DNA of 64,000 bases from an uncultured Gemmatimonadales bacterium (GTDB taxonomy: Bacteria > Gemmatimonadota > Gemmatimonadetes > Gemmatimonadales > GWC2-71-9), in the NCBI GenBank assembly GCA_963779755.1, contig CAVZZO010000001.1, positions 224,001 to 288,000 on the forward strand, given 5' to 3'. Each line of letters opens with the position of its first letter. Position 1 is the first letter of the stretch. A program made the position numbers and the translations under genes. Positions 1-64,000 of this stretch are shown piece after piece. The notes under the pieces are model-generated. The model saw only the letters and a list, made by a program, of their open reading frames with translations. It had not been told where the DNA came from and searched no databases.

Positions 1-251
1 GGCAGGAGGTCCACCGTATCCACCCGCCGGGCCAGCAGCCGGGCCTTGAGGCTCCGCTCGTCGGTTACCTCCGACGACTCCACCCCGGCCTCCAGCCGGA
101 CCGCCCCCCGGCGCAGCGCCCGCAATGCCGAGCGCAGCGCGTCCTTCTGCCCCGGAATCTGCTCCGGCTCGTAGCGCAGCAACTCGACCAGCCGGCCGAA
201 TGGAGCAGCGAAGCCGCTGGACGAGTTGGATACAGGCTGTTGCAGGGACAC
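1..251 (-). CDS. Hypothetical protein, N-terminal part only (runs off the left edge)
   Basis: Open frame from GTG at 251 (VSLQQPVSNSSSGFAAPFGRLVELLRYEPEQ...) to the window edge, with GC-rich third codon positions; divergent from the next gene. Confidence 0.5.
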   Translation of the reverse strand, partial: MSLQQPVSNSSSGFAAPFGRLVELLRYEPEQIPGQKDALRSALRALRRGAVRLEAGVESSEVTDERSLKARLLARRVDTVDLL

Positions 252-404
252 GTGACCGGGAGAGTCGGGAAGATCCGTGGATGTCATGCTCGTCACCGTG
301 CGGACTGTCCCGGGGCCGCAGATTCAGGCCACGCAACGCCGGGAATCGGACCGAACATTGTAACCCGGCAATATCATGCGACGCCAGACGCCCGTGAGGT
401 GCCA

Positions 405-1226
405 ATGATTGCACGACGTACGATTCTTTCCACCCTTGTAGCGGTTCTGCTGCTGCTCCTGTCTGCGCACGGGCTGGGCGCGCAGATGGCCGCCGGCGCG
501 GACGTGGCGCTGCAGAGCCAGAATATCTGGCGGGGGCTCACCTTCACCAATCGGCCGGTGCTGCAGCCCGATGCCTTTCTGGCCTATACCACGGGAAAGA
601 CCACCCTCAGCGCCGGCACCTGGGGCAGCATCGAGCTGGGCCGATATGACGGATCCAGCGACCTGAGCCAGGGTGGAGGACGGTCGGCACTCGACCTGAC
701 CGAACTCAACTGGTGGCTGGAGGGCCGCTATCGGCTGACGCTGTCGGACGTCACCTTCGGCATCACCGGCTATCAGTACCCCAATCCGGCGGGGATGACC
801 AGTGCCGACAACTCGGTCGCACTCTATGCCCGGGTCGAGGCGGTGGATCCCCTCAATCCCCGGTTCGCTCTCTTCTATGACGTGGATGCCTACAATGGCC
901 TCTACGGCGAGGTGGGAATCGGCCACCGGTTTGCGGTCTCCGGCGCCATCGGCATCAACCTGAACGCCCGTGTGGGCCTGGCGACCGGGCTCGATCCGTC
1001 CCCGGGCGATCTCTCGCGCTATGACGAGAACGGCATCACCCATCTCGACTTTTCCGCCTCGACCACCATTCCGGCGGCCGGCATCACCTGGATGCCCATC
1101 GTGCATCTCATCGTCGCCAGCGACCCGCGGGTCCGGATCACCGGCCCCGGCGAGACCAAGCACAACAAGATTCTGGTCGGGCTCCGGGGCAGCTGGTTCC
1201 ACGTCTTCCGGCCGGCAGGCCGCTGA
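405..1226 (+). CDS. Putative outer-membrane beta-barrel protein (TorF/Gcw_chp-like)
   Basis: GAGGT RBS then ATG 405; signal peptide; N-terminal SQNIWRG...PVLQP motif; alternating beta-strand pattern with aromatic residues near the C-terminus. Confidence 0.6.
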   Translation: MIARRTILSTLVAVLLLLLSAHGLGAQMAAGADVALQSQNIWRGLTFTNRPVLQPDAFLAYTTGKTTLSAGTWGSIELGRYDGSSDLSQGGGRSALDLTELNWWLEGRYRLTLSDVTFGITGYQYPNPAGMTSADNSVALYARVEAVDPLNPRFALFYDVDAYNGLYGEVGIGHRFAVSGAIGINLNARVGLATGLDPSPGDLSRYDENGITHLDFSASTTIPAAGITWMPIVHLIVASDPRVRITGPGETKHNKILVGLRGSWFHVFRPAGR

Positions 1227-1232
1227 CGCCGC

Positions 1233-2288
1233 TCAGGCGGCCTTGATCTCGGTCCAGATCCGGTCCCACACCTCGGTGGCCGCACCGAGGTCCTTCTCCC
1301 ATTCCAGCCGCGCCATCTCCTCGGGCGTGGGCAGCGCGACGGGGTTCCGGATCAGCGGCTGCGCCGCCGCATTGGGTGAGCCGAAGCGCGTAGCCTCGGC
1401 GATCCGTGCTGCGACTTCGGGCCGCAGGACATAATCGATGAAGGCGTGCGCCGCCCGCTTGTGAGGAGCGGAGGCCAGCACCACCAGGTTGTCGGTCCCG
1501 ACGATGGCCCCTTCCCGCGGCAACGTCCACTGGATGGCGGGCTGCTGGTCGGCGGCCTGCGCGGTGTCGCCGTTCCAGAGCTGCGCGATCCACACATCCC
1601 CCGCCACCAGCTGGTCCTTGACCGGCGCCGAGACGAAGGCCTTCAGGTTCCGCTTCGCCGCAATGGCGTCCCGCCGTGCCTGGGCCAGTTCCGCGGGATC
1701 GGTGCTGTTGATGGAGTGGCCCCGGTAGCGCAGCATGGCGCCGATCACCTCCCGAACATCGTCCAGCAGGGTGAGCTTTCCCGCCAGGGCCCCATCGAAG
1801 AAGACCTTCAGGCTGTGGGGCGGCGCGGGCACCAGGTCGCGCCGCCAGGCCAGCCCGCTCATGGCCCAGAGCCAGGGCACGGTGTAGCGCTGCCGGGGAT
1901 CGTAGGGCGGGGCGGAGAAGACCGGCGAGAGGTTCTTCCGATTGGGCAGGAGATCCTTCCGCAGCGGCAAGAGCAGATTGCTGTCGGCCAGCACCGGGAC
2001 GATATACCCGGTGGGGACCACCAGATCATACCCGGACGCGCCAGCCTGCAGCTTGGCCAGCATCTCCTCATTGCTCTCGTAGGTATCGTAAGTCACCCGC
2101 ACACCGAATTCCCGCTCGAAATCCGGAATGGTGCTGTCGGCGATATAGTCCGACCAGTTATAAATCGAGAGCCGGTCTTCCATCTGGCCGACGCCCTGCT
2201 CCCGCCGCCTGCCGCAGGCCTGGAGCAGCCCACCCGGTCCCAGCAGGGCCGCCGCGGCCAGCCGGCGCAGCGCCGCGCGGCGGTTCAT
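1233..2288 (-). CDS. potD: Spermidine/putrescine ABC transporter substrate-binding protein (copy 2)
   Basis: IYNWSDYI, YESNEEM, GYDLVVP motifs; RR signal with lipobox LQAC; start overlaps the upstream stop. Confidence 0.88.
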   Translation of the reverse strand: MNRRAALRRLAAAALLGPGGLLQACGRRREQGVGQMEDRLSIYNWSDYIADSTIPDFEREFGVRVTYDTYESNEEMLAKLQAGASGYDLVVPTGYIVPVLADSNLLLPLRKDLLPNRKNLSPVFSAPPYDPRQRYTVPWLWAMSGLAWRRDLVPAPPHSLKVFFDGALAGKLTLLDDVREVIGAMLRYRGHSINSTDPAELAQARRDAIAAKRNLKAFVSAPVKDQLVAGDVWIAQLWNGDTAQAADQQPAIQWTLPREGAIVGTDNLVVLASAPHKRAAHAFIDYVLRPEVAARIAEATRFGSPNAAAQPLIRNPVALPTPEEMARLEWEKDLGAATEVWDRIWTEIKAA

Positions 2289-3340
2289 GCGGCCTTGATC
2301 TCGGTCCAGAGGCGGTCGTAGACCGCCGTGGCGGCGCCCACGTCGGCGAAGTACTCCAGCCGGGCCCGCTCTTCGGCGGTGGGAAGCGGCGCCGGGTGCT
2401 GCAGCAGCGGCCGGGCGGCGCGGTTGGGACTGCCATAGTAGGTGTGGTCGGCGATGGCAGCGGCGACCGGCGGCCGGAGCATGTAGTCGAGGAACGCGCG
2501 GGCCGCCCGGGGGTGCGGCGCCCCGGACAGCAGCACCAGCGAATCCATCCAGATGGCGCTTCCCTCCCGCGGAATGGCATAGCGCAGCGATGGCCGGGCC
2601 TGGCGGCTGGGCGGGTCGACAAAGCCGCTCCACACCTGGGCGACGGCCACGTCGCCACTCACCAGCTGCGACTGCACCGGGATGTTGAGATAGCCCTTGA
2701 GATTGCGCCGGGCGGCAATGGCGTCCTGCCTGGCCTGGTGAAGCACATTGGGCGCGATGCTGTTGAGGGAATGCCCCCGGTACTTCAGCATGGCACCCAG
2801 TACTTCCCGGCCTACGTTCAGCATCGTCATGGCCCCGCGGTGAGCGGGATCGAGAAACACCCCCCAGGTGTCGACCGCCGGCGCCACCGCGCTGTCGTAG
2901 GCGATCCCGGTGGTGCCGAAGAGATAGGGAACCGAATAGGTATTGCCCGGATCGAACGGCGGGTCGAGGTAGGCGGGGTCGAGGTTGCTCCAGTTCTCCA
3001 GGCTGTCGTGATCGACCGGCGCCAGCTTCCCCAGCTTCTGGAGGACCGTCACGGTAGAATTGCTGGGCACCACGATGTCATAACCCGAGGCGCCGCCCTG
3101 CAATTTCCCCAGCAGCTCCTCGTTGCTCTGGTAGATGTCGTAGTTGACCTTGACCCCGAACTCCCGCTCGAAATTCGGGATGGTATCGTCCGCGACGTAG
3201 TCCCACCAGTTGAACACGTTGAGCTCGCCCTCGAGCCGCCCGGCCTTGCCGGCGCGGTCCGGCCGGCCGCAGCCCGTCGACAGGCCTGCCACCGCCGCCC
3301 CCAGGGCGGAAGCCTGGCGCAGAAATTCCCGGCGCCTCAT
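2285..3340 (-). CDS. potD: Spermidine/putrescine ABC transporter substrate-binding protein (copy 1)
   Basis: MRRREFL Tat-type signal plus STGC; FNWWDYV, YQSNEEL, GYDIVVPS motifs. Confidence 0.88.
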   Translation of the reverse strand: MRRREFLRQASALGAAVAGLSTGCGRPDRAGKAGRLEGELNVFNWWDYVADDTIPNFEREFGVKVNYDIYQSNEELLGKLQGGASGYDIVVPSNSTVTVLQKLGKLAPVDHDSLENWSNLDPAYLDPPFDPGNTYSVPYLFGTTGIAYDSAVAPAVDTWGVFLDPAHRGAMTMLNVGREVLGAMLKYRGHSLNSIAPNVLHQARQDAIAARRNLKGYLNIPVQSQLVSGDVAVAQVWSGFVDPPSRQARPSLRYAIPREGSAIWMDSLVLLSGAPHPRAARAFLDYMLRPPVAAAIADHTYYGSPNRAARPLLQHPAPLPTAEERARLEYFADVGAATAVYDRLWTEIKAA

Positions 3341-4128
3341 GCCCGCCGGTCGGCCGCCGCCGGCCGCCGCCGGACCAGCCGGTCGGCGGCCAGAATGGTC
3401 AGCGTGGTGATCACCAGGATGATCGTGCTGATGGCATTGATGCTGGGCTCGATGCTCTTCCGGACCATGGAATAGACCAGCAGCGGAAGGGTGGTGGAAC
3501 CGACGCCGGCCACGAAAAAAGTGATGACAAAATCGTCGAAGCTGAGCGTGAAGGCGAGGAGCGCGGCCGCCAGAATGCCGGGCCAGAGCTGCGGTAGCGT
3601 CACCCGGCGGAAGGTGGTGAGCTCGTCGGCGCCGAGGTTCAGGGCCGCCTCCTCCAGCGTGCGGTCCATCCCCTGCAGGCGGGCCCGGACCACCACGATC
3701 ACGAACGACAGATTGAACGCCACATGCGCCACGATGATGGTGCCCAGGCCCAGCACCACGCCGGCGGCGGCGAAAAACACCAGCAGCGAGATCCCCACCA
3801 CGATCTCCGGCGTGACCATGGGAAGATAGAGCAGGCCCTCCAGCAGGGTACGGCCCCGGAAACGGAACCGGCCCAGCGCGACGGCGACCAGCGTTCCCAG
3901 CACCGTGGCAGTGATGGTGGACACCACCGCCACGATGAGACTGGCCTGCAGCGCGCGCAGAATGTCGGGGCGCTCCAGCAGCCGCCGGTACCACCCCAGG
4001 GTGAAACCGGTCCAGCTCGAGGTGAAGCGCGAGGCGTTGAACGAGAACACCACCAGCACCAGCACCGGCAGGTGCAGCAGCAGGTAGCAGACGGCGACGA
4101 ACGCCACCAGGGGCCGCGGCAGGCGCAT
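3337..4128 (-). CDS. potC: Polyamine ABC transporter permease
   Basis: VFSFN, LEEAALNLGA (EAA loop), SFDDFVITFF, TTLP motifs. Confidence 0.9.
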   Translation of the reverse strand: MRLPRPLVAFVAVCYLLLHLPVLVLVVFSFNASRFTSSWTGFTLGWYRRLLERPDILRALQASLIVAVVSTITATVLGTLVAVALGRFRFRGRTLLEGLLYLPMVTPEIVVGISLLVFFAAAGVVLGLGTIIVAHVAFNLSFVIVVVRARLQGMDRTLEEAALNLGADELTTFRRVTLPQLWPGILAAALLAFTLSFDDFVITFFVAGVGSTTLPLLVYSMVRKSIEPSINAISTIILVITTLTILAADRLVRRRPAAADRRA

Positions 4129-5009
4129 CAGGCCTCCTCCGCCAGGGGGCCGCCCCGCCGGCGCAGATAGACCAGCACCACCAGCAGCACGCACGCCATC
4201 AGCACGAACGACGCCGCGGAGCCGAACGGCCAGTTGCGCGCGGCAGTGAACTGATTCTGCACCAGGTTGCCGATCATCACCTGCTTGGCGCCGCCCAGCA
4301 GATCCGGCGTGAGAAACGCCCCCAGCGCCGGGATGAACACCAGCAGGCAGCCCGCAACGACGCCCGGGAGCGACAAGGGCAGCGTCACCCGGAGGAAGCG
4401 CGCTGCCGGCCGCGCCCCCAGCCCCGCCGCCGCCTCCAGCAGGGCGGGATCCAGCTTCTCCAGCGAGGCGTAGACCGGCAGCACCATGAACGGCAGATAA
4501 CCGTAAACCAGCCCCGCCAGCACCGCGCCCGGAGTGTAGAGCAGCGTCAGGGGCTCGGCAATGAAATGCAGGCGGAGCAGCCAGGCATTGATGAGGCCGG
4601 AGTCGCGCAGCAGGAAGATCAGGGCGTAGGTCCGCACCAGGAAGCTGGTCCAGAAGGGGAGCACCACCAGAAAGAGCAGCAGATGCTTCCAGCGCGGGCT
4701 CCGGGCGATGACATACGCCATGGGATACCCCACCAGCAGGCACAGCAGGGTGCAGGAGATGGCCAGCAGCGCGGTCTGGAGCAGGATTCTGAGGTAGAGC
4801 GGTTCGAAAAACCGGCGATAATGCTGCAGGGTGAAGCCGGGTTCCACTCCGCCGTAGATACCCCGTTGCATCATGCTGTAGGCGAACATGATGAGCATGG
4901 GCACGGCGAAGAATACCAGCAGCCAGAATACGCCGGGGCCCAGCAGGGCCGTGGCCGATGCCCCCGGGCGGCGGGCGAGCCAGCCCAGCAGCCGGCGGCG
5001 GACGCTCAC
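4128..5009 (-). CDS. potB: Polyamine ABC transporter permease
   Basis: LPFWTSFLVRTYA, YLPFMVLPVY, LLEAAAGLGA, NWPFGSA motifs. Confidence 0.9.
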   Translation of the reverse strand: MSVRRRLLGWLARRPGASATALLGPGVFWLLVFFAVPMLIMFAYSMMQRGIYGGVEPGFTLQHYRRFFEPLYLRILLQTALLAISCTLLCLLVGYPMAYVIARSPRWKHLLLFLVVLPFWTSFLVRTYALIFLLRDSGLINAWLLRLHFIAEPLTLLYTPGAVLAGLVYGYLPFMVLPVYASLEKLDPALLEAAAGLGARPAARFLRVTLPLSLPGVVAGCLLVFIPALGAFLTPDLLGGAKQVMIGNLVQNQFTAARNWPFGSAASFVLMACVLLVVLVYLRRRGGPLAEEA

Positions 5010-6142
5010 GCCCGGGCCTCCGCCACAGGCAGCACCCGCCCATCCTCGGGACGCCAGATCACCTCTACCGGCTGGCCCGCCGTCCAGACGACGGGCGGGC
5101 GGCTGCCGTCGTTCCGCAGCGCCACAGTGACCTCGCCGCCCGCCCCGAGCCGCACCTGCACCTGGACCGTGCTGCCGTGGTAGAACACCTCCGACACCAC
5201 GCCCGCCAGCCGGTTCGCGCCGGTGCCCGCCTCCCCCGCCCCCAGTTCCATCCGCTCGGGGCGCACCACCACCTCCACCGCCGTCCCCGGCGGAATCGGC
5301 TTAGCCGAGCCGACCTCGAAACTGTGCCCGTCCGCCAGCGCGACCGTGAGCCGGCCCCCCGAGGCCGCGGAGACCCGGCCCGTCAGCAGGTTGGACGCGC
5401 CGATGAACGAGGCGACGAAGGACGACCGCGGACGCTCGTAGATCTCGGCCGGCGTACCGATCTGGGCTACCCGCGATCGTTCCATGACGGCAATGCGATC
5501 CGACATGGCCAGCGCTTCGTCCTGATCGTGCGTGACATAGATGAATGTGATGCCCAGCTCGCGGTTCAGCGCCCGTAGCTCCCCTTGCATGTCCTTCCGC
5601 AACCGGAGGTCGAGGGCTCCCAGCGGCTCGTCCAGCAGGAGGATGGCCGGCTCCAGCACCAGGGCCCGGGCCAGCGCCACCCGCTGCCGCTGCCCGCCGG
5701 AGAGCCGGAGCGGCATCCGGCGGGCAAAATCCGCCGGATTCAGCCGGACCGTGACCAGCGCCTGCTCGACCCGGTCACGGATTGCCGGTCGGGGCACCCG
5801 GCGCTGCTCCAGCCCGAAGGCGATGTTCCGCTCCACCGAGAGGTGGGGGAAGAGGGCATAGCTCTGAAAGACCATGGCGACGTCGCGCTCGTAGGGGCGC
5901 CGCCCGTTTACCACCTCGCCGCCGATCAGGACCCGGCCCCCGTCCGGATCGGGGTCCTCAAAGCCCGCCAGCAGGCGCAGCGTCGTGGTCTTGCCGCAGC
6001 CGGAAGGGCCCAGGATGGAGAAAAACTCGCCGCGCCGCACCGCGAAGGAGACCCCCTCCACCGCCTTGCCGCCGCCGAAGGTCTTGCTCACCCGCCGGAA
6101 CTCGGCGACGATATCGGGATCTTGAGGGGGAGGGAGTGACAA
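5006..6142 (-). CDS. potA: Polyamine ABC transporter ATP-binding protein
   Basis: GPSGCGKTT, LSGGQRQR, LLLDEP, VTHDQ; TOBE-like C-terminus; TTG start at 6142 after GGAGG. Confidence 0.88.
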   Translation of the reverse strand: MSLPPPQDPDIVAEFRRVSKTFGGGKAVEGVSFAVRRGEFFSILGPSGCGKTTTLRLLAGFEDPDPDGGRVLIGGEVVNGRRPYERDVAMVFQSYALFPHLSVERNIAFGLEQRRVPRPAIRDRVEQALVTVRLNPADFARRMPLRLSGGQRQRVALARALVLEPAILLLDEPLGALDLRLRKDMQGELRALNRELGITFIYVTHDQDEALAMSDRIAVMERSRVAQIGTPAEIYERPRSSFVASFIGASNLLTGRVSAASGGRLTVALADGHSFEVGSAKPIPPGTAVEVVVRPERMELGAGEAGTGANRLAGVVSEVFYHGSTVQVQVRLGAGGEVTVALRNDGSRPPVVWTAGQPVEVIWRPEDGRVLPVAEARA

Positions 6143-6376
6143 ACCGGCTCCTCCGGAGCTTGAGCGGCAGCGCGACGGGGCGGGGGACGGGCGCGACGGC
6201 GAAACGTAGGCCGCTCCCCGCGCCGCTGTCGAGGGATCCCCGCTTGACAGACCGGGGCGATGACCACAGCCTATTCCATCGTTTGCGGCGGCCGGCGGAG
6301 CGGCCGCCGCCTGGAGCAGGGTCGGGCCGGCCGTCGCCGTCCCCAGACACGCGTACAACAGCCGGAGCACGGAACG

Positions 6377-6613
6377 ATGGTATACATCTACAACTCCACC
6401 ACCGGCGACGAGATCGCCGAGATCACCGAAACGCAGCTGCAGGACCTGGTGGCGGAGCTGGAACTGGATCCCCTGGAAGAGGAAGAATACTCGCTGGACC
6501 CCGAGGCGCTGTCCGTCCTGGAGGACGACGGCCTCGACCCCGAGTTGGTGGAGGCACTGCGGCACGCCATGGGCGAGCAGGAAGAGCTGGAGATTCGCTG
6601 GTCCCGCCTCTAA
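6377..6613 (+). CDS. Small acidic hypothetical protein (78 aa)
   Basis: GGAG upstream of ATG 6377; strong codon bias; very Glu/Asp-rich; followed by a hairpin. Confidence 0.75.
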   Translation: MVYIYNSTTGDEIAEITETQLQDLVAELELDPLEEEEYSLDPEALSVLEDDGLDPELVEALRHAMGEQEELEIRWSRL

Positions 6614-6615
6614 GT

Positions 6616-6655
6616 AAAACGGCGGTGAGCGGGGCGCCCGCCCCGCTCACCGCCG
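6616..6655. terminator. Intrinsic terminator hairpin between convergent genes
   Basis: CGGCGGTGAGCGGGGCG-CC-CGCCCCGCTCACCGCCG perfect inverted repeat; AAAA on the left gives a U-tract for the minus-strand (hsp20) transcript. Confidence 0.8.
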
Positions 6656-6676
6656 CCCGGCCGGAACCAGACCGGA

Positions 6677-7111
6677 TTACTTCACGTTCACGGGAATCTC
6701 CCGCGGACGGGCGCGCTCCGACTTGGGAAGCGTCACGGTCAGCAGACCGTTGTCGTAGCCGGCCTGGATGTTCTCGGCATCCACCGTGCTGGGCAGCGTA
6801 AAGCGCCGTTCGAAGTTGCCGTACGAACGCTCATAGCGATGCACCCGCTCCGTCTTCTCCTCCGCCTCCTGCCGCTTCTCGCCCCGGATCGTCAGCGTGT
6901 TGTTCTCCAGGGAAATCTTCACGTCCTTCGGATTCACGCCGGGTAGCTCCAGTACCAGCTTGAGCTGGTTCTGATCCTCGAAGATGTCGCACGCCGGCGT
7001 CCAGCCGCTGGTCAGCTCGCCCTCCTGGAAGGGCTGCCACGCATCCTCCAGCATCCGGTTCAGTCTGCGCAGCCCCCACAGCTCGGGAGCCCGCCGGGTC
7101 AGGCCGTTCAT
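6677..7111 (-). CDS. Hsp20/alpha-crystallin small heat shock protein
   Basis: WTPACDIFE, LELPGV, ERSYGNFERRFTLP, YDNGLLTVTLPK and C-terminal IPV motif; AGGAGG RBS. Confidence 0.93.
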   Translation of the reverse strand: MNGLTRRAPELWGLRRLNRMLEDAWQPFQEGELTSGWTPACDIFEDQNQLKLVLELPGVNPKDVKISLENNTLTIRGEKRQEAEEKTERVHRYERSYGNFERRFTLPSTVDAENIQAGYDNGLLTVTLPKSERARPREIPVNVK

Positions 7112-7180
7112 GAGTTTTTCCTCCTTCTGAATACGGTACACATCGGGCCAAGGCTCGCCTGCCCACCCGGCGGCCTTACA

Positions 7181-7197
7181 GGCACCCGGCGTGCCAC
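7181..7197 (-). promoter_or_regulatory. Candidate sigma-54 (-24/-12) promoter for hsp20
   Basis: Minus strand TGGCACGCCGGGTGCC has TGGCAC and the GG-N10-GC spacing, about 70 bp upstream of the ATG. Confidence 0.5.
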
Positions 7198-7275
7198 CGT
7201 AGCGGCCCGTCCGTCGGCCACTCTGACATCCGGCTTGCCACTTTTGCCGAAGATCTGCCCGCCCGGCAACCCCGG

Positions 7276-8724
7276 TCAGGAGCGGCCCGCCACTTCGGCC
7301 TCGGGGAATTCGACCGGGTAGCCGTTCCGTTCCCAGGCGGCGAAACCGCCCAGCAGATTCACCACGTTGCGATAGCCCCGGGCCTGGAGCAGGCTGGCGG
7401 CGATATGTGACCGGCTCCCGCTCTGGCACTGCAGGACCACCGTCCCCTCCCGGGGAATCTCCGTGAGCCGGTCGGTCAGGTAGCCCAGCGGGATGTGGCG
7501 GGCCCCGGGAAGGTGGCCACTCCGCCATTCCGTTTCGCCCCGGACATCGACGATGGTGACCGCCTCCCGCGGCTGTTCTCTGAGCTCCGCCGGGCCAGTC
7601 TGATGCAGCGTATCGAAAGCCCGACCCTGTTCCTGCCATACGCCCAGCGCTCCGCTGCCGAAGTAGCCGGCAATGCGGTCGAGCCCGATCAGGGCCAGAT
7701 CACGGATGGCCCCGTCCAGCGCGTCGTGTCGCCGGCTGTCGACCAGGAGATAGACGTCACGGTCGTAGGCCAGGAGCCATCCGGCCCAAGTGGTGAAGCT
7801 CCGGTCGAAGGGAATGCTGATGGTGCCCGGAACATGAGCGGCCGCGTAATCCGCCCCGTCCCGGGTGTCGACGACCACCGCCCCTTCCGCGATGAGCCGG
7901 TCCAGCCGGTCGTCGGGCATGCGGGGCGGCGGATGGATCCCGCCCAGCGGCCGCGGGCCGTCGCGGTTGATGCGCTTCATCGTGGCGAAGTAGCGCGGCG
8001 GCTCGGGCTGGCCTTCCAGCACCCGGCGAACGAAGGTCTCCTCGTCCATCGGCTGGAGCGCCCAGTTGAAGAGCCGCTCGTACCCCAGGGTCGACTGGGG
8101 CATGGTGCTCATGCCCTTGCCGCAGGCGGATCCGGCGCCGTGGCCGGGCCAGACCTGCAGATAGTCCGGCAATTCCTTCAGCCGCCCCAGGCTGTGAAAG
8201 AGAAGCCGGGCCGCCACGTCGGCGGAGCCGGCTATTCTGGCGGCCTTCTCCAGCAGATCCGGCCGGCCCACGTCCCGCGCGAAGAGAAAATCTCCGGACA
8301 GGAGGCCCATGGGGCGGTCGCCGGCCGCCCGGTCGGTCACCAGAAAGACGACATGCTCCGGTGTATGCCCGGGCGTGTGGAGCGCCTGGAACGCCACGTT
8401 GCCGATGCGGAAGCCGAAGCCGTCGCTCAGCAGGATAGCGCCGGATTCGGCGGCAAAGCCGTATTCCCAGCCGGGGCCGCCCAGCCCCGACAGGTAGAGC
8501 GTTGCACCGGTGCGCTGGGCCAGCTCCCGACTGCCGGACACGAAGTCCGCGTGGATGTGGGTCTCCGTCACCGCGGTGATCTTGAGTCCCCGGGCCTCGG
8601 CCGCTTCCAGGTACTGGTCGATATCCCGGTTGGGATCCACCACGACCGCCTCCCCGCAGGCCGCGCATCCGACCAGGTAGCTCGCCTGCGCCAGGCTCTC
8701 GTCGTAGATGCGGTCGAAAATCAT
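7276..8724 (-). CDS. MBL-fold persulfide dioxygenase-like protein fused to two rhodanese domains (CstB/Blh-like)
   Basis: ETHIHADF, TPGHTPEH, GDFLF..DVGRPDL, WPGHGAGSACGK; C-terminal rhodanese with active-site loop CQSGSRS. Confidence 0.88.
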   Translation of the reverse strand: MIFDRIYDESLAQASYLVGCAACGEAVVVDPNRDIDQYLEAAEARGLKITAVTETHIHADFVSGSRELAQRTGATLYLSGLGGPGWEYGFAAESGAILLSDGFGFRIGNVAFQALHTPGHTPEHVVFLVTDRAAGDRPMGLLSGDFLFARDVGRPDLLEKAARIAGSADVAARLLFHSLGRLKELPDYLQVWPGHGAGSACGKGMSTMPQSTLGYERLFNWALQPMDEETFVRRVLEGQPEPPRYFATMKRINRDGPRPLGGIHPPPRMPDDRLDRLIAEGAVVVDTRDGADYAAAHVPGTISIPFDRSFTTWAGWLLAYDRDVYLLVDSRRHDALDGAIRDLALIGLDRIAGYFGSGALGVWQEQGRAFDTLHQTGPAELREQPREAVTIVDVRGETEWRSGHLPGARHIPLGYLTDRLTEIPREGTVVLQCQSGSRSHIAASLLQARGYRNVVNLLGGFAAWERNGYPVEFPEAEVAGRS

Positions 8725-8728
8725 GCGC

Positions 8729-9532
8729 TCATTCTCCCGTTTCCGCCGCCGGCGCCGGGCCGGCATGGCGTTCTGGTTTGACCCTGCCCTTGACCAGCAC
8801 AAAGATGCCCATGACGATCAGGAAGACGGCAAATCCGCGCCGGAGCTGGTCCTGGGAGATGTATCGCACCATCCAGGTACCCAGTGCCACGCCGACAAAG
8901 GCTACCAGGCTGAACTCGCCCAGGAGCATCCAGTCCATTGGCACCCGGCCCAGATAGCCCGCCACCCCCGACGCGCAGTTCAGCGCGATCACGATGAGCG
9001 AAGTGCCGACCGCCTGCTTCATGGGGAGCGCCGCCAGCAGCACCAGCGCCGGCACGATCAGAAAACCGCCGCCCACTCCGAGCAGGCCGGTGAGGACGCC
9101 CACCCCGGCACCCACCAGCGCCACCGTGGCCGCGCCCTTCCCCCGTTCACCCTCCCCGGCCATTCGGGCGGCAATCGAGCGGGCGCCGGTAAACATGAAG
9201 ACCGCCGCCGCCAGCATGATGATGGCGAACAGGGCCAGCTGGAGGGACTCGCCCACATGAAGCGCCAGGCGCGCACCGAAGAAAGTGCCGATCATGGCGA
9301 CCGGGGTAAAGACCACCGCCGCGCGGAGATTGGTGTTGCCCGCTCTCCAGTGCCCCACCGCCCCCACCGCGCTGGTGAGGCCCACTACCACCAGGCTCAT
9401 GGCGATGGACTCCCTCACCCCGTAGCGCAGGACATAGACGAAGATCGGCACCGTCAGGATGGAGCCGCCGCCTCCCAGAATGCCGAGCGAGAGGCCGATA
9501 AGCACGGCGAGCGCGAGTCCGAGCAGGAGCAT
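8729..9532 (-). CDS. TauE/SafE family sulfite exporter
   Basis: [14 protein letters not shown] and [13 protein letters not shown] repeats, AVGTSL, about 8 TM helices. Confidence 0.88.
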
Positions 9533-9596
9533 GGCGGCCGGGGGAAAGGGGATGCCTGAAGGGAAGCAGGAGAGGCCCGCGGGGACAACTGCCCGC

Positions 9597-9626
9597 TTGT
9601 CAACCAATCAACCATGTAGTTATATT
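9597..9626 (+). promoter_or_regulatory. Candidate sigma-70 promoter and operator of the ArsR gene
   Basis: TTGTCA-N18-TATATT; contains CATGTAGTTATAT, nearly identical to the motif at 16236-16248. Confidence 0.5.
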
Positions 9627-9651
9627 TACGAGGTACCCCCGGGGAGCCGGC

Positions 9652-9972
9652 ATGCGACAGTTCAATGACGATACCGCCGATCTGGTCGCCGAGCGCTTTC
9701 AGGCGCTGGCCGAGCCCATGCGGCTCCGCCTGCTGAACGCGCTGCGGGGCGGCGAACGCACGGTGGGCGAGCTGGTCGAACGGGTGGAAGCCGGCCAGGC
9801 AAACGTCTCCAAACACCTGCAACTCCTCTTCCGCCACGGATTTGTAGAGCGCAGGAAAGAAGGCGTCAACACGTTCTATCGTATCGCCGATCCCAAGGTG
9901 TTCGAGCTGTGCGACCTGGTCTGCGGCGGGCTGCAGAAGGAGCTGGACCAGAAGCGGAAACTGTTCCGGTAG
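9652..9972 (+). CDS. ArsR/SmtB family transcriptional regulator
   Basis: FQALAEPMRLRLL, QANVSKHL, RRKEG..FYRI; C-terminal CDLVC. Confidence 0.92.
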   Translation: MRQFNDDTADLVAERFQALAEPMRLRLLNALRGGERTVGELVERVEAGQANVSKHLQLLFRHGFVERRKEGVNTFYRIADPKVFELCDLVCGGLQKELDQKRKLFR

Positions 9973-9976
9973 GACC

Positions 9977-10084
9977 GTGAGGCGTAAGGGGTCAGGCGTG
10001 ATCGGCCCGCTCACGCCTCACGCCTCACGCCTCACGCCTCACGCCTCACGCCTCACGCCTCACGCCTCACGCCTCACGCCTCAC
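9977..10084. repeat. Heptamer tandem repeat (TCACGCC)x10 with upstream inverted degenerate copies
   Basis: Ten perfect units at 10011-10080 plus TCAC; GTGAGGCGT...GGCGTGA at 9977-10001 is complementary to them. Confidence 0.95.
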
Positions 10085-10102
10085 CAAGCTAAATCGTCCT
10101 GA

Positions 10103-10315
10103 TTACGGCTTCCCCGCCGCCGGCTCGCACCCGAATATTTTTCCTGCCCCCAGCAGCCGCTCCAGCAGGCACCAGTGGGTGAAGCTGGACTGCAGCAGAT
10201 TCAGGCCGACGAACGCGGTAAACAAGAGCCACCAGGGGCTTACCCACCAGGCCAGCGCGAGCGACACCAGGACGAACGTTCCGGCGAACCGGCGAATGAT
10301 CTTGTCTGGACACAT
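10103..10315 (-). CDS. DUF2892/YgaP-like small membrane protein
   Basis: IRRFAG...W..FTAFVGLNLLQSSFTHWC pattern; GGAG RBS. Confidence 0.85.
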   Translation of the reverse strand: MCPDKIIRRFAGTFVLVSLALAWWVSPWWLLFTAFVGLNLLQSSFTHWCLLERLLGAGKIFGCEPAAGKP

Positions 10316-10327
10316 CGGGCATTCTCC

Positions 10328-10618
10328 TCAGTAGAACTGTTCGATAGGCAGAACGGCCGCATGCAGGCGCTCACCGGCCGGCATCGCCTCCGCCTGATTC
10401 CTGAGCCGTGCCATCAGCGGGTCCACCCGGTCCTGGGGGACGATGCTGAAGAACACGGCGCTTTCGCCCGGCCAGGCCCGGCTGCCTTCGCGCCGGCCGG
10501 TGGTGCCGACTCCGTGGGCCCGGTCCAACTCGGTATAGCCCACCGCCGCGGCGGCATCGAGCAGATCGCGCACCAGGCCGGGGTTCGACCCGCTGTAGGT
10601 AATGACCACCATGCGCAT
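10328..10618 (-). CDS. P-II-like transporter-associated protein (PG0541-like)
   Basis: GYT....HGVG..G.REGS.AWPG pattern; translationally coupled to the RND gene. Confidence 0.7.
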   Translation of the reverse strand: MRMVVITYSGSNPGLVRDLLDAAAAVGYTELDRAHGVGTTGRREGSRAWPGESAVFFSIVPQDRVDPLMARLRNQAEAMPAGERLHAAVLPIEQFY

Positions 10619-13600
10619 CAGGCCACCGTCCTTTCACGCCGCCGCAACTCCCAGTAGAGCAGCGGGACCACGACCATGGTGAGCAGCGTCGCCACCACGG
10701 CGCCGCTGATGAGCGCCACCGCCAGTCCCTGGAAGATCGGGTCGAGCACCATCACCAGCCCGCCCACCACCACCGCCGCCGCCGTGAGGGCGATGGGCCG
10801 GAACCGCACGGCGCCGGCCTCGAGCACCGCCTCGCTCAGCGTGCGGCCGCGCGCCAGCGCCAGCTCGATGAAATCCACCAGCAGGATCGAGTTGCGGACG
10901 ATGATGCCGGCCAGCGCGATCATGCCGATCATGCTGGTCGCGGTGAAGAAGGCCCCGGTGAGGGCATGGCCGGGCAGAATGCCGATCAGGGTGAGCGGAA
11001 TCGGCGCCATGATTACCAGCGGGATCTTGAACGACTGGAACCAGCCGACCACCAGGACATAGATGAGGACCAGCACCGCGGCGAAGGCCAGCCCCAGATC
11101 CCGGAAGACCTCGATGGTGATCTGCCACTCGCCGTCCCATTTCATGGCCGTTTCGTCCAGCCGGTCCGGCTGCACGGCGTTGTAACGGTGGATCGAGGCT
11201 CCCCGCACCCGCACGGTGTCGAGCGCGCGGTTCATCGCCAGGATCGCATACACCGGCGATTCGATCGTCCCGGCGACATCGCCCGTCACGTAGATCACCG
11301 GCCGCAGGTTCTTGCGATAGCGGCTGGGGGCCTGGGAGGTGGAGTCCATCCGTACGAACCGGCCCAGGGGCGCCGGGCCGCTGGCGGTCGCCACCGGAAG
11401 CGCCAGCAGCGCCTCGACGCTGCTCCGCTGGTCCAGGGGCAGCCGCGGCACCAGGGCCACGCCTTCCCGGGCGGTGGGCTGGCTCACCAGCCCGGCGCCT
11501 CCGCCGGACAGCGCCAGCGCGACCGTCTGGCTGATCTGCTCCACATCGGCCCCGGCGCGGGCGGCCAGCACCCGGTCCACCTCGAGCGACTCCTTGGGCT
11601 GGGGCGCCTCGACCGTCCAGTCGACGTCCACCACGCCGGGTGTCTGCTCGAAGACCGCCTTCACCCGGCGCGCGGCCTCCAGCCGGGTCGAGTCGTCCGC
11701 GGCGTAGACCTCCGCCACCAGCGTGGACAGCACCGGCGGGCCGGGAGGGATCTCGGCGATCTTGGCGCTGGCGCGGTAGCGACGGGCGATGGAATCCACC
11801 CCGGGCCGCACCGCGAGCGCGATCGCGTGGCTCTGGCGGCGGCGGTCGCCCTTGGCCAGCAGATTCACCTGCAGATCGGCGACCGCGGGGCCCCGGCGGA
11901 GGAAATAGTGCCGCACCAGACCGTTGAAGTTGAACGGCGCCGCGGTGCCGGCGTAGGTCTGTACGCTCTGCACCTCGGGCACGGTGCGCAGGTAGGTGGC
12001 GATTTCCCGGGCGGCGGCATTGCCCATCTCCAGGGTAGTGCCTTCGGGGAAATCCAGCACCACCTGGAACTCGCTCTTGTTGTCGAAGGGCAGCATCTTC
12101 ACCTGGACGATGCGGAGCCCCAGGAGGCCCACCGACAGCAGGAGCAATACACCGACGCCCGCATAGAACCCGTAGCGCCGCCGCGGCCGTTCCATGAGCG
12201 GCTGCATGACCCCGGCATACAGACGGGCAAACCGTCCCTGCTCTTCGGGCTCATGCACACGGTCGGGCCGGGGATGCGATTTGCGTACATGTCCCCGGAG
12301 CAGGCGCAGGGCCAGATACGGAGTGATGATGAACGCCACGGCCAGCGAGGCCAGCATCGCCGCCGAGGCTCCGATGGGAATGGGCCGCATGTAGGGGCCC
12401 ATCAGTCCCGAGACGAACGCCATCGGCAGGATGGCCGCAATGACCGTAAAGGTGGCCAGGATGGTGGGATTCCCCACCTCGTCCACCCCTTCGACCGCGG
12501 CTTCTTCCGGGGTACGGTCCCCCATCTGGAGATGGCGATAGATGTTCTCCACCACCACGATGGCGTCGTCCACCAGGATGCCTATCGAGAAGATCAGCGC
12601 AAAGAGCGTGATCCGGTTGAGCGTGTACCCCAGGGCATAGTAGACGAACAGCGTGAGTGCCAGCGTGACCGGGACCGCCACCAGCACCACCAGCGCCTCC
12701 CGCCACCCCAGGAAGATCCCGATCAGCAGCGTCACCGAAAGGGTTGCGATCAGCAGGTGCAGGATCAGCTCGTTGGCCTTGTCGCTCGCCGTCTCGCCGT
12801 AGTCGCGCGTGACCTCCATGTGCACATCGGCCGGCAGCAGCCTGGTCCGGGCCTGCTCGACCCGCCCCAGCACCGCGTGTGCGACGACCGTCGCGTTGGC
12901 CCCGTGGCGCTTGGAGACGGCGATTACCACTGCGTTGTCGTGCCCCGCCCCGGTGCCCTGGTGCGTCACATAGCTGGTCCGGTCGCCGAAACCGTCGCTG
13001 ATGCGCGCCACGTCGCGCAGGTATACCGGGGCGCCGGAGCGGGTGCTGACCACCACCTCACCGACGTCGCCGGCGGTCTGGAGCGGCGCGCCCACGCTCA
13101 CCAGCACGACATGGTTGGCCTCCGCCACATCCCCTGCCGGCAGCCGGGCGTTCGCTCCCTTGAGCGCCATGACCACCTCGCCCGGGGTGACGCCGCTGGC
13201 CGCCAGGCGGGCCGGCTCCAGATCCACCCGCATCACCCGCGGCTCGCCCCCGACCACGAAGGTCTGCGCCACATCGGGAATGGTACGGATCTCGTCTTCC
13301 AGGTGGGCAGCCACCTGCCGGAGTTCGTTCGAGCCGTAGTCGGACGAGTGCAGTGTCAGCGTGAGGATGGGCACGTCGTCGATGGAATGCGGCTTCACCA
13401 GCGGCGGCGTGGCGCCGGGCGGCGCCTGATCCATGGCGGCGAACAGCTTGGCGTGTACCTTGGTGACGCTCACTTCCTGGTCCTCGCCCACCTTGAAACG
13501 GACGGTGACCAGCGTCATGCCCTCCCCCGCCATGCTGTACACGTACTCCACCCCGGGGATCTCCCACATCCGGCGCTCGATAGGCCGGGTGAGCAGATTT

Positions 13601-13788
13601 TCCACCTCCGTGGGTGAGGCGCCCGGCAGGGCCACGATCACGTCGATCATGGGCACCGAAATCTGCGGCTCCTCCTCCCGCGGCGTCGCGATGATCGCCA
13701 GGGCGCCGGCCGCGAGCGACGCGAGCGTCACCAGCGGCGTCAGCTTGGAGCGCAGAAAGGCGTGGGCGACGCGTCCCGCAATACCCAT
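10618..13788 (-). CDS. RND efflux permease (AcrB/CusA superfamily)
   Basis: 1056 aa; PREEEPQI, GILVDDAIVVVEN, GIIVRNSILLVDF, RFRPIALT. Confidence 0.93.
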   Translation of the reverse strand: MGIAGRVAHAFLRSKLTPLVTLASLAAGALAIIATPREEEPQISVPMIDVIVALPGASPTEVENLLTRPIERRMWEIPGVEYVYSMAGEGMTLVTVRFKVGEDQEVSVTKVHAKLFAAMDQAPPGATPPLVKPHSIDDVPILTLTLHSSDYGSNELRQVAAHLEDEIRTIPDVAQTFVVGGEPRVMRVDLEPARLAASGVTPGEVVMALKGANARLPAGDVAEANHVVLVSVGAPLQTAGDVGEVVVSTRSGAPVYLRDVARISDGFGDRTSYVTHQGTGAGHDNAVVIAVSKRHGANATVVAHAVLGRVEQARTRLLPADVHMEVTRDYGETASDKANELILHLLIATLSVTLLIGIFLGWREALVVLVAVPVTLALTLFVYYALGYTLNRITLFALIFSIGILVDDAIVVVENIYRHLQMGDRTPEEAAVEGVDEVGNPTILATFTVIAAILPMAFVSGLMGPYMRPIPIGASAAMLASLAVAFIITPYLALRLLRGHVRKSHPRPDRVHEPEEQGRFARLYAGVMQPLMERPRRRYGFYAGVGVLLLLSVGLLGLRIVQVKMLPFDNKSEFQVVLDFPEGTTLEMGNAAAREIATYLRTVPEVQSVQTYAGTAAPFNFNGLVRHYFLRRGPAVADLQVNLLAKGDRRRQSHAIALAVRPGVDSIARRYRASAKIAEIPPGPPVLSTLVAEVYAADDSTRLEAARRVKAVFEQTPGVVDVDWTVEAPQPKESLEVDRVLAARAGADVEQISQTVALALSGGGAGLVSQPTAREGVALVPRLPLDQRSSVEALLALPVATASGPAPLGRFVRMDSTSQAPSRYRKNLRPVIYVTGDVAGTIESPVYAILAMNRALDTVRVRGASIHRYNAVQPDRLDETAMKWDGEWQITIEVFRDLGLAFAAVLVLIYVLVVGWFQSFKIPLVIMAPIPLTLIGILPGHALTGAFFTATSMIGMIALAGIIVRNSILLVDFIELALARGRTLSEAVLEAGAVRFRPIALTAAAVVVGGLVMVLDPIFQGLAVALISGAVVATLLTMVVVPLLYWELRRRERTVA

Positions 13789-13790
13789 GA

Positions 13791-14831
13791 TTACCGCCCT
13801 CCCCCCAGATCGGCCTGCGGGATGATCACCCGGTCGCCTGCGGCCAGTCCGGCGGCCACCTCCACCAGATTCCCCGCCGGCTGCCCCAGCCGGACCCATC
13901 GGAGCTCATTGCCCGCCGGGGTGACGAGATACACGCCGGTGAGGTCGCCCTGCCGGACAATGGCATCCTGGGGAACCAGCACCGCCGCGCGCCGGCCCCG
14001 CACCAGCAGGAGCGTCGCCGCGGCGCCGCTCGGCAGGCCCCGCCCCGGGTTGGGGACCAGGGCGTTCACCTGCACCAGGTTGCCCCGGCCGGCCGGAACG
14101 ATGCCTTCGATGGTGGCCGCCACGGCGGAGTCCTCGACCGTTGCCCGGATGGAGTCGCCCGCGTGATACCCGCGCACCGCCTCCGGGGCGGCCCAGGCGG
14201 AGAGACGAAGCCGGGAGGCGTCCTCGACCGTCACCAGGGGCGCGCCGGGGGCGGCGAAGGCGCCCGCATCTACAAACCGGCGGGTCAGGCGGCCGCTGAA
14301 GGGCGCGCGCACTTCGGAGTAGCCGGCCACCGCTTCCAGTTCCTGTCCTGCCGCCCGCGCCGCCTCCATACCCGCCTCCGCCCGGGCGAGCCCGGTCTCG
14401 GCCGCGTCGAGCTGCGCCTTGGGCGCGGCGCTGTCGGCGTACAGCGATCGCAGGCGCGCTGCCTGCACCCGGGCGTCCTGTAACACCGCCTCGGCGGCGG
14501 CCTGGGAGGCCTGTACCTGGGCACGCTTGGCGTTCAGCTCGCGGGCATCGATCCGCACCAGCACCTGCCCCGCCTGCACCGGCGCCCCTTCCACTGCCGT
14601 CACCGCCACCACGGTCCCCATGATCTTGGTGCTGAGCGTCGACTGCTGCACCGCCTGGGCGACGCCGGAGACCGGGAGCACCTGGTCGATCATCGTATCG
14701 GGCACCACGAACACCGAGCCCGTGACCCGGGCGCCCGCCTCGGTGTGGCGCACGTCCTCGCCCCGGCCGCAGGCCGCCGGTCCCGCCACCAGCAGCAACA
14801 CCCCGAGCCCTCTTATGAAAAGCGATCGCAT
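13791..14831 (-). CDS. RND periplasmic adaptor (membrane fusion protein)
   Basis: Lipobox PAAC; GQVLVRID, coiled coil, VRAPFSG, GLAAGDRVI. Confidence 0.92.
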   Translation of the reverse strand: MRSLFIRGLGVLLLVAGPAACGRGEDVRHTEAGARVTGSVFVVPDTMIDQVLPVSGVAQAVQQSTLSTKIMGTVVAVTAVEGAPVQAGQVLVRIDARELNAKRAQVQASQAAAEAVLQDARVQAARLRSLYADSAAPKAQLDAAETGLARAEAGMEAARAAGQELEAVAGYSEVRAPFSGRLTRRFVDAGAFAAPGAPLVTVEDASRLRLSAWAAPEAVRGYHAGDSIRATVEDSAVAATIEGIVPAGRGNLVQVNALVPNPGRGLPSGAAATLLLVRGRRAAVLVPQDAIVRQGDLTGVYLVTPAGNELRWVRLGQPAGNLVEVAAGLAAGDRVIIPQADLGGGR

Positions 14832-14838
14832 CCTTGCC

Positions 14839-16200
14839 TCATTCCGAAAGAACGGTACGCGCCGGATCGGGCCGACCCTGCGCCTGACGCAGCGCCACCG
14901 CGGCGACCAGCACCTGATAGCGTGCGTCCGCCAGCCGCAGCTGCTGCTGGGTGGTGGTGGCGTCGGCGCCCAGCAGCTCTACCACCGTCGCCAGGCCGCC
15001 GGCGTACTTTTTCGCCACGATGCGCGCCGCTTCGGCACTCTGGCTCACTGCGCCGCTGGCGATGTCGAGACGGGCCAGCGCGACATCGAGATCGCTCCGG
15101 CGCTGCGCCAGCTCCAGCTCCGCCTGTGCCCGCGCCCCTTCGGCTTGCGCCCGGGCGACATCCAGCTGTCCACCCGCACGCTGCACCTCCGAAAGCTGCC
15201 GGCCCCCGCTCCAGAGTGACCAACTGGCCATCAGGCCCACCGTCCAGCTCCGGCTGCCCTGGAAGGGACCGCCGGCGGCGTTCCAGTCGTACCGGGCGAA
15301 CGAGTTGAGACGGGGCAGGTAGGCCGCGCGAGCGCGCGCCACGTTCCGGCTCGCGGCCGCGGCACCGAGCTCGGCGGCCCGTACATCGCTCCGGTCCTGC
15401 AGCGCGGACGAGTCGTCCTCGCCGGCCAGCGCCCGGAGCCGGGCGGCCGGCGGCAGATCGGCGGGAAGGGTGAATGCGGTGTCCGCGGGGGAACCCAGCA
15501 GGACCGCCAGCTGCCGCCGGGCAATCCGCGCATTACTCCGTGCCGCGATGAGGCTGGCCTCGACGTCACCGGCCCGGACCTGGGCCTGGAGCACATCGGA
15601 GTGCGTGACCAGTCCGTTCCGCGCCAAGGATTCGGCTTGGCGCGCGTGCTCCTGCGCGGCGCGCAGACCCGCTTCCAGAGTCTGGACCTGCAGACCGGCC
15701 AGCACCGCCCCGTAATAGGCGCGCACCACCTCCACCTGCACCGACCCGTGGGTCCAGTCCCGAGCGGCATCCTCGGCTCCGGCCGCGCGCGCCGCCGCCG
15801 ACCGCCCCAACCAGGCATCCACATTGATGAGCGGCTGCTCCACGACCAGGCCGCCGCCGTAATTGTCGATGGCGGCCGGGTCGTTGAGGCGGCTGGGATC
15901 GAAGGCGGCCTGGGTGACGGCCCGCTGCTTCAGCAACAGTCCGAAGGCGGTCAGCGGTTCGGTGCTGCGGACGTACCCCGCCTCGGCATGCACCGACGGC
16001 AGGAACCCCGCCAGGGCGGCGGTACGGTCGGCGGCGCGCACCCGGACGGCCCCGTCGGCCATGCGGTTGGCATAGGCCGACTGCTCGGCTCGACGCAACG
16101 CCTCCCGCAGCGTGAGCTGCCCCTCCTGCGCCGAGAGCGGCACCAGCGGGGGCAGCACCAGCGCGAGGACCAGCCATCGGACTGCGGAAACCCGTCTCAC
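14839..16200 (-). CDS. TolC family outer-membrane efflux protein
   Basis: Signal peptide; two OEP repeats (FLPSV, YLPRL); VVRAYYG, YAGG..TVVELL. Confidence 0.9.
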   Translation of the reverse strand: MRRVSAVRWLVLALVLPPLVPLSAQEGQLTLREALRRAEQSAYANRMADGAVRVRAADRTAALAGFLPSVHAEAGYVRSTEPLTAFGLLLKQRAVTQAAFDPSRLNDPAAIDNYGGGLVVEQPLINVDAWLGRSAAARAAGAEDAARDWTHGSVQVEVVRAYYGAVLAGLQVQTLEAGLRAAQEHARQAESLARNGLVTHSDVLQAQVRAGDVEASLIAARSNARIARRQLAVLLGSPADTAFTLPADLPPAARLRALAGEDDSSALQDRSDVRAAELGAAAASRNVARARAAYLPRLNSFARYDWNAAGGPFQGSRSWTVGLMASWSLWSGGRQLSEVQRAGGQLDVARAQAEGARAQAELELAQRRSDLDVALARLDIASGAVSQSAEAARIVAKKYAGGLATVVELLGADATTTQQQLRLADARYQVLVAAVALRQAQGRPDPARTVLSE

Positions 16201-16230
16201 GTGCGCTCCAGGGGCATGCGAATTATGACA

Positions 16231-16260
16231 TAACTATATAACTATATGTTAATATGTCAA
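16231..16260 (-). promoter_or_regulatory. Sigma-70 promoter with overlapping AT-rich operator for the tolC-MFP-RND operon
   Basis: Minus strand TTGACA-N16-TATAGT within an AT-rich patch containing repeated ATAGTTAT. Confidence 0.65.
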
Positions 16261-16334
16261 CGGCCCGTATGGAACGCAAGGAGGGGCGGCCGCCGGCCGC
16301 CCCCGCTTGGTTGGTGCCGAGGTGCGCCGGGTCG

Positions 16335-17261
16335 CTACGGCACGCGCCAGAACTCCACGGTGTTGCCGGTAAAGATGGGCACGCCCAGCAGCCCGGTCTC
16401 CCTGTCCAGACCAATATCGGCCGGAGAGGCGACGCCATGGATGAGGGGCACGACCCGGCCGCTGTCCACTACGTCCACCGTACTGTCCGCCCAGCTGGAG
16501 ACCAGGATACGGCCGTTCTTCTCCAGCGCGACGCCGTCGAAGGTGCCCGGGCCGCTGGCCAGCACCGTCGGCGCCTGTCCCGGGGTCCAGGACAGGATGC
16601 GGGAGCCGGTGAGCTGCACCACGAGAAAGCGGTCCTGCCCCGCGTCCCAGGCAATACCGTTGGGCCCCCCCAGGGAATCGCCTTCCACCGCGACCCGCAC
16701 CGAATGATCCGGGGCGATGGCATAGATCCGGTCCGGTCCAGGATGCGACATCTGGCCCAGGCTGTCGAATTCGATGCCGGTGTCGGTCACGTAGAGGGTA
16801 TCGCCGGGGCCGGCCACGACATCATTGAGAAATTGGGCGCCCGGCAGCGGGATGGACGCCACCGCCGCGGCCGACCGGCGGTTGAAGCCGCGCAGGGCGT
16901 CAATGTCGGCGACCCAGAGCGTATCGCCGATCAGGGCCATGCCCTTGGGTGCGTTCAGGGTGATACCGCCGCGCCCGCCTTCGATGTACTTCAGCGAATC
17001 CACCTGGCCGGCACGATTCAGGACGCTGATGAACCCGTTGTTGTCTTTCGCGCTGGGGTTGCCGTTGATATTGCTGACGTACCACACGCCTTCCCCCGGC
17101 GCCCACATCACCGATTCGGGCGTCTGAAAGCCCTCGATCGTGGCGGCGCGCGCGGGAGTACTGGCGCTGTCGCTCTGCGCCTGGTGGTTGGGTTCGCGTC
17201 CCTGGCCGCACGCGGCCAGAGTGAGCAGTACCGTGCCGAGCAGGAGTCTCTGGTGCTGCAT
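16335..17261 (-). CDS. SMP-30/gluconolactonase-like beta-propeller lipoprotein
   Basis: Lipobox LAAC; TPESV, YVSNING, NAPKGM, FLNDV, GPNGI, FDGV. Confidence 0.8.
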   Translation of the reverse strand: MQHQRLLLGTVLLTLAACGQGREPNHQAQSDSASTPARAATIEGFQTPESVMWAPGEGVWYVSNINGNPSAKDNNGFISVLNRAGQVDSLKYIEGGRGGITLNAPKGMALIGDTLWVADIDALRGFNRRSAAAVASIPLPGAQFLNDVVAGPGDTLYVTDTGIEFDSLGQMSHPGPDRIYAIAPDHSVRVAVEGDSLGGPNGIAWDAGQDRFLVVQLTGSRILSWTPGQAPTVLASGPGTFDGVALEKNGRILVSSWADSTVDVVDSGRVVPLIHGVASPADIGLDRETGLLGVPIFTGNTVEFWRVP

Positions 17262-17317
17262 CCGTCCGCCTCCTTGGGAAAAGGGTCCAGGAGATTCTGC
17301 GTTCGGCGCCGCGCGAC

Positions 17318-18715
17318 TCAACCCACCGGCGCCACCTGATACTGCTCCAGCTTGCCATCGGGCATCTGGAAGGTCCAGGCGCGCAGGAGCTTGCCGTCCG
17401 GAAAACCGATCCGGAAGACGCGAAGGACCATGCCGCCCCGGAGGCCCTGGGAGGCCTGAACGAACGAACTCGGCGCGCCCAGAGGCCCGAGGCTCGAGGC
17501 AAAGTCGCTCAGGGCCTGCTGGTTGAAATAGAAGTTGGCATCCTCGGTAAGGAGTGACCGGTCGATGCGGCCCTGCTGGAGCCCCTCGAAGATCCGGCGC
17601 GCCTGGGCCGTACGCATCTCGGTGGCAGAGTCCTGGACCGCAAAAAGAGCCCGGGCCACCGCTCCACCGATCGCGCCGGCGGCCGGAGCCGCGTCCTGGT
17701 TGGTCAGAACAATGACGGCAGTACTGTCATCCGGGAATACCAGGTTCTCGGCGGTGAAGCCGGAAACCTCGCCGCTGTGCTCGATCAGCCGCCGTCCCCC
17801 CTGCATCTGCACGAAGACGCCGAGGCCGTATCCGCTCCCCACGCCGCTGTTGAGGCGCACCTCCGTTTCCATCGCCCGGTAGGAGGCCGGCTCCAGCAGG
17901 CTCTGCTTGATCATCGCGATATCCCACTTGGCCAGGTCGCTCGGGGTCATCGCCAGCTCACCGGCCGCGAAGAGCCACCCCTTCCCTTCCTTGGGGGCGG
18001 GGTGCAGCGGGCCGAGGGCATATCGCATGTACCCGGTGGGATCGGACTGGGTGAGCCGCCCGGTATTGATGTCGAGCACGCTATGCATCGCGAGCGGCGC
18101 CAGGATGTGCTGCCGCACGAACTCCATGAACGGCGTGCCGCTCACCTTTTCCACGATGGCACCGGCGATCACGAAATTGGTATTGCTGTACTGCCACTTG
18201 CTGCCCGGCTCGAAATCGAGCGGCTTTCCGGCCCACCGGTCCATGATCTGCCGTGCGGTGGTCGGCTGCAGCATGTCGGGCGGCACGTAATCCTGCGGCC
18301 AGTAGTCCTGATAGCCCGAGGTATGCGAGAGCAGCTGGCGGATGGTGACCGCGTCGGCGCGCGTGAGGTCGGGGAAATACTTGGCGACCTTGTCGTCCAG
18401 CGACAACTTGCCCTGCTGCTGCAGCAGCAGGATGGACGCGGCCGCGAACTGCTTGCTGATCGACCCGATGCTGTAGCGCATGCCGGGCGTGGCGGGGGTC
18501 TTTGGCTCCAGCGTGGCGTCACCGTAGGCCTGGGCGTAGACCAGCTGGCCGTGGCGGACGACAGCCACCGAGGCACTGGGGACGCCGGTCTTCTGCAGCA
18601 CTTCGCGGGATACCGAATCGATCCGGGCGTTGAGGCCGGTGTCGGCCGCCTGCGCTGCGGCCCCGCTTGCAGCACCGGTGACCAGCCCGAGCACCAGCAG
18701 AAAACAACGGCGCAC
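17318..18715 (-). CDS. Serine hydrolase, beta-lactamase class C/PBP-like family
   Basis: GSISK (SxxK), LLSHTSG, YSN (YxN), HSG; signal peptide. Confidence 0.85.
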   Translation of the reverse strand: MRRCFLLVLGLVTGAASGAAAQAADTGLNARIDSVSREVLQKTGVPSASVAVVRHGQLVYAQAYGDATLEPKTPATPGMRYSIGSISKQFAAASILLLQQQGKLSLDDKVAKYFPDLTRADAVTIRQLLSHTSGYQDYWPQDYVPPDMLQPTTARQIMDRWAGKPLDFEPGSKWQYSNTNFVIAGAIVEKVSGTPFMEFVRQHILAPLAMHSVLDINTGRLTQSDPTGYMRYALGPLHPAPKEGKGWLFAAGELAMTPSDLAKWDIAMIKQSLLEPASYRAMETEVRLNSGVGSGYGLGVFVQMQGGRRLIEHSGEVSGFTAENLVFPDDSTAVIVLTNQDAAPAAGAIGGAVARALFAVQDSATEMRTAQARRIFEGLQQGRIDRSLLTEDANFYFNQQALSDFASSLGPLGAPSSFVQASQGLRGGMVLRVFRIGFPDGKLLRAWTFQMPDGKLEQYQVAPVG

Positions 18716-18907
18716 AGGAATTCTCCTTGGTTGAAGTGTCGCCGGCGGACCACTCGCATGCAGGGTCCGGAATGCGGCAAGGGGGTGACGGGGTCTGGTA
18801 GCGGCTACCATACCATATACTCGAACGGAGCTGAGCCTGGCACCCTGAGCGCAGCGAAAAGGTCGCCTTGGGCATGGCCAGGCCGGGCCCGATGACCGGG
18901 GCCGAGG

Positions 18908-20677
<1,770 letters not shown>

Positions 20678-20694
20678 TTACCTGCTCGGTCGTC

Positions 20695-20804
20695 GCCGCG
20701 CTCCCTCCGCCGGTGTGAGCCGGATCAGGTTCCAAGGGTACATTCTCAATCCAGCCTGCGGAGGCGGGAATCTCCCGACCCTCGGCGTGGATGCCCCTGG
20801 CGGC
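20695..20804 (-). promoter_or_regulatory. TPP riboswitch
   Basis: Minus strand GCCGC-CAGGGG...TGAGA..TACCC.TGGAACCTGATCCGG..CACCGGCGGAGGGA..GCGGC directly upstream of thiC. Confidence 0.93.
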
Positions 20805-20880
20805 ATCCGCGAATAGTAAAGATGGCCGCGAAGCGGGGTCAATAGTGATATTCCAGCGTCTCTTCGCGGATGCGCCTTTC

Positions 20881-21360
20881 ATGGCACGAGATACCGCCGC
20901 TCCCGGCGCCCGGCTGCTCCGGCTCTGGCGCCGACTGGCTCCCCTGCCGGGGGGCAACCGGCTCTTCGGCCTGCTGCTCGGGTGGATGGTGCCCTATACC
21001 GGGTCTATCCGGCCCCTCGTCCTCTCGCTCGAGCCGGGCCGCACCCGGGTCGCGCTGCGCGACCGCCGCGCCGTCCGCAACCACCTTGGCTCCATCCACG
21101 CCATAGCCCTGGCCAATCTGGGCGAGGTTACCAGCGGGCTGGCGCTGCTCACCGCCCTGCCACCGGGAGTCCGCGGCATCGTCACCGGCATTTCCATTCA
21201 GTACCTCAAGAAAGCGCGCGGCCTGCTGGTGGCGGAATGTTCCGCCGAGGCTCCAGCGCTGGCGGAGCCGGGGGAACACACGGTAGAGGCCCGGATCATC
21301 GACGCCACCGGAGATCCGGTTGCCGTGCTCATGGCGCGCTGGCGGCTCAGCCCGCCGTGA
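20881..21360 (+). CDS. Hotdog-fold/PaaI (DUF4442-like) thioesterase
   Basis: [31 protein letters not shown]. Confidence 0.82.
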
Positions 21361-22346
21361 GCCTGCTGCTGACGCCGCTGGCGCGGCAGGCAGGGATCGA
21401 CGTGCCCCTCATCTGCGGGGCGATGTACCCCTGCAGCAATCCCGAACTGGTGGCGGCCGTCTCCGAGGCCGGCGGGATCGGTATCGTCCAGCCCATCTCG
21501 CTCACCTACGTTCACGGCCACGAATTCCGCGCCGGACTGCAGTATATCCGCCGTCTCACCGCCCGGCCCGTCGGGATGAACGCGCTGATCGAGCAGTCCT
21601 CGCGCGCCTATCGCCGCCGGATGGAACGATGGATCGACCTGGCCCTGGAGGAGGGCATCCGCTTCTTTGTGACCTCGCTGGGGAACCCCCGCTGGGTGGT
21701 CGAGCGGGTGCGGCCCCTCGGCGGCATCGTCTACCACGACGTGACGGAACTGAAATGGGGGCGCAAGGGGGCCGATGCCGGCGTGGACGGGCTCATCGCG
21801 GTAAACCGGCGCGCCGGCGGACATGCCGGCGACCGTTCGCCGCAGGCGCTTTTCGAAGAGCTCCAGCCGCTGGGGCTCCCGCTGGTGTGCGCCGGAGGCA
21901 TCGGAACCGCCGCCGAGTTCGTCGCCGCCCTCCAGACCGGCTACGCCGGCGCCCAGCTCGGCACCCGGTTCATCGCCACACCGGAGTGCCGGGCCAGCGA
22001 CGCCTACAAGACGGCGATCGTTCAGGCGCGCGAAGCTGATATCGTCCTCACCGAGCGGATCACCGGCGTACCGGTCTCGGTCATCCGGACTCCCTACATC
22101 GAGCGTATGGGCCTGCGCGCGGGCCCTCTGGCGCGCCGGCTGCTGCGGGGGCGCCGGACCAAGCACCTCATGCGGACCGTTTACGCCCTGCGCTCGCTCT
22201 GGCAACTCAAACGGGCATCGCTGGATGAGAGCGGGACGCGTGACTACTGGCAGGCGGGCCGCAGCGTCGAAGGCATCACCGCCATCGAGCCGGCTGCCGA
22301 TATTGTACGGCGCTATGCCGGGGCGGCCCAGGCGGCCCCGGGTTGA
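21357..22346 (+). CDS. Nitronate monooxygenase/FabK-like FMN oxidoreductase
   Basis: [38 protein letters not shown]. Confidence 0.85.
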
Positions 22347-22759
22347 TGCCGCGGCTCACCCGCTGGTTCCTGCGCGCCGGGCTGCTGTATCTGGTGGCCG
22401 CACTGGCGCTGGGTGTGGCGCAGAGGTGGCCCGGCCGCGGGCCGGCGATTCTGGCCGCGACCTGGCCGGTCTACATCCATGCGCTGGTGGTCGGCTGGCT
22501 CACCCAGCTGGTCTTCGGCGTCGCCTGGTGGATGTTCCCCCGGGCGCCCGGTCCCCGGCCCCGGGGCAGCGCCCGGGCAGGCTGGATCGTCTTCGTCGCA
22601 CTGAACGCAGGGCTGCTCCTGCGCCTGGGTGCGGAACCGGCCGCGGCGGTGCACTCCAGCACCGCAATCCGCTGGGCCCTGGCCGCCGCCGCCGTCCTTC
22701 AGCTGCTGGCCGGCTGGCTGTTTGTCGTCAGCATCTGGCCGCGGGTCAGGGGCCGCTGA
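22346..22759 (+). CDS. Four-TM membrane protein with conserved His (heme-copper oxidase subunit I fragment-like)
   Basis: [16 protein letters not shown]...HALVVGWLTQLVFGVAWWMFPR; coupled to the upstream stop. Confidence 0.7.
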   Translation: MPRLTRWFLRAGLLYLVAALALGVAQRWPGRGPAILAATWPVYIHALVVGWLTQLVFGVAWWMFPRAPGPRPRGSARAGWIVFVALNAGLLLRLGAEPAAAVHSSTAIRWALAAAAVLQLLAGWLFVVSIWPRVRGR

Positions 22760-22760
22760 G

Positions 22761-23186
22761 ATGCCCCAGTGGTCTATCCGCCTGGTACGCACCGGGCTGC
22801 TCTACCTGGCCGCGGGATTTCTCTTCGGCGCCCTACTCCTGGTGCAGAAAGCAGGGTGGAACATCACGGGCGGCCTGGCCCTGCTGCCGCTGCATACCGA
22901 GTGCGTCCTCATCGGCTGGTTCGTACAAACCACCATGGGGGTGGCCTACTGGATCCTCCCCCGCTATCCCACCCATCCGGAACGGGGCCCCGACTGGCAC
23001 ATGGCCGGAGCCTTCGTGCTCATCAATGTGGGCATCCTGACGACGGCAGCCGGCCTGGCCTGGTCACCTGCCACCGCCGTGCCGCTCGCCGGACGACTGG
23101 CCCAGAGCGGCGCGATACTGCTCTTCGGACTCCATGCCTGGCCCAGGGTACGGCCATTTCTTGCGCCCGGGCCATCACGTCCCTGA
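22761..23186 (+). CDS. Four-TM membrane protein, paralog of the preceding gene
   Basis: MPQWSIRLVRTGLLYL...HTECVLIGWFVQTTMGVAYWILPR...AWPRVR. Confidence 0.7.
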   Translation: MPQWSIRLVRTGLLYLAAGFLFGALLLVQKAGWNITGGLALLPLHTECVLIGWFVQTTMGVAYWILPRYPTHPERGPDWHMAGAFVLINVGILTTAAGLAWSPATAVPLAGRLAQSGAILLFGLHAWPRVRPFLAPGPSRP

Positions 23187-23285
23187 ACCGTCCCACTTCT
23201 TGGCAGCCTCGGCGCAATGACCAACCGGCTGCACCTCCGTATTCTTCCCCTTTTTCGCATCCCACCTATAACGGAGTGTGCGGGC

Positions 23286-23297
23286 TGTAACGTTACA
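23286..23297. promoter_or_regulatory. Perfect 12-bp palindrome, possible LacI-type operator
   Basis: TGTAACGTTACA in an AT-enriched intergenic region. Confidence 0.45.
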
Positions 23298-23313
23298 TGC
23301 CATTCAGGGTAGA

Positions 23314-23331
23314 GTGTGACCAGGATCACAC
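23314..23331. promoter_or_regulatory. CRP/FNR-family binding site
   Basis: G-TGTGA-CCAGGA-TCACA-C is an exact match to TGTGA-N6-TCACA. Confidence 0.6.
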
Positions 23332-23585
23332 GCGCCAACTCGTTTGTGCACATGGCATTCCGTTATACGATAGATGATTTGTAAGGGCGTAGTTCTTGCG
23401 AATCCAGGTGACCGGGTCCAGCGGTCCCGAGTTGACCAATGGGAAAGGCAGCCCGGAACAAGTCCCGTTGCCCTGCCAGAAAACTGCCGGAAACACCAGC
23501 CAGACTCTCCGATTTGTACATAGTTGTGCATGCAATTGCGCGTCTCCTTGCGTGCCAAAGTCTATTCATTAAAGGAGCAGGTTGG

Positions 23586-24575
23586 ATGGCACGATCGAGT
23601 GCTGCGCTGCGGGCGACGGCCCCGGCCCAAGCCCCAATCACAACCCCACCGGCCACCCCAGGCCGGACCCCGCCGCGCCCCAGGCCGGCCCGCGCTGCCC
23701 CTTCATCGCGCCAGACGCCGAGTCAGCTGCCGTTGATCGTGGTGTTGTCGTCTCTGGCGGTGCTCAACCTGCTGGGTGTGCCGTACTACCTGCTGCCGAT
23801 GAGCGACCGGGTTCGCAGCCCGTTGCATGCCTGGTTCAAACCTTCCGGCTATATCGGCCAGCCGGCAGGTATCCTGGCCTTCACCATCTTCGGGTTCCTC
23901 TGGCTCTACCCGCTGCGCAAGAAGTTCCGCTGGCTGGCCTTCACCGGTTCGGTCGGCCGCTGGCTCGACGTGCACGTCCTCTCGGCCCTGGCGCTGCCGA
24001 TGCTGTTGGCGATTCATGCCAGCTGGCGGTTCGACGGGCTGATCGGCCTGGGCTATGCCGCCATTCTCGTGGTCTGCCTGAGCGGGATCATCGGCCGCTA
24101 TGTGTACGTGCGCATTCCGCGCAGCCGCTCCGGCCTCGAGCTGTCCCTGGAGGAAATCGCGGGCCAGCGCAAGGCGCTGCTGCAGACCATCGCCGAGGCC
24201 ATCGGGCAGGATCCGGACACCGTCGAGCGCATTCTCCAGACCGACCCTGCCTCGTGTGAGGGGCTGGGTGTGGCACACACCGTCGGACGCATGTTCACCG
24301 ACGACATCCGCCGCTGGCGGGCTGCGGCCGAACTGCGGCGGCGCTGGCGGAATTCCGCCAACGGTGCCCGGCTGGACCGGCAGACGCTGCGCCAGGTCCT
24401 GGGGCTGGCTAATCGGGAAATGAAGCTCACCCAGCAGGTCCGGATGCTCTCGGCCACTCACCGGGTTTTCCGCTACTGGCATGTGGCCCACCGCCCGGTG
24501 GCGCTCACGGCGCTGGTTGCGGTGATCGTCCATGTCGCGGTGGTCGTGGCGCTGGGCGCCACCTGGTTCTGGTAG
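23586..24575 (+). CDS. Inner-membrane protein with four TM-associated His (putative heme b / ferric-reductase-like TM domain)
   Basis: AAAGGAG RBS; Y.LRKK, WLDVHV, IHASWRF, SGIIGRYVY, WHVAHRP, IVHV; about 5 TM. Confidence 0.75.
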   Translation: MARSSAALRATAPAQAPITTPPATPGRTPPRPRPARAAPSSRQTPSQLPLIVVLSSLAVLNLLGVPYYLLPMSDRVRSPLHAWFKPSGYIGQPAGILAFTIFGFLWLYPLRKKFRWLAFTGSVGRWLDVHVLSALALPMLLAIHASWRFDGLIGLGYAAILVVCLSGIIGRYVYVRIPRSRSGLELSLEEIAGQRKALLQTIAEAIGQDPDTVERILQTDPASCEGLGVAHTVGRMFTDDIRRWRAAAELRRRWRNSANGARLDRQTLRQVLGLANREMKLTQQVRMLSATHRVFRYWHVAHRPVALTALVAVIVHVAVVVALGATWFW

Positions 24576-24581
24576 CCAGCC

Positions 24582-26033
24582 ATGGAAGCGCTCTACACCA
24601 CCCTGGGCTTCTTCGCTCTGACCGCCGTGTCCATCTGGCTGCACCTGCGGCGGAGCGGGGGGAGCGCCAAGCCGGCCGCGGCCCGGCCGGCCGCCCCGGG
24701 ACGCCCCTGCCCCCGCTGCAGGGCCGGGGTGCCTTCGGGGGCAACCTTCTGCCCCGCCTGCGGCGTGCCGCAGCAGATCTACGAGGTCGTCGCGGCCCCC
24801 ACCGTCACCCGCACCGAATCGGACGGGGAGGAGCGGGTGCATGCCGTTGTGCGGGCGGACATGTGCGTCGGCTGCGGCACCTGTGTCGCGGCCTGCCCGG
24901 AACCCGGTGCCATCGCCCTGCAGGGCAAGCTGGCGGTGGTGGAGCAGGCCGTCTGTGCCGGCCATGGCCAATGCGCCTCGGCCTGCCCCGTGGGCGCCAT
25001 CCTGCTGACCACCGGAGCGGCGGTACACCGGGTCGAAGTGCCTGAGGTCGGCGCCGATTTCCAGACCAACATTCCCGGCATCTACATCGTGGGGGAGCTG
25101 GGCGGCCGCGGCCTGATCAAGAACGCGATCAACGAAGGGAAGATTGCCATCGAGCATATCGCGCTGGAGTTGCCGCCGGGTGAGACGCGGCTGGACGGCG
25201 AAGCCGAAGCGTTTGATGTGGTGATCGTCGGCTCGGGCCCCGCGGGGCTGAGTGCCGGCCTCGAAGCACACCGCCGCGGGTTGCGCTATGTGGTGGTGGA
25301 ACAGGGCTCCCTCTCCGACACCGTGCGTAAGTACCCCCGTCACAAGATTCTCTTCGCCGAGCCGCTGTCGATCCCGCTGTACGGCGATCTCTGGATAGCG
25401 GACGCCTCCAAGGAGACACTGCTCCAGGTCTGGGAAACGATCGTCGCCAACACCGGGCTCGAGGTACGAACCAACCAGCGCATTCAGCAGGTGGCACGCG
25501 TGGACGGCCTGTTCGAGGTCGCCTCCGAAGCCGAGCGATTCCGGACCCGCCGGGTCGTTCTGGCGATGGGGCGCCGGGGCACGCCCCGGCGTCTGGGCGT
25601 TCCCGGAGAAGAGCTGGCGAAGGTGGTCTATGACATCGCCGAGATGGAGGATTTTCGGGGCCGGAAGGTCCTGGTGGTGGGCGGCGGCGACAGCGCCATC
25701 GAGTCGGTGCTCGGCCTGGCCAACCAGGAGGGTACCTCCGCCACCCTGAGCTACCGGGGCGAAGACTTTACCCGCGTGAAGGAACGGAACCGGGCCAAGC
25801 TGGATGCCGCCGTCGAGGCCGGCAGGGTGGGGGTGCAGCTGCGCAGCACGGTGCGGGAGATCCGGCCGGACCGCGTCGTGCTCGATGTCGCCGGCGAGAG
25901 CGCCATCCTTCTCAACGACGATGTCATTGTCCGCATCGGTGGCGACGCGCCCTACGCGTTCCTCGAGCGCCTGGGCATTCGCATCGTGCAGAAAGATGTG
26001 CCGCTCCCCTCCGAGGCCGCGCGCGCCAGTTGA
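24582..26033 (+). CDS. Membrane-anchored Zn-ribbon/2x[4Fe-4S]/FAD-NAD(P)H oxidoreductase (TrxR-like fold)
   Basis: N-terminal TM; CPRC..CPAC; CVGCGTCVAACP and CAGHGQCASACP; VGSGPAGL; AMGRRG; VVGGGDSA; SYRG. Confidence 0.85.
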   Translation: MEALYTTLGFFALTAVSIWLHLRRSGGSAKPAAARPAAPGRPCPRCRAGVPSGATFCPACGVPQQIYEVVAAPTVTRTESDGEERVHAVVRADMCVGCGTCVAACPEPGAIALQGKLAVVEQAVCAGHGQCASACPVGAILLTTGAAVHRVEVPEVGADFQTNIPGIYIVGELGGRGLIKNAINEGKIAIEHIALELPPGETRLDGEAEAFDVVIVGSGPAGLSAGLEAHRRGLRYVVVEQGSLSDTVRKYPRHKILFAEPLSIPLYGDLWIADASKETLLQVWETIVANTGLEVRTNQRIQQVARVDGLFEVASEAERFRTRRVVLAMGRRGTPRRLGVPGEELAKVVYDIAEMEDFRGRKVLVVGGGDSAIESVLGLANQEGTSATLSYRGEDFTRVKERNRAKLDAAVEAGRVGVQLRSTVREIRPDRVVLDVAGESAILLNDDVIVRIGGDAPYAFLERLGIRIVQKDVPLPSEAARAS

Positions 26034-28045
26034 TGCGGGGCGCGGCGGGGGGACTCGCGCTGCTGGCGGCGCTCCTGCTGGCGGCTACTGCACCGCTGGC
26101 GGGACAGATCTCGCCGGGCAAACTGGCCCGGCCGCACGCAGCCCTGGAGGGCCCGCTCAACTGCACCAGGTGCCACGGCGGCCGCGGGACGGAAATGAAG
26201 ACCCGCTGTCTGGCCTGTCACAAGGAAATCGCCTGGCTGATGGAGCGGGGACGGGGCTTCCATGCCACCGATCCCGCGGTGCCCTGCGAGAGCTGTCATC
26301 CGGATCACGCAGGCGAGGATTTCGCCCTGATCAAGTGGCCGGACGGCTCCCGCGACCGGTTTGACCACCGGAGAGCGGGCTGGGCGCTCGAGGGGGCGCA
26401 TGCCGAGGTGAAGTGCGAGGACTGCCACCAGGCCAGGAACCGCAGCGGCCCAGCGGCCCGGCTTTCACCCGGCAAGAGCGGAGCCGGCTGGGTGGGCCTG
26501 GAGCAGGACTGTCTGAGCTGCCACGAAGACGCGCATAACGGGTCGCTGGGCAAGGATTGCACGGCGTGCCACGACATCGGGAAATGGACCTTCGCGGCGC
26601 GGTTCGATCACGCCAGGTCCGATTACCCACTGACCGGGAAGCACCAGGATGTGAAGTGCAACGCGTGCCACCTGCCGGAGGGGCGGCCGGTGCGCCGGAA
26701 CGCCAGGGGAGAGCCGGTGCCCATCTACACGCCGCTCGCGCATGCCCAATGCTCCGACTGCCACCGCGACCCGCACCAGGGCCGTTTCGGGGCCAAGTGC
26801 GCGGACTGCCATCAGACGAGCGGCTTCAAGCTCATCCGGAAGAGCGGCTTCGACCACGACCGCACCCGCTATCCCCTGCGCGGGAAACATGCATCGGTGG
26901 CCTGCGAGAAATGCCACGATCCGAAATCGCCGAGCGGGTTCAAGGTGGCCTTTGCCACCTGCGGCGCCTGTCACCACGACGCCCACGCGGGCCAGGCCAC
27001 GCTGGCGGACAAGCCGGCCGACTGCGCCGACTGTCATACGGTCGACGGGTTCGACGTGCCGGCCTTCACGGTGGCGCGGCACGCCCGCACCCGCTATCCG
27101 CTCCAGGGCAGGCACGCGCGCGCGACATGCACCGCCTGCCACCGGGAACGGCCGGCGGGGGTTCCCGCGGCCAAACTGGGCTCGGCGGGGATTCTGATGC
27201 GGCCCGCCTTTACCCGCTGCCGCGATTGTCATGAAGACGATCACGACGGCCAGCTGGCAGAGCGGCCCGGCGCCGGCGCCTGCGAAGGCTGCCACACGCC
27301 GGAGGGCTGGTCACCGAGCACCTTTACCGCGGCGCGGCACGATTCCCTGCGTCTGACGCTGGTCGGACGGCATCGCGCCATCGCCTGCGCCGCCTGCCAC
27401 GGCCCCGACCGGCCGCGCCTGCCCGCCCTCCCGGCACAGGGGCTGGGGAAGGCGGGCGTGGCGTTGACCATGCTGTCCGCGACCTGCACCAGCTGCCATC
27501 AGGACCCCCATCTGGGACGATTCGAGCCGGCGGGCAAGCAGCCGGTAGCCGGCGGGTGCGAAGCGTGCCACGACTATCAGGGCTTCCGTCCCTCGGCGGT
27601 GGACGTCGAGCGCCACGGCAAGCTGGGTTTCGCGCTGGACGGCGCCCACCGGGCCATTCCCTGCGTGGCGTGCCACGACCAGATGCACTCGCGCACGGCC
27701 GGCAGCACCCTGACGGGGGCGCCCCATCTGCAGGCGGTCTCGCTGGCGGTAAAGGGCTCGAAATGCGCCGACTGCCATACCGATCCGCACGGCGGGCAGT
27801 TTGCCTCCCGCCCCGGCGGGGGCGCCTGCGAGAGCTGCCATACGACCGACGCCTTCCGGCCCGCCGGCCGGTTCGATCACGATCGCGATACGAAGTTCAC
27901 GTTGCGCGGAGCGCACGAGCATGTCGCCTGCGAGGCGTGTCACCACCCCGCGGCGCCGGCCCGGGGGGCCCGGGGGCCCGCGCCGCTCCGATATCGTCCT
28001 CTATCCAGTGCCTGCGAGAGCTGTCACGCGGGAGGGAAGCCATGA
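26033..28045 (+). CDS. Exported multiheme c-type cytochrome, 23 CxxCH
   Basis: Sec signal peptide; 23 CxxCH counted; triheme repeats FDH..x.YPL.G.H...C. Confidence 0.93.
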   Translation: MRGAAGGLALLAALLLAATAPLAGQISPGKLARPHAALEGPLNCTRCHGGRGTEMKTRCLACHKEIAWLMERGRGFHATDPAVPCESCHPDHAGEDFALIKWPDGSRDRFDHRRAGWALEGAHAEVKCEDCHQARNRSGPAARLSPGKSGAGWVGLEQDCLSCHEDAHNGSLGKDCTACHDIGKWTFAARFDHARSDYPLTGKHQDVKCNACHLPEGRPVRRNARGEPVPIYTPLAHAQCSDCHRDPHQGRFGAKCADCHQTSGFKLIRKSGFDHDRTRYPLRGKHASVACEKCHDPKSPSGFKVAFATCGACHHDAHAGQATLADKPADCADCHTVDGFDVPAFTVARHARTRYPLQGRHARATCTACHRERPAGVPAAKLGSAGILMRPAFTRCRDCHEDDHDGQLAERPGAGACEGCHTPEGWSPSTFTAARHDSLRLTLVGRHRAIACAACHGPDRPRLPALPAQGLGKAGVALTMLSATCTSCHQDPHLGRFEPAGKQPVAGGCEACHDYQGFRPSAVDVERHGKLGFALDGAHRAIPCVACHDQMHSRTAGSTLTGAPHLQAVSLAVKGSKCADCHTDPHGGQFASRPGGGACESCHTTDAFRPAGRFDHDRDTKFTLRGAHEHVACEACHHPAAPARGARGPAPLRYRPLSSACESCHAGGKP

Positions 28046-29532
28046 TGCGAATGCCGCGATGGATGCTGCCGGCCTGCGCCCTGCTGTGCCTGCTGGGCGT
28101 GCCGGCCCTCCAGGGGCAGGAGGTGACCCAGTCCCCGCACGGGCAGCTGAAAGAGGCCTGCGCCGACTGCCATTCCTCCTCCGGGTGGACGCCGGCCCAC
28201 ATCAGCCGGGCGTTCGATCACGGCAAGTCCGGCTTCGCCCTGACCGGGGCGCACGCCCAGACCGCCTGCCGTTCCTGCCATGCCTCGCTCACGTTCACGG
28301 GCGCGCCGAAGGACTGCGTCAACTGCCACAAGGACGTGCACGGCGGCGAGCTGGGGGTGGACTGCGCCCGCTGCCATACGCCGCGGTCGTTCGTCGACCG
28401 GGCCCGCATGGTGCAGATGCACCAGGCGACGCGCTTCCCGCTGACGGGGACGCATGCCGTGGCCGATTGCGAGGCCTGCCATGAGGCCAGGGGCCAGGGC
28501 GGCCTCACCTGGGTGAACCGCCCCACGCAGTGTCAGGACTGCCACATTTCCAGCTACCTGGCGACCACCAATCCCGATCACCAGGCCAGCGGCTTCCCGC
28601 GCACCTGCGACCAGTGCCATGCCTCCAGTGTCTGGAACCGGGCACGCTTCAATCATGATGCCTCGGGCTTCCCGTTGACCGGGGCACACCGCAGCACCGC
28701 GTGCGACCAGTGCCACGGCGACGGCGTCTACACAGGCAAGCCGACCGCCTGCGTGGCCTGCCACCAGCAGGACTACAACGGAACCACGAACCCGAACCAT
28801 CAGCAGTCCGGCTTCCCGACCAGCTGCACCGACTGCCACACCACCACCAGCTGGCAGGGCGCCACCTTTGATCACAATACGACGCAGTTCCCGCTCACCG
28901 GATCGCATAAGGCAGTGCCCTGCGACCAGTGCCACGGGGACGGCGTGTACAAGGGCAAGCCGACCGCCTGCGTGGCCTGCCACCAGCAGGACTACAACGG
29001 AACCACGAACCCGAACCACCAGCAGTCCGGTTTCCCGACCAGCTGCACCGACTGCCACACCACCACCAGCTGGCAGGGCGCCACCTTTGATCACAATTCG
29101 ACGCAGTTCCCGCTCACCGGATCGCATAAGGCAGTGCCCTGCGACCAGTGCCACGGCGACGGCGTCTACGCCGGCAAGCCGACTGCCTGCGTCGCCTGCC
29201 ATCAGACGGACTACAACGGCACGACCAACCCGCCGCATCAGGCCTCGGGGTTCCCGACGACCTGCGCCGACTGCCATACCACCAGCGGGTGGACGGGCGC
29301 CACGTTCAACCACGACGGGCCCTACTTCCCCATCTACTCGGGGACCCACCTCGGCCGCTGGATCTCGTGTGCGGACTGCCACACCAATCCGAGCGCGTAT
29401 TCGCAGTTCAGCTGCATTACCTGCCACGACCACAGCCAGTCGAATACCGACGGGCATCACACCGGCGTATCGGGCTACCAGTACAACAGCCAGGCATGCT
29501 ACAGCTGCCATCCCACGGGGAGGGCCGGATGA
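28042..29532 (+). CDS. Exported multiheme c-type cytochrome, 19 CxxCH
   Basis: Signal peptide; 19 CxxCH counted; 73-aa triheme repeats; Thr/Gln/Asn-rich. Confidence 0.93.
   Translation: MMRMPRWMLPACALLCLLGVPALQGQEVTQSPHGQLKEACADCHSSSGWTPAHISRAFDHGKSGFALTGAHAQTACRSCHASLTFTGAPKDCVNCHKDVHGGELGVDCARCHTPRSFVDRARMVQMHQATRFPLTGTHAVADCEACHEARGQGGLTWVNRPTQCQDCHISSYLATTNPDHQASGFPRTCDQCHASSVWNRARFNHDASGFPLTGAHRSTACDQCHGDGVYTGKPTACVACHQQDYNGTTNPNHQQSGFPTSCTDCHTTTSWQGATFDHNTTQFPLTGSHKAVPCDQCHGDGVYKGKPTACVACHQQDYNGTTNPNHQQSGFPTSCTDCHTTTSWQGATFDHNSTQFPLTGSHKAVPCDQCHGDGVYAGKPTACVACHQTDYNGTTNPPHQASGFPTTCADCHTTSGWTGATFNHDGPYFPIYSGTHLGRWISCADCHTNPSAYSQFSCITCHDHSQSNTDGHHTGVSGYQYNSQACYSCHPTGRAG
28702..29312 (+). 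repeat. 219-bp in-frame tandem repeat (two near-identical units plus a diverged partial third)
   Basis: TGCGACCAGTGCCACGG recurs at 28702, 28921 and 29140. Confidence 0.92.
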
Positions 29533-31118
29533 TCCGCATACCACTCGCTGTCCCGGTCCTCCTGGCGCTCATGCTGGGCCCGCTCCGCAGCGCGGCGGCG
29601 CAGGACTCTACCCGCACAGACTCTACCCGCTCGGCGCGGATAACCTACCTTACCGCCGACGCCGTGTATCTCGATGCCGGTCGGGAGGAGGGCCTGGAAG
29701 AAGGCGCCAGAGTGGACCTGCTGCATGGCGGCCAGGTGACTGGGGAGCTGCGGGTACGCTATCTCTCGTCCCACCGCGCCTCCTGCGAAGTGGTCCGGGC
29801 CGACCCCACCCCGGCGGTGGGCGACTCGGTCCGCTTTATCCCTGCGGAGAAGCAGCCGGCCGCCGCCGCCGTGAAACCGGCGGGTGAGAACCGCGAGTCC
29901 TTTCGCCGGCGTCCGCGGAGCGTGCGCGGCCGGGTGGGACTGCGCTATCTCGTCATCCGCCAGAAGGACCTGGGCAGCGCGGGCGTGAGCCAGCCCGCGC
30001 TGGACGTGCGCATGGACGGCGCGGGGCTGGGGGGCTCGCCCGTCGGGGTGACCGTCGACGTGCGCGCCCGGCGGACCACGAGCACGCAAGTGGACGGCAG
30101 CCAGTCGAGCAACGATCGCTACCGGGTCTACCAGCTGGCTCTCAACTGGAATACCCCGGGTTCGCCCCTGCGGATGACGCTGGGCCGCCAGTTTTCGGCT
30201 CCGCTCGCTACGGTCAGCTTCTTCGACGGCCTGACGGCGGAGTACAACCGGCCCTCCTGGAGCTTCGGCCTCTTCGGCGGCACCCAGCCGGATGCGATCG
30301 ATTTCGGCTACTCCAACGATATCCGTGAGCTGGGCGGATACCTCCAGCTTCATAACCGCCCGGCCGGATCCCGGCTCTGGACGCTGACCCTCGGCGGGGT
30401 GGGGTCGTACGGGGCCGTGGCGACCAACCGCGAGTTCGCCTTCCTCTCCGCCAGCTACAGCGACCGGCATTTCTCGTTCTACGGGACGCAGGAGGTCGAC
30501 TACAACCGGCCCTGGAAAGTGGCGCAGGGCGATCCCACCGTCAGCCCGACCAGCACCTTCCTGACGGCGTCGTATCGCGTCGGGTCCGGTTTCTCTTTCC
30601 ATGGCGGCTTCGACAACCGGCGCAACGTGCGGCTCTATCGTGACCTGATCAATCCGGAAACCCGGTTCGACGATTCCTACCGGCAGGGGATCTATGGGGG
30701 CCTGTCCCTGGCCTTCGGCGGCCGCTACCGCCTGGGGCTCGATGCCCGCTCCAGCCGCGGCGGCACCGCCGGGCCGGCGAATGCCTATACCGTCTCACTC
30801 GGGGCTGATCGCCTGACCTCACTGAACCTGGGTCTGCACACCCGGACCACCCGCTATACCACACCTGCGCTGACCGGCTGGCTGCATTCGGCCGACGTGG
30901 CGCTCATCGGCGGCCCCGCCCGCCTCGAGCTCAACGGCGGGCTGCGGCTGGAACACAACCCGCTCGACGATCCGCCCGACAGCCGGCTCACCTGGCTGGG
31001 GGCAGACCTGGACCTGAGCCTGAGCCGGGCCTGGTATTTCCTGCTGTCGGTGCGGCGGGAACGCGGCGGGATCGACGCGAACGACCAGTTGTACGGGGGG
31101 ATCAGCTGGCGCTTCTGA
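29529..31118 (+). CDS. Outer-membrane beta-barrel protein (putative cytochrome-associated porin) with small N-terminal domain
   Basis: Signal peptide; many amphipathic beta-strands; C-terminal LYGGISWRF beta-signal; coupled to the cytochrome gene. Confidence 0.78.
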   Translation: MIRIPLAVPVLLALMLGPLRSAAAQDSTRTDSTRSARITYLTADAVYLDAGREEGLEEGARVDLLHGGQVTGELRVRYLSSHRASCEVVRADPTPAVGDSVRFIPAEKQPAAAAVKPAGENRESFRRRPRSVRGRVGLRYLVIRQKDLGSAGVSQPALDVRMDGAGLGGSPVGVTVDVRARRTTSTQVDGSQSSNDRYRVYQLALNWNTPGSPLRMTLGRQFSAPLATVSFFDGLTAEYNRPSWSFGLFGGTQPDAIDFGYSNDIRELGGYLQLHNRPAGSRLWTLTLGGVGSYGAVATNREFAFLSASYSDRHFSFYGTQEVDYNRPWKVAQGDPTVSPTSTFLTASYRVGSGFSFHGGFDNRRNVRLYRDLINPETRFDDSYRQGIYGGLSLAFGGRYRLGLDARSSRGGTAGPANAYTVSLGADRLTSLNLGLHTRTTRYTTPALTGWLHSADVALIGGPARLELNGGLRLEHNPLDDPPDSRLTWLGADLDLSLSRAWYFLLSVRRERGGIDANDQLYGGISWRF

Positions 31119-31202
31119 TCCACAGATGGCGCAGATGACACCGATGGCACCGATGGCACCGATGGCACCGATGTCTGTGCCATCGGTGTCATCTGTAGAT
31201 CA
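31116..31202. repeat. Nonamer (CACCGATGG) tandem/inverted repeat element between convergent operons; probable bidirectional terminator
   Basis: Six direct units at 31121-31173 and inverted units at 31174-31202; ends TGATCCACAGATG / CATCTGTAGATCA. Confidence 0.88.
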
Positions 31203-31985
31203 CAGATCTTTCCTCTCGAATCTGCGGAGCCCGAGCCACAGCGGCACCGCCGTCCAGACCAGCAGGGCCGCCACGGAAAGCAGAGTGCCCAGCGCGCTCC
31301 CGAAGAAGCGCTCGAAAACGGCGCCGGTGTAACCCATCATCGCCGCGATATCGAACCGCAGCAACAGCAGGATGCGGCCCAGATCCACCGGGTTGAGCAG
31401 CGTGAGTACCAGCAACGGCCGCTCCAGGGGATAATCCCCGAACGAGGTGACCGCCACCAGCAGGATACCGTCGTACAGCACCGTCATCGCCAGCCACAGC
31501 AGGATGGCGGCGCCCAGCCCGCGCGCCCGGTCCTCGAACAGCAGCGCCGCCAGGAAGGCCACTCCGGTAAAGACGGCAGTCAGCAGTACGCCGGTGCCGA
31601 TCAGCGTCGCCAGGGTGAGCGCCACATCCGGTCCGCCATGCCAGAAAAAGGGAAGCGCCACCCCCAGCGCGAAGGCCGAGGCCAGGGGCAGGACCAGCCC
31701 GCCATAGAGCCCGGCGTAGAGCGCCCGCCGGCCTACCGGTTGGGCCAGCAGCAGCTCGATGAACTCCCGCGCGTTGTAGAGATACATCGTGCCGAACACC
31801 ACGCTCACCAGCGGGACGAACACCAGCACGACATTGGACAGGCTGAGCACCGCCCGCGGGCCCCCACCTCCGAAGCGGAGCAGGGCGTCGGTGAGGAGGA
31901 GGAGCAGCAGGCCGTAGCCCAGGATCCAGCGGCTGCGCCGCACATTCTGCAGCTCATAGTGCAGCACCTTCATGGTGGCGTTCAT
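31200..31985 (-). CDS. nosY: Nos maturation ABC transporter permease
   Basis: Multi-TM; EFIELLLAQP, LNPVDLGRI, AAMMGYTGA; last gene of the nos operon. Confidence 0.88.
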   Translation of the reverse strand: MNATMKVLHYELQNVRRSRWILGYGLLLLLLTDALLRFGGGGPRAVLSLSNVVLVFVPLVSVVFGTMYLYNAREFIELLLAQPVGRRALYAGLYGGLVLPLASAFALGVALPFFWHGGPDVALTLATLIGTGVLLTAVFTGVAFLAALLFEDRARGLGAAILLWLAMTVLYDGILLVAVTSFGDYPLERPLLVLTLLNPVDLGRILLLLRFDIAAMMGYTGAVFERFFGSALGTLLSVAALLVWTAVPLWLGLRRFERKDL

Positions 31986-32761
31986 GCGGCGCCTCCCCGC
32001 ATCAGCCGGGCGATGGCCCGCTCCAGCCGGTGCTCCCCGGTGGCCTCCCGCAGCCGCCGTAACGAGCCGTGAAACCGGATCCGCCCCTCCAGGAGAAACA
32101 CGACGTCTTCCACCAGGTCCTCCAGCTCGCTCAGGACATGCGAGCTAATGAGGACGGTCACGCCCCGCTTCCGGGCGGCCAGGATGTGCTCCTTCAGGAT
32201 GCCGCTGGCGATGGGGTCCAGGCCCGCGGTAGGCTCATCCAGCACCAGCAGGGCGGGGCGGAAAAGGAAGGCAATGGCGGCGTTGAGCTTCTGCCGGGTC
32301 CCGCCGCTCAGCGCTCGCACCGGCTTGTCCAGGTCGCCCTCGAGATCAAACTCCCGCAGGAGCCGCCGGTCGGGCGTGTCCCGGCGCCCCCGCAGGTCCT
32401 GCAGCAGATCCAGCACCTCCCGCCCGGCCAGGTTCTCGGGAAACCGTGCCTGCTGCGGCATGTACCCGATGCGCTCCCGATAGCCGCAGCCTGCGTCCAC
32501 CGACTCGCCCCCCACCACAATGCGGCCCCGGTCGGGGCGGGTCAGGCCAAGCACGCACCTGATCAGTGTGGACTTGCCGGCGCCGTTGGGGCCGAGCACC
32601 GCGGTGATTCGCCCGGCCGCCAGGGTCAGATCCACACCCTCCAGGGCGGGCCGCCGGCCGAATCGCTTTCGCAGCCCGCTGATTTCCACGGCGGCGGGCG
32701 CGCCGGGGTGGGGGGTCACCAGGTGCAGGCCCGCATCCGCCAAGGCCAGGGGCGCATTCAT
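31982..32761 (-). CDS. nosF: Nos maturation ABC transporter ATPase
   Basis: GPNGAGKS, GYMPQ..RFPENL, LSGGTRQK, LDEPTAGLDP, SSH. Confidence 0.9.
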   Translation of the reverse strand: MNAPLALADAGLHLVTPHPGAPAAVEISGLRKRFGRRPALEGVDLTLAAGRITAVLGPNGAGKSTLIRCVLGLTRPDRGRIVVGGESVDAGCGYRERIGYMPQQARFPENLAGREVLDLLQDLRGRRDTPDRRLLREFDLEGDLDKPVRALSGGTRQKLNAAIAFLFRPALLVLDEPTAGLDPIASGILKEHILAARKRGVTVLISSHVLSELEDLVEDVVFLLEGRIRFHGSLRRLREATGEHRLERAIARLMRGGAA

Positions 32762-33999
32762 GAGGGCCACCGCATGAGCGGCCGGTCGTCGACCAGGGTT
32801 TCGGGCGTGAGCACGGGCAGTACCCGTTCGGCGGTATCCAGCAGGTCAATCAGAAAGCTGCGCATGAGGATGAGTGCGGGCTCGTGTTCGGCCACGACCA
32901 GCGAGAAGAGCCGGACCGGCCGGTAGGGGACGTCGCCCCGGCCGTCCCGGTCCAGGTCGTACCCGGTGTAGTGGTCCCAGTAGTTGCCGGTGAAGCTGCT
33001 GTGGCTGCTCCGGCTGTTGGTGGCGACGTCGAAACTGTTTCCCAGAAAGGCGTTGCGCCGGAAGGTGTCGTCCAGCGAGCTGGCCGTGATACGTACCGCC
33101 CAGCCGTTCTCCTCGAACCGGTTCCCGCTTACCGTCACCCGGCTCGAGGTCTCCAGCACCAGCCCCACGCTGTTGCCGCGAAAGCGGTTGTCCTCCACCC
33201 GGCTGCCGGTGATCTCCTTGAGCAGCAGTCCGTAGGCCGAGCCGCCCCGGCTCTGCGCGAAGAGATTGCCGGTCATGGTCATGTGGTGGGTGTACATGAC
33301 CGCGACGCCCGCTCCGTTGCCGGTGAAGACGTTGCGATCGTAGCGGCAGCTGTCCGAAAACATGAAGTGCAGCCCGTAGCGCAGGTTGGCCGAGCTGGTG
33401 TTCCCCCGGATCAGCGCGTGGTGCACAAATTCGAAATAGAGGCCGTCGCGGTGGCCGGTGAGCACATTATTCTCGATGACGAAACCGCTGGACGACCAGA
33501 GATGAATCGCATTGCCGGAGCCGGCCTCGCTGCGCGCGCGGCCTTCCACCCGGTTGCCGCGCAGCACGCAGTCGCGCGATTTCGCGGCATAGATGCCGAA
33601 GAAGGTATTGACCAGCCGGTTGTTCTCCAGCCGGCAGCCGCGGACGCCCTCCAGCCGGATCCCGGCCCGGTCCTCCATGTAACTGGTGCCGACGTTTCGC
33701 ACCAGCAGCCCCTGCAGCACCACGCTGTCCGCCCGGACCAGCAGCACGCCGTGCGTCCCGCCGCCGTCCAGCACGGGATAGTCCCGCCCGATGATAGTGA
33801 CGCGCCGATCTACCAGGATGGTCGGTTCCCGGTACACGCCGGGCTCCACCAGGATGGTATCGCCGGGGTGCGCGCGGCTGATCGCCAACCCGAGCGACGG
33901 CAGCGGGCCGCCGGGCGAGACCACCAGCTGCTGCGCCTCCGCCGCGCCCGCCCCCAGCCAGGTCAGGCCCGCGAGCAGGACCGCCAGCCGGCGGATCAT
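32758..33999 (-). CDS. nosD: Nitrous oxide reductase maturation protein (beta-helix)
   Basis: GNAIHLW, HRDGLYFEF, RYGLHFMFS, GNYWDHY.GYDLDRDGRGDVPY. Confidence 0.94.
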   Translation of the reverse strand: MIRRLAVLLAGLTWLGAGAAEAQQLVVSPGGPLPSLGLAISRAHPGDTILVEPGVYREPTILVDRRVTIIGRDYPVLDGGGTHGVLLVRADSVVLQGLLVRNVGTSYMEDRAGIRLEGVRGCRLENNRLVNTFFGIYAAKSRDCVLRGNRVEGRARSEAGSGNAIHLWSSSGFVIENNVLTGHRDGLYFEFVHHALIRGNTSSANLRYGLHFMFSDSCRYDRNVFTGNGAGVAVMYTHHMTMTGNLFAQSRGGSAYGLLLKEITGSRVEDNRFRGNSVGLVLETSSRVTVSGNRFEENGWAVRITASSLDDTFRRNAFLGNSFDVATNSRSSHSSFTGNYWDHYTGYDLDRDGRGDVPYRPVRLFSLVVAEHEPALILMRSFLIDLLDTAERVLPVLTPETLVDDRPLMRWPS

Positions 34000-34472
34000 G
34001 GAGTTCCCCCGGCGGCCTGCATGTGCGGATCGGGGAGCCGCAGGACCGCCTGCCAGCTCAGCACCTCTCCGCCGACCAGGTGCTGCAGGCTGTCCGCCTC
34101 GGCGCCCGGGCGCACGGCGGCGAGCCCGCTCCCCATGGGCGTATGCAGCCGGTCGCTGCGGAGATAGACGGCGCTGTCCGCCGGGAGGCGCCGCTCCGGC
34201 TGGAAGAAATCGTTGACCCAGAGGCCGGCGACGGCCGCCGTGTCGACCCGCCCCCCGCGATAGAATCGCGCCAGGCAACCGGCCTCATCGAAGGCGTAGA
34301 CTTTCCCCCTACGGGTCACCAGCTGCGCCGCATACCGCGGCTCGGCAATGGTCATGTGGCAGTGATCGCAGGCCTGCCGGCCGTATGCAATGGGCGCCGG
34401 TGGAGCGGCGGAGCCGCCGCATCCCTGGAGCACGGCCAGCAGCAGCAACAGGAACACCGGACGCGACCTCAC
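33996..34472 (-). CDS. nosL: Copper chaperone lipoprotein
   Basis: Lipobox LQGC; CDHCHMTI, FDEAGC, TPMGSG. Confidence 0.9.
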   Translation of the reverse strand: MRSRPVFLLLLLAVLQGCGGSAAPPAPIAYGRQACDHCHMTIAEPRYAAQLVTRRGKVYAFDEAGCLARFYRGGRVDTAAVAGLWVNDFFQPERRLPADSAVYLRSDRLHTPMGSGLAAVRPGAEADSLQHLVGGEVLSWQAVLRLPDPHMQAAGGTP

Positions 34473-35107
34473 ACCGCCACCGTTTCGGAACGAGCCGGGC
34501 GGACGGAGGAGGCCCGCGCCGGGCCGTTCCCCGCCTTGCGCCGGCGCCCCTCCAGCAGAAAGATCCCCAGGGCAACCGCCACCACGCCAAAGGCGACCCA
34601 GGCGCCCGCCGCCGGCCAGGAGAAGGCGTGGAAGTTCAGCATCTGGCGGCCGCCGAGCAGCGGCGGCTGATACGACATTCCGGGGATCTTGATGGCGGCG
34701 TGCGGGTTGAGATTATGGCCGTAGTCGTATTCCCACTTGTAGAAGTCGGCCAGCCCGCCGGCGGCCAGGGCCAGGAACACGGCCAGCCACACCCCCAGCA
34801 TCCAGCGCCGCCCGCCCGCCGCCGCGGCCAGCCCCAGCAGAATGAGCCCGCGCACGATCCAGGGCATGATACGGAGCTCGGGAATGGCGTCGGGGTCGAT
34901 CGCCTTCATGCCGATGTAGTGGTTGAGGCCGTTGATGCTCTGCAGATCCTGGGGCTTCTCGCCGCGGATGTGATCCATCTCGATGTAGAGCCCCAGGCCT
35001 TCGGGATATTGCGGCGCCTTGAGCGCGATATGCCACAGCGGCAGGGCGTAGAGCAGGCCCAGCGCAAGCACGGCGACGGCAAGCAGGATTCGAGAGGACC
35101 GTTGCAT
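34469..35107 (-). CDS. nosB: Clade II nos membrane protein
   Basis: PLWHI.L.APQYPEGL, INGLNHYIGM, YDYGHNL, YQPPLLG; 4 TM; directly after nosZ. Confidence 0.88.
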   Translation of the reverse strand: MQRSSRILLAVAVLALGLLYALPLWHIALKAPQYPEGLGLYIEMDHIRGEKPQDLQSINGLNHYIGMKAIDPDAIPELRIMPWIVRGLILLGLAAAAGGRRWMLGVWLAVFLALAAGGLADFYKWEYDYGHNLNPHAAIKIPGMSYQPPLLGGRQMLNFHAFSWPAAGAWVAFGVVAVALGIFLLEGRRRKAGNGPARASSVRPARSETVAV

Positions 35108-35127
35108 CACATCTTCTCCCATCCAAG

Positions 35128-35200
35128 ACCTGGGACTGAAGACCGGGGACTGAGCCGAGACCGTGGAAGCCTCGCTCAGTCCTCAGCCTCCAGCCCTGGT
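35128..35200. repeat. Degenerate heptamer inverted-repeat hairpin between nosZ and nosB
   Basis: GGGACTGA..GGGGACTGAGC versus GCTCAGTCCTCAGCCTCCAGCCC. Confidence 0.7.
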
Positions 35201-37167
35201 TACTGCGGAGTGTTGTAGGTGACCGCCACCTGCGAACCCCGCGGCGACACCCGGATGTAGCCCTGCATCTCCTGGTGAAGAGCGGAGCAGAAATCGGTGC
35301 AGTAGAACGGAAAGACTCCGATCTTCTGCGGCACCCAGACCAGGGTCCGGGTCTGCCCCGGCATGATGAGCAGCTCGGCGTTCTGATTCCCCAGCACCGC
35401 GAACCCGTGCGGGACATCCCAGTCCTGCTCCAGGTTGGTAACGTGGAAGTAGACGGAATCGCCCAGCTGCACGCCTTCGATATTATCGGGCATGAAGTGA
35501 CTGCGGATCGCCGTCATATACACGTGCACCTTGCTGCCCTCCCGCACCACCTTCGCGTCCTTTTCGCTCCGGGTGACGAAGGGGTCCTTGCTGTCGGCCA
35601 GGGAGTAGGTCTTGACCTGCTTGTCCTTGATGATGGAGGCCGGCAGCGCCTGCGCGTAATGCGGCTCTCCGATGGTGGGGAAGTCGAGCAGCATCTTCAT
35701 CTTGTCGCCGCTGATGTCGATCAGCTGGGCCGATTGGGTCAGCTCGGGCCCGGTGGGCAGGTAGCGGTCCTTGGTGATCTTGTTGAGCGCCACCAGGTAC
35801 TTGCCCCAGGGCTGATGGCTGTCGCCGCCCGGAATCATCAGATGGCCGATAGAGTAGTACACCGGAATCCGGTCTACCACCTTGAAGTCCTTCAGGCTCC
35901 ACTTCACCACCTCGGAGCTGATGAACATCGAGGTATAGGCGTAGCCCTTGCCGTCGAACTCGGTGTGCAACGGCCCCAGCCCGGGGTTCTGCACCTCGCC
36001 GGCCAGAACGGATTCATACTTCAGCACCGGGATGCCGTCGACCTCGCCCTCGAATTCCCGGTTCTCGATCGCCTTCAGCATCTTCGTGAAGGAATGCACC
36101 GGGATCACCGTGGAGAGCTTGCCCCCCGCCGCAATGAACTCGCCGGTGGGATCCACGTTGACGCCGTGCGGCGACTTGGGGGTGGGAAGGAAGTAAATCA
36201 TCCCCGGGCAGTCCTGGACGTTGAGCACCTTCACGCTGGTGAGCATCTCGCTCCTGGCGCGCTGGTCCTCTCCGATCCAGTTATGCGCGTACCGGGCAGG
36301 CTCCGTCCGCGCCTTGCCCGCGCCGACACACTGTTCAGCCTGTTTCCAGTTCACGGCGGCGACATAATCTTTGTCCTTCTGCGAGGCATTCACCTCCAGC
36401 AGGGTGTGTGCCTGCTCCGAGTTGTAGGAGGTGAAGAAGGCCCACCCGCTGGACGGGCCCTTGCCGGCGCGGGCCAGGTCGTAATCGAAGCCCGGAACCC
36501 TGATCTGAAAGGCGATCGCCATGCGGCCGGTGGAGGAATCCACCTTCGTGAAGGTGATCAGGCCGGCGAATGCTTTGGCATAATCGGCAATGGACACGTC
36601 GCGCTGAGGCGTCGGGACGCTGAATCGGGTCGCGGCCACGGCGTATTCGGTATTCGACGTCACGAAGGGGGACGCATGGTTGCCCGCCGAGTTCGGGATC
36701 TCCAGGATTTCGTCGGTCTCGAACCGGGTCAGGTCCAGCCGGGCGATCCGGGGCGTGTTGTTGCCATTGATAAACAGCCAGCGGCCGTCGGGAACACCGC
36801 CGGTCTGAGACAGTTCGGGGTGGTGGGCATCATCCCACGGCACAAACCCGTAACTGGTCATCAGCATGTTCTTGGTGTCTTCGCTGTATCCGTAGCCGTT
36901 TTCCGCATTCTGCGCGAAGACCGGCACCAGCCGCAGCAGGCGCCCGGAAGGAAGGCCATACACGCCGACCTGGCCGTTGAACCCGCCCGACATGAACGCG
37001 TAGAACTCATCGTACTTGCCTGGGGGGACGTACACCCGCTGGGCCGCATCGCCGGCGCTGGCGACGGCCGGCGTATCGCTCGTGCCGCAACCGCTCAGCG
37101 ACAGCGCGCCGGCGGTGAGGGCCAGCATCCCGAATCCCGAAAGGGGAAACCGCATCCTGCCGAACAT
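35200..37167 (-). CDS. nosZ: Sec-dependent clade II nitrous oxide reductase
   Basis: GGAGG RBS; lipoprotein-type signal LSGC with no Tat motif; FMSGG, WDDAHH, GNH, PKSPHG, LGPLH, GEPH; CuA motif CTDFCSALHQEM. Confidence 0.97.
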   Translation of the reverse strand: MFGRMRFPLSGFGMLALTAGALSLSGCGTSDTPAVASAGDAAQRVYVPPGKYDEFYAFMSGGFNGQVGVYGLPSGRLLRLVPVFAQNAENGYGYSEDTKNMLMTSYGFVPWDDAHHPELSQTGGVPDGRWLFINGNNTPRIARLDLTRFETDEILEIPNSAGNHASPFVTSNTEYAVAATRFSVPTPQRDVSIADYAKAFAGLITFTKVDSSTGRMAIAFQIRVPGFDYDLARAGKGPSSGWAFFTSYNSEQAHTLLEVNASQKDKDYVAAVNWKQAEQCVGAGKARTEPARYAHNWIGEDQRARSEMLTSVKVLNVQDCPGMIYFLPTPKSPHGVNVDPTGEFIAAGGKLSTVIPVHSFTKMLKAIENREFEGEVDGIPVLKYESVLAGEVQNPGLGPLHTEFDGKGYAYTSMFISSEVVKWSLKDFKVVDRIPVYYSIGHLMIPGGDSHQPWGKYLVALNKITKDRYLPTGPELTQSAQLIDISGDKMKMLLDFPTIGEPHYAQALPASIIKDKQVKTYSLADSKDPFVTRSEKDAKVVREGSKVHVYMTAIRSHFMPDNIEGVQLGDSVYFHVTNLEQDWDVPHGFAVLGNQNAELLIMPGQTRTLVWVPQKIGVFPFYCTDFCSALHQEMQGYIRVSPRGSQVAVTYNTPQ

Positions 37168-37217
37168 GTGGTAACCTCCAAGAAGGCCAGGGGCCGGTTG
37201 GACGTGAGGTGTCGCGC

Positions 37218-37706
37218 TTACTTGCCGGCGGCCGTGGTATCCACGGACCGGAAATACTCCAGCAGATCCCGCGCTTCCTCGCGCGTGAGGTTCAGATTGG
37301 GCATCTGAGTCATGTACTCGCCCAGCAGCTGCCGGGCGGCGGGATGTTTGTTGTACATCCCGTCGGGGTTGAGGATCATGTTCATGACATAGGCGGGAGT
37401 GCGCCGCTCGGTGACCTGCCCCAGGGGCGGCCCCACATAGCGTTGATCCAGTTTGTGGCAGGCGCTGCACTTGCTCTCGAAGAGTTTCTCCCCCCGTTCC
37501 GCCATCTCATGGTCCACCGGCCCCACCTCGACCGCCTGGGTGACCGGCCCAATGCCGTTTTCCAGCTGGAAGGGCGTGAGGCCTGTATCAGCCGCCGCGG
37601 CAGGGGCCTCGGAGTCGCCGGACTGCGAGTCGCCCTTCCCACCACAGCCGGCAGCGAATACCAGGGCAGCCACCAGAGCGAATCTGTTAAATGATTGTGA
37701 AACCAT
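37218..37706 (-). CDS. Monoheme cytochrome c lipoprotein (NosC-like)
   Basis: Lipobox AAGC; CSACH, VGPPL, distal QMP; immediately upstream of nosZ. Confidence 0.9.
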   Translation of the reverse strand: MVSQSFNRFALVAALVFAAGCGGKGDSQSGDSEAPAAAADTGLTPFQLENGIGPVTQAVEVGPVDHEMAERGEKLFESKCSACHKLDQRYVGPPLGQVTERRTPAYVMNMILNPDGMYNKHPAARQLLGEYMTQMPNLNLTREEARDLLEYFRSVDTTAAGK

Positions 37707-37793
37707 AACTTCCTCGGTATGCAGGGAGAGCCATGGGCCCGTGTTCAGGCCGGATCTGGACGTCGGGCTGCCTGAGCCCTACATTGTGGGGGA

Positions 37794-37821
37794 GATATTA
37801 TCATATTCACATGATAATATC
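37794..37821. promoter_or_regulatory. Perfect 11-6-11 inverted repeat, candidate Rrf2 operator
   Basis: GATATTATCAT-ATTCAC-ATGATAATATC between the divergent nos operon and rrf2. Confidence 0.7.
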
Positions 37822-37876
37822 AAGAACTACCTTTGAAGGGTCCTTCATGGTACTGCCCCAGAAGCCGGAGAATCCC

Positions 37877-38275
37877 GTGCTGTCGCAGACCGCCGAGTAT
37901 GCCCTGCGGACCGTGCTCCACCTCGCCAGCCGCCCCCCCGGGAGCGGGCCCGCCCGGGTAGGCGAGCTGGCCCGCATCCTGGGCATTCCTCAGAACTATC
38001 TCTCCAAAACGCTGCACCTGCTGGCACGGGATGGCATCCTGTCCTCGACTCGCGGCAAGCATGGCGGCTTTCAGCTCGCCCGCCCTGCCGACCGGATCAC
38101 CCTGCTCGATATCGTCGGCCCCTTCGACCGGATGGAGCAGCGCCGGCAGTGCCTGCTCGGCCGTCCCACCTGCAGTGATCTCACCCCCTGCGCGGCGCAC
38201 GGGCGGTGGCGCGAAACGGCCGAGAAGGTGGCCAGTTTCTTCCGCGAAACAACGGTGGCCGATCTGCAGGACTGA
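37877..38275 (+). CDS. Rrf2 family transcriptional regulator with putative FeS ligands
   Basis: LSQTAEYALR, YLSKTL, STRGKHGGF.L, ITLLDIV; CLLGRPTCSDLTPCAAH; GTG start after GGAG (ATG 37847 is an alternative). Confidence 0.9.
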   Translation: MLSQTAEYALRTVLHLASRPPGSGPARVGELARILGIPQNYLSKTLHLLARDGILSSTRGKHGGFQLARPADRITLLDIVGPFDRMEQRRQCLLGRPTCSDLTPCAAHGRWRETAEKVASFFRETTVADLQD

Positions 38276-38368
38276 GCCGGCGGATACCGCCGGGAAGCGG
38301 AATGCCACAGATTAGGGGGCGTTTACCCGTAGAATCGCACTCTTCGCCTCCTCCTGTGGATTTCGATC

Positions 38369-39682
38369 ATGCAGGAAACCGCCCTCACGCCGGTCGAGCT
38401 GTCGGACGCCTGGTCGATACTCTCCCTGGAAGAGCGGCTCGAAGGCTTCCGGCTGCTCCAGCCGGATGACGCCGAGGAGTTCTTCGACGGCCTGAGTGCC
38501 CGCGACCAGGCCGAGCTGATTCTCGCCTTCCCGGCCTCGGAGCACCGCCGCTGGATGCGCATGCTCCCTCCGGACGACGCCGCCGACGTACTGCAGGCGG
38601 CGCCGGAAGAGGAGCGGGGGCGGCTGCTGTCGCTGATCGACGACGGCACCCGCCGCGAAGTCACCGCCCTGCTGGCCTACGCCGAAGACGAAGCCGGAGG
38701 CCTCATGAGCCCCCGGTTTGCGCGGGTGCGGCCGGACATGAGCGTGGACGAGGCGCTGCTCTATCTCCGCAAGCAGGCCGTCCAGCCCGACCAGACCCTC
38801 TATTACGCCTATGTGCTGGACGCGGAACAGCGGCTGCTCGGCGTCATTTCGGTGCGGGGCCTGTTTACCGCCCCCCCGGGCAGGCTGGTGCGGGACACCA
38901 TGGCATCCCCGCCGATCGCGGTGAGCGAGGAAATGGACCAGGAGGCGGTCGCCCGGGTCTTCGCGGAGCACGACCTGCTGGCGGTACCGGTGGTAGACGG
39001 CTACGGCCGCATGAAGGGTGTCGTCACGGTAGACGACATCGTCGAGGTGGTGGAGGAGGAAGCGACCGAGGACATCCAGAAGATCGGCGGCTCGGAAGCG
39101 CTGGATGCGCCCTACCTGCAGGTGGGGCTGGGCGCGATGATCCGCAAGCGGGCCGGCTGGCTGGCGGCGCTCTTTCTGGGCGAAATGCTGACCGCCACGG
39201 CCATGGGGTTCTATCAGCGGGAGATCGCCCAGGCGGTGGTGCTGGCGCTGTTCGTGCCGCTCATCATCAGCAGCGGCGGCAATTCCGGCTCGCAGGCTAC
39301 CACGCTGGTCATCCGCGCCATTGCGCTGCGGGAAGTCCGGCTGCCGGACTGGTGGCGCGTCATGCGCCGCGAGCTGGCAGCCGGCCTCAGTCTGGGGCTT
39401 ATCCTCGCGGCTATCGGCCTGGTTCGCATCCTGGTCTGGCAGGGGGTCGGGGACGCCTATGGGCCGCATTACCTTGCGATTGCGCTGACGGTGGCCATCA
39501 GCCTGGTGGGCGTGGTTCTCTGGGGCACCCTCGCCGGTTCGATGCTGCCGTTCGTGCTGAGGCGCCTCGGGTTCGACCCGGCCAGCGCCTCCGCCCCGTT
39601 CGTCGCCACGGTGGTCGACGTCACCGGACTGGTGATCTACTTCTCCGTGGCCAGCATCATCCTGCACGGTACCCTGCTCTGA
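38369..39682 (+). CDS. mgtE: Magnesium transporter
   Basis: DDAAD, AGGLM, CBS pair, GGNSGSQA, DPASASAPFVATVVDV. Confidence 0.95.
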   Translation: MQETALTPVELSDAWSILSLEERLEGFRLLQPDDAEEFFDGLSARDQAELILAFPASEHRRWMRMLPPDDAADVLQAAPEEERGRLLSLIDDGTRREVTALLAYAEDEAGGLMSPRFARVRPDMSVDEALLYLRKQAVQPDQTLYYAYVLDAEQRLLGVISVRGLFTAPPGRLVRDTMASPPIAVSEEMDQEAVARVFAEHDLLAVPVVDGYGRMKGVVTVDDIVEVVEEEATEDIQKIGGSEALDAPYLQVGLGAMIRKRAGWLAALFLGEMLTATAMGFYQREIAQAVVLALFVPLIISSGGNSGSQATTLVIRAIALREVRLPDWWRVMRRELAAGLSLGLILAAIGLVRILVWQGVGDAYGPHYLAIALTVAISLVGVVLWGTLAGSMLPFVLRRLGFDPASASAPFVATVVDVTGLVIYFSVASIILHGTLL

Positions 39683-39695
39683 CACCCGGGAGGGA

Positions 39696-40733
39696 ATGAC
39701 CAGAAGCCGCGCGCGATCCTACCCCTGGGCCCGCTGGCCCACCGAACGCCTGCTCCAGCTCCGGATGAAGGACCTGGGGCTCACCCTGGCGGGGACCTGG
39801 GTGGAAGACTGTCTCCATCAGCTCTCCGACGAGTTCGCGCTCCGCGGCCTCCGCATGCGGCCGCACGTCTGGCTTTCCGACGAATGGTTCAGCCCGGCCG
39901 ACACGCCCGGCTTCGCGGTGCCGTTCTACCTGGCGCACCCCCGGCTGATGCGTATTGAGCGCAACCGCATGCTGGAAGTTGAGGGGGGCAGCCGGCGCGA
40001 ATGCCTCCGCATCATGCGGCACGAGGCCGGCCACGCGCTGCAGCACGCCTACCAGCTGCACCGGCGGCGGCGCTGGCAGCGGCTCTTCGGCCCCAGCTCC
40101 AGGCGCTATCCCGAGTACTACCGGCCCAACCCGGCGAGCCGGCGCTATGTCCAGCACCTGCGGCTCTGGTACGCGCAGAGCCATCCGGACGAGGACTTCG
40201 CCGAGACCTTTGCGGTCTGGCTCCGGCCCCGCTCCGACTGGCGCAAGCGCTACGCCGGCTGGCCCGCGCTGCGGAAGCTGGAGTACGTGGACCAGCTGAT
40301 GGGAGAGATCGCCCGCGTGCCGATGGCGGTGCGCACCCGGCGGCGCGTCGATCCGGTCTCCCGGCTCACCAAGACGCTGGGCGAACACTATGCCGAGCGC
40401 CAGGCGCGCTACGCCCGGGAGTTTCCGGAGACCTGGGATCGGGACCTGCGCCGGCTCTTCAGCGATGCGCCGCGCCACCGCCATCACGAGGCGGCCAGTG
40501 CGTTCCTGCGTCGCAACCGGGGCGAGATCCGGCGCATGGTGGCCGACTGGACGGGGGAATACCAGTTCACCCTGGATGCCGTGCTCAGCGACATGATCGG
40601 GCGCTGCCGCGAGTTGCGCCTCCGCGCCGTCGGCCCCGAGCGGCAGCTGCAGGTAGACTTCGCCATCGTCCTCACCGTCAATACCATGCACGTGCTCTAC
40701 AGCCGCGGGTTCCGGGACTGGATCGCCCTGTGA
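39696..40733 (+). CDS. Putative zinc-binding metallopeptidase (zincin)
   Basis: RHEAGH (HExxH) plus YAQSHPDEDFAETFAVW. Confidence 0.82.
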   Translation: MTRSRARSYPWARWPTERLLQLRMKDLGLTLAGTWVEDCLHQLSDEFALRGLRMRPHVWLSDEWFSPADTPGFAVPFYLAHPRLMRIERNRMLEVEGGSRRECLRIMRHEAGHALQHAYQLHRRRRWQRLFGPSSRRYPEYYRPNPASRRYVQHLRLWYAQSHPDEDFAETFAVWLRPRSDWRKRYAGWPALRKLEYVDQLMGEIARVPMAVRTRRRVDPVSRLTKTLGEHYAERQARYAREFPETWDRDLRRLFSDAPRHRHHEAASAFLRRNRGEIRRMVADWTGEYQFTLDAVLSDMIGRCRELRLRAVGPERQLQVDFAIVLTVNTMHVLYSRGFRDWIAL

Positions 40734-41737
40734 CACGGCGTCTCCGCGTCCTGGTCCTGACCCACCCGGATTACCTCCCCCCCGCACCGCTGGAGGACCT
40801 GGACGCCCGGGCCCGGCACCACTGCAAGACGGAAGTCGATCTGCTGACCCACCTGGGGGCGTTGGGCCACGAGGTCCGGCTGCTGGGAGTGGCCATGGAG
40901 CTGCTCCCCATCCGCGCCGCGCTGGAGGAGTGGCAGCCGCATATCGTGTTCAACCTGCTGGAGGAGTTCCACGGCGAGGCGATGTACGATCAGAACGTCG
41001 TGGCCTACCTGGAGCTGCTCCGGGCCCATTATACCGGCTGCAATCCCCGGGGCCTCACCCTCGCGCGGGGCAAGGCGCTGTCCAAGAAGCTGCTCTCCTA
41101 CCACCGGATCCGGGTACCGGAGTTTGCCGTCTTTCCCATGCACCGGAAAGTGCGCCGTCCATCCCGGCTCCAGTTTCCCCTCATCGTGAAGAGCCTGGTC
41201 GAGCACGCATCGCTGGGTATCGCCCGGGCGTCGCTGGTGGAGTCCGATGAAAAGCTGGCCGAACGCGTAACCTTCGTGCACCAGCGGCTGCATACCGACG
41301 CGATCGCGGAGCAATACATCGAGGGGCGCGAGCTCTATGCCGGCGTCCTGGGCAACGAGCGGCTGCAGGTCTTCCCCACCTGGGAGCTGACCTTCGACAA
41401 CCTCCCCGCCGACGCACCCCGGATCGCCACAGCGCGGGTGAAGCACGATCCGGATTACCAGGAGAAGCGCGGCATCTTCCAGCAGCCGGCGGATCTGGAG
41501 GATGAGGCGGAGGCCCACGTCGCCCGGACCAGCAAGCGGATCTACCGCATCCTGGAGCTGGACGGCTACGCCCGTATCGACTATCGGCTGACCCCGGACG
41601 GCCGGCTCTACTTCCTGGAAGCCAACCCCAATCCCGAGCTGGCGGAGCTCGAGGAGTTCAGCTCGGCGGCCCTGCACGCCGGGGTCGCCTACCCCCAACT
41701 CCTGCAGCGCATCATCAACCTCGGGTTGAGACGGTAA
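40730..41737 (+). CDS. D-Ala-D-Ala ligase-like ATP-grasp protein
   Basis: FNLLEE, YTG, PLIVK, SLGI, EQYIEGREL, GYARIDYR, LEANPNP. Confidence 0.85.
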   Translation: MTRRLRVLVLTHPDYLPPAPLEDLDARARHHCKTEVDLLTHLGALGHEVRLLGVAMELLPIRAALEEWQPHIVFNLLEEFHGEAMYDQNVVAYLELLRAHYTGCNPRGLTLARGKALSKKLLSYHRIRVPEFAVFPMHRKVRRPSRLQFPLIVKSLVEHASLGIARASLVESDEKLAERVTFVHQRLHTDAIAEQYIEGRELYAGVLGNERLQVFPTWELTFDNLPADAPRIATARVKHDPDYQEKRGIFQQPADLEDEAEAHVARTSKRIYRILELDGYARIDYRLTPDGRLYFLEANPNPELAELEEFSSAALHAGVAYPQLLQRIINLGLRR

Positions 41738-41842
41738 GCTGCGTCCTCAGCCCTCATTCCTCGGTCCCCGGTGCTTGCAACGGCTTGCCTTTCCCCCCGC
41801 GCTGGCGCAACTATTCCCTGTTCTCTGATCTGAGAGCTCTCC

Positions 41843-42814
41843 TTGTACCGTACCATCCTGCTGCCGCTCGACGGTTCCCGCTTTGCCGAGCAGTCCCTGC
41901 CGGCCGCCCGGGCCATCGCCCGCCGGACCGGCGCCGAGTTGCGTCTCGCCGTGGTCCACCAGCCCCTGCCCGCGTGGGCGCAGCGGGCGGTGCCCGAGGG
42001 AGCCGAGGCGCAGGCGCGGGAGTCGGAGCAGGCCTACCTGGCCGGCGTGGAGGACGACCTCCGCAAGGAGGGAATCACCCGGGTCGGAACGGTCCTGTTG
42101 CAGAGTCCCCCGGGTCATGGATTCGCCGAATCGGCCGTGCGGCAAGGCTTCACCAGCCACCTGCTGAACCGGCCCACCGGCCAGGCCCTGTCGGAATACG
42201 TGCAGTCCGCCAGAATCGACCTGGTCATCATGGCCACGCACGGCCGCGGGGCCATGAGCCGGTTCTGGCTGGGAAGCGTGGCGGACTACCTGCTGCGGCA
42301 TCTGGAGATTCCGCTGCTGCTCATCCGGCCGGTCGAGGGCCGGCCCCTGCCGTCGTTCGAGCCGCATCGGGTTCTGATCCCGGTCGACCGGTCCGAATCT
42401 TCCCTGCACGCGGTGGATGCCGCCCGGCGTCTGGGCGGTGAGATATCGGTGGAGATCGTCCATGTGGTCGAATCGGTAATCCCGGTGGGCGGGGCCGGAA
42501 TTTTCTATCCGGCGGGGACCGACCTGCAGCTCAACGAGCAGATCCAGCAGGACGCGCAGGTCTTCCTGGACCGAACCGTGGCCGGCTTCCGGCAGCAGGG
42601 GCTGAAGGTCGAGGGCCGTGCCGTCCCGGGGGCCGACGCGGCCCGTACCCTCCTCGACCTGCTGGAGCAGGACGGGTTCGACCTCATCGCCATGACCACC
42701 CATGGCGAGGGCGGCCTGCGCCCCTTCCTGCTGGGCAGCGTTACCGACAAGATCATTCGCGGCTCGGGCGTGCCGGTGCTGGTCTGGCGTCCGCCACCGC
42801 CGCCGGAAGCCTGA
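41843..42814 (+). CDS. Tandem-domain universal stress protein
   Basis: ILLPLDGS; two DL(V/I)xMxTHG..G...LGSV motifs. Confidence 0.9.
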   Translation: MYRTILLPLDGSRFAEQSLPAARAIARRTGAELRLAVVHQPLPAWAQRAVPEGAEAQARESEQAYLAGVEDDLRKEGITRVGTVLLQSPPGHGFAESAVRQGFTSHLLNRPTGQALSEYVQSARIDLVIMATHGRGAMSRFWLGSVADYLLRHLEIPLLLIRPVEGRPLPSFEPHRVLIPVDRSESSLHAVDAARRLGGEISVEIVHVVESVIPVGGAGIFYPAGTDLQLNEQIQQDAQVFLDRTVAGFRQQGLKVEGRAVPGADAARTLLDLLEQDGFDLIAMTTHGEGGLRPFLLGSVTDKIIRGSGVPVLVWRPPPPPEA

Positions 42815-42858
42815 GGTTCGCCCCGACCCGTCCCCGCCCCCCTCACCGGGAGTCTGCC

Positions 42859-44151
42859 ATGTCCAGCCGCCGTGCGTTCGTCGCGTCGCTCTCCGGAGCG
42901 ATGGCGGCGCTGCCCGCGTTCCGCGGGCGCCCCATTCTCCAGCTCATCCGCGCCCGGGACATCGCCGGCGGGCGCTCTCCCCAGGCCGTGGCGGAGGACG
43001 AGACTTACTGGGCCGAGATCCAGCGCGCTTTCGACGCCGACCGCACGCTGATCAACCTGAACAACGGCGGCTGCTGCCCCGCGCCGACGCACGTGCTGGA
43101 GCAGATGATTCGCGACCTGCGCTTCAGCAACGAAATCCCGGTGGACCACATGTGGCGGGTCCTGGAGCCGCGGATCGAAAGCGTCCGCCGGGACCTGGCG
43201 GCGGAGTTCGGCTGCGATCCCGAGGAGATGGCGATCACCCGCAACGCGTCGGAATCGCTGGAGAACATGATCCTGGGGCTCGACCTCAAGCCGGGGGACG
43301 AGGTCATCACCACCAACCAGAACTACCCCCGGATGATTACCACCTGGCAGCAGCGGGTCCGGCGCGAGGGCATCGTCCTGAAGCAGGTTTCCTTCAAGGT
43401 CCCGCCGCCGTCGATGGACTACATCGTGGACCAATACCAGGCGGCGATCACCCCGCGCACCCGGGTGATCGAAGTCGTTCACATCACCAATCTGTCGGGC
43501 CAGATCATGCCGGTACGCCAGCTGATGGACCTGGCACGGCCCCGAGGCATCGAAGTCTTCGTGGACGGCGCCCACGCCTTCGCCCATTTCCCCTTCACCC
43601 GCGACCAGCTGGACTGCGATTTCTACGGCACCAGCCTGCACAAGTGGATGCTGGCGCCGATCGGGACGGGGTTCCTCTATGTCCGCAAGGAAAAGCAGAA
43701 AAAGCTCTGGCCCATGATGGCGGCGCCGGAGTCGATGGACGACAATATCCGGAAATACGAGGAGATCGGGACGCACCCGGCCGCCAACCACAACGCCGTC
43801 GCGGCGGCCATCGCCTTCCACCGCGGGATCGGCGCCGACCGGAAGATCGCCCGGCTGCGTTACCTGCGCGACCGCTGGGCCAAGCGGTTGCTGGCGGCGA
43901 GCCCGCGGGTGAAGATCCTCACGCCGCTGGACAGTCCCTACGGGGGCGGCATCGGCCTGCTTCACATCGACGGCATCGAGGCGCCCAAGCTGGGCACCTG
44001 GCTCTACAACAACGACCATATCGTCACCACGCCGATCGTCCACCCGGAGTTCGAGGGCCTGCGGGTTACCCCGAATGTCTATACCACTCTGGAGGAGGTG
44101 GACCTCTTTACCGACCGGGTCCAGAAAGCGATCAAGCAGGGGATGGCGTGA
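42859..44151 (+). CDS. Tat-exported class V PLP-dependent aminotransferase (cysteine lyase/IPN epimerase-like)
   Basis: SRRAF signal; NLNNGG, VDGAH, SLHKW (PLP lysine), GTGFLY. Confidence 0.85.
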   Translation: MSSRRAFVASLSGAMAALPAFRGRPILQLIRARDIAGGRSPQAVAEDETYWAEIQRAFDADRTLINLNNGGCCPAPTHVLEQMIRDLRFSNEIPVDHMWRVLEPRIESVRRDLAAEFGCDPEEMAITRNASESLENMILGLDLKPGDEVITTNQNYPRMITTWQQRVRREGIVLKQVSFKVPPPSMDYIVDQYQAAITPRTRVIEVVHITNLSGQIMPVRQLMDLARPRGIEVFVDGAHAFAHFPFTRDQLDCDFYGTSLHKWMLAPIGTGFLYVRKEKQKKLWPMMAAPESMDDNIRKYEEIGTHPAANHNAVAAAIAFHRGIGADRKIARLRYLRDRWAKRLLAASPRVKILTPLDSPYGGGIGLLHIDGIEAPKLGTWLYNNDHIVTTPIVHPEFEGLRVTPNVYTTLEEVDLFTDRVQKAIKQGMA

Positions 44152-45143
44152 CGCACGAAGGACGGGAAGAGGGAAAAGGGAAAAGGGAACGGGCCGGTTG
44201 CCGTGTCCCCTTTCCCCTTTCCCCCCATCTCCTGGCCGTCCTGCTCTTCCTGGCCGCCTGTCACCCCGTCGCCCGGCCAGCCCCCGCCACGGGCCAGGAT
44301 CCGGTCCTCCAGCGCCGCCTGGAGGATGCCGTCCGCGGCTTCGACGGCGACGTGGGGGTCTACGCGCGGAACCTGCGCACCGGCCAGACCGCCGCCATCC
44401 GCGCCGACGAGCTGTTCCCCACCGCCAGCATGATCAAGCTTCCGATTCTGGTAACCCTCTTCGATTCGCTGGCTCACGGCAGCCTCGGCTACCACGACAC
44501 GCTGATCTACCGGGATTCGCTGCGCTATCCCGGCGATGACATTCTGGGCTCTTTCCGCGACAGCACCCCGGTCGAGCGGAACCGGGTGGTCATGCTGATG
44601 ATCACCATGAGCGACAATACCGCCGCACTCTGGCTCCAGTCCCTGGCCGGAGGCGGCATCGCCATCAATCGCTGGCTGGCCGATCACGGCTTCGATTCCA
44701 CCCGGATGAACTCCCGCACGCCTGGACGGCACGGCGACTGGGAAAAGTACGGCTGGGGCCAGACCACGCCGCGCGAGATTGCCCGGTTACTGGTCATGAT
44801 CCGGCAGGAGCGGGCCGTAAGCCCGGCCGCCAGCCAGCAGATGTATCGTGCCCTGACCCGCATCTACTGGAACGGCGAGGCCCTGTCGCAGCTGCCCCCC
44901 TGGGTGCAGGCCGCGTCCAAGCAGGGAGCCGTCGACCGGGCTCGCTCCGAAGTCGTGCTGGTGAACGCTCCCTCCGGCGACTATGTCTTCTCCGTTCTCA
45001 CCAGGAACCAGCAGGATTCGACCTGGACCCCGGACAACGCCGGCTGGGTCCTGATCCGGAAGGTCTCCGCCCTGCTCTGGCGCTACTTCGAGCCGGACCA
45101 CCCCTGGACGCCGGCGCGGGGGGCCGGGCAATACGCTCCCTAG
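44148..45143 (+). CDS. Class A beta-lactamase-like serine hydrolase lipoprotein
   Basis: FPTASMIK, SDN, TTP, KQG; lipobox LAAC; GTG overlaps the upstream stop; start uncertain. Confidence 0.82.
   Translation: MTHEGREEGKGKRERAGCRVPFPLSPHLLAVLLFLAACHPVARPAPATGQDPVLQRRLEDAVRGFDGDVGVYARNLRTGQTAAIRADELFPTASMIKLPILVTLFDSLAHGSLGYHDTLIYRDSLRYPGDDILGSFRDSTPVERNRVVMLMITMSDNTAALWLQSLAGGGIAINRWLADHGFDSTRMNSRTPGRHGDWEKYGWGQTTPREIARLLVMIRQERAVSPAASQQMYRALTRIYWNGEALSQLPPWVQAASKQGAVDRARSEVVLVNAPSGDYVFSVLTRNQQDSTWTPDNAGWVLIRKVSALLWRYFEPDHPWTPARGAGQYAP
44164..44224. repeat. Heptamer GGGAAAA / TCCCCTT inverted repeat
   Basis: GGGAAGA GGGAAAA GGGAAAA GGGAAC ... TCCCCTT TCCCCTT TCCCC. Confidence 0.8.
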
Positions 45144-45170
45144 CGGACCCGCAGAGCCGGATGTCACCTG

Positions 45171-45198
45171 TTCCCACTTCCCCTTTCCCCGTTCCCCG
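45171..45198. repeat. Heptamer TTCCCCN x4
   Basis: TTCCCAC TTCCCCT TTCCCCG TTCCCCG. Confidence 0.7.
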
Positions 45199-45202
45199 AG
45201 CC

Positions 45203-47464
45203 ATGTCTTCATACCGCCTTGCCACCGTCGCCGCTCTGATCCTGCTGGTGCTGCCTGTGCCGCGCCGCGCCGATATCCCCGGCTTCTCTGCCGCCGCCGC
45301 TCGGGCGGAAGACCAGTGGGAGGCCCGGTTCCGCGCCATCCCCAGCCCCGATTCGTTGCGGGAGCACATGCGGGTGCTCTCGGCTCGCCCGCACCACGTG
45401 GGCTCGGTCTATGACAGCATCAATGCCGAATGGATCCTGCAGCGCTTCCGCGACTGGGGACTGGACGCCCACATCGAGACCTTCCAGGTGCTTTTCCCCA
45501 CGCCGAAGGAACGGATCCTCGAGCTGGTGACGCCCAGCCGCTTCAAGGCGTCGCTGCGGGAGCCCGCGGTCGCGGGCGATCCCACTTCGGCGCAACAGGC
45601 GGAGCAGCTCCCCACCTATAACGCCTACTCGGCCGACGGCGACGTCACGGCACCGCTGGTCTTCGTCAACTACGGCATCCCGCAGGACTACGACCGGCTG
45701 GAGCGGCTGGGGATCTCGGTGAAGGGGGCGATCGTCATCGCCAAGTACGGCCGTTCCTGGCGGGGCATCAAGCCCAAGCTGGCCCAGGAGCACGGCGCGG
45801 TGGGGTGCATCATCTATTCCGATCCGCAGGACGACGGCTACCACGGCGGCGAGACTTATCCCGAGGGGCCGTGGCGGCCGGCGCAGGGCGTGCAACGCGG
45901 CAGCGTGGCCGACATGCCGCTCTTCTCCGGCGATCCGCTGACGCCCGGCGTGGGCGCCACGGCCGGCGCGAAGCGCCTGCCGCGCAGCGAGTCGCCGCTG
46001 CTCATGAAGATCCCGGTGCTGCCCATCTCCTATGCCGATGCGAAGCCCCTGCTGGCTGCCATCAGCGGCGATGTCGCGCCGCGCGACTGGCAGGGCGGGC
46101 TGCCCATTACCTATCACATCGGCCCCGGCGCCGCCCGCGTCCATCTCAAGCTGGCCTTCGACTGGAGCCTCAAGCCCATCCGCGACGTCATCGCCCGGAT
46201 TCCCGGCACCGGGGCGGCCGACGAATGGATCGTGCGCGGCAACCATCATGACGCCTGGGTCAACGGCGCCGACGACCCGATCTCCGGCCAGGTGGCCCTG
46301 CTGGAGGAGGCGCGGGGACTGGCGACCCTGCTCAAGGCCGGCTGGAAGCCGAAGCGTACCATCATCTACGCCGCCTGGGACGGCGAAGAGCCCGGCCTGC
46401 TCGGCTCAACCGAATGGGTCGAGACCCATGCCGATGAGCTGCAGGCCCATGCGGTGGCCTATTTCAACACGGACGGGAACGGACGGGGCTACCTCGGGAT
46501 GGGCGCTTCCCATTCCCTGCAGGCGTTCCTGAACGACGTCGCCCGCGACATTACCGATCCCGAAACCGGGCTACCGGTGTGGAAGCGCGCGCAGCTGCGC
46601 CGGATTCGGAGCGCCCGCTCCGATAAGGACCGTGCCGAGCTGCGGGCCAGCCGGGAGCTCAAAGTGGGGGCCCTGGGATCGGGGTCCGATTACACCCCCT
46701 TCCTCCAGCATCTCGGCATTGCCTCCGCCGACCTGGGCTATGGGGGTGAAGACGGCGGCGGCATCTATCACTCGATCTACGATGACTTTCACTGGTACAC
46801 TACCTACAGCGACACCGCCTTCGTCTATGGCCGGGCCCTGGCCCAGACGGTCGGCACGGCCGTCATGCGCATGGCGGACGCCGACCTGCTTCCCTTCGAC
46901 TTCACCGCCCAGGCCGACACCTATCGCGAGTATCTGAAGGAGCTTCAGGACCTGGCCCAGCATCAGCGGGACAGCCTGGAGGAGCAGAACCGGCAGGTCG
47001 CCGAGGGGGTATTCACCGCCACCAACGACCCCCGGCACCCGGAAGTGGCGCCGGACAGCGAGGCGGTGCCGGCCCATTTCAACTTCGCGCCGCTGGAGAA
47101 TGCCATCGACCGGCTCCAGCAGAGCGCCCACCGCTATCATGCGGCGGTGCAGGCGGCACAGGCTGACAGCGTGCTGGAGCGGGGGGCCGTCGGGCAGGTC
47201 AACGACCTGCTGCGCCAGACGGAACAGGCCCTGGCCCGCGGCCCGGGCCTGCCGGGCCGCCCCTGGTTCCGGCATCTGATCTACGCCCCCGGTTTCTATA
47301 CCGGCTACGGGGTCAAGACGATTCCGGGAGTCCGCGAGGCCATCGAGCAGAAGCAATGGGATCTGATCGACCCGCAGATGAAAGCCGTTTCAGATGCCAT
47401 CAGCACCGAAGCGGAACTGATCGACCGGGCAGCCGCAAGGCTGGAAGCCCTGGAACAGGGGTAA
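45203..47464 (+). CDS. M28 glutamate carboxypeptidase II-like peptidase (PA and TfR dimerisation domains)
   Basis: FVNYG, QRGSV, GDPLTPG, GNHHDAW, GADD, WDGEE, GSGSDY, YHSIYD, RHLIYAPG; ATG 45161 is an alternative start. Confidence 0.9.
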   Translation: MSSYRLATVAALILLVLPVPRRADIPGFSAAAARAEDQWEARFRAIPSPDSLREHMRVLSARPHHVGSVYDSINAEWILQRFRDWGLDAHIETFQVLFPTPKERILELVTPSRFKASLREPAVAGDPTSAQQAEQLPTYNAYSADGDVTAPLVFVNYGIPQDYDRLERLGISVKGAIVIAKYGRSWRGIKPKLAQEHGAVGCIIYSDPQDDGYHGGETYPEGPWRPAQGVQRGSVADMPLFSGDPLTPGVGATAGAKRLPRSESPLLMKIPVLPISYADAKPLLAAISGDVAPRDWQGGLPITYHIGPGAARVHLKLAFDWSLKPIRDVIARIPGTGAADEWIVRGNHHDAWVNGADDPISGQVALLEEARGLATLLKAGWKPKRTIIYAAWDGEEPGLLGSTEWVETHADELQAHAVAYFNTDGNGRGYLGMGASHSLQAFLNDVARDITDPETGLPVWKRAQLRRIRSARSDKDRAELRASRELKVGALGSGSDYTPFLQHLGIASADLGYGGEDGGGIYHSIYDDFHWYTTYSDTAFVYGRALAQTVGTAVMRMADADLLPFDFTAQADTYREYLKELQDLAQHQRDSLEEQNRQVAEGVFTATNDPRHPEVAPDSEAVPAHFNFAPLENAIDRLQQSAHRYHAAVQAAQADSVLERGAVGQVNDLLRQTEQALARGPGLPGRPWFRHLIYAPGFYTGYGVKTIPGVREAIEQKQWDLIDPQMKAVSDAISTEAELIDRAAARLEALEQG

Positions 47465-47486
47465 CCCACAGGGAGGCGATCAGCCC

Positions 47487-47984
47487 CTAGCGCCGGCCGC
47501 CGGATTGGCCGACCGCCAGGCCGCCCACTCCAAGGGCGGCCTGGTAGCGGCCCAGAATGTAAGTCCAGCCCTCGGGGGCCTCGAGCGCCCGGCGATAGGT
47601 CTCGCCGTCTTCGCCGTGGCGCTCGAACCCCCGGTGTTCGAATTCCACCCTGCTGGTCGTGGGTGACTCCTCCGCAAACCTGACCTCCACATCGCTCGAG
47701 CTGACCGGATTGGGGACCGGCTCGCGATGGGGCCCGATCTGCCAGGTGAAGATCAGCCGGCTGGGACGTTCCAGCACCAGCACGCGGCCCCAGTCGCAAC
47801 GGAAGCCGAACGGCCCCACCTCGTGGCACATCCCGTCCACCCGGTGCTCGATGCCGATATGGACCAGCCGGTTGCCCGACCAGGTGTATTCCCTGGGCCA
47901 CCAGCGGTCCAGATCCATGAACGTGTCGAACGCCTCAGACGCCGGAACCGGGAGGCTGAACGAGCGGGTGATGGCGTTCTTCAT
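47487..47984 (-). CDS. SRPBCC/AHSA1 family protein
   Basis: WWP, WGRVL..E.P.RL.FTW, VEVRF, T.V.FEHRGFE, GW. Confidence 0.82.
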   Translation of the reverse strand: MKNAITRSFSLPVPASEAFDTFMDLDRWWPREYTWSGNRLVHIGIEHRVDGMCHEVGPFGFRCDWGRVLVLERPSRLIFTWQIGPHREPVPNPVSSSDVEVRFAEESPTTSRVEFEHRGFERHGEDGETYRRALEAPEGWTYILGRYQAALGVGGLAVGQSGGRR

Positions 47985-48084
47985 GTCGGTGATTCTCCCT
48001 GATTCGCCGGGCGCGGGAACCAGCAGGAGAATGGCGGCTGCCGTGTGCCCGCGCGGTGCGGTGCCTCACAGGACCGGCGGGCGG

Positions 48085-48411
48085 TCAGGCGGGCAGGCGG
48101 TCGCTGTGCTCCAGCACCTCAAAGTGCGATGAGCGGGCATCGAACCGCGCCAGCAGCTTGCGGGCTGCCTCCGGCACCACCGCCGTCTCGTAATCCGCGC
48201 CGGCAAACGCCCGCACGGCGTCCATGGAATCGAGAAACATGACGGTCACGAATTCCACCTCGCCGCCTGCCTCGCGCCGGTAGAGATGGTGGCCGCGGTA
48301 GCCTGCGATGCCGCGGGCGGCGATCCCCGGCAGGATGGTGCCCCGGAGCAGGCGCTCGTACGCATCGGCGTTCTGCGGTGTGGTCCAGCCGTGCCAGACT
48401 CTGCTGATCAT
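48085..48411 (-). CDS. ABM-like dimeric alpha-beta barrel protein
   Basis: ISRVWHG, EF.TV, AVRAFAG.DYE.AVVP. Confidence 0.78.
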   Translation of the reverse strand: MISRVWHGWTTPQNADAYERLLRGTILPGIAARGIAGYRGHHLYRREAGGEVEFVTVMFLDSMDAVRAFAGADYETAVVPEAARKLLARFDARSSHFEVLEHSDRLPA

Positions 48412-49715
48412 GCCGTCTCCCCGTTTCGAAGATTGGTCCAGTTTCCCCCCACGCAGACCTCGCTCAGCACCTCATCGCCCGCCCCGAAAATAATCGCCTC
48501 GACCACGCCGTCGGGATCTACGCCGGCGAGCGCGGGTGCGCTGAGGTCCACCACGCTGAAGTCAGCCCAGGCGCCGGACGAAATCCGGCCGGCATCCACC
48601 CCCAGGGCGGAGGCGCCGCCCTGGGTGGCTGCCTGAAGCAGCGCGACGGCGGGCCGGCCGTCGCGGCCGCCCAGTATGCCGCGGGATTCGCGGGACAACC
48701 GCTGGCCGTATTCCAGCCAGCGCATTTCCTCCAACATGGAAATGCGGGCGTTCGAGTCGCTCCCCAGGCAGAGTCGCCCGCCCGCCCGGCGCGCGGGAGC
48801 GAGATCAGGAATGCCGTCGCCCAAATTGGCCTCGGTGAGGGGACAGATGCACACCGTCCCGCCTCCCTCGAAGAAGCGGGCCAGGTCGTCCGGCTCGCTG
48901 TGGGTGCAATGCACGGCGGTGACGTTGACGGGGGAACCCAGCACGTTGTTCAACAAGGCCAGCGGACGCTGGCCGTAGGCCTCCAGACTCTCTTCCAGTT
49001 CACGCCGCTGCTCTTCCACGTGCAGGTGCAGCACCATCCCGCGGCGCCGGGCCTCGGTCTGCAGCCCGGCGATCTCCTCCAGACTGGCCGCCCGGATACT
49101 GTGCGCCACTGCGCCGAGCTGCTCCCGCGCCGGATCCAGCCGGGAGGCCAGCCGGTCCATCTGGTCCCAGTACTGGTGGAGCGAAGTCGAGGCAAACCGG
49201 CGCTGCCCTGCCGCCAGCGGCTGCCCGATGCCGCCGGTGCGATAGTACGCCTGGAGCAGAACCAGCCGGATGCCGGCCTCCCGAGCGGCGCCGATCAGGA
49301 CGTCGTCGAGCGCGTAGTCCAGCCGGTCGGCGGAGTGATGGAAGTAGTGAAATTCCCCAACGGTGGTGATGCCGGCCCGCAGCATCTGCCGGTAGGCATC
49401 GACCGTAAGGCGGCGGAACCGCTCGGCATCCAGGCTCTCGGCCAGCTGGTACATGGCGTCCCGCCAGGTCCAGAAGGAGCCGAGCCCCGCGGGGAACCGC
49501 TCGCCCCGGCCCCGGAGGCCGAGCTGAAATGCATGCGAATGGGCGTTGACGAACCCCGGGAGCAGCGCGGACCGGCGCAGCCGGCGGGTGGGCGTGAGCC
49601 CCAGCGCGCCCACCCGGCCGATTCGCCCGTCGGCCTCCACGATCACCTGGACCCCGGTCGCCAGCCCACTGCCGGTCCAGGTCAGGTCGGCCTCGAAGAC
49701 CTCCCGGTCGCTCAT
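48408..49715 (-). CDS. hutF: Formimidoylglutamate deiminase
   Basis: NAHSHAFQ, FWTWRDAMY, GEFHY.HH, HSIRA, HLHVEEQ, CPLTEANLGDG, GSDS. Confidence 0.88.
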   Translation of the reverse strand: MSDREVFEADLTWTGSGLATGVQVIVEADGRIGRVGALGLTPTRRLRRSALLPGFVNAHSHAFQLGLRGRGERFPAGLGSFWTWRDAMYQLAESLDAERFRRLTVDAYRQMLRAGITTVGEFHYFHHSADRLDYALDDVLIGAAREAGIRLVLLQAYYRTGGIGQPLAAGQRRFASTSLHQYWDQMDRLASRLDPAREQLGAVAHSIRAASLEEIAGLQTEARRRGMVLHLHVEEQRRELEESLEAYGQRPLALLNNVLGSPVNVTAVHCTHSEPDDLARFFEGGGTVCICPLTEANLGDGIPDLAPARRAGGRLCLGSDSNARISMLEEMRWLEYGQRLSRESRGILGGRDGRPAVALLQAATQGGASALGVDAGRISSGAWADFSVVDLSAPALAGVDPDGVVEAIIFGAGDEVLSEVCVGGNWTNLRNGETA

Positions 49716-50860
49716 GCCTGGCAGAAACGACGGATCAGGGAGCGGACCATGCCGTCGGCCCGTTCGAACTGGGAGGCGGGCAGGCTCTCATTGGGCTTGT
49801 GGGCAACGGCGATGTTGCCCGGGCCGAAGATCACGCATTCGAGCCCGATGGTCTGGAACCAGCCGGCGTCGGTGGCGTAAGCGACGCTGTGGGTTTCGGA
49901 CGAACCGGCGACCTCACCCGCCGCCCGCAGTACGGGCGCATCGTCGCGCAGCAGCATGGGCGGACTCTCGCCGGTAAGCTGGAGCGAAAAGTCGCCGCCC
50001 GCGGCCCGGGCTATGGTGTCGCGGATCCGCTGAACCACCGCCGGAACATCGGTCCCGGGGAGGGTCCGTACCCCGATGTCCACTTCGCAATGGTCGGGGA
50101 TCACGTTGGTGGCCGTCCCACCACGCACCTGCGCCACGTTCAGGGCCAGGAAGGGTACCTCCGGGAAGAGCTCGCCGTTGGCCGGGTGCTCCGCTTCCAG
50201 CTCCGCGCGCAGGTCGCGCAGTGCGGCAATGGCCACCCCGGCGGGCTCGATGGCGTTCCGGCCCAGGTGGGGATAGCCGCTGTGGGCGCCCACCCCCTCG
50301 AAGGAAAGCCGCAGCTTCAGATGCCCCTTGTGGGCCCGGACCACCCGCAGTTCGGTCGGCTCCCCGATCACCGCCTGGACCGGCATGCCGGGCAGCGGTG
50401 TCCAGCCCTGGGCCAGCCGGCGCGCCCCCAGGGTGCCGACTTCCTCGTCGTAGGTGAAAAGCAGCACCAGGGGGGCCGTGAGCGCCGCCGGATCGAACGA
50501 AGCGGCTGCATTCATGGCCAGCGCGAGGAAGCCTTTCATGTCGCAGGCGCCCCGGCCCGTGTACGCGCCCTCGGCCAGCGTCAGCGTGAACGGATCGGTC
50601 TGCCATCCGGCCTCGTCGGCCGGCACGACATCCATGTGGCCCGAGAGGACCAGGCCCTCGCCGTCTCCCCCCTCGGGCCCGACCCGAATGAGAAGATTGG
50701 CCTTTTCGCCGTCCGGCGAGGGCCGGCGGTCGACCTGGATGCCGGGGCGGTCCAGGTAGTCCGCGATGAAATCGGCGATGGGCAGATTGCTGTTGCGGCT
50801 GGTCGAATCGAAGCCGACCAGCCGGCTCAGCAGCTCGGCATTGGTGAGGAGTCCGGGCAC
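49712..50860 (-). CDS. argE: Acetylornithine deacetylase (M20A family)
   Basis: LSGHMDVVP, GRGACDMKGF, DEEVG, IGEPT, AHSG, GPG.I.VAHKPNE; start approximate. Confidence 0.82.
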   Translation of the reverse strand: MPGLLTNAELLSRLVGFDSTSRNSNLPIADFIADYLDRPGIQVDRRPSPDGEKANLLIRVGPEGGDGEGLVLSGHMDVVPADEAGWQTDPFTLTLAEGAYTGRGACDMKGFLALAMNAAASFDPAALTAPLVLLFTYDEEVGTLGARRLAQGWTPLPGMPVQAVIGEPTELRVVRAHKGHLKLRLSFEGVGAHSGYPHLGRNAIEPAGVAIAALRDLRAELEAEHPANGELFPEVPFLALNVAQVRGGTATNVIPDHCEVDIGVRTLPGTDVPAVVQRIRDTIARAAGGDFSLQLTGESPPMLLRDDAPVLRAAGEVAGSSETHSVAYATDAGWFQTIGLECVIFGPGNIAVAHKPNESLPASQFERADGMVRSLIRRFCQA

Positions 50861-50956
50861 GGGAGAAGTCTGCCTCCGATACACCCGCTCAACAAGGGGG
50901 CAGAGCCGGTGTACTATTCGGAGACCCGGACCATCCGACCACATCGCCGACGATCC

Positions 50957-53062
50957 ATGATCCCACTGCTCCGCCGAGCGGCCCGCCCGCTCCGCCTTCT
51001 CACGCCACTGCTGCTTCTGCCGCTCCATCCCGCGGCGGGCCAGGCGCAGCTCTCGCTCATTCCTCAGCCCCGCGAAGTGACGCCGGGAGCAATCGTCCCG
51101 CTGCGCGGCGGCGTCCGCATCCTGCGCGCCGGCAGCAGCCCGGAAGACCGCTTCGCCGGCGGCGATCTGGCTGCCGCGCTCAAGGCGCGCGGCATCGCCG
51201 TTGCCACCAGCGACGGTCCCGGTGTGGTGACGGTCATGCTCTCGCGCCGCGGATCGGGCGTGGGCCGGCGCGCGCTGGCCCGCAACCACCTGGTGATCGA
51301 TTCCGCCATGGGAGAGCAGGGCTACGTATTGGCGGCGTCGGGACACCGGGTCGACATCGTCGGGGGCGGAGCCGCGGGGGTCTTCTATGGGGTGCAGACG
51401 CTCAAACAGCTGATCCAGGGCAGCGGGCGTGCGGCCATGCTGCAGACCGCCCGGATACGTGATTGGCCCGCCCTGCGCTGGCGCGGCGTCCACGACGACC
51501 TCTCCCGGGGGCCGGTGCCCACGCTCGAGTTCCAGAAAAAGCAGATCCGCACGCTGGGGGCCTACAAGATCAACGTCTTCTCACCCTATTTCGAGCACAC
51601 GCTGGCCTATCAGCGCTATCCGCTCCTCGCGCCGCCGGGCGGGGCCATGAGCGAGGCCGATGTCCGCGCGCTGGTGGCCTACGCCCGGGATTATCACGTG
51701 ACCATCATCCCGGAGCAGGAGGCGTTCGGCCACCTGCATCACGTGCTCAAATGGGAGCTCTATTCCTCGCTGGGCGAGACGCCGCACGGGCACGTACTGG
51801 CTCCCGGCGATTCCGGCACCCTCGGGGTCATCGGAGACTGGTTCGACGAAATCGATTCGCTCTTTCCCGGCCCCTTCGTCCATATCGGGGCGGACGAGAC
51901 TTTCGAGCTGGGCCGAGGCCGGACGGCGGAGCTGGTGCGGAGCGAAGGCCTGGGCGCGGTCTATCTCGACTTTCTCCGGAAGATCGAACAGCGGCTGCGG
52001 CCGCGGGGCAAGCGGCTGCTCTTCTGGGGCGATGTCGCGGGGAATTCGCCCGAGCTGGTGAAGTCGCTGCCGCACGACATGATCGCCGTCGCCTGGAATT
52101 ACTGGTCTCACGACCACTTCGACCGGATGCTGCAGCCGTTCATTGATGCCGGCATGGACACCTGGGTCGCCCCGGGGGTCGCCAACTGGAGCCGGGTCTG
52201 GCCCGACTATCACATTGCCCTGCCGAACATCCAGCAGTTCGTGCTCGCCGGGCAGCGCCTGGGCTCGGAGGGTGTCCTGAACACCACCTGGGACGACGAT
52301 GGTGAGGCCCTGTTCAACCAGACCTGGTACGGACTGCTGTTCGGCGCCGCGGCCTCCTGGCAGGCCGGCGAGGCGGACACCGCGCTCTTCGCGCGCAACT
52401 ACGGCCCGGTCTTCCAGGGCGATGCCAGCGGCGAAGTCAACCGGGCTCAGCAACTCCTGATCCAGGCGCATGCGCTGCTCGACAGCGCCGGGGTGGGCGA
52501 CGCCGGCGACTGGCTCTTCTGGCTGGACCCCTGGAGCCCGGCCGGACAGACGGTGACGCCGAAGATCCTGCCGGTGGCCTCGCAGCTGCGCCTGTTGGCG
52601 GAAGGAGCCCTGGTGGCCGCCAGCAATGCCGCCAGGACCGGCGTCCGTGAACCCGATGCCCTCGCCGCGCTGGAACTGGGAGCGCGCCGGATCGATTTCA
52701 TCGGCATGAAGTTCCAGTTTGCGGACGAAATCGCCCGCGCCTACCGTCTGGCGCGGGACACCGCGGATGCCGGCACTCGCGAGCACGAGTTCAGCGACAT
52801 CAACAGCATGAACGGCCGGCTGCAGGACCTGCGCGACGGCTACACTCTTCTGCGCGGGCTGTACCGCGATGCCTGGCTCCGGGAAAACCGGCCCTACTGG
52901 CTCCAGAATGTCCTGGCCCGGTACGACGCCGCCACCGCCCTGTGGCTCCGGCGCATGGACCAGTTCACCGAAGCGCGGCGGCTGGGGCGCAGCGGCGCTG
53001 AGCTCCCCGCCCCCGCGGCGCTGGGCCTCCCCGACACCTCCTCGATGGAGAAGGCTCCATGA
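50957..53062 (+). CDS. GH20 beta-N-acetylhexosaminidase-like protein
   Basis: Signal peptide; LIPQP, FYGVQTL.QL, IRDWP..RWRG..DDLSRG, HIGADE. Confidence 0.88.
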   Translation: MIPLLRRAARPLRLLTPLLLLPLHPAAGQAQLSLIPQPREVTPGAIVPLRGGVRILRAGSSPEDRFAGGDLAAALKARGIAVATSDGPGVVTVMLSRRGSGVGRRALARNHLVIDSAMGEQGYVLAASGHRVDIVGGGAAGVFYGVQTLKQLIQGSGRAAMLQTARIRDWPALRWRGVHDDLSRGPVPTLEFQKKQIRTLGAYKINVFSPYFEHTLAYQRYPLLAPPGGAMSEADVRALVAYARDYHVTIIPEQEAFGHLHHVLKWELYSSLGETPHGHVLAPGDSGTLGVIGDWFDEIDSLFPGPFVHIGADETFELGRGRTAELVRSEGLGAVYLDFLRKIEQRLRPRGKRLLFWGDVAGNSPELVKSLPHDMIAVAWNYWSHDHFDRMLQPFIDAGMDTWVAPGVANWSRVWPDYHIALPNIQQFVLAGQRLGSEGVLNTTWDDDGEALFNQTWYGLLFGAAASWQAGEADTALFARNYGPVFQGDASGEVNRAQQLLIQAHALLDSAGVGDAGDWLFWLDPWSPAGQTVTPKILPVASQLRLLAEGALVAASNAARTGVREPDALAALELGARRIDFIGMKFQFADEIARAYRLARDTADAGTREHEFSDINSMNGRLQDLRDGYTLLRGLYRDAWLRENRPYWLQNVLARYDAATALWLRRMDQFTEARRLGRSGAELPAPAALGLPDTSSMEKAP

Positions 53063-54696
53063 CCGTTTCCCGCCGCGACTTCGTTGCCGTATCCGGCGGG
53101 GCCATGCTGGCCCTGGCCGCGCCCGCGCTGCACCTCCCCTCCCGGCGGCGCTACGACCTGGTCCTGCGCGGCGGCACCGTCTTCGACGGCTCCGGCGCCG
53201 AGGGGGTGCGTGCCGATCTCGCCGTCAGCGGCGACCGGATCGCCGCGGTGGCGCCGGGCCTGGCGCCGGGCGCACTCGAAATCGATGCCCGCGACCTGGC
53301 GGTAGCCCCGGGCTTCATCGACATCCACTCCCATGCCGACGGAACGCTGTTCGACGATCCAAGGGCCGAATCGGTGGTGCGACAGGGAGTCACCACAGCG
53401 GTCGTGGGCCAGGACGGATCCTCCCATGTGCCCCGCGCCCGCTCGAGCGACGATAACGACGGCCCCGGCTTCGGCTCGATGGCCGACTACTTTCAGTCGG
53501 TCGATCAGGCCGGCCCTTCGATCAACCTCGCCTCCATGGTCGGCCTGGGCAGCGTGCGCGGCGCGGTCATCGGCGACGACGACCGCCCGGCGACCGATGC
53601 CGAGTTGCGGCAGATGACGGCCCTGGTGGCCGATGCCCTCGACCACGGCGCCTGCGGCGCCAGCACCGGCCTCGAGTACACTCCGGGCGCCTTTGCTTCA
53701 CGCGAGGAGCTCATCGCCCTGTGCCGTCCGCTGGCCCCGCGGAAGCTCCCCTACGCCACCCACATGCGAAATGAGGACGACCGCGTGCTGGAAGCGGTGG
53801 ATGAGGCCATCGCAATCGCCGCCGGTGCCGGCTGTCCGCTCGAGATCTCCCACCTCAAGGCCCAGGGGCCGCGCAACTGGGACAAACTGGACCAGATCTT
53901 CGCCCGCATTGCCGCGGCGAAGCTGCGGATGGACATCGCCTTCGATCGCTATCCCTATGTGGCCTATCAGACCACGCTGGCCAACCTGTTTCCCGCCGCC
54001 AGCCGCGACGGCGGCACCGAGGCCTTTCTGGGCCGCCTGAGCGACAGCGCCACCGCGCCCCAGCTGAAGCAGGACGCGCTCGCCAAGGTGGAATCACTGG
54101 GCGGCTGGGATCATGTCATGATCTCCAGTGTCGCCGACTCCAGCGACCGGTCCGCCGAGGGCCGGCGAATGGGAGAGTATGCCCGGGCCCGCGGCGAGGA
54201 CCCCTACGCGCTGACGGTCGCGCTGCTCACCGGGAGCCGCGGCAACGTCGGCATGGTGGGGTTCGCCATGAGTGAGGACAACCTGGAGCGGATCCTGGCC
54301 CATCCGCTGAGCATGGTCTGCAGCGACGGCGGCGCCTTTGCCCTGGAGGGCCCGGCGCACCGGGGCCATCCGCATCCTCGCGGGTTGGGCAGCTTTCCCC
54401 GGGTCCTCGCGCTCTATGTCCGTCAGCGCAAGATCCTGACGCTCGCGCAGGCCATCCACAAGATGAGCGGCTTCGCCGCCGCGCGGCTCCATCTGCGCGA
54501 CCGGGGCCGCCTGGCCGCCGGTGCCGCGGCAGACATCGTAGTGTTCGATCCGGATACCGTGAGCGACCAGGCCACCTTCGCCGATCCGTTCCAGTATCCC
54601 ACCGGTATCAGCGCAGTGATCGTGAACGGCTCGGTCACCATCCGGGAGGGAGAGCATAGCGCGACCGGCGCCGGCCGGGCGCTCCGGCCGGGCTGA
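53059..54696 (+). CDS. Tat-exported N-acyl-D-amino-acid deacylase family amidohydrolase
   Basis: SRRDFV; PGFIDIHSH, THMRNE, ISHLK, SDG, HPRGLGSFPR. Confidence 0.88.
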   Translation: MTVSRRDFVAVSGGAMLALAAPALHLPSRRRYDLVLRGGTVFDGSGAEGVRADLAVSGDRIAAVAPGLAPGALEIDARDLAVAPGFIDIHSHADGTLFDDPRAESVVRQGVTTAVVGQDGSSHVPRARSSDDNDGPGFGSMADYFQSVDQAGPSINLASMVGLGSVRGAVIGDDDRPATDAELRQMTALVADALDHGACGASTGLEYTPGAFASREELIALCRPLAPRKLPYATHMRNEDDRVLEAVDEAIAIAAGAGCPLEISHLKAQGPRNWDKLDQIFARIAAAKLRMDIAFDRYPYVAYQTTLANLFPAASRDGGTEAFLGRLSDSATAPQLKQDALAKVESLGGWDHVMISSVADSSDRSAEGRRMGEYARARGEDPYALTVALLTGSRGNVGMVGFAMSEDNLERILAHPLSMVCSDGGAFALEGPAHRGHPHPRGLGSFPRVLALYVRQRKILTLAQAIHKMSGFAAARLHLRDRGRLAAGAAADIVVFDPDTVSDQATFADPFQYPTGISAVIVNGSVTIREGEHSATGAGRALRPG

Positions 54697-54806
54697 GGCG
54701 GCCACCCTCAACATTCTTTCAATACAGCTTCAGCCTGGCCTCACGGCCTTCATGGCATAGTGGCGTGGGCGGAGTGCGCTTCGCTCCCGCTGGCCAGGAG
54801 GCTGGT

Positions 54807-55700
54807 ATGGTCGCCATTCAGTTACCCGTCGCGCGCAGAGCCACGCTTACCACCAGGACAGCGCGTACCTACGCGCCCAGGATCGTCACCCGGCCGGAGC
54901 CCCGGCCGGCGGCCCTCCCCGTACCGCGGGTGCAGGGCATGCTGGGGGCCCGCCACCGCTCCCATCCCGTTGCCTCGTTCTTTTCCTCCCTGGGCGCGCA
55001 CCTGATGGTGATCAGTGTGATACTCGTGGCCACCCAGGCCTCCGTGGGCCCGCCGCTCATGGCCACCCCGGACACGACCATGGTCTTTCTGCAGGGCCTG
55101 CGTCCGGTCCCTGCCGAGCGGGTCCCCGCACGGCCGGAGCCCCCACCGGAGCGCGCGCAGGGACCGGGGGGAGGCGCGTTGCTCATCGCCAATCCGCCGC
55201 CCAAGGGGTTTCAGACGGTCATTGCCCCGACCTCCATTCCCGACGGCATCCCGCCCGTCGATCCGGATGAGAAACCCTATGATCCGCGCGATTTCACCGG
55301 CGTCGGCGTTGAAGGCGGCGTCTCCTATGGGTTAGTGGGAGGCACCGGACCGGTGAATCAGGACCTCACCGCGGGACTGGGCGAGGCGCTCTTCACGGCG
55401 ACATCCCGGGAAGCGGAGTTTGCTCCCGCCGAAGTGGTCTTCCAGCCGGCTCCGGTCTATCCTCCGGCGCTGCTCCGCGCGGGCCTGGAGGGCAGCCTCC
55501 GGGTGCGGTTCATCATCGACACCACCGGAAGAGTCGAAGCCGCGTCCTTCCAGGTCCTGGAGGCCAGCCTTCCGGGGTTTGAACCGGCGGTGCGGGCAAC
55601 CATCCTCGGCAGCCGCTTCCGGCCCGCCCGGCTCGGCGCAGTGGCCGTGCGGCAACTGACCGAGCAGCGGGTGAGCTTCGTCCTGGAGGACCGGCCATAG
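54807..55700 (+). CDS. TonB family energy transducer
   Basis: AGGAGG RBS; TM helix with SxxxH; Pro-rich linker; YPP.L..AG.EG...RFIIDTTGRV, RFRPA. Confidence 0.85.
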   Translation: MVAIQLPVARRATLTTRTARTYAPRIVTRPEPRPAALPVPRVQGMLGARHRSHPVASFFSSLGAHLMVISVILVATQASVGPPLMATPDTTMVFLQGLRPVPAERVPARPEPPPERAQGPGGGALLIANPPPKGFQTVIAPTSIPDGIPPVDPDEKPYDPRDFTGVGVEGGVSYGLVGGTGPVNQDLTAGLGEALFTATSREAEFAPAEVVFQPAPVYPPALLRAGLEGSLRVRFIIDTTGRVEAASFQVLEASLPGFEPAVRATILGSRFRPARLGAVAVRQLTEQRVSFVLEDRP

Positions 55701-55808
55701 TCCGAGCCTGGGCAGGCAGGTCGGTCCGATCCGGCCCAGGTATCCCACCGCAATGGCGCTCTCTGCGAGTCTCCGCGGCGTCGGCGCCCTTCTTGTGAGC
55801 AAGCGTAA

Positions 55809-56939
55809 TCAGGATACCAGCCCGGCCAGCAGCCGGACGCGAATGCCTCCGACGTTGGTCGTAAGGACCGTCTCCAGCGGCAGTGCCAGCTGCCGCTCGT
55901 GCTCCGGATGCGCCAGCAGCAGGGCCGCCCGCCATCCGCGGCAGCGCTCCCGCGCAAACCGCCCCAGCCCGGCATAGAGGTTCCGCAGTTTTTGCCGGTC
56001 GCCGATGCGCACGCCGTAAGGCGGGTTCGTGACCAGCCACCCGGGCCCCCGGGGCGGCTCCTGCGCCGAGAAAGCGCACCGCTCCAGCCTGATCTGCTCG
56101 GCCACACCGGCGCGCTCGGCATTGGACCGGGCGGCGGCGATGGCACCCGCATCGCGATCGGATCCCCACACCGCCTGCGGCGGCCCCGGCAGAACCTCGG
56201 CGGCTGCCGTCCGCCGGATCGCTTCCCAGCCGGCCGCATCGAAGCCGGGCCAGCGCTCGAACCCGTACCCGCGGCGCAGCCCCGGCGGCGCCCGTTGCGC
56301 CAGGAGCGCCGCTTCGATGCAGATGGTCCCCGAGCCGCAGAGTGGGTCCAGGAGCGGGCCCGACCCATCATATCGGGCCGCCAGGAGCATCGCGGCGGCG
56401 ATGGTCTCCCGCAGCGGCGCCTTGGCCGTGGCCGCGCGGTAGCCCCGCCGGTGCAGCAGCGCGCCCGAGCTGTCGGCGCTGATAGTGCATTCATCCCGCC
56501 AGAACCGGACCACGAAGAGCTGGCTCCCGCCCGCTTCATCGGCGCCGGTGGTGACCTCGAGCGACGGATACACCGAATGCAGGACCCGGTGCAGTCGCTC
56601 GGCGATAGCGTCCTGGTGATAGAGGCGCGACTTGCGGCTGGTGATCCGGAAGCGGACCGGCGTGTCCGGATTCACCACGGCCGACCAGTCGAGCCGCCGG
56701 GTTCGCCGCTCCAGTTCGGCGAAGCTGGAAGCATGAAATGAGGCGAGCCGCACCAGGATGCGGTTGGCGGTGCGCAACTGGAGGTTGGCACGGTACATCC
56801 CCCTGCGGTCAGCCTGGAAGGCTACTCCGCCCGGCTCCATCTCGCCCGGGATCAGGCCCAGCGCCCGCAGCTCCGTGGCGGTGATCCCCTCGATACCGGG
56901 TGGGGTAATGGCGTAGCAGTCGAGGAGTGGGGCGGTCAC
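55809..56939 (-). CDS. THUMP-domain SAM-dependent RNA methyltransferase (RlmL-like)
   Basis: DSSG..LHRRGYR, APLRETIAAAML, DPLCGSGT, NPPYG. Confidence 0.88.
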   Translation of the reverse strand: MTAPLLDCYAITPPGIEGITATELRALGLIPGEMEPGGVAFQADRRGMYRANLQLRTANRILVRLASFHASSFAELERRTRRLDWSAVVNPDTPVRFRITSRKSRLYHQDAIAERLHRVLHSVYPSLEVTTGADEAGGSQLFVVRFWRDECTISADSSGALLHRRGYRAATAKAPLRETIAAAMLLAARYDGSGPLLDPLCGSGTICIEAALLAQRAPPGLRRGYGFERWPGFDAAGWEAIRRTAAAEVLPGPPQAVWGSDRDAGAIAAARSNAERAGVAEQIRLERCAFSAQEPPRGPGWLVTNPPYGVRIGDRQKLRNLYAGLGRFARERCRGWRAALLLAHPEHERQLALPLETVLTTNVGGIRVRLLAGLVS

Positions 56940-57700
56940 CCTTTGGCGCCGCCGAGCCACTCGGCAGCCAGCGAAACCAGGGAGGAAGGATCCTGCACCA
57001 GCATCAGACCGGGAGGATGCCCCAGGGCGTCTACCCCGGGGCGGGTGAGCCCCGAAGGCACCGCCAGCACGCGCAGGCCGGCCGCCAGCGCCGACCGGAT
57101 ACCCGGCGCGGAATCCTCCACGGCCATGCACTGCTCCGCCGGCAGCGCGAGACGTGTCAGAGCCACCTGGTACACCTCGGGATCCGGTTTCGGGCGGGTC
57201 ACGTCCTCGATGGTGAGCACCGGATCGAAGACGCCCTCGAGCTCGAGGGCCATGAGGATCTGGTCCACCTGATAGCGGTGGCTCACCGTAACCAGGCCGC
57301 GCGGCAGACCCCGCTGCCGCACATCGGCTACCAGCGCCAGCGCATCGCTCAGGCCCTCATCGCGAATGGCCTGCGGCTCCTCCAGCATGGCATCGTATTC
57401 CCGCAGCCGGAGCGCGATGTACGCCTCGGCCGGGGTTGCCGCATTCAGATCGGCCATGCGACGGCGGGCGGGCTCCTCCAGCTGGAAGCGCTGCATGAGC
57501 CGGTCCGCCACTGCCTGGCGGGCGAGCCCGACGACGTCGCCGAAGGCGCGCACCACGTCGGCCTCGCGCACCTCGGGCCGGAGCGCGGTCGCCGCGCGGG
57601 CATAGGAGATAGCCTTGAGCCGCTCGGTACGGACCAGCGTCCCGTCCAGATCGAACAGCACGGCCCGGACGGGGCGCTCGGGAATCGGGGATATGTTCAC
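56936..57700 (-). CDS. HAD family phosphatase
   Basis: FDLDGTL, KPDPEVY, VEDS..GI. Confidence 0.88.
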   Translation of the reverse strand: MNISPIPERPVRAVLFDLDGTLVRTERLKAISYARAATALRPEVREADVVRAFGDVVGLARQAVADRLMQRFQLEEPARRRMADLNAATPAEAYIALRLREYDAMLEEPQAIRDEGLSDALALVADVRQRGLPRGLVTVSHRYQVDQILMALELEGVFDPVLTIEDVTRPKPDPEVYQVALTRLALPAEQCMAVEDSAPGIRSALAAGLRVLAVPSGLTRPGVDALGHPPGLMLVQDPSSLVSLAAEWLGGAKG

Positions 57701-57774
57701 GCGGGAATGATAGTCGGGCGCCGAGCCTCCCGGCCAAGCGGAGGGTCGGTCGCACAGCCGGTGCTGGGGCCGCC

Positions 57775-59055
57775 CTACGGTACACAGGCCGTCGAGTGAA
57801 CCGGCACGCCATCGGCCAGGCCGTCGACCAGGGTCACCGTGCCGTTGGTGCGGATCAGCACGTCGTCGCCGTCGGCGTCGGTGGCCGGGGTGCGACCCTG
57901 CTCCGCGTCGCCCTGGTCGGTGCGATAAATCCGGATGGCAGGGTTGTGGGCGCAGTAGCGCGCCAGCGTGGTGGAATCCGGCAAAAAGCTCCCATGGAAC
58001 GACTTGCGGCCTGAGGACACCACCACGAAGCTGGGATCCACGGCCTGGATGAACGGGAGAGTGCTGGAGGTCTCACTGCCGTGGTGCGCAATCTTCAGCA
58101 CAGTACTATGCAGTCCGGCGGCACCCACCGAATCGAGCAGGATGCGCTCCCCGTAGCGGGCGGAGTCCGGCGGGTCGTCGCGGTCCTTGCCCTCGGCATC
58201 GCCCATGAGCAGGATGCTCTGGGTCCCGTAGACCAGTCGCAGCACGATGGAGGCGTTGTTCTCCAGGGTGTTACCGCTGCCCAGGCCTTCGGGTGAGCCG
58301 GGATAGGAATACAGCACCTGAACCTGCAGTTCGCTGCCCCAGTCCAGTGTGCCGAAGCTGGCGCGCCCCATATGCATCACCGTGGGAGCACCCAAAGCCG
58401 ATTCGGCCCGCACCATGGCCAGAAAGCCGGCATACCTCGCTCCCTCCTTGGGGTACCCCGGATCGTAGTAGTTGCGCACCTCGAAATGCCGGAGGATGCC
58501 CTCGGCGCCGGGATAATGATCGTCGTGCGGATGGGTGAGGATGAGCGCGTCGACCACGGCGTGCTCGTGCGCCCGCGCCAGCACATACCGGAGCAGCGCA
58601 TCGCGCGCATCGGAGGCATCCGGGCCACCATCGATGATGATGTTCCGCCCCTCGTAGATGCCGTTCCCCGGGATGCCGTCGTCGTAGGTATGGATCCAGA
58701 TACCGTCGCCCTGGCCCACGTCCACGACGTGCACCTCCAGCCAGGCATCCGGAATGGACGCGGGCGGACCAGCGGGCTCGCCGACCAGCTCCAGGAACTT
58801 CTTCGCCGCCCAGCCGGTGCGCCCGTCCCCCAGCCGGATCTGCCGCCAGTACGGCGCGGTGCCGATACCGTCGGCCACCGTTCCGGGTGCCAGGCAATCC
58901 TGCCGGGCAGCTCCAGCGGACGGGAGCGCCCGGAACACCAGGCAGGGCGCCGCGCTTTCCCGCACCCGGAAGACAACCGCTCCCTCCTGGCCAGCCAGCC
59001 CGGCGGGCAGCAGGACCAGTAACGCGAATGCCAGCCCCCAGAGACTCCTGCGCAT
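57775..59055 (-). CDS. Secreted ComEC/Rec2-type MBL hydrolase with N-terminal SH3-like domain
   Basis: Signal peptide; W..I....G.TGW; VDVGQGD, IDGG, THPHDDH, NNAS, GDAE, HHGS, YRTD. Confidence 0.8.
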   Translation of the reverse strand: MRRSLWGLAFALLVLLPAGLAGQEGAVVFRVRESAAPCLVFRALPSAGAARQDCLAPGTVADGIGTAPYWRQIRLGDGRTGWAAKKFLELVGEPAGPPASIPDAWLEVHVVDVGQGDGIWIHTYDDGIPGNGIYEGRNIIIDGGPDASDARDALLRYVLARAHEHAVVDALILTHPHDDHYPGAEGILRHFEVRNYYDPGYPKEGARYAGFLAMVRAESALGAPTVMHMGRASFGTLDWGSELQVQVLYSYPGSPEGLGSGNTLENNASIVLRLVYGTQSILLMGDAEGKDRDDPPDSARYGERILLDSVGAAGLHSTVLKIAHHGSETSSTLPFIQAVDPSFVVVSSGRKSFHGSFLPDSTTLARYCAHNPAIRIYRTDQGDAEQGRTPATDADGDDVLIRTNGTVTLVDGLADGVPVHSTACVP

Positions 59056-59061
59056 AGGCCT

Positions 59062-59126
59062 CCCTCGACCCTCTCGACCCTCTCGACCCTCTCGACCCCT
59101 CTCGACCCCCTCGACCCCCTCGACCC
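59062..59126. repeat. Nonamer (TCGACCCYC) tandem repeat, 7 copies
   Basis: TCGACC at 59065, 59074, 59083, 59092, 59102, 59111 and 59120. Confidence 0.92.
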
Positions 59127-59180
59127 AACGTCCAGCCCAAACCGCCTGTCCGCCAGCCCGGAGACGGTTATCCTCCCAGC

Positions 59181-60482
59181 GTGGACGCGGACGTGATCGT
59201 CATCGGCGGCGGATTGGCCGGGCTGGCCGCGGCAGCACGGCTCTGCGCCGCCGGGCGCTCGGTCCTCCTGTTCGAGGCCCGGCCCTGGCTGGGCGGCCGG
59301 GTACGCACCCACTGGCCGGAGGACTTTTCGTGGCCGGTGGAGTTGGGCGCCGAATGGATTTCCCAATCGGGCGAGGTCCGGCAACTCCTGCAGGACGACG
59401 CGGCTCCGCTGGAGCAGGCCGACGGCGTGCGCCGGGTACGGCGCGACGGCCAGCTCCGCAACATGGATGAACTACCGGAAGTCACCGGCGGACTGGAGCG
59501 GCGGCTGGCGGAGCTGGGCAACCAGGACCGCTCGCTCACCAGGGCGCTGGAGGAATGTTGCGCCGAGGAGCGGTTTCGGGAGGAACGCGACCTGCTGCTG
59601 GGATACGTCCAGGGTTTTCACGCCGCCGATCCCGCGCAGCTCAGTGTCCGCTGGCTGCTGACCGTCGAGCAGAATCAACCCGCCGATGCCGCGGAATCCC
59701 GCACCGCCGCCGGAACGGAACGGGTGGTCGAGTTGCTGCGGGCGCAGGCGGGTGAACACTGCCGCTGGCATACCGAGAGCATCGTCCGCGAGATCCGCTG
59801 GCAACCAGGCCGGGTGGAGGCCGCCGTCGATCATCAGGGTACCGAGCTCAGCTGCCGGGCGCGCGCCGCGGTGATTACCCTGCCGCTTCCGTTGCTCCAG
59901 GCCCACCCGGGCACGCCCGGCGTCGTGCGCTTCCTGCCGGCACTCGACGGGAAGACCGCTGCGCTGGGCGGCCTCGCCATGGGGCCCGCCTGTAAGCTCG
60001 TTCTGCGGTTTCGCGAGCCCTTCTGGGAAGCCGATCCAGCCTTGCGGCGGCTCCTGTTTCTCCACGCCTTCGATGCGCCCTTCCCCACCTGGTGGACGCT
60101 CGCGCCCTCGCGCGTACCCAGGCTCACCGCCTGGGTCGCGGGGCCGCAGGCCGCCGCCCTGGGCAGCCGCGACGGCGAGGCGCTGGTCCAGCCCGCGCTC
60201 GATTCGCTCGCCCACGCGAGCGGTATACCCCGGGGCGAAATCGCCGATCAGCTGGCGGGGTGGCACTATCACGACTGGAACGCCGATCCCTACTCCCGCG
60301 GGGCCTACAGCTATGTGCGGGTGGGAGGCATGGAGGCGCACCGGGAACTGGCGAAGCCGCTGGACCGGACACTCTTCTTTGCCGGCGAGGCGACTTGCGG
60401 CCAGGGCTTCAATGCCACCATGGAGGGAGCGGTGCAATCCGGGCGCCGGGCGGCGGCGGAAATCCTGCAGCTTACGGCGTAA
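59181..60482 (+). CDS. Flavin monoamine oxidase family protein
   Basis: IGGGLAGL, EAR..LGGR, ELGAEWI, W..DPYSRGAYS, FAGEAT, MEGAVQSG. Confidence 0.88.
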   Translation: MDADVIVIGGGLAGLAAAARLCAAGRSVLLFEARPWLGGRVRTHWPEDFSWPVELGAEWISQSGEVRQLLQDDAAPLEQADGVRRVRRDGQLRNMDELPEVTGGLERRLAELGNQDRSLTRALEECCAEERFREERDLLLGYVQGFHAADPAQLSVRWLLTVEQNQPADAAESRTAAGTERVVELLRAQAGEHCRWHTESIVREIRWQPGRVEAAVDHQGTELSCRARAAVITLPLPLLQAHPGTPGVVRFLPALDGKTAALGGLAMGPACKLVLRFREPFWEADPALRRLLFLHAFDAPFPTWWTLAPSRVPRLTAWVAGPQAAALGSRDGEALVQPALDSLAHASGIPRGEIADQLAGWHYHDWNADPYSRGAYSYVRVGGMEAHRELAKPLDRTLFFAGEATCGQGFNATMEGAVQSGRRAAAEILQLTA

Positions 60483-60493
60483 CAGCGGAAACA

Positions 60494-60566
60494 TGGCCAG
60501 GGACGGAATCGAACCGCCGACACCGTGATTTTCAGTCACGTGCTCTACCAACTGAGCTACCTGGCC
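60494..60566 (-). tRNA. tRNA-Phe(GAA)
   Basis: GGCCAGGTAGCTCAGTTGGTAGAGCACGTGACTGAAAATCACGGTGTCGGCGGTTCGATTCCGTCCCTGGCCA; cloverleaf fold; CCA not encoded. Confidence 0.97.
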
Positions 60567-60612
60567 CCCGAAGGGCCGAGAATATAGTGCCGATACACCG
60601 CCCCCGCCAAGG

Positions 60613-60773
60613 ACCCCTCCGGTGGTGGCGCGCTCCGGGTCCAGTGATCTAAGTAGAAGAGATCGAAAGGGTTGGGCTCCCAGACCATACCGGCACACAG
60701 AGCGGCCCCGAAGGGTGTTCTCTCCGGGGCCGGCCCTGCTGTCAACTCCCGGACGACCGGCGTCACAGAGGGT
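60613..60773 (-). ncRNA. Candidate structured ncRNA, 6S-RNA-like rod
   Basis: Ends pair (CCCTCTG/CGGAGGG, TCCGGG/CCCGGA); central bubble with a small GATC..GATC hairpin; further bulged stem; strand tentative. Confidence 0.45.
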
Positions 60774-60894
60774 GCGTGGTAGAAAAGCTCTGCGCCGCCA
60801 ACCGGCCAGGCACAGCGGGAGACGAGCCTGCACCGCCGCCCTGCACAGGAATGGGAGATACCGGGACCACACTCTGGTATCTGGTCCTGGTGCC

Positions 60895-61869
60895 TCAGGG
60901 AAACTTGGGCTTCTTGATCAGACCCTTGAGCTTGTTCTTGGCACTCTCCTTGGCCGCTTCTTTTTCCTGTTCCACCAGGTCGTTGAAGGCCTGCTTGGCG
61001 GCGTCGCTCATCATCTTGCTGAGGCTGAAGTTCTTGAGCGCGTCGCAGGCCTGCTTCCGCTGTTCTTCGGTCATCTGGGGCTGCTGGTCCTGTCCCTGTG
61101 CCTGCCCGGCGGATGCATGTTGTTCCTGCATCTTCTGCCGGGCGGCCGCGATCGAATCGCTCAGCTCCTTGCTCGCCAGGTACAGCACGAATCCGCGTGC
61201 CACGGAGTCGGGGTCCTGGGCCATGGCCTCCGGCTGGAAGGTGATGCCGGCGGGCGGGTCGAAGGCTGACGCCGGCGGCTCCCCCAGAGAGACGGCGGTA
61301 GCCGTCTGCTCGAAGTCCACGCAGAACAGATTTCCCTGGGCATGCAGCGTCACCGGCGGGGACGACATGTTGCAGACCGACCAGCTGCCGAACCGCATCT
61401 CCTCGCAGCTCTGCCCCGCGTAGGTTCGGGTGCCGACCTTCTCCTCGGCCCCCATGATCCCGGTGCCGAATGCCTGGCCCAGCATGTCGGCCATGTCTTT
61501 CATGTTCTGGTGCAGGCGCTGCTTGTCCGACTTGCTCAGGTCGTCATAGGCCCGGGCCATGTGGGGCAACATGTTGGGCTGCCGGGTGCCGGTTTTCTTG
61601 TCGAGATTGGCGGTGTAGAGGGAGTCGGGCGTGAGCAGCGTCCAGCTGTCGGTGGTGCTGGTCTTGCCGAAGAACTTGCCGGTGATGTGGCTGCGGGTGA
61701 CCGACCGGTTGCCGGCCATGGCCTGTTCGCCGGTGCCGGTCATATCACCCCCGTACTGGTAGGTGACCGACACGGGTTTCAGCTTCCTGGGCGACTGAAA
61801 CGGATTCTGCTGGGCCAGCAGCGGAGTGGTGCTGGCCAGGAGGCACAAGACCGGGACGAGGGCGCGCAT
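60895..61869 (-). CDS. Secreted hypothetical protein (DUF4412-like)
   Basis: GGAG RBS; signal peptide; G.RTYAG..C and F.PP motifs; helical C-terminus. Confidence 0.65.
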
Positions 61870-61998
61870 GGAAGGCTCCAGCCAGGGAGGACCCGCGGAG
61901 CGGGCTGGCGACAATCTGCGCTCCCGTACCACGGACGGCAAGATGGGGCCCCGCATGCGCCCTGCCGCGCCGCCGCCTACCCGTCCATATTACCCGGC

Positions 61999-62646
61999 AT
62001 GGTGCCCCCCTCCGCCTTTCCCAATCTGACGGTCATCCCGCATCCGCTCATCCAGCACAAGATGACGCTGCTGCGCGACCATCGCACCGGCACCCGCGAC
62101 TTCAAGCAGCTGGTCACCGAGATCGCCATGCTGATGGCCTACGAGGTGACGCGGGATCTTCCCACCGATCCGCTTGAGGTCGAGACCCCGCTGGAACGAA
62201 CCACCGGCCTGCAGGTCGAAGGCAAGCGCGTGGCTCTGGTCCCCATTCTGCGGGCCGGGCTGGGAATGGTGGACGGGATCGCGCAGCTGATCCCCGCCGC
62301 GCGCGTGGGACATATCGGCCTCTACCGCGACGAGACCACGCTGCGGCCCCACGACTATTATTTCAAGATCCCCGCCGCCGATCAGATCTTCGAATACTTC
62401 GTGCTCGATCCCATGCTTGCCACCGGCGGCTCCGCCATCGCGGCCGCCGATGCCCTGAAAGAGGCCGGCGCGGCCCGGATCCGTTTTCTCTGCCTGGTAA
62501 CGGCTCCCGAAGGCGTGCAGCGCATGCTGGAGCGGCATCCCGATGTGCCCATCTTCGCGGCCGCACTCGACCGGCAACTCAACCAGAACGGCTATATTCT
62601 GCCGGGCCTCGGCGACGCCGGCGACCGCCTCTTCGGTACCGGCTGA
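61999..62646 (+). CDS. upp: Uracil phosphoribosyltransferase
   Basis: [44 protein letters not shown]. Confidence 0.97.
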
Positions 62647-62650
62647 CACG

Positions 62651-62704
62651 TGCCCACTCTGCACCCTCTGCCCATTCTGCCCACTCTGCCCACTCTGCCC
62701 ACTC
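62651..62704. repeat. Nonamer (TGCCCACTC) x6
   Basis: Four perfect and two variant units filling the intergenic gap. Confidence 0.92.
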
Positions 62705-62708
62705 CGCC

Positions 62709-64000
62709 ATGACCCGACTCACCTTCTGGGGCGCGGCCGGGATGGTCACCGGCTCGATGCACATGCTCGAGTCCGCCGGCGCGACCATTCTCCTGGATTC
62801 CGGCCTGTTCCAGGGGCACCGGGCTCAGGCCCGATCGCTCAACGCCGATCTCCAGTTCGATCCCCGGCGCGTCGATGCGGTGGTGTTGAGCCATGCACAT
62901 ATCGATCATGCCGGCCGGCTCCCGCTGCTGGTGGCCCGCGGCTTCCACGGCCCCATTTATGCCACGCCGGCCACCCGGGACCTCTGCGCCGTGATGCTGC
63001 CCGATGCCGCCCACATCCAGGAAAGCGACTTCGCCTACCTGCAGAGGCACGGGCGGGCCGGCCCCGAAGCGGAGCCGCTGTACCGGATGGCCGATGCCAT
63101 CGGAGTACAGGACCTCATGGTGGGGCTGCCCTGCCGGCGGGTGCATCACATCCGGAAACATCTCAGCTTCGAGTTCACCGAAGCGGGGCACATTCTCGGA
63201 TCTGCCTCGGTGGATCTCCGCATCAGTGAAGGGCCCAACCACCGGCTGGTGTTCTCCGGCGATATCGGCCGCAAGGGCCTGCCCATTATCCGCGACCCGG
63301 CGCCACCCAGCGGCCCCATCGACACGCTGATCATCGAGTCCACCTACGCCAACCGGCAGCACCAGCCGATCGCCTCCACCGAGAACCAGCTGGGCGAGCT
63401 GGTTCGCCGGGTGGCGGGACGGGGCGGGAAGCTCCTGGTCCCGGCATTCGCGCTGGGACGCACCCAGGAACTGGTCTATGCTCTGCACCACCTCTTCCGT
63501 GCCGGCGCCATCCCCGGAGTCCCCATCTACATCGATACGCCGCTCGGCGTCGATGCCACGCAGGTCTTCCGCATGCACCCCGAGCTGTTCGACCGGCGGG
63601 AGAACCTGATGGACCGGGCGGAGACGCTCTTCGATTTCCCGCTGGTGCACTATGTCCGTTCCGTCGAGGACTCCAAGAAGCTGAATTCGCTGCCGGGGCC
63701 GGCCGTGATCATCGCCGCCAGCGGCATGGTCGAATCCGGCCGCATTCTGCACCACCTGCGGCAGGGCATCGGAGATCATCGCAATCTGATCCTGCTGGTT
63801 GGCTACCAGGCCGAACACACCCTGGGACGCCGCATCCAGGAGGGAGCCACCGAGGTCCGCATCTTCGGCGAGACCCTGCCCCGCCGGGCCGAGGTCGAAA
63901 CTCTGGGCGGCTATTCGGCCCATGCCGACCGCGACGAGCTGCGCGCCTGGATCCGCGAGCTGGGCGGTCCCATCCGCCGGGCCTTTCCGGTTCACGGCGA
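62709..64000 (+). CDS. MBL-fold beta-CASP ribonuclease-like protein, truncated by the right edge
   Basis: Not in the ORF track because it has no stop; MTRLTFWGAAGMVTGS, DSGLFQG, SHAHIDH, AGHILGS, FSGD, ESTY, PAFALGRTQE, YSAHAD. Confidence 0.9.
   Translation, partial: MTRLTFWGAAGMVTGSMHMLESAGATILLDSGLFQGHRAQARSLNADLQFDPRRVDAVVLSHAHIDHAGRLPLLVARGFHGPIYATPATRDLCAVMLPDAAHIQESDFAYLQRHGRAGPEAEPLYRMADAIGVQDLMVGLPCRRVHHIRKHLSFEFTEAGHILGSASVDLRISEGPNHRLVFSGDIGRKGLPIIRDPAPPSGPIDTLIIESTYANRQHQPIASTENQLGELVRRVAGRGGKLLVPAFALGRTQELVYALHHLFRAGAIPGVPIYIDTPLGVDATQVFRMHPELFDRRENLMDRAETLFDFPLVHYVRSVEDSKKLNSLPGPAVIIAASGMVESGRILHHLRQGIGDHRNLILLVGYQAEHTLGRRIQEGATEVRIFGETLPRRAEVETLGGYSAHADRDELRAWIRELGGPIRRAFPVHG

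What the first reader, a model, noticed from the sequence alone, without database searches (positions are those of the whole stretch)
23586..31118. Five-gene putative cytoplasm-to-surface electron conduit: NAD(P)H flavo-FeS protein + His-rich membrane protein + 23- and 19-heme cytochromes + porin
Seen: five co-oriented genes separated by 6 bp or overlapping, encoding one part per compartment and 42 CxxCH motifs in total. Known: porin-cytochrome conduits such as MtrCAB/MtoAB and Geobacter Pcc cross the outer membrane and are usually fed from quinol via CymA/NapC, ImcH or Cbc-type proteins. Inference: no NapC/NrfD-type quinol oxidase is present here. The inner module is instead a TrxR-fold NAD(P)H flavoprotein with a ferredoxin domain plus a probable heme-b membrane protein, suggesting a wire that couples NAD(P)H directly to extracellular acceptors or donors. 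I know of no characterised system with this architecture, though similar clusters may have been noted in genome surveys. The direction of electron flow cannot be read from the sequence.
Basis: partly seen in the sequence, partly recalled or inferred. Interest (0 to 1): 0.9.

Follow-up and report, generated by a model that had tools for sequence, protein, structure and literature searches.

The report
PCC3-type heme wire with flavoprotein partner
Five tightly packed genes of a soil-type Gemmatimonadota bacterium appear to build an electrical cable of 42 c-type hemes from the cell interior to the outer surface; cables of this kind have been predicted before but never tested, and this one carries an NAD(P)H-type iron-sulfur flavoprotein that the papers I read do not mention.

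Summary
Window 23586-31118 (+) carries five translationally coupled genes: a 5-helix membrane protein (A), a membrane-anchored ferredoxin/TrxR-like flavoprotein (B), a 23-heme and a 19-heme cytochrome c (C, D), and a ~22-strand outer-membrane barrel (E). The membrane protein comes first, not the flavoprotein.

It is not without precedent. A carries the WX3HX13H (twice) and SGXXG motifs that He et al. 2017 give for the conserved inner-membrane protein of the predicted, untested "PCC3" porin-cytochrome clusters. Heme numbers and the barrel also fit PCC3.

The addition is B. It lies within 10 kb of A in 239 of 241 assessable fetched loci. Their labels include Gemmatimonadota, Bacteroidota, Calditrichota, Acidobacteriota and Zixibacteria. 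B changes position and strand within the cluster.

Best reading (confidence 0.5): NAD(P)H -> FAD -> Fe-S -> two b hemes -> periplasmic wire -> barrel-held outer cytochrome, bypassing quinones. Cofactors, binding and direction are all inferred.

The neighbouring nos (N2O reductase) genes are not a conserved neighbour.

This scan reached the same reading on other genomes at least 13 times.

Class: new variant of a known (predicted) kind.

The parts
23315..23330 (.). Perfect TGTGA-N6-TCACA palindrome, 256 bp upstream of gene A. Possible CRP/FNR-family regulator site.
   Evidence: It is the only match in the 64 kb window, against 0.00 expected from 100 shuffles. Sites with at most 1 mismatch occur in the 800 bp around the start of the A match in 12 of 39 related loci. 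That is 6.6 times the density in the rest of the same loci. No regulator was identified.
23586..24575 (+). A: inner-membrane protein of 329 aa with about 5 helices, probably binding two b hemes (PCC3-type 'IMP'). A ~110-residue helical insertion lies between helices 4 and 5, on the predicted cytoplasmic side.
   Evidence: No Pfam or NCBIfam hit. Invariant W126, H130, S166, G167, G170, W298, H299, H302 and H316, with H144 nearly invariant, in 27 sequences. The four His and SGxxG are also invariant in 18 more distant sequences. AF2 model: pLDDT 71.5, all helical. Family size: 4230 cluster representatives at E<=1e-3.
24582..26033 (+). B: membrane-anchored, cytoplasm-facing iron-sulfur flavoprotein of 483 aa. 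Parts in order: N-terminal helix, Cys4 zinc ribbon (43-60), 2-cluster ferredoxin domain (88-140), TrxR-fold FAD/NAD(P)H domain (211-475).
   Evidence: Pfam Pyr_redox_3 1.3e-41 and Fer4_21/Fer4_10. Nearest solved proteins are Bdr/YpdA 7a7b at 1.1e-30 and TrxR-like ferredoxin-NADP reductases at 1e-15 to 1e-9. The motifs GxGPxG (217-222) and GGGDxA (367-372) and R392 are invariant. There is no Cys after residue 135.
26030..28045 (+). C: 23-heme cytochrome c of 671 aa with a Sec-type signal peptide. Counterpart of the PCC3 'periplasmic' cytochrome.
   Evidence: 23 CxxCH. Pfam Cytochrome_C7 5.5e-28. The first cytochrome after A/B in relatives has mostly 23 or 20 hemes. No solved relative by sequence at E<=0.01.
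28042..29532 (+). D: 19-heme cytochrome c of 496 aa with a signal peptide. Counterpart of the variable, presumed outer PCC3 cytochrome.
   Evidence: 19 CxxCH. Pfam Cytochrome_C7 1.9e-26, and the MtrC/MtrF domain II/IV model at 42.1 bits against a cut-off of 30. The heme number of this gene, or gene pair, varies from 8 to 70 in relatives.
28702..29303 (+). Tandem repeat inside D: 219 bp x 2.7 copies at 90% identity. Each 73-residue unit carries three CxxCH.
   Evidence: Tandem Repeats Finder, score 966.
29529..31118 (+). E: outer-membrane beta-barrel protein of 529 aa. It has a signal peptide, a small N-terminal beta domain (34-103), a disordered linker and about 22 strands (133-528).
   Evidence: AF2 pLDDT 72.1, pTM 0.68, with the strand list. 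Foldseek gives 321 PDB matches at E<=0.001, best PapC usher pore 2vqi_B at 1.7e-10. The VIA best matches are 22-strand TonB-dependent transporter barrels, e.g. PirA 5fp2_B at Z 16.4, rmsd 4.7, 353 aligned. No Pfam or NCBIfam hit.

Best explanation
The five genes encode a PCC3-type trans-envelope electron conduit that has its own cytoplasmic input enzyme.

Proposed path:
- B is tethered to the inner membrane by its N-terminal helix. It oxidises NAD(P)H at FAD and passes electrons through its two iron-sulfur clusters.
- A binds one b heme near the cytoplasmic face (H130/H302) and one near the periplasmic face (H144/H316), and carries the electrons across the inner membrane.
- C, with 23 hemes, bridges the periplasm.
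- D, with 19 hemes, sits in or beyond the ~22-strand barrel E and reduces extracellular acceptors such as Fe(III)/Mn(IV) minerals, humics or partner cells.

In logic the inner module works like a split NADPH oxidase / ferric reductase, or like the MsrQ-Fre pair, and does not need the quinone pool.

Shown here: the genes, motifs, domains, predicted barrel and very strong synteny. Inferred: every cofactor, the A-B contact, which cytochrome lies outside, the donor, and the direction of flow.
For: (1) Anatomy. There is one part per compartment, the genes are translationally coupled, and there are 42 CxxCH.

(2) Protein A. It has two WX3HX13H motifs and an SGXXG motif, invariant or nearly so across 27 close and 18 distant homologues. 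He et al. 2017 tie this same pattern to two b hemes in the ferric-reductase domain (passages read). Loop charges place the N-terminus, loop 107-122 and the 176-295 insertion in the cytoplasm. Relatives give sub-threshold hits to Ferric_reduct, cytochrome b561 and DUF4405 models.

(3) Protein B. The FAD and NAD(P)H dinucleotide motifs are invariant, as are six of the ferredoxin cysteines (C95, C101, C105, C125, C131, C135); C98 is replaced in Bacteroidota forms. The second cluster motif is C-x2-H-x2-C-x3-CP, with the His nearly invariant. There is no cysteine in the flavoprotein part, so it cannot work as a TrxR-type disulfide reductase. Its nearest solved relatives include TrxR-like ferredoxin-NADP reductases. 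All 14 'short' forms examined still start with a hydrophobic helix followed by basic residues.

(4) Linkage of B to the cluster. B lies within 10 kb of A in 20 of 20, 77 of 78 and 76 of 76 assessable loci and in 66 of 67 further ones. The one miss has a B fragment at the contig end. B's place varies: between A and C, divergent upstream of A, or after the porin. Counts are 4/10/5, 29/45/2 and 63/1/12 for adjacent/divergent/distal, plus one locus of another arrangement in each of the first two sets. Linkage that survives rearrangement argues for a shared function.

(5) Protein E is a large predicted barrel. D passes Pfam's threshold for the MtrC/MtrF pentaheme domain.

(6) Direction is an inference from textbook values. 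NAD(P)H at -320 mV is a downhill donor to Fe(III) or humic acceptors, and outward electron movement runs with the membrane potential.
Against: - No experiment exists for any member. PCC3 itself is 'functionally unverified' (passages in 10.1101/2025.02.27.639646).
- A has no significant hit to any heme-b family model, and its predicted structure matched nothing convincingly.
- He et al. proposed quinone coupling for the PCC3 membrane protein. Nothing here excludes a quinone site in A.
- NADH versus NADPH, and indeed any pyridine-nucleotide use by B, rests on motifs alone.
- Neither C nor D has a clear lipoprotein signal, so which one is external is assigned only by analogy with PCC3.
- I saw no genuine A-B fusion. 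The three long proteins that hold parts of both look like frameshifted read-throughs.
- A 22-strand barrel is smaller than the 26-strand MtrB (strand number recalled, not tested here), so whether it can sheath a cytochrome is open.
- One locus with room, L058, has no B.
Confidence: 0.5

Rival explanations
1. Quinone-linked PCC3. A exchanges electrons with the menaquinone pool, as He et al. proposed for the PCC3 membrane protein. B would then be an accessory enzyme: for example a membrane-bound NAD(P)H:quinone reductase in the manner of NDH-2, or a DsrMK/HdrDE-like cytoplasmic outlet. It would not be the obligatory entry point.
For: The published model for the PCC3/PCC4 membrane protein is a quinone-active dihaem cytochrome b (PMC5566968, section 17 passages). 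As described in the papers I read, proteobacterial PCC3 has four genes and no flavoprotein. B belongs to the same two-dinucleotide-domain flavoprotein superfamily as NDH-2 (Pyr_redox_2 hit; the relation to NDH-2 is recalled).
Against: B carries a conserved two-cluster ferredoxin domain. A simple NAD(P)H:quinone reductase does not need one, whereas it suits protein-to-protein electron transfer. B stays with A in about 99% of assessable loci. No quinone-site motif was identified in A, but none was searched for either.
Confidence: 0.22
2. Inward conduit. The wire takes electrons from extracellular Fe(II), minerals, cathodes or partner cells, as proposed for PCC3 in iron oxidisers. A+B then deliver them to NAD(P)+ or another cytoplasmic acceptor.
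For: PCC3 was found in, and modelled for, Fe(II) oxidisers. In Sideroxydans CL21 the gene for the membrane component of one PCC3 copy was significantly upregulated on the day cells oxidised iron. Multihaem conduits can run either way, as stated for Mto/Mtr in PMC10734462.
Against: Reducing NAD(P)+ (-320 mV) from Fe(II)-type donors is steeply uphill, and inward electron movement also works against the membrane potential. No energy-coupling part is visible in the cluster (inference from textbook values). Carriers here bear labels of mostly organotrophic lineages such as Gemmatimonadota, Bacteroidota and Calditrichota (their physiology is recalled).
Confidence: 0.1
3. Not extracellular. Both cytochromes stay in the periplasm as an electron store or as a reductase for a soluble substrate. 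E would then be an ordinary substrate channel or a TonB-independent transporter-like barrel.
For: C and D lack a clear lipobox. The best structural matches for E are transporters and porins, not MtrB. PMC11495043 and PMC10734462 raise a 'capacitor' role for very large cytochromes.
Against: The barrel gene is syntenic with the cytochromes in 14 of 18, 44 of 45 and 46 of 51 loci with enough flank, being the gene missing in 9 of the 10 incomplete loci. Heme-number variability is concentrated in the D-type gene, as expected for a part that faces variable outside substrates. D passes the MtrC/MtrF domain model.
Confidence: 0.1
4. Electron supply for the neighbouring nitrous-oxide reductase. The convergent nosZ-nosD-nosF-nosY cluster lies 81 bp from the end of E.
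For: NosZ, NosD, an ABC ATPase and an ABC-2 permease lie at 31200-37470 on the minus strand.
Against: The genes are convergent, not co-transcribed. All kept tblastn hits were printed for 100 related loci, and none showed a nosZ, nosD or nosY match within about 10 kb. Only weak ABC-ATPase matches at 27-36% identity appeared. A periplasmic enzyme does not need an outer-membrane barrel.
Confidence: 0.03

Closest known systems
PCC3, the putative porin-cytochrome c complex 3 of Sideroxydans, Leptothrix and other Proteobacteria (He et al. 2017, PMC5566968; Hoover et al. 2023, PMC10734462). It is predicted from genomes and functionally unverified.
   Same: - Both have a barrel, two very large repeat-rich cytochromes, and a ~300-aa, 5-helix inner-membrane protein with two WX3HX13H motifs and SGXXG.
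- The periplasmic cytochrome has 21-27 hemes there and 23 here (20 or 23 in relatives).
- The second cytochrome varies there (10-35 hemes) and here (19; 8-70 in relatives).
- Both have a low residue-per-heme ratio.
   Different: - The four-gene description in the passages I read has no flavoprotein. Here a membrane-anchored Fe-S flavoprotein is a near-constant fifth member.
- Gene order differs: IMP-B-MHC-MHC-porin here, against ext.MHC-porin-peri.MHC-IMP as listed for Sideroxydans CL21.
- The hosts are Gemmatimonadota, Bacteroidota and allies rather than Proteobacteria.
- The published model links the membrane protein to quinones.
- I could not test sequence homology to the proteobacterial proteins, because I obtained no reference sequence.
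PCC4 (He et al. 2017)
   Same: Its membrane protein shares the same motif set. Subgroup II has an Fe-S (pfam13247) gene directly upstream of the membrane-protein gene, and 'other redox-active proteins' lie in the cluster (section 16 read in full).
   Different: PCC4 has three small periplasmic cytochromes (4, 5 and 10 hemes) and no extracellular one. The domain make-up of its redox genes is in a supplementary figure that I could not see, so a TrxR-like flavoprotein there cannot be excluded.
NADPH oxidase / ferric reductase (NOX/FRE) and the bacterial MsrQ-Fre two-component system (recalled from general knowledge, not read here)
   Same: In both, a cytoplasmic NAD(P)H flavoenzyme feeds a membrane protein. 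That protein carries electrons outward over b hemes held by paired His residues 13 apart on two helices.
   Different: - The flavoprotein here has a TrxR fold with a ferredoxin domain, not an FNR fold.
- It is a separate, self-anchored polypeptide.
- A has 5 helices and a 110-residue cytoplasmic insertion, and fails the Pfam Ferric_reduct model.
- The acceptor is a multihaem cytochrome, not O2, Fe3+ or MsrP.
MtrCAB of Shewanella and OmaB-OmbB-OmcB (Pcc) of Geobacter
   Same: The outer-membrane logic is shared: a cytochrome sheathed by a barrel and contacting an outer cytochrome. D passes the MtrC/MtrF domain II/IV Pfam model.
   Different: - There is no MtrA/DmsE-family decahaem: 27.7 bits against a cut-off of 192.
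- There is no MtrB-type Pfam hit.
- The barrel has about 22 strands.
- The cytochromes are two to four times larger.
- Those systems are fed from quinol by CymA, ImcH or Cbc (recalled).
YpdA/Bdr bacillithiol-disulfide reductase and TrxR-like ferredoxin-NADP reductases (solved: 7a7b, 5ygq, 3ab1, 6gas, 3lzw)
   Same: These are the best sequence matches for B's flavoprotein domain: 1.1e-30 for Bdr and 1e-15 to 1e-9 for the FNRs. Both groups are NAD(P)H-FAD enzymes without the TrxR CxxC.
   Different: B scores 169 bits against the YpdA model's cut-off of 339.9. It also carries an N-terminal membrane helix, a zinc ribbon and a two-cluster ferredoxin domain that those enzymes lack.

Membership tests
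PCC3 gene cluster (He et al. 2017) | Conserved inner-membrane protein of ~300 aa with 5 TM helices, SGXXG on TM4, and WX3HX13H on TM3 and TM5 | tested here: met
   W126-x3-H130-x13-H144, S166-G167-x-x-G170 and W298-x3-H302-x13-H316. These are invariant or nearly so in 27 sequences and in 18 distant ones. About 5 helices from hydropathy and the AF2 model. The definition was read.
PCC3 gene cluster (He et al. 2017) | An outer-membrane beta-barrel (porin) gene in the cluster | tested here: met
   E has a signal peptide and about 22 predicted strands, with barrel matches at Z 15-16.
PCC3 gene cluster (He et al. 2017) | Two very large, repeat-rich multihaem cytochromes with a low residue/heme ratio: one of ~21-27 hemes, one variable | tested here: met
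   23 and 19 CxxCH at 29.2 and 26.1 aa per heme. D contains a 219-bp tandem repeat. The first cytochrome in relatives has mostly 20 or 23 hemes and the later ones vary.
PCC3 gene cluster (He et al. 2017) | One cytochrome periplasmic, the other extracellular | not testable with these tools
   Both have Sec-type signal peptides and no clear lipobox. The assignment is by analogy only.
PCC3 gene cluster (He et al. 2017) | Sequence homology to the proteobacterial PCC3 proteins (e.g. those of Sideroxydans lithotrophicus ES-1) | not tested
   I obtained no reference sequence. My four collection scans returned FCB-type relatives and one MAG labelled Alphaproteobacteria.
MtrCAB / MtoAB | MtrA/DmsE-family decahaem cytochrome | tested here: not met
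   D scores 27.7 bits against TIGR03508, cut-off 192.2. C has no hit.
MtrCAB / MtoAB | MtrB/PioB-type porin | tested here: inconclusive
   E has no Pfam or NCBIfam hit at E<=0.01. MtrB was not among the rows listed by Foldseek or VIA, which does not exclude likeness.
Ferric reductase / NOX transmembrane domain (Pfam PF01794) | Match to the family model | tested here: not met
   A has no Pfam hit at E<=0.01. One relative, P0185, reaches 20.4 bits against a cut-off of 28.
Ferric reductase / NOX transmembrane domain (Pfam PF01794) | Two HX13H pairs on two helices that bind two b hemes | tested here: met
   The motif is present and conserved. Heme binding itself is not testable here.
Thioredoxin reductase (TIGR01292) | Family score and a redox-active CxxC | tested here: not met
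   69.1 bits against a cut-off of 343. There is no Cys anywhere after residue 135.
YpdA/Bdr (TIGR04018) | Family score | tested here: not met
   169.1 bits against a cut-off of 339.9, although Bdr is the best solved match at 1.1e-30.

The most novel reading that the evidence does not exclude
The A+B pair is a new kind of entry module for extracellular electron transfer. It would be a two-component, NOX-like machine: a membrane-tethered TrxR-fold Fe-S flavoprotein plus a 5-helix dihaem-b protein. It would wire cytoplasmic NAD(P)H straight into a 40-plus-heme trans-envelope cable without quinones. If so, many abundant soil, sludge and sediment bacteria (Gemmatimonadota, Bacteroidota, Calditrichota and others) could dump reducing power on minerals and humics. 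The published quinone-based model of PCC3/PCC4 would then need revision.
Probability: 0.45. Interest if true: 0.85.

Novelty: new variant of a known kind. Interest (0 to 1): 0.62.

Why it matters
Known outer-membrane cytochrome conduits (Mtr, Pcc, Ext) are fed from quinol. A conduit fed directly by NAD(P)H would be a different bioenergetic solution. It would be an electron vent for redox balancing rather than a proton-motive respiratory branch.

It would sit in phyla that are abundant in soil, activated sludge and sediments but are seldom considered electroactive.

It would also give the untested PCC3/PCC4 clusters of iron oxidisers a concrete, testable inner-membrane mechanism.

The family is large. 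The profile of A finds 4230 cluster representatives at E<=1e-3, and three collection scans each confirmed 438 to 577 stretches that encode a relative.

Tried and rejected
- Fold of A. Foldseek against the PDB gave no match at E<=0.001. VIA wide search gave only generic helical-bundle matches, with ABC-exporter helices at Z 8-10 and rmsd 9-11. A profile search of PDB sequences gave nothing below E 0.5. The ESM Atlas returned only unnamed Gemmatimonadota and Acidobacteriota clusters, plus one cluster auto-named after the neighbouring oxidoreductase. No conclusion on the fold.
- A-B complex prediction: score 0.00, no verdict. It is not evidence either way.
- Fusions. Among the 150 listed profile hits I examined the longer ones. 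P0222, P0143 and P0169 contain A and B parts. P0263 holds only an A domain, preceded by an unrelated N-terminal stretch. In all four an Arg/Pro/Gly-rich stretch stands where real sequence should be, which looks like a frameshift or read-through. I rejected them as Rosetta-stone evidence.
- RNA evidence: no RNA holder was listed, so no reads were laid.
- Link to the nos genes: rejected for lack of conserved linkage.
- Cluster look-up of 10 distant A relatives gave no organism names.
- An alignment of 18 diverse A relatives was too divergent for a locus scan, so I used smaller alignments.
- My first ORF-based count of cytochrome genes in the high-GC sets undercounted, because stop-to-stop ORFs run into the upstream gene. 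I replaced it with tblastn counts.
- Literature. Searches found no paper that describes the flavoprotein partner. They searched by words only, and subscription journals are not held.

Full report
OBSERVATION

The window is a 68% G+C stretch of a 4.23 Mb Gemmatimonadota genome, G000:C1:224001-288000. Five + strand ORFs fill 23586-31118:
- A: 23586-24575, 329 aa.
- B: 24582-26033, 483 aa.
- C: 26030-28045, 671 aa.
- D: 28042-29532, 496 aa.
- E: 29529-31118, 529 aa.

A and B are 6 bp apart, and the other junctions overlap by 1-4 bp. C has 23 CxxCH and D has 19, which is 29.2 and 26.1 residues per heme. One exception: the membrane protein is the first gene and the flavoprotein the second.

THE PARTS

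Protein A has no Pfam or NCBIfam hit. Hydropathy plus the AF2 model (pLDDT 71.5) give about five membrane helices, with a ~110-residue helical insertion between helices 4 and 5. In an alignment of 27 homologues the invariant residues are W126, H130, S166, G167, G170, W298, H299, H302 and H316, and H144 is nearly invariant. The same four His and the SGxxG remain invariant in 18 much more distant sequences at 28-43% identity. Loop charges put the N-terminus (7 K+R, 0 D+E), loop 107-122 (4, 0) and the long insertion in the cytoplasm. It follows, by inference, that H130/H302 lie near the inner face and H144/H316 near the outer face.

Protein B has four parts:
- A hydrophobic N-terminal helix followed by RR.
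- A Cys4 zinc-ribbon-like motif at 43-60, below the Pfam threshold.
- A ferredoxin domain at 88-140.
- A TrxR-fold domain at 211-475 (Pyr_redox_3, 1.3e-41).

It fails the curated cut-offs for YpdA (169 against 340 bits) and TrxR (69 against 343). Its best solved relatives are Bdr/YpdA (7a7b, 1.1e-30) and TrxR-like ferredoxin-NADP reductases. Across 31 homologues the FAD motif (G217-x-G219-P220-x-G222), the NAD(P)H motif (G367-G-G-D370-x-A372) and R392 are invariant. Six of the ferredoxin cysteines are also invariant: C95, C101, C105, C125, C131 and C135. The second cluster motif reads C-x2-H-x2-C-x3-CP, with the His nearly invariant. In Bacteroidota forms the second Cys of the first motif is lost. 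B has no cysteine after residue 135, so it cannot be a disulfide reductase of the TrxR kind.

Some 'short' forms of B align only from about residue 70-95. All 14 that I extended upstream still begin with a hydrophobic helix followed by basic residues. The membrane anchor is therefore general, and only the zinc ribbon is optional.

C and D hit only generic multihaem models (Cytochrome_C7, c3). D also passes Pfam's threshold for the MtrC/MtrF domain II/IV at 42.1 bits against 30. Neither has a solved relative by sequence. D contains a 219-bp tandem repeat of 2.7 copies at 90% identity, and each unit carries three heme motifs.

E has a signal peptide, a small N-terminal beta domain, a disordered linker and about 22 strands (AF2 pLDDT 72.1, pTM 0.68). 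Foldseek finds 321 barrel matches at E<=0.001, best the PapC usher pore. On re-alignment the best are 22-strand TonB-dependent transporter barrels, for example PirA 5fp2_B at Z 16.4, rmsd 4.7 and 353 residues aligned.

CONSERVATION

A has a homologue in 45 of 201 sampled Gemmatimonadota genomes, or 26 of 98 genera.

I fetched 256 loci around A homologues in four sets:
- 20 by genome handle.
- 80 with the close profile.
- 80 with a profile of distant members.
- 76 new loci with a third profile.

Some contigs were fetched in more than one set, so these counts are not independent.

B lies within 10 kb of A in the following numbers of assessable loci:
- 20 of 20.
- 77 of 78; L058 lacks it.
- 76 of 76.
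- 66 of 67; the single miss has a B fragment at the contig end.

Where at least 8.5 kb downstream and 2.5 kb upstream of A were available, tblastn detected all of B, C, D and E in 14 of 18, 44 of 45 and 46 of 51 loci. The other misses are the fast-evolving barrel. A gap of the right size is left between D and B in the four distant Gemmatimonadota loci.

B's position is not fixed. Counts for adjacent/divergent/distal in the first three sets are 4/10/5, 29/45/2 and 63/1/12, plus one locus of another arrangement in each of the first two sets.

The first cytochrome after A/B has 20 or 23 hemes in 60 of 66 Bacteroidota-type loci. The following one or ones vary widely, with sums of 13-47 there and 8-70 in the Gemmatimonadota-type set.

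Record labels of the carriers include Gemmatimonadota, Acidobacteriota, Eisenbacteria, Latescibacteria, Krumholzibacteriia, many Bacteroidota (Ignavibacteria, Melioribacter, Saprospiraceae, Bacteroidales, Flavobacteriales), Calditrichota including Caldithrix abyssi, and Zixibacteria. There is also one MAG each labelled Planctomycetota, Chlorobiota and Alphaproteobacteria. MAG labels can be wrong. The profile of A finds 4230 cluster representatives at E<=1e-3, of which 711 are at E<=1e-30.

COMPARISON WITH WHAT IS KNOWN

He et al. 2017 (PMC5566968; abstract, passages of sections 15-18 and all of section 16 read) defined putative 'PCC3' clusters in Sideroxydans, Leptothrix and other Proteobacteria. 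[quoted passage not shown] That protein has five helices, SGXXG on helix 4 and WX3HX13H on helices 3 and 5. The authors relate it to the dihaem ferric-reductase domain and propose that it talks to the quinone pool.

Protein A has exactly this motif set, and the other parts fit. Hoover et al. 2023 (PMC10734462, passages) give 21/24/27 hemes for the periplasmic subunit and 10-35 for the outer one. A 2025 preprint (10.1101/2025.02.27.639646, passages) calls PCC3 'functionally unverified'.

None of these passages mentions a flavoprotein in PCC3. PCC4 subgroup II has an Fe-S gene upstream of the membrane-protein gene and 'other redox-active proteins'. Their domain figure is a supplement that I could not see, and term searches of the held supplements found nothing.

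Six word searches found no description of the B partner. Arbour et al. 2020 (PMC7399161, passages) report only OmbB-like and MtrB-like clusters in Ignavibacteria. I could not obtain a proteobacterial PCC3 sequence, so homology to the original PCC3 proteins rests on motifs and architecture, not on an alignment.

MECHANISM

The best-supported reading is a conduit that starts in the cytoplasm:

NAD(P)H -> FAD -> two Fe-S clusters (B) -> inner b heme -> outer b heme (A) -> 23-heme periplasmic wire (C) -> 19-heme cytochrome in or beyond the barrel (D, E).

Its strongest support is that B is a near-obligate member of the cluster even though it is shuffled within it. B also combines an NAD(P)H/FAD module with a ferredoxin domain and a membrane anchor. 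A is built like the dihaem transmembrane domain of NOX/FRE enzymes, which are fed by cytoplasmic NAD(P)H.

Outward flow is favoured by thermodynamics and by the membrane potential. This is an inference from textbook values. Such a path would conserve no energy by itself and would serve as an electron vent.

Everything beyond sequence, predicted fold and synteny is inferred. The rivals are set out in their own sections: quinone coupling at A, inward electron uptake, a purely periplasmic role, and service to NosZ.

The A-B complex prediction gave no verdict, and no RNA data set was listed. The apparent A-B fusion proteins look like frameshift artefacts.

SURROUNDINGS

Downstream and convergent lie nosY, nosF and nosD, an unannotated 217-aa membrane protein, and nosZ (31200-37470, minus strand). 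This neighbourhood is not conserved: none of 100 related loci, for which all hits were printed, showed a nosZ, nosD or nosY match.

Upstream, a 400-bp A+T-richer spacer holds the only TGTGA-N6-TCACA palindrome of the window, against 0.00 expected. Near-perfect copies lie upstream of A in 12 of 39 related loci, 6.6 times the density in the rest of those loci. This hints at control by a CRP/FNR-family regulator. Part of that enrichment may come from intergenic base composition.

EARLIER NOTES OF THIS SCAN

After I had formed the reading above, searches showed at least 13 earlier agent reports on other genomes that reach the same conclusion: a PCC3-type conduit with a conserved flavoprotein partner. 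They are not independent evidence. I repeated the core tests here (motifs, synteny, barrel, literature). Two of the notes mention fusions of the flavoprotein with the membrane protein. The candidates I saw did not convince me.

VERDICT

The feature is real and strongly conserved. It belongs to a predicted but untested kind (PCC3) and adds a fifth, apparently undescribed member that changes the proposed mechanism. I class it as a new variant of a known kind, with interest 0.62.

Noticed in passing
window 31200-37470 (-): A nitrous-oxide reductase cluster lies convergent to the conduit. It comprises nosZ (35200-37470, nos_propeller hit), an unannotated 217-aa membrane protein (34469-35122, P0121), nosD (32758-34278), an ABC ATPase (31982-32770) and an ABC-2 permease (31200-31985). 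No nosL-like ORF fits in the 81 bp before gene E. The gene order recalls clade II nos clusters, but that is recalled and not tested.
   Followed up: partly
window 23315-23330, and upstream of A in L045, L047, L053, L054, L064, L066, L071, L073, L081, L091, L099 and L111: A CRP/FNR-type palindrome, TGTGA-N6-TCACA, is unique in the window. Copies with at most 1 mismatch lie upstream of the cluster in 12 of 39 related loci. No cognate regulator was identified.
   Followed up: partly
window 22629-23186 (+): A small membrane protein (P0122, about 140 aa from its first Met) lies just upstream of the promoter region. It has only a sub-threshold hit to cytochrome oxidase subunit I (20.7 bits against a cut-off of 34.8). 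Its function is unknown, and I did not check whether it is conserved next to the cluster.
   Followed up: no
L024:4186-12446, L067:12936-19504: Some Gemmatimonadota loci carry a second cytochrome-plus-barrel set in tandem (D-E-C-D-E or D-E-D-E). This suggests duplication of the outer module behind one inner module.
   Followed up: no
L118, L119, L151, L164, L173, L177, L180 (Bacteroidota-type loci): The second or third cytochrome gene of the cluster reaches 43-48 CxxCH in one ORF of about 1000-1270 aa. This is in line with the giant cytochromes reported for Bacteroidota in activated sludge (PMC11495043, passages).
   Followed up: no
B homologues, alignment A5 columns 105-140: The ferredoxin domain never has the full 4+4 cysteines. 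The second motif always has His (once Gln) in place of its second Cys. Bacteroidota forms also lose the second Cys of the first motif. The cluster types ([3Fe-4S] or His-ligated [4Fe-4S]) are open.
   Followed up: partly
window 28702-29303: The 90%-identical 219-bp repeats inside D suggest a recent gain of heme units. Related genomes differ in repeat number, so the wire's length evolves quickly.
   Followed up: partly
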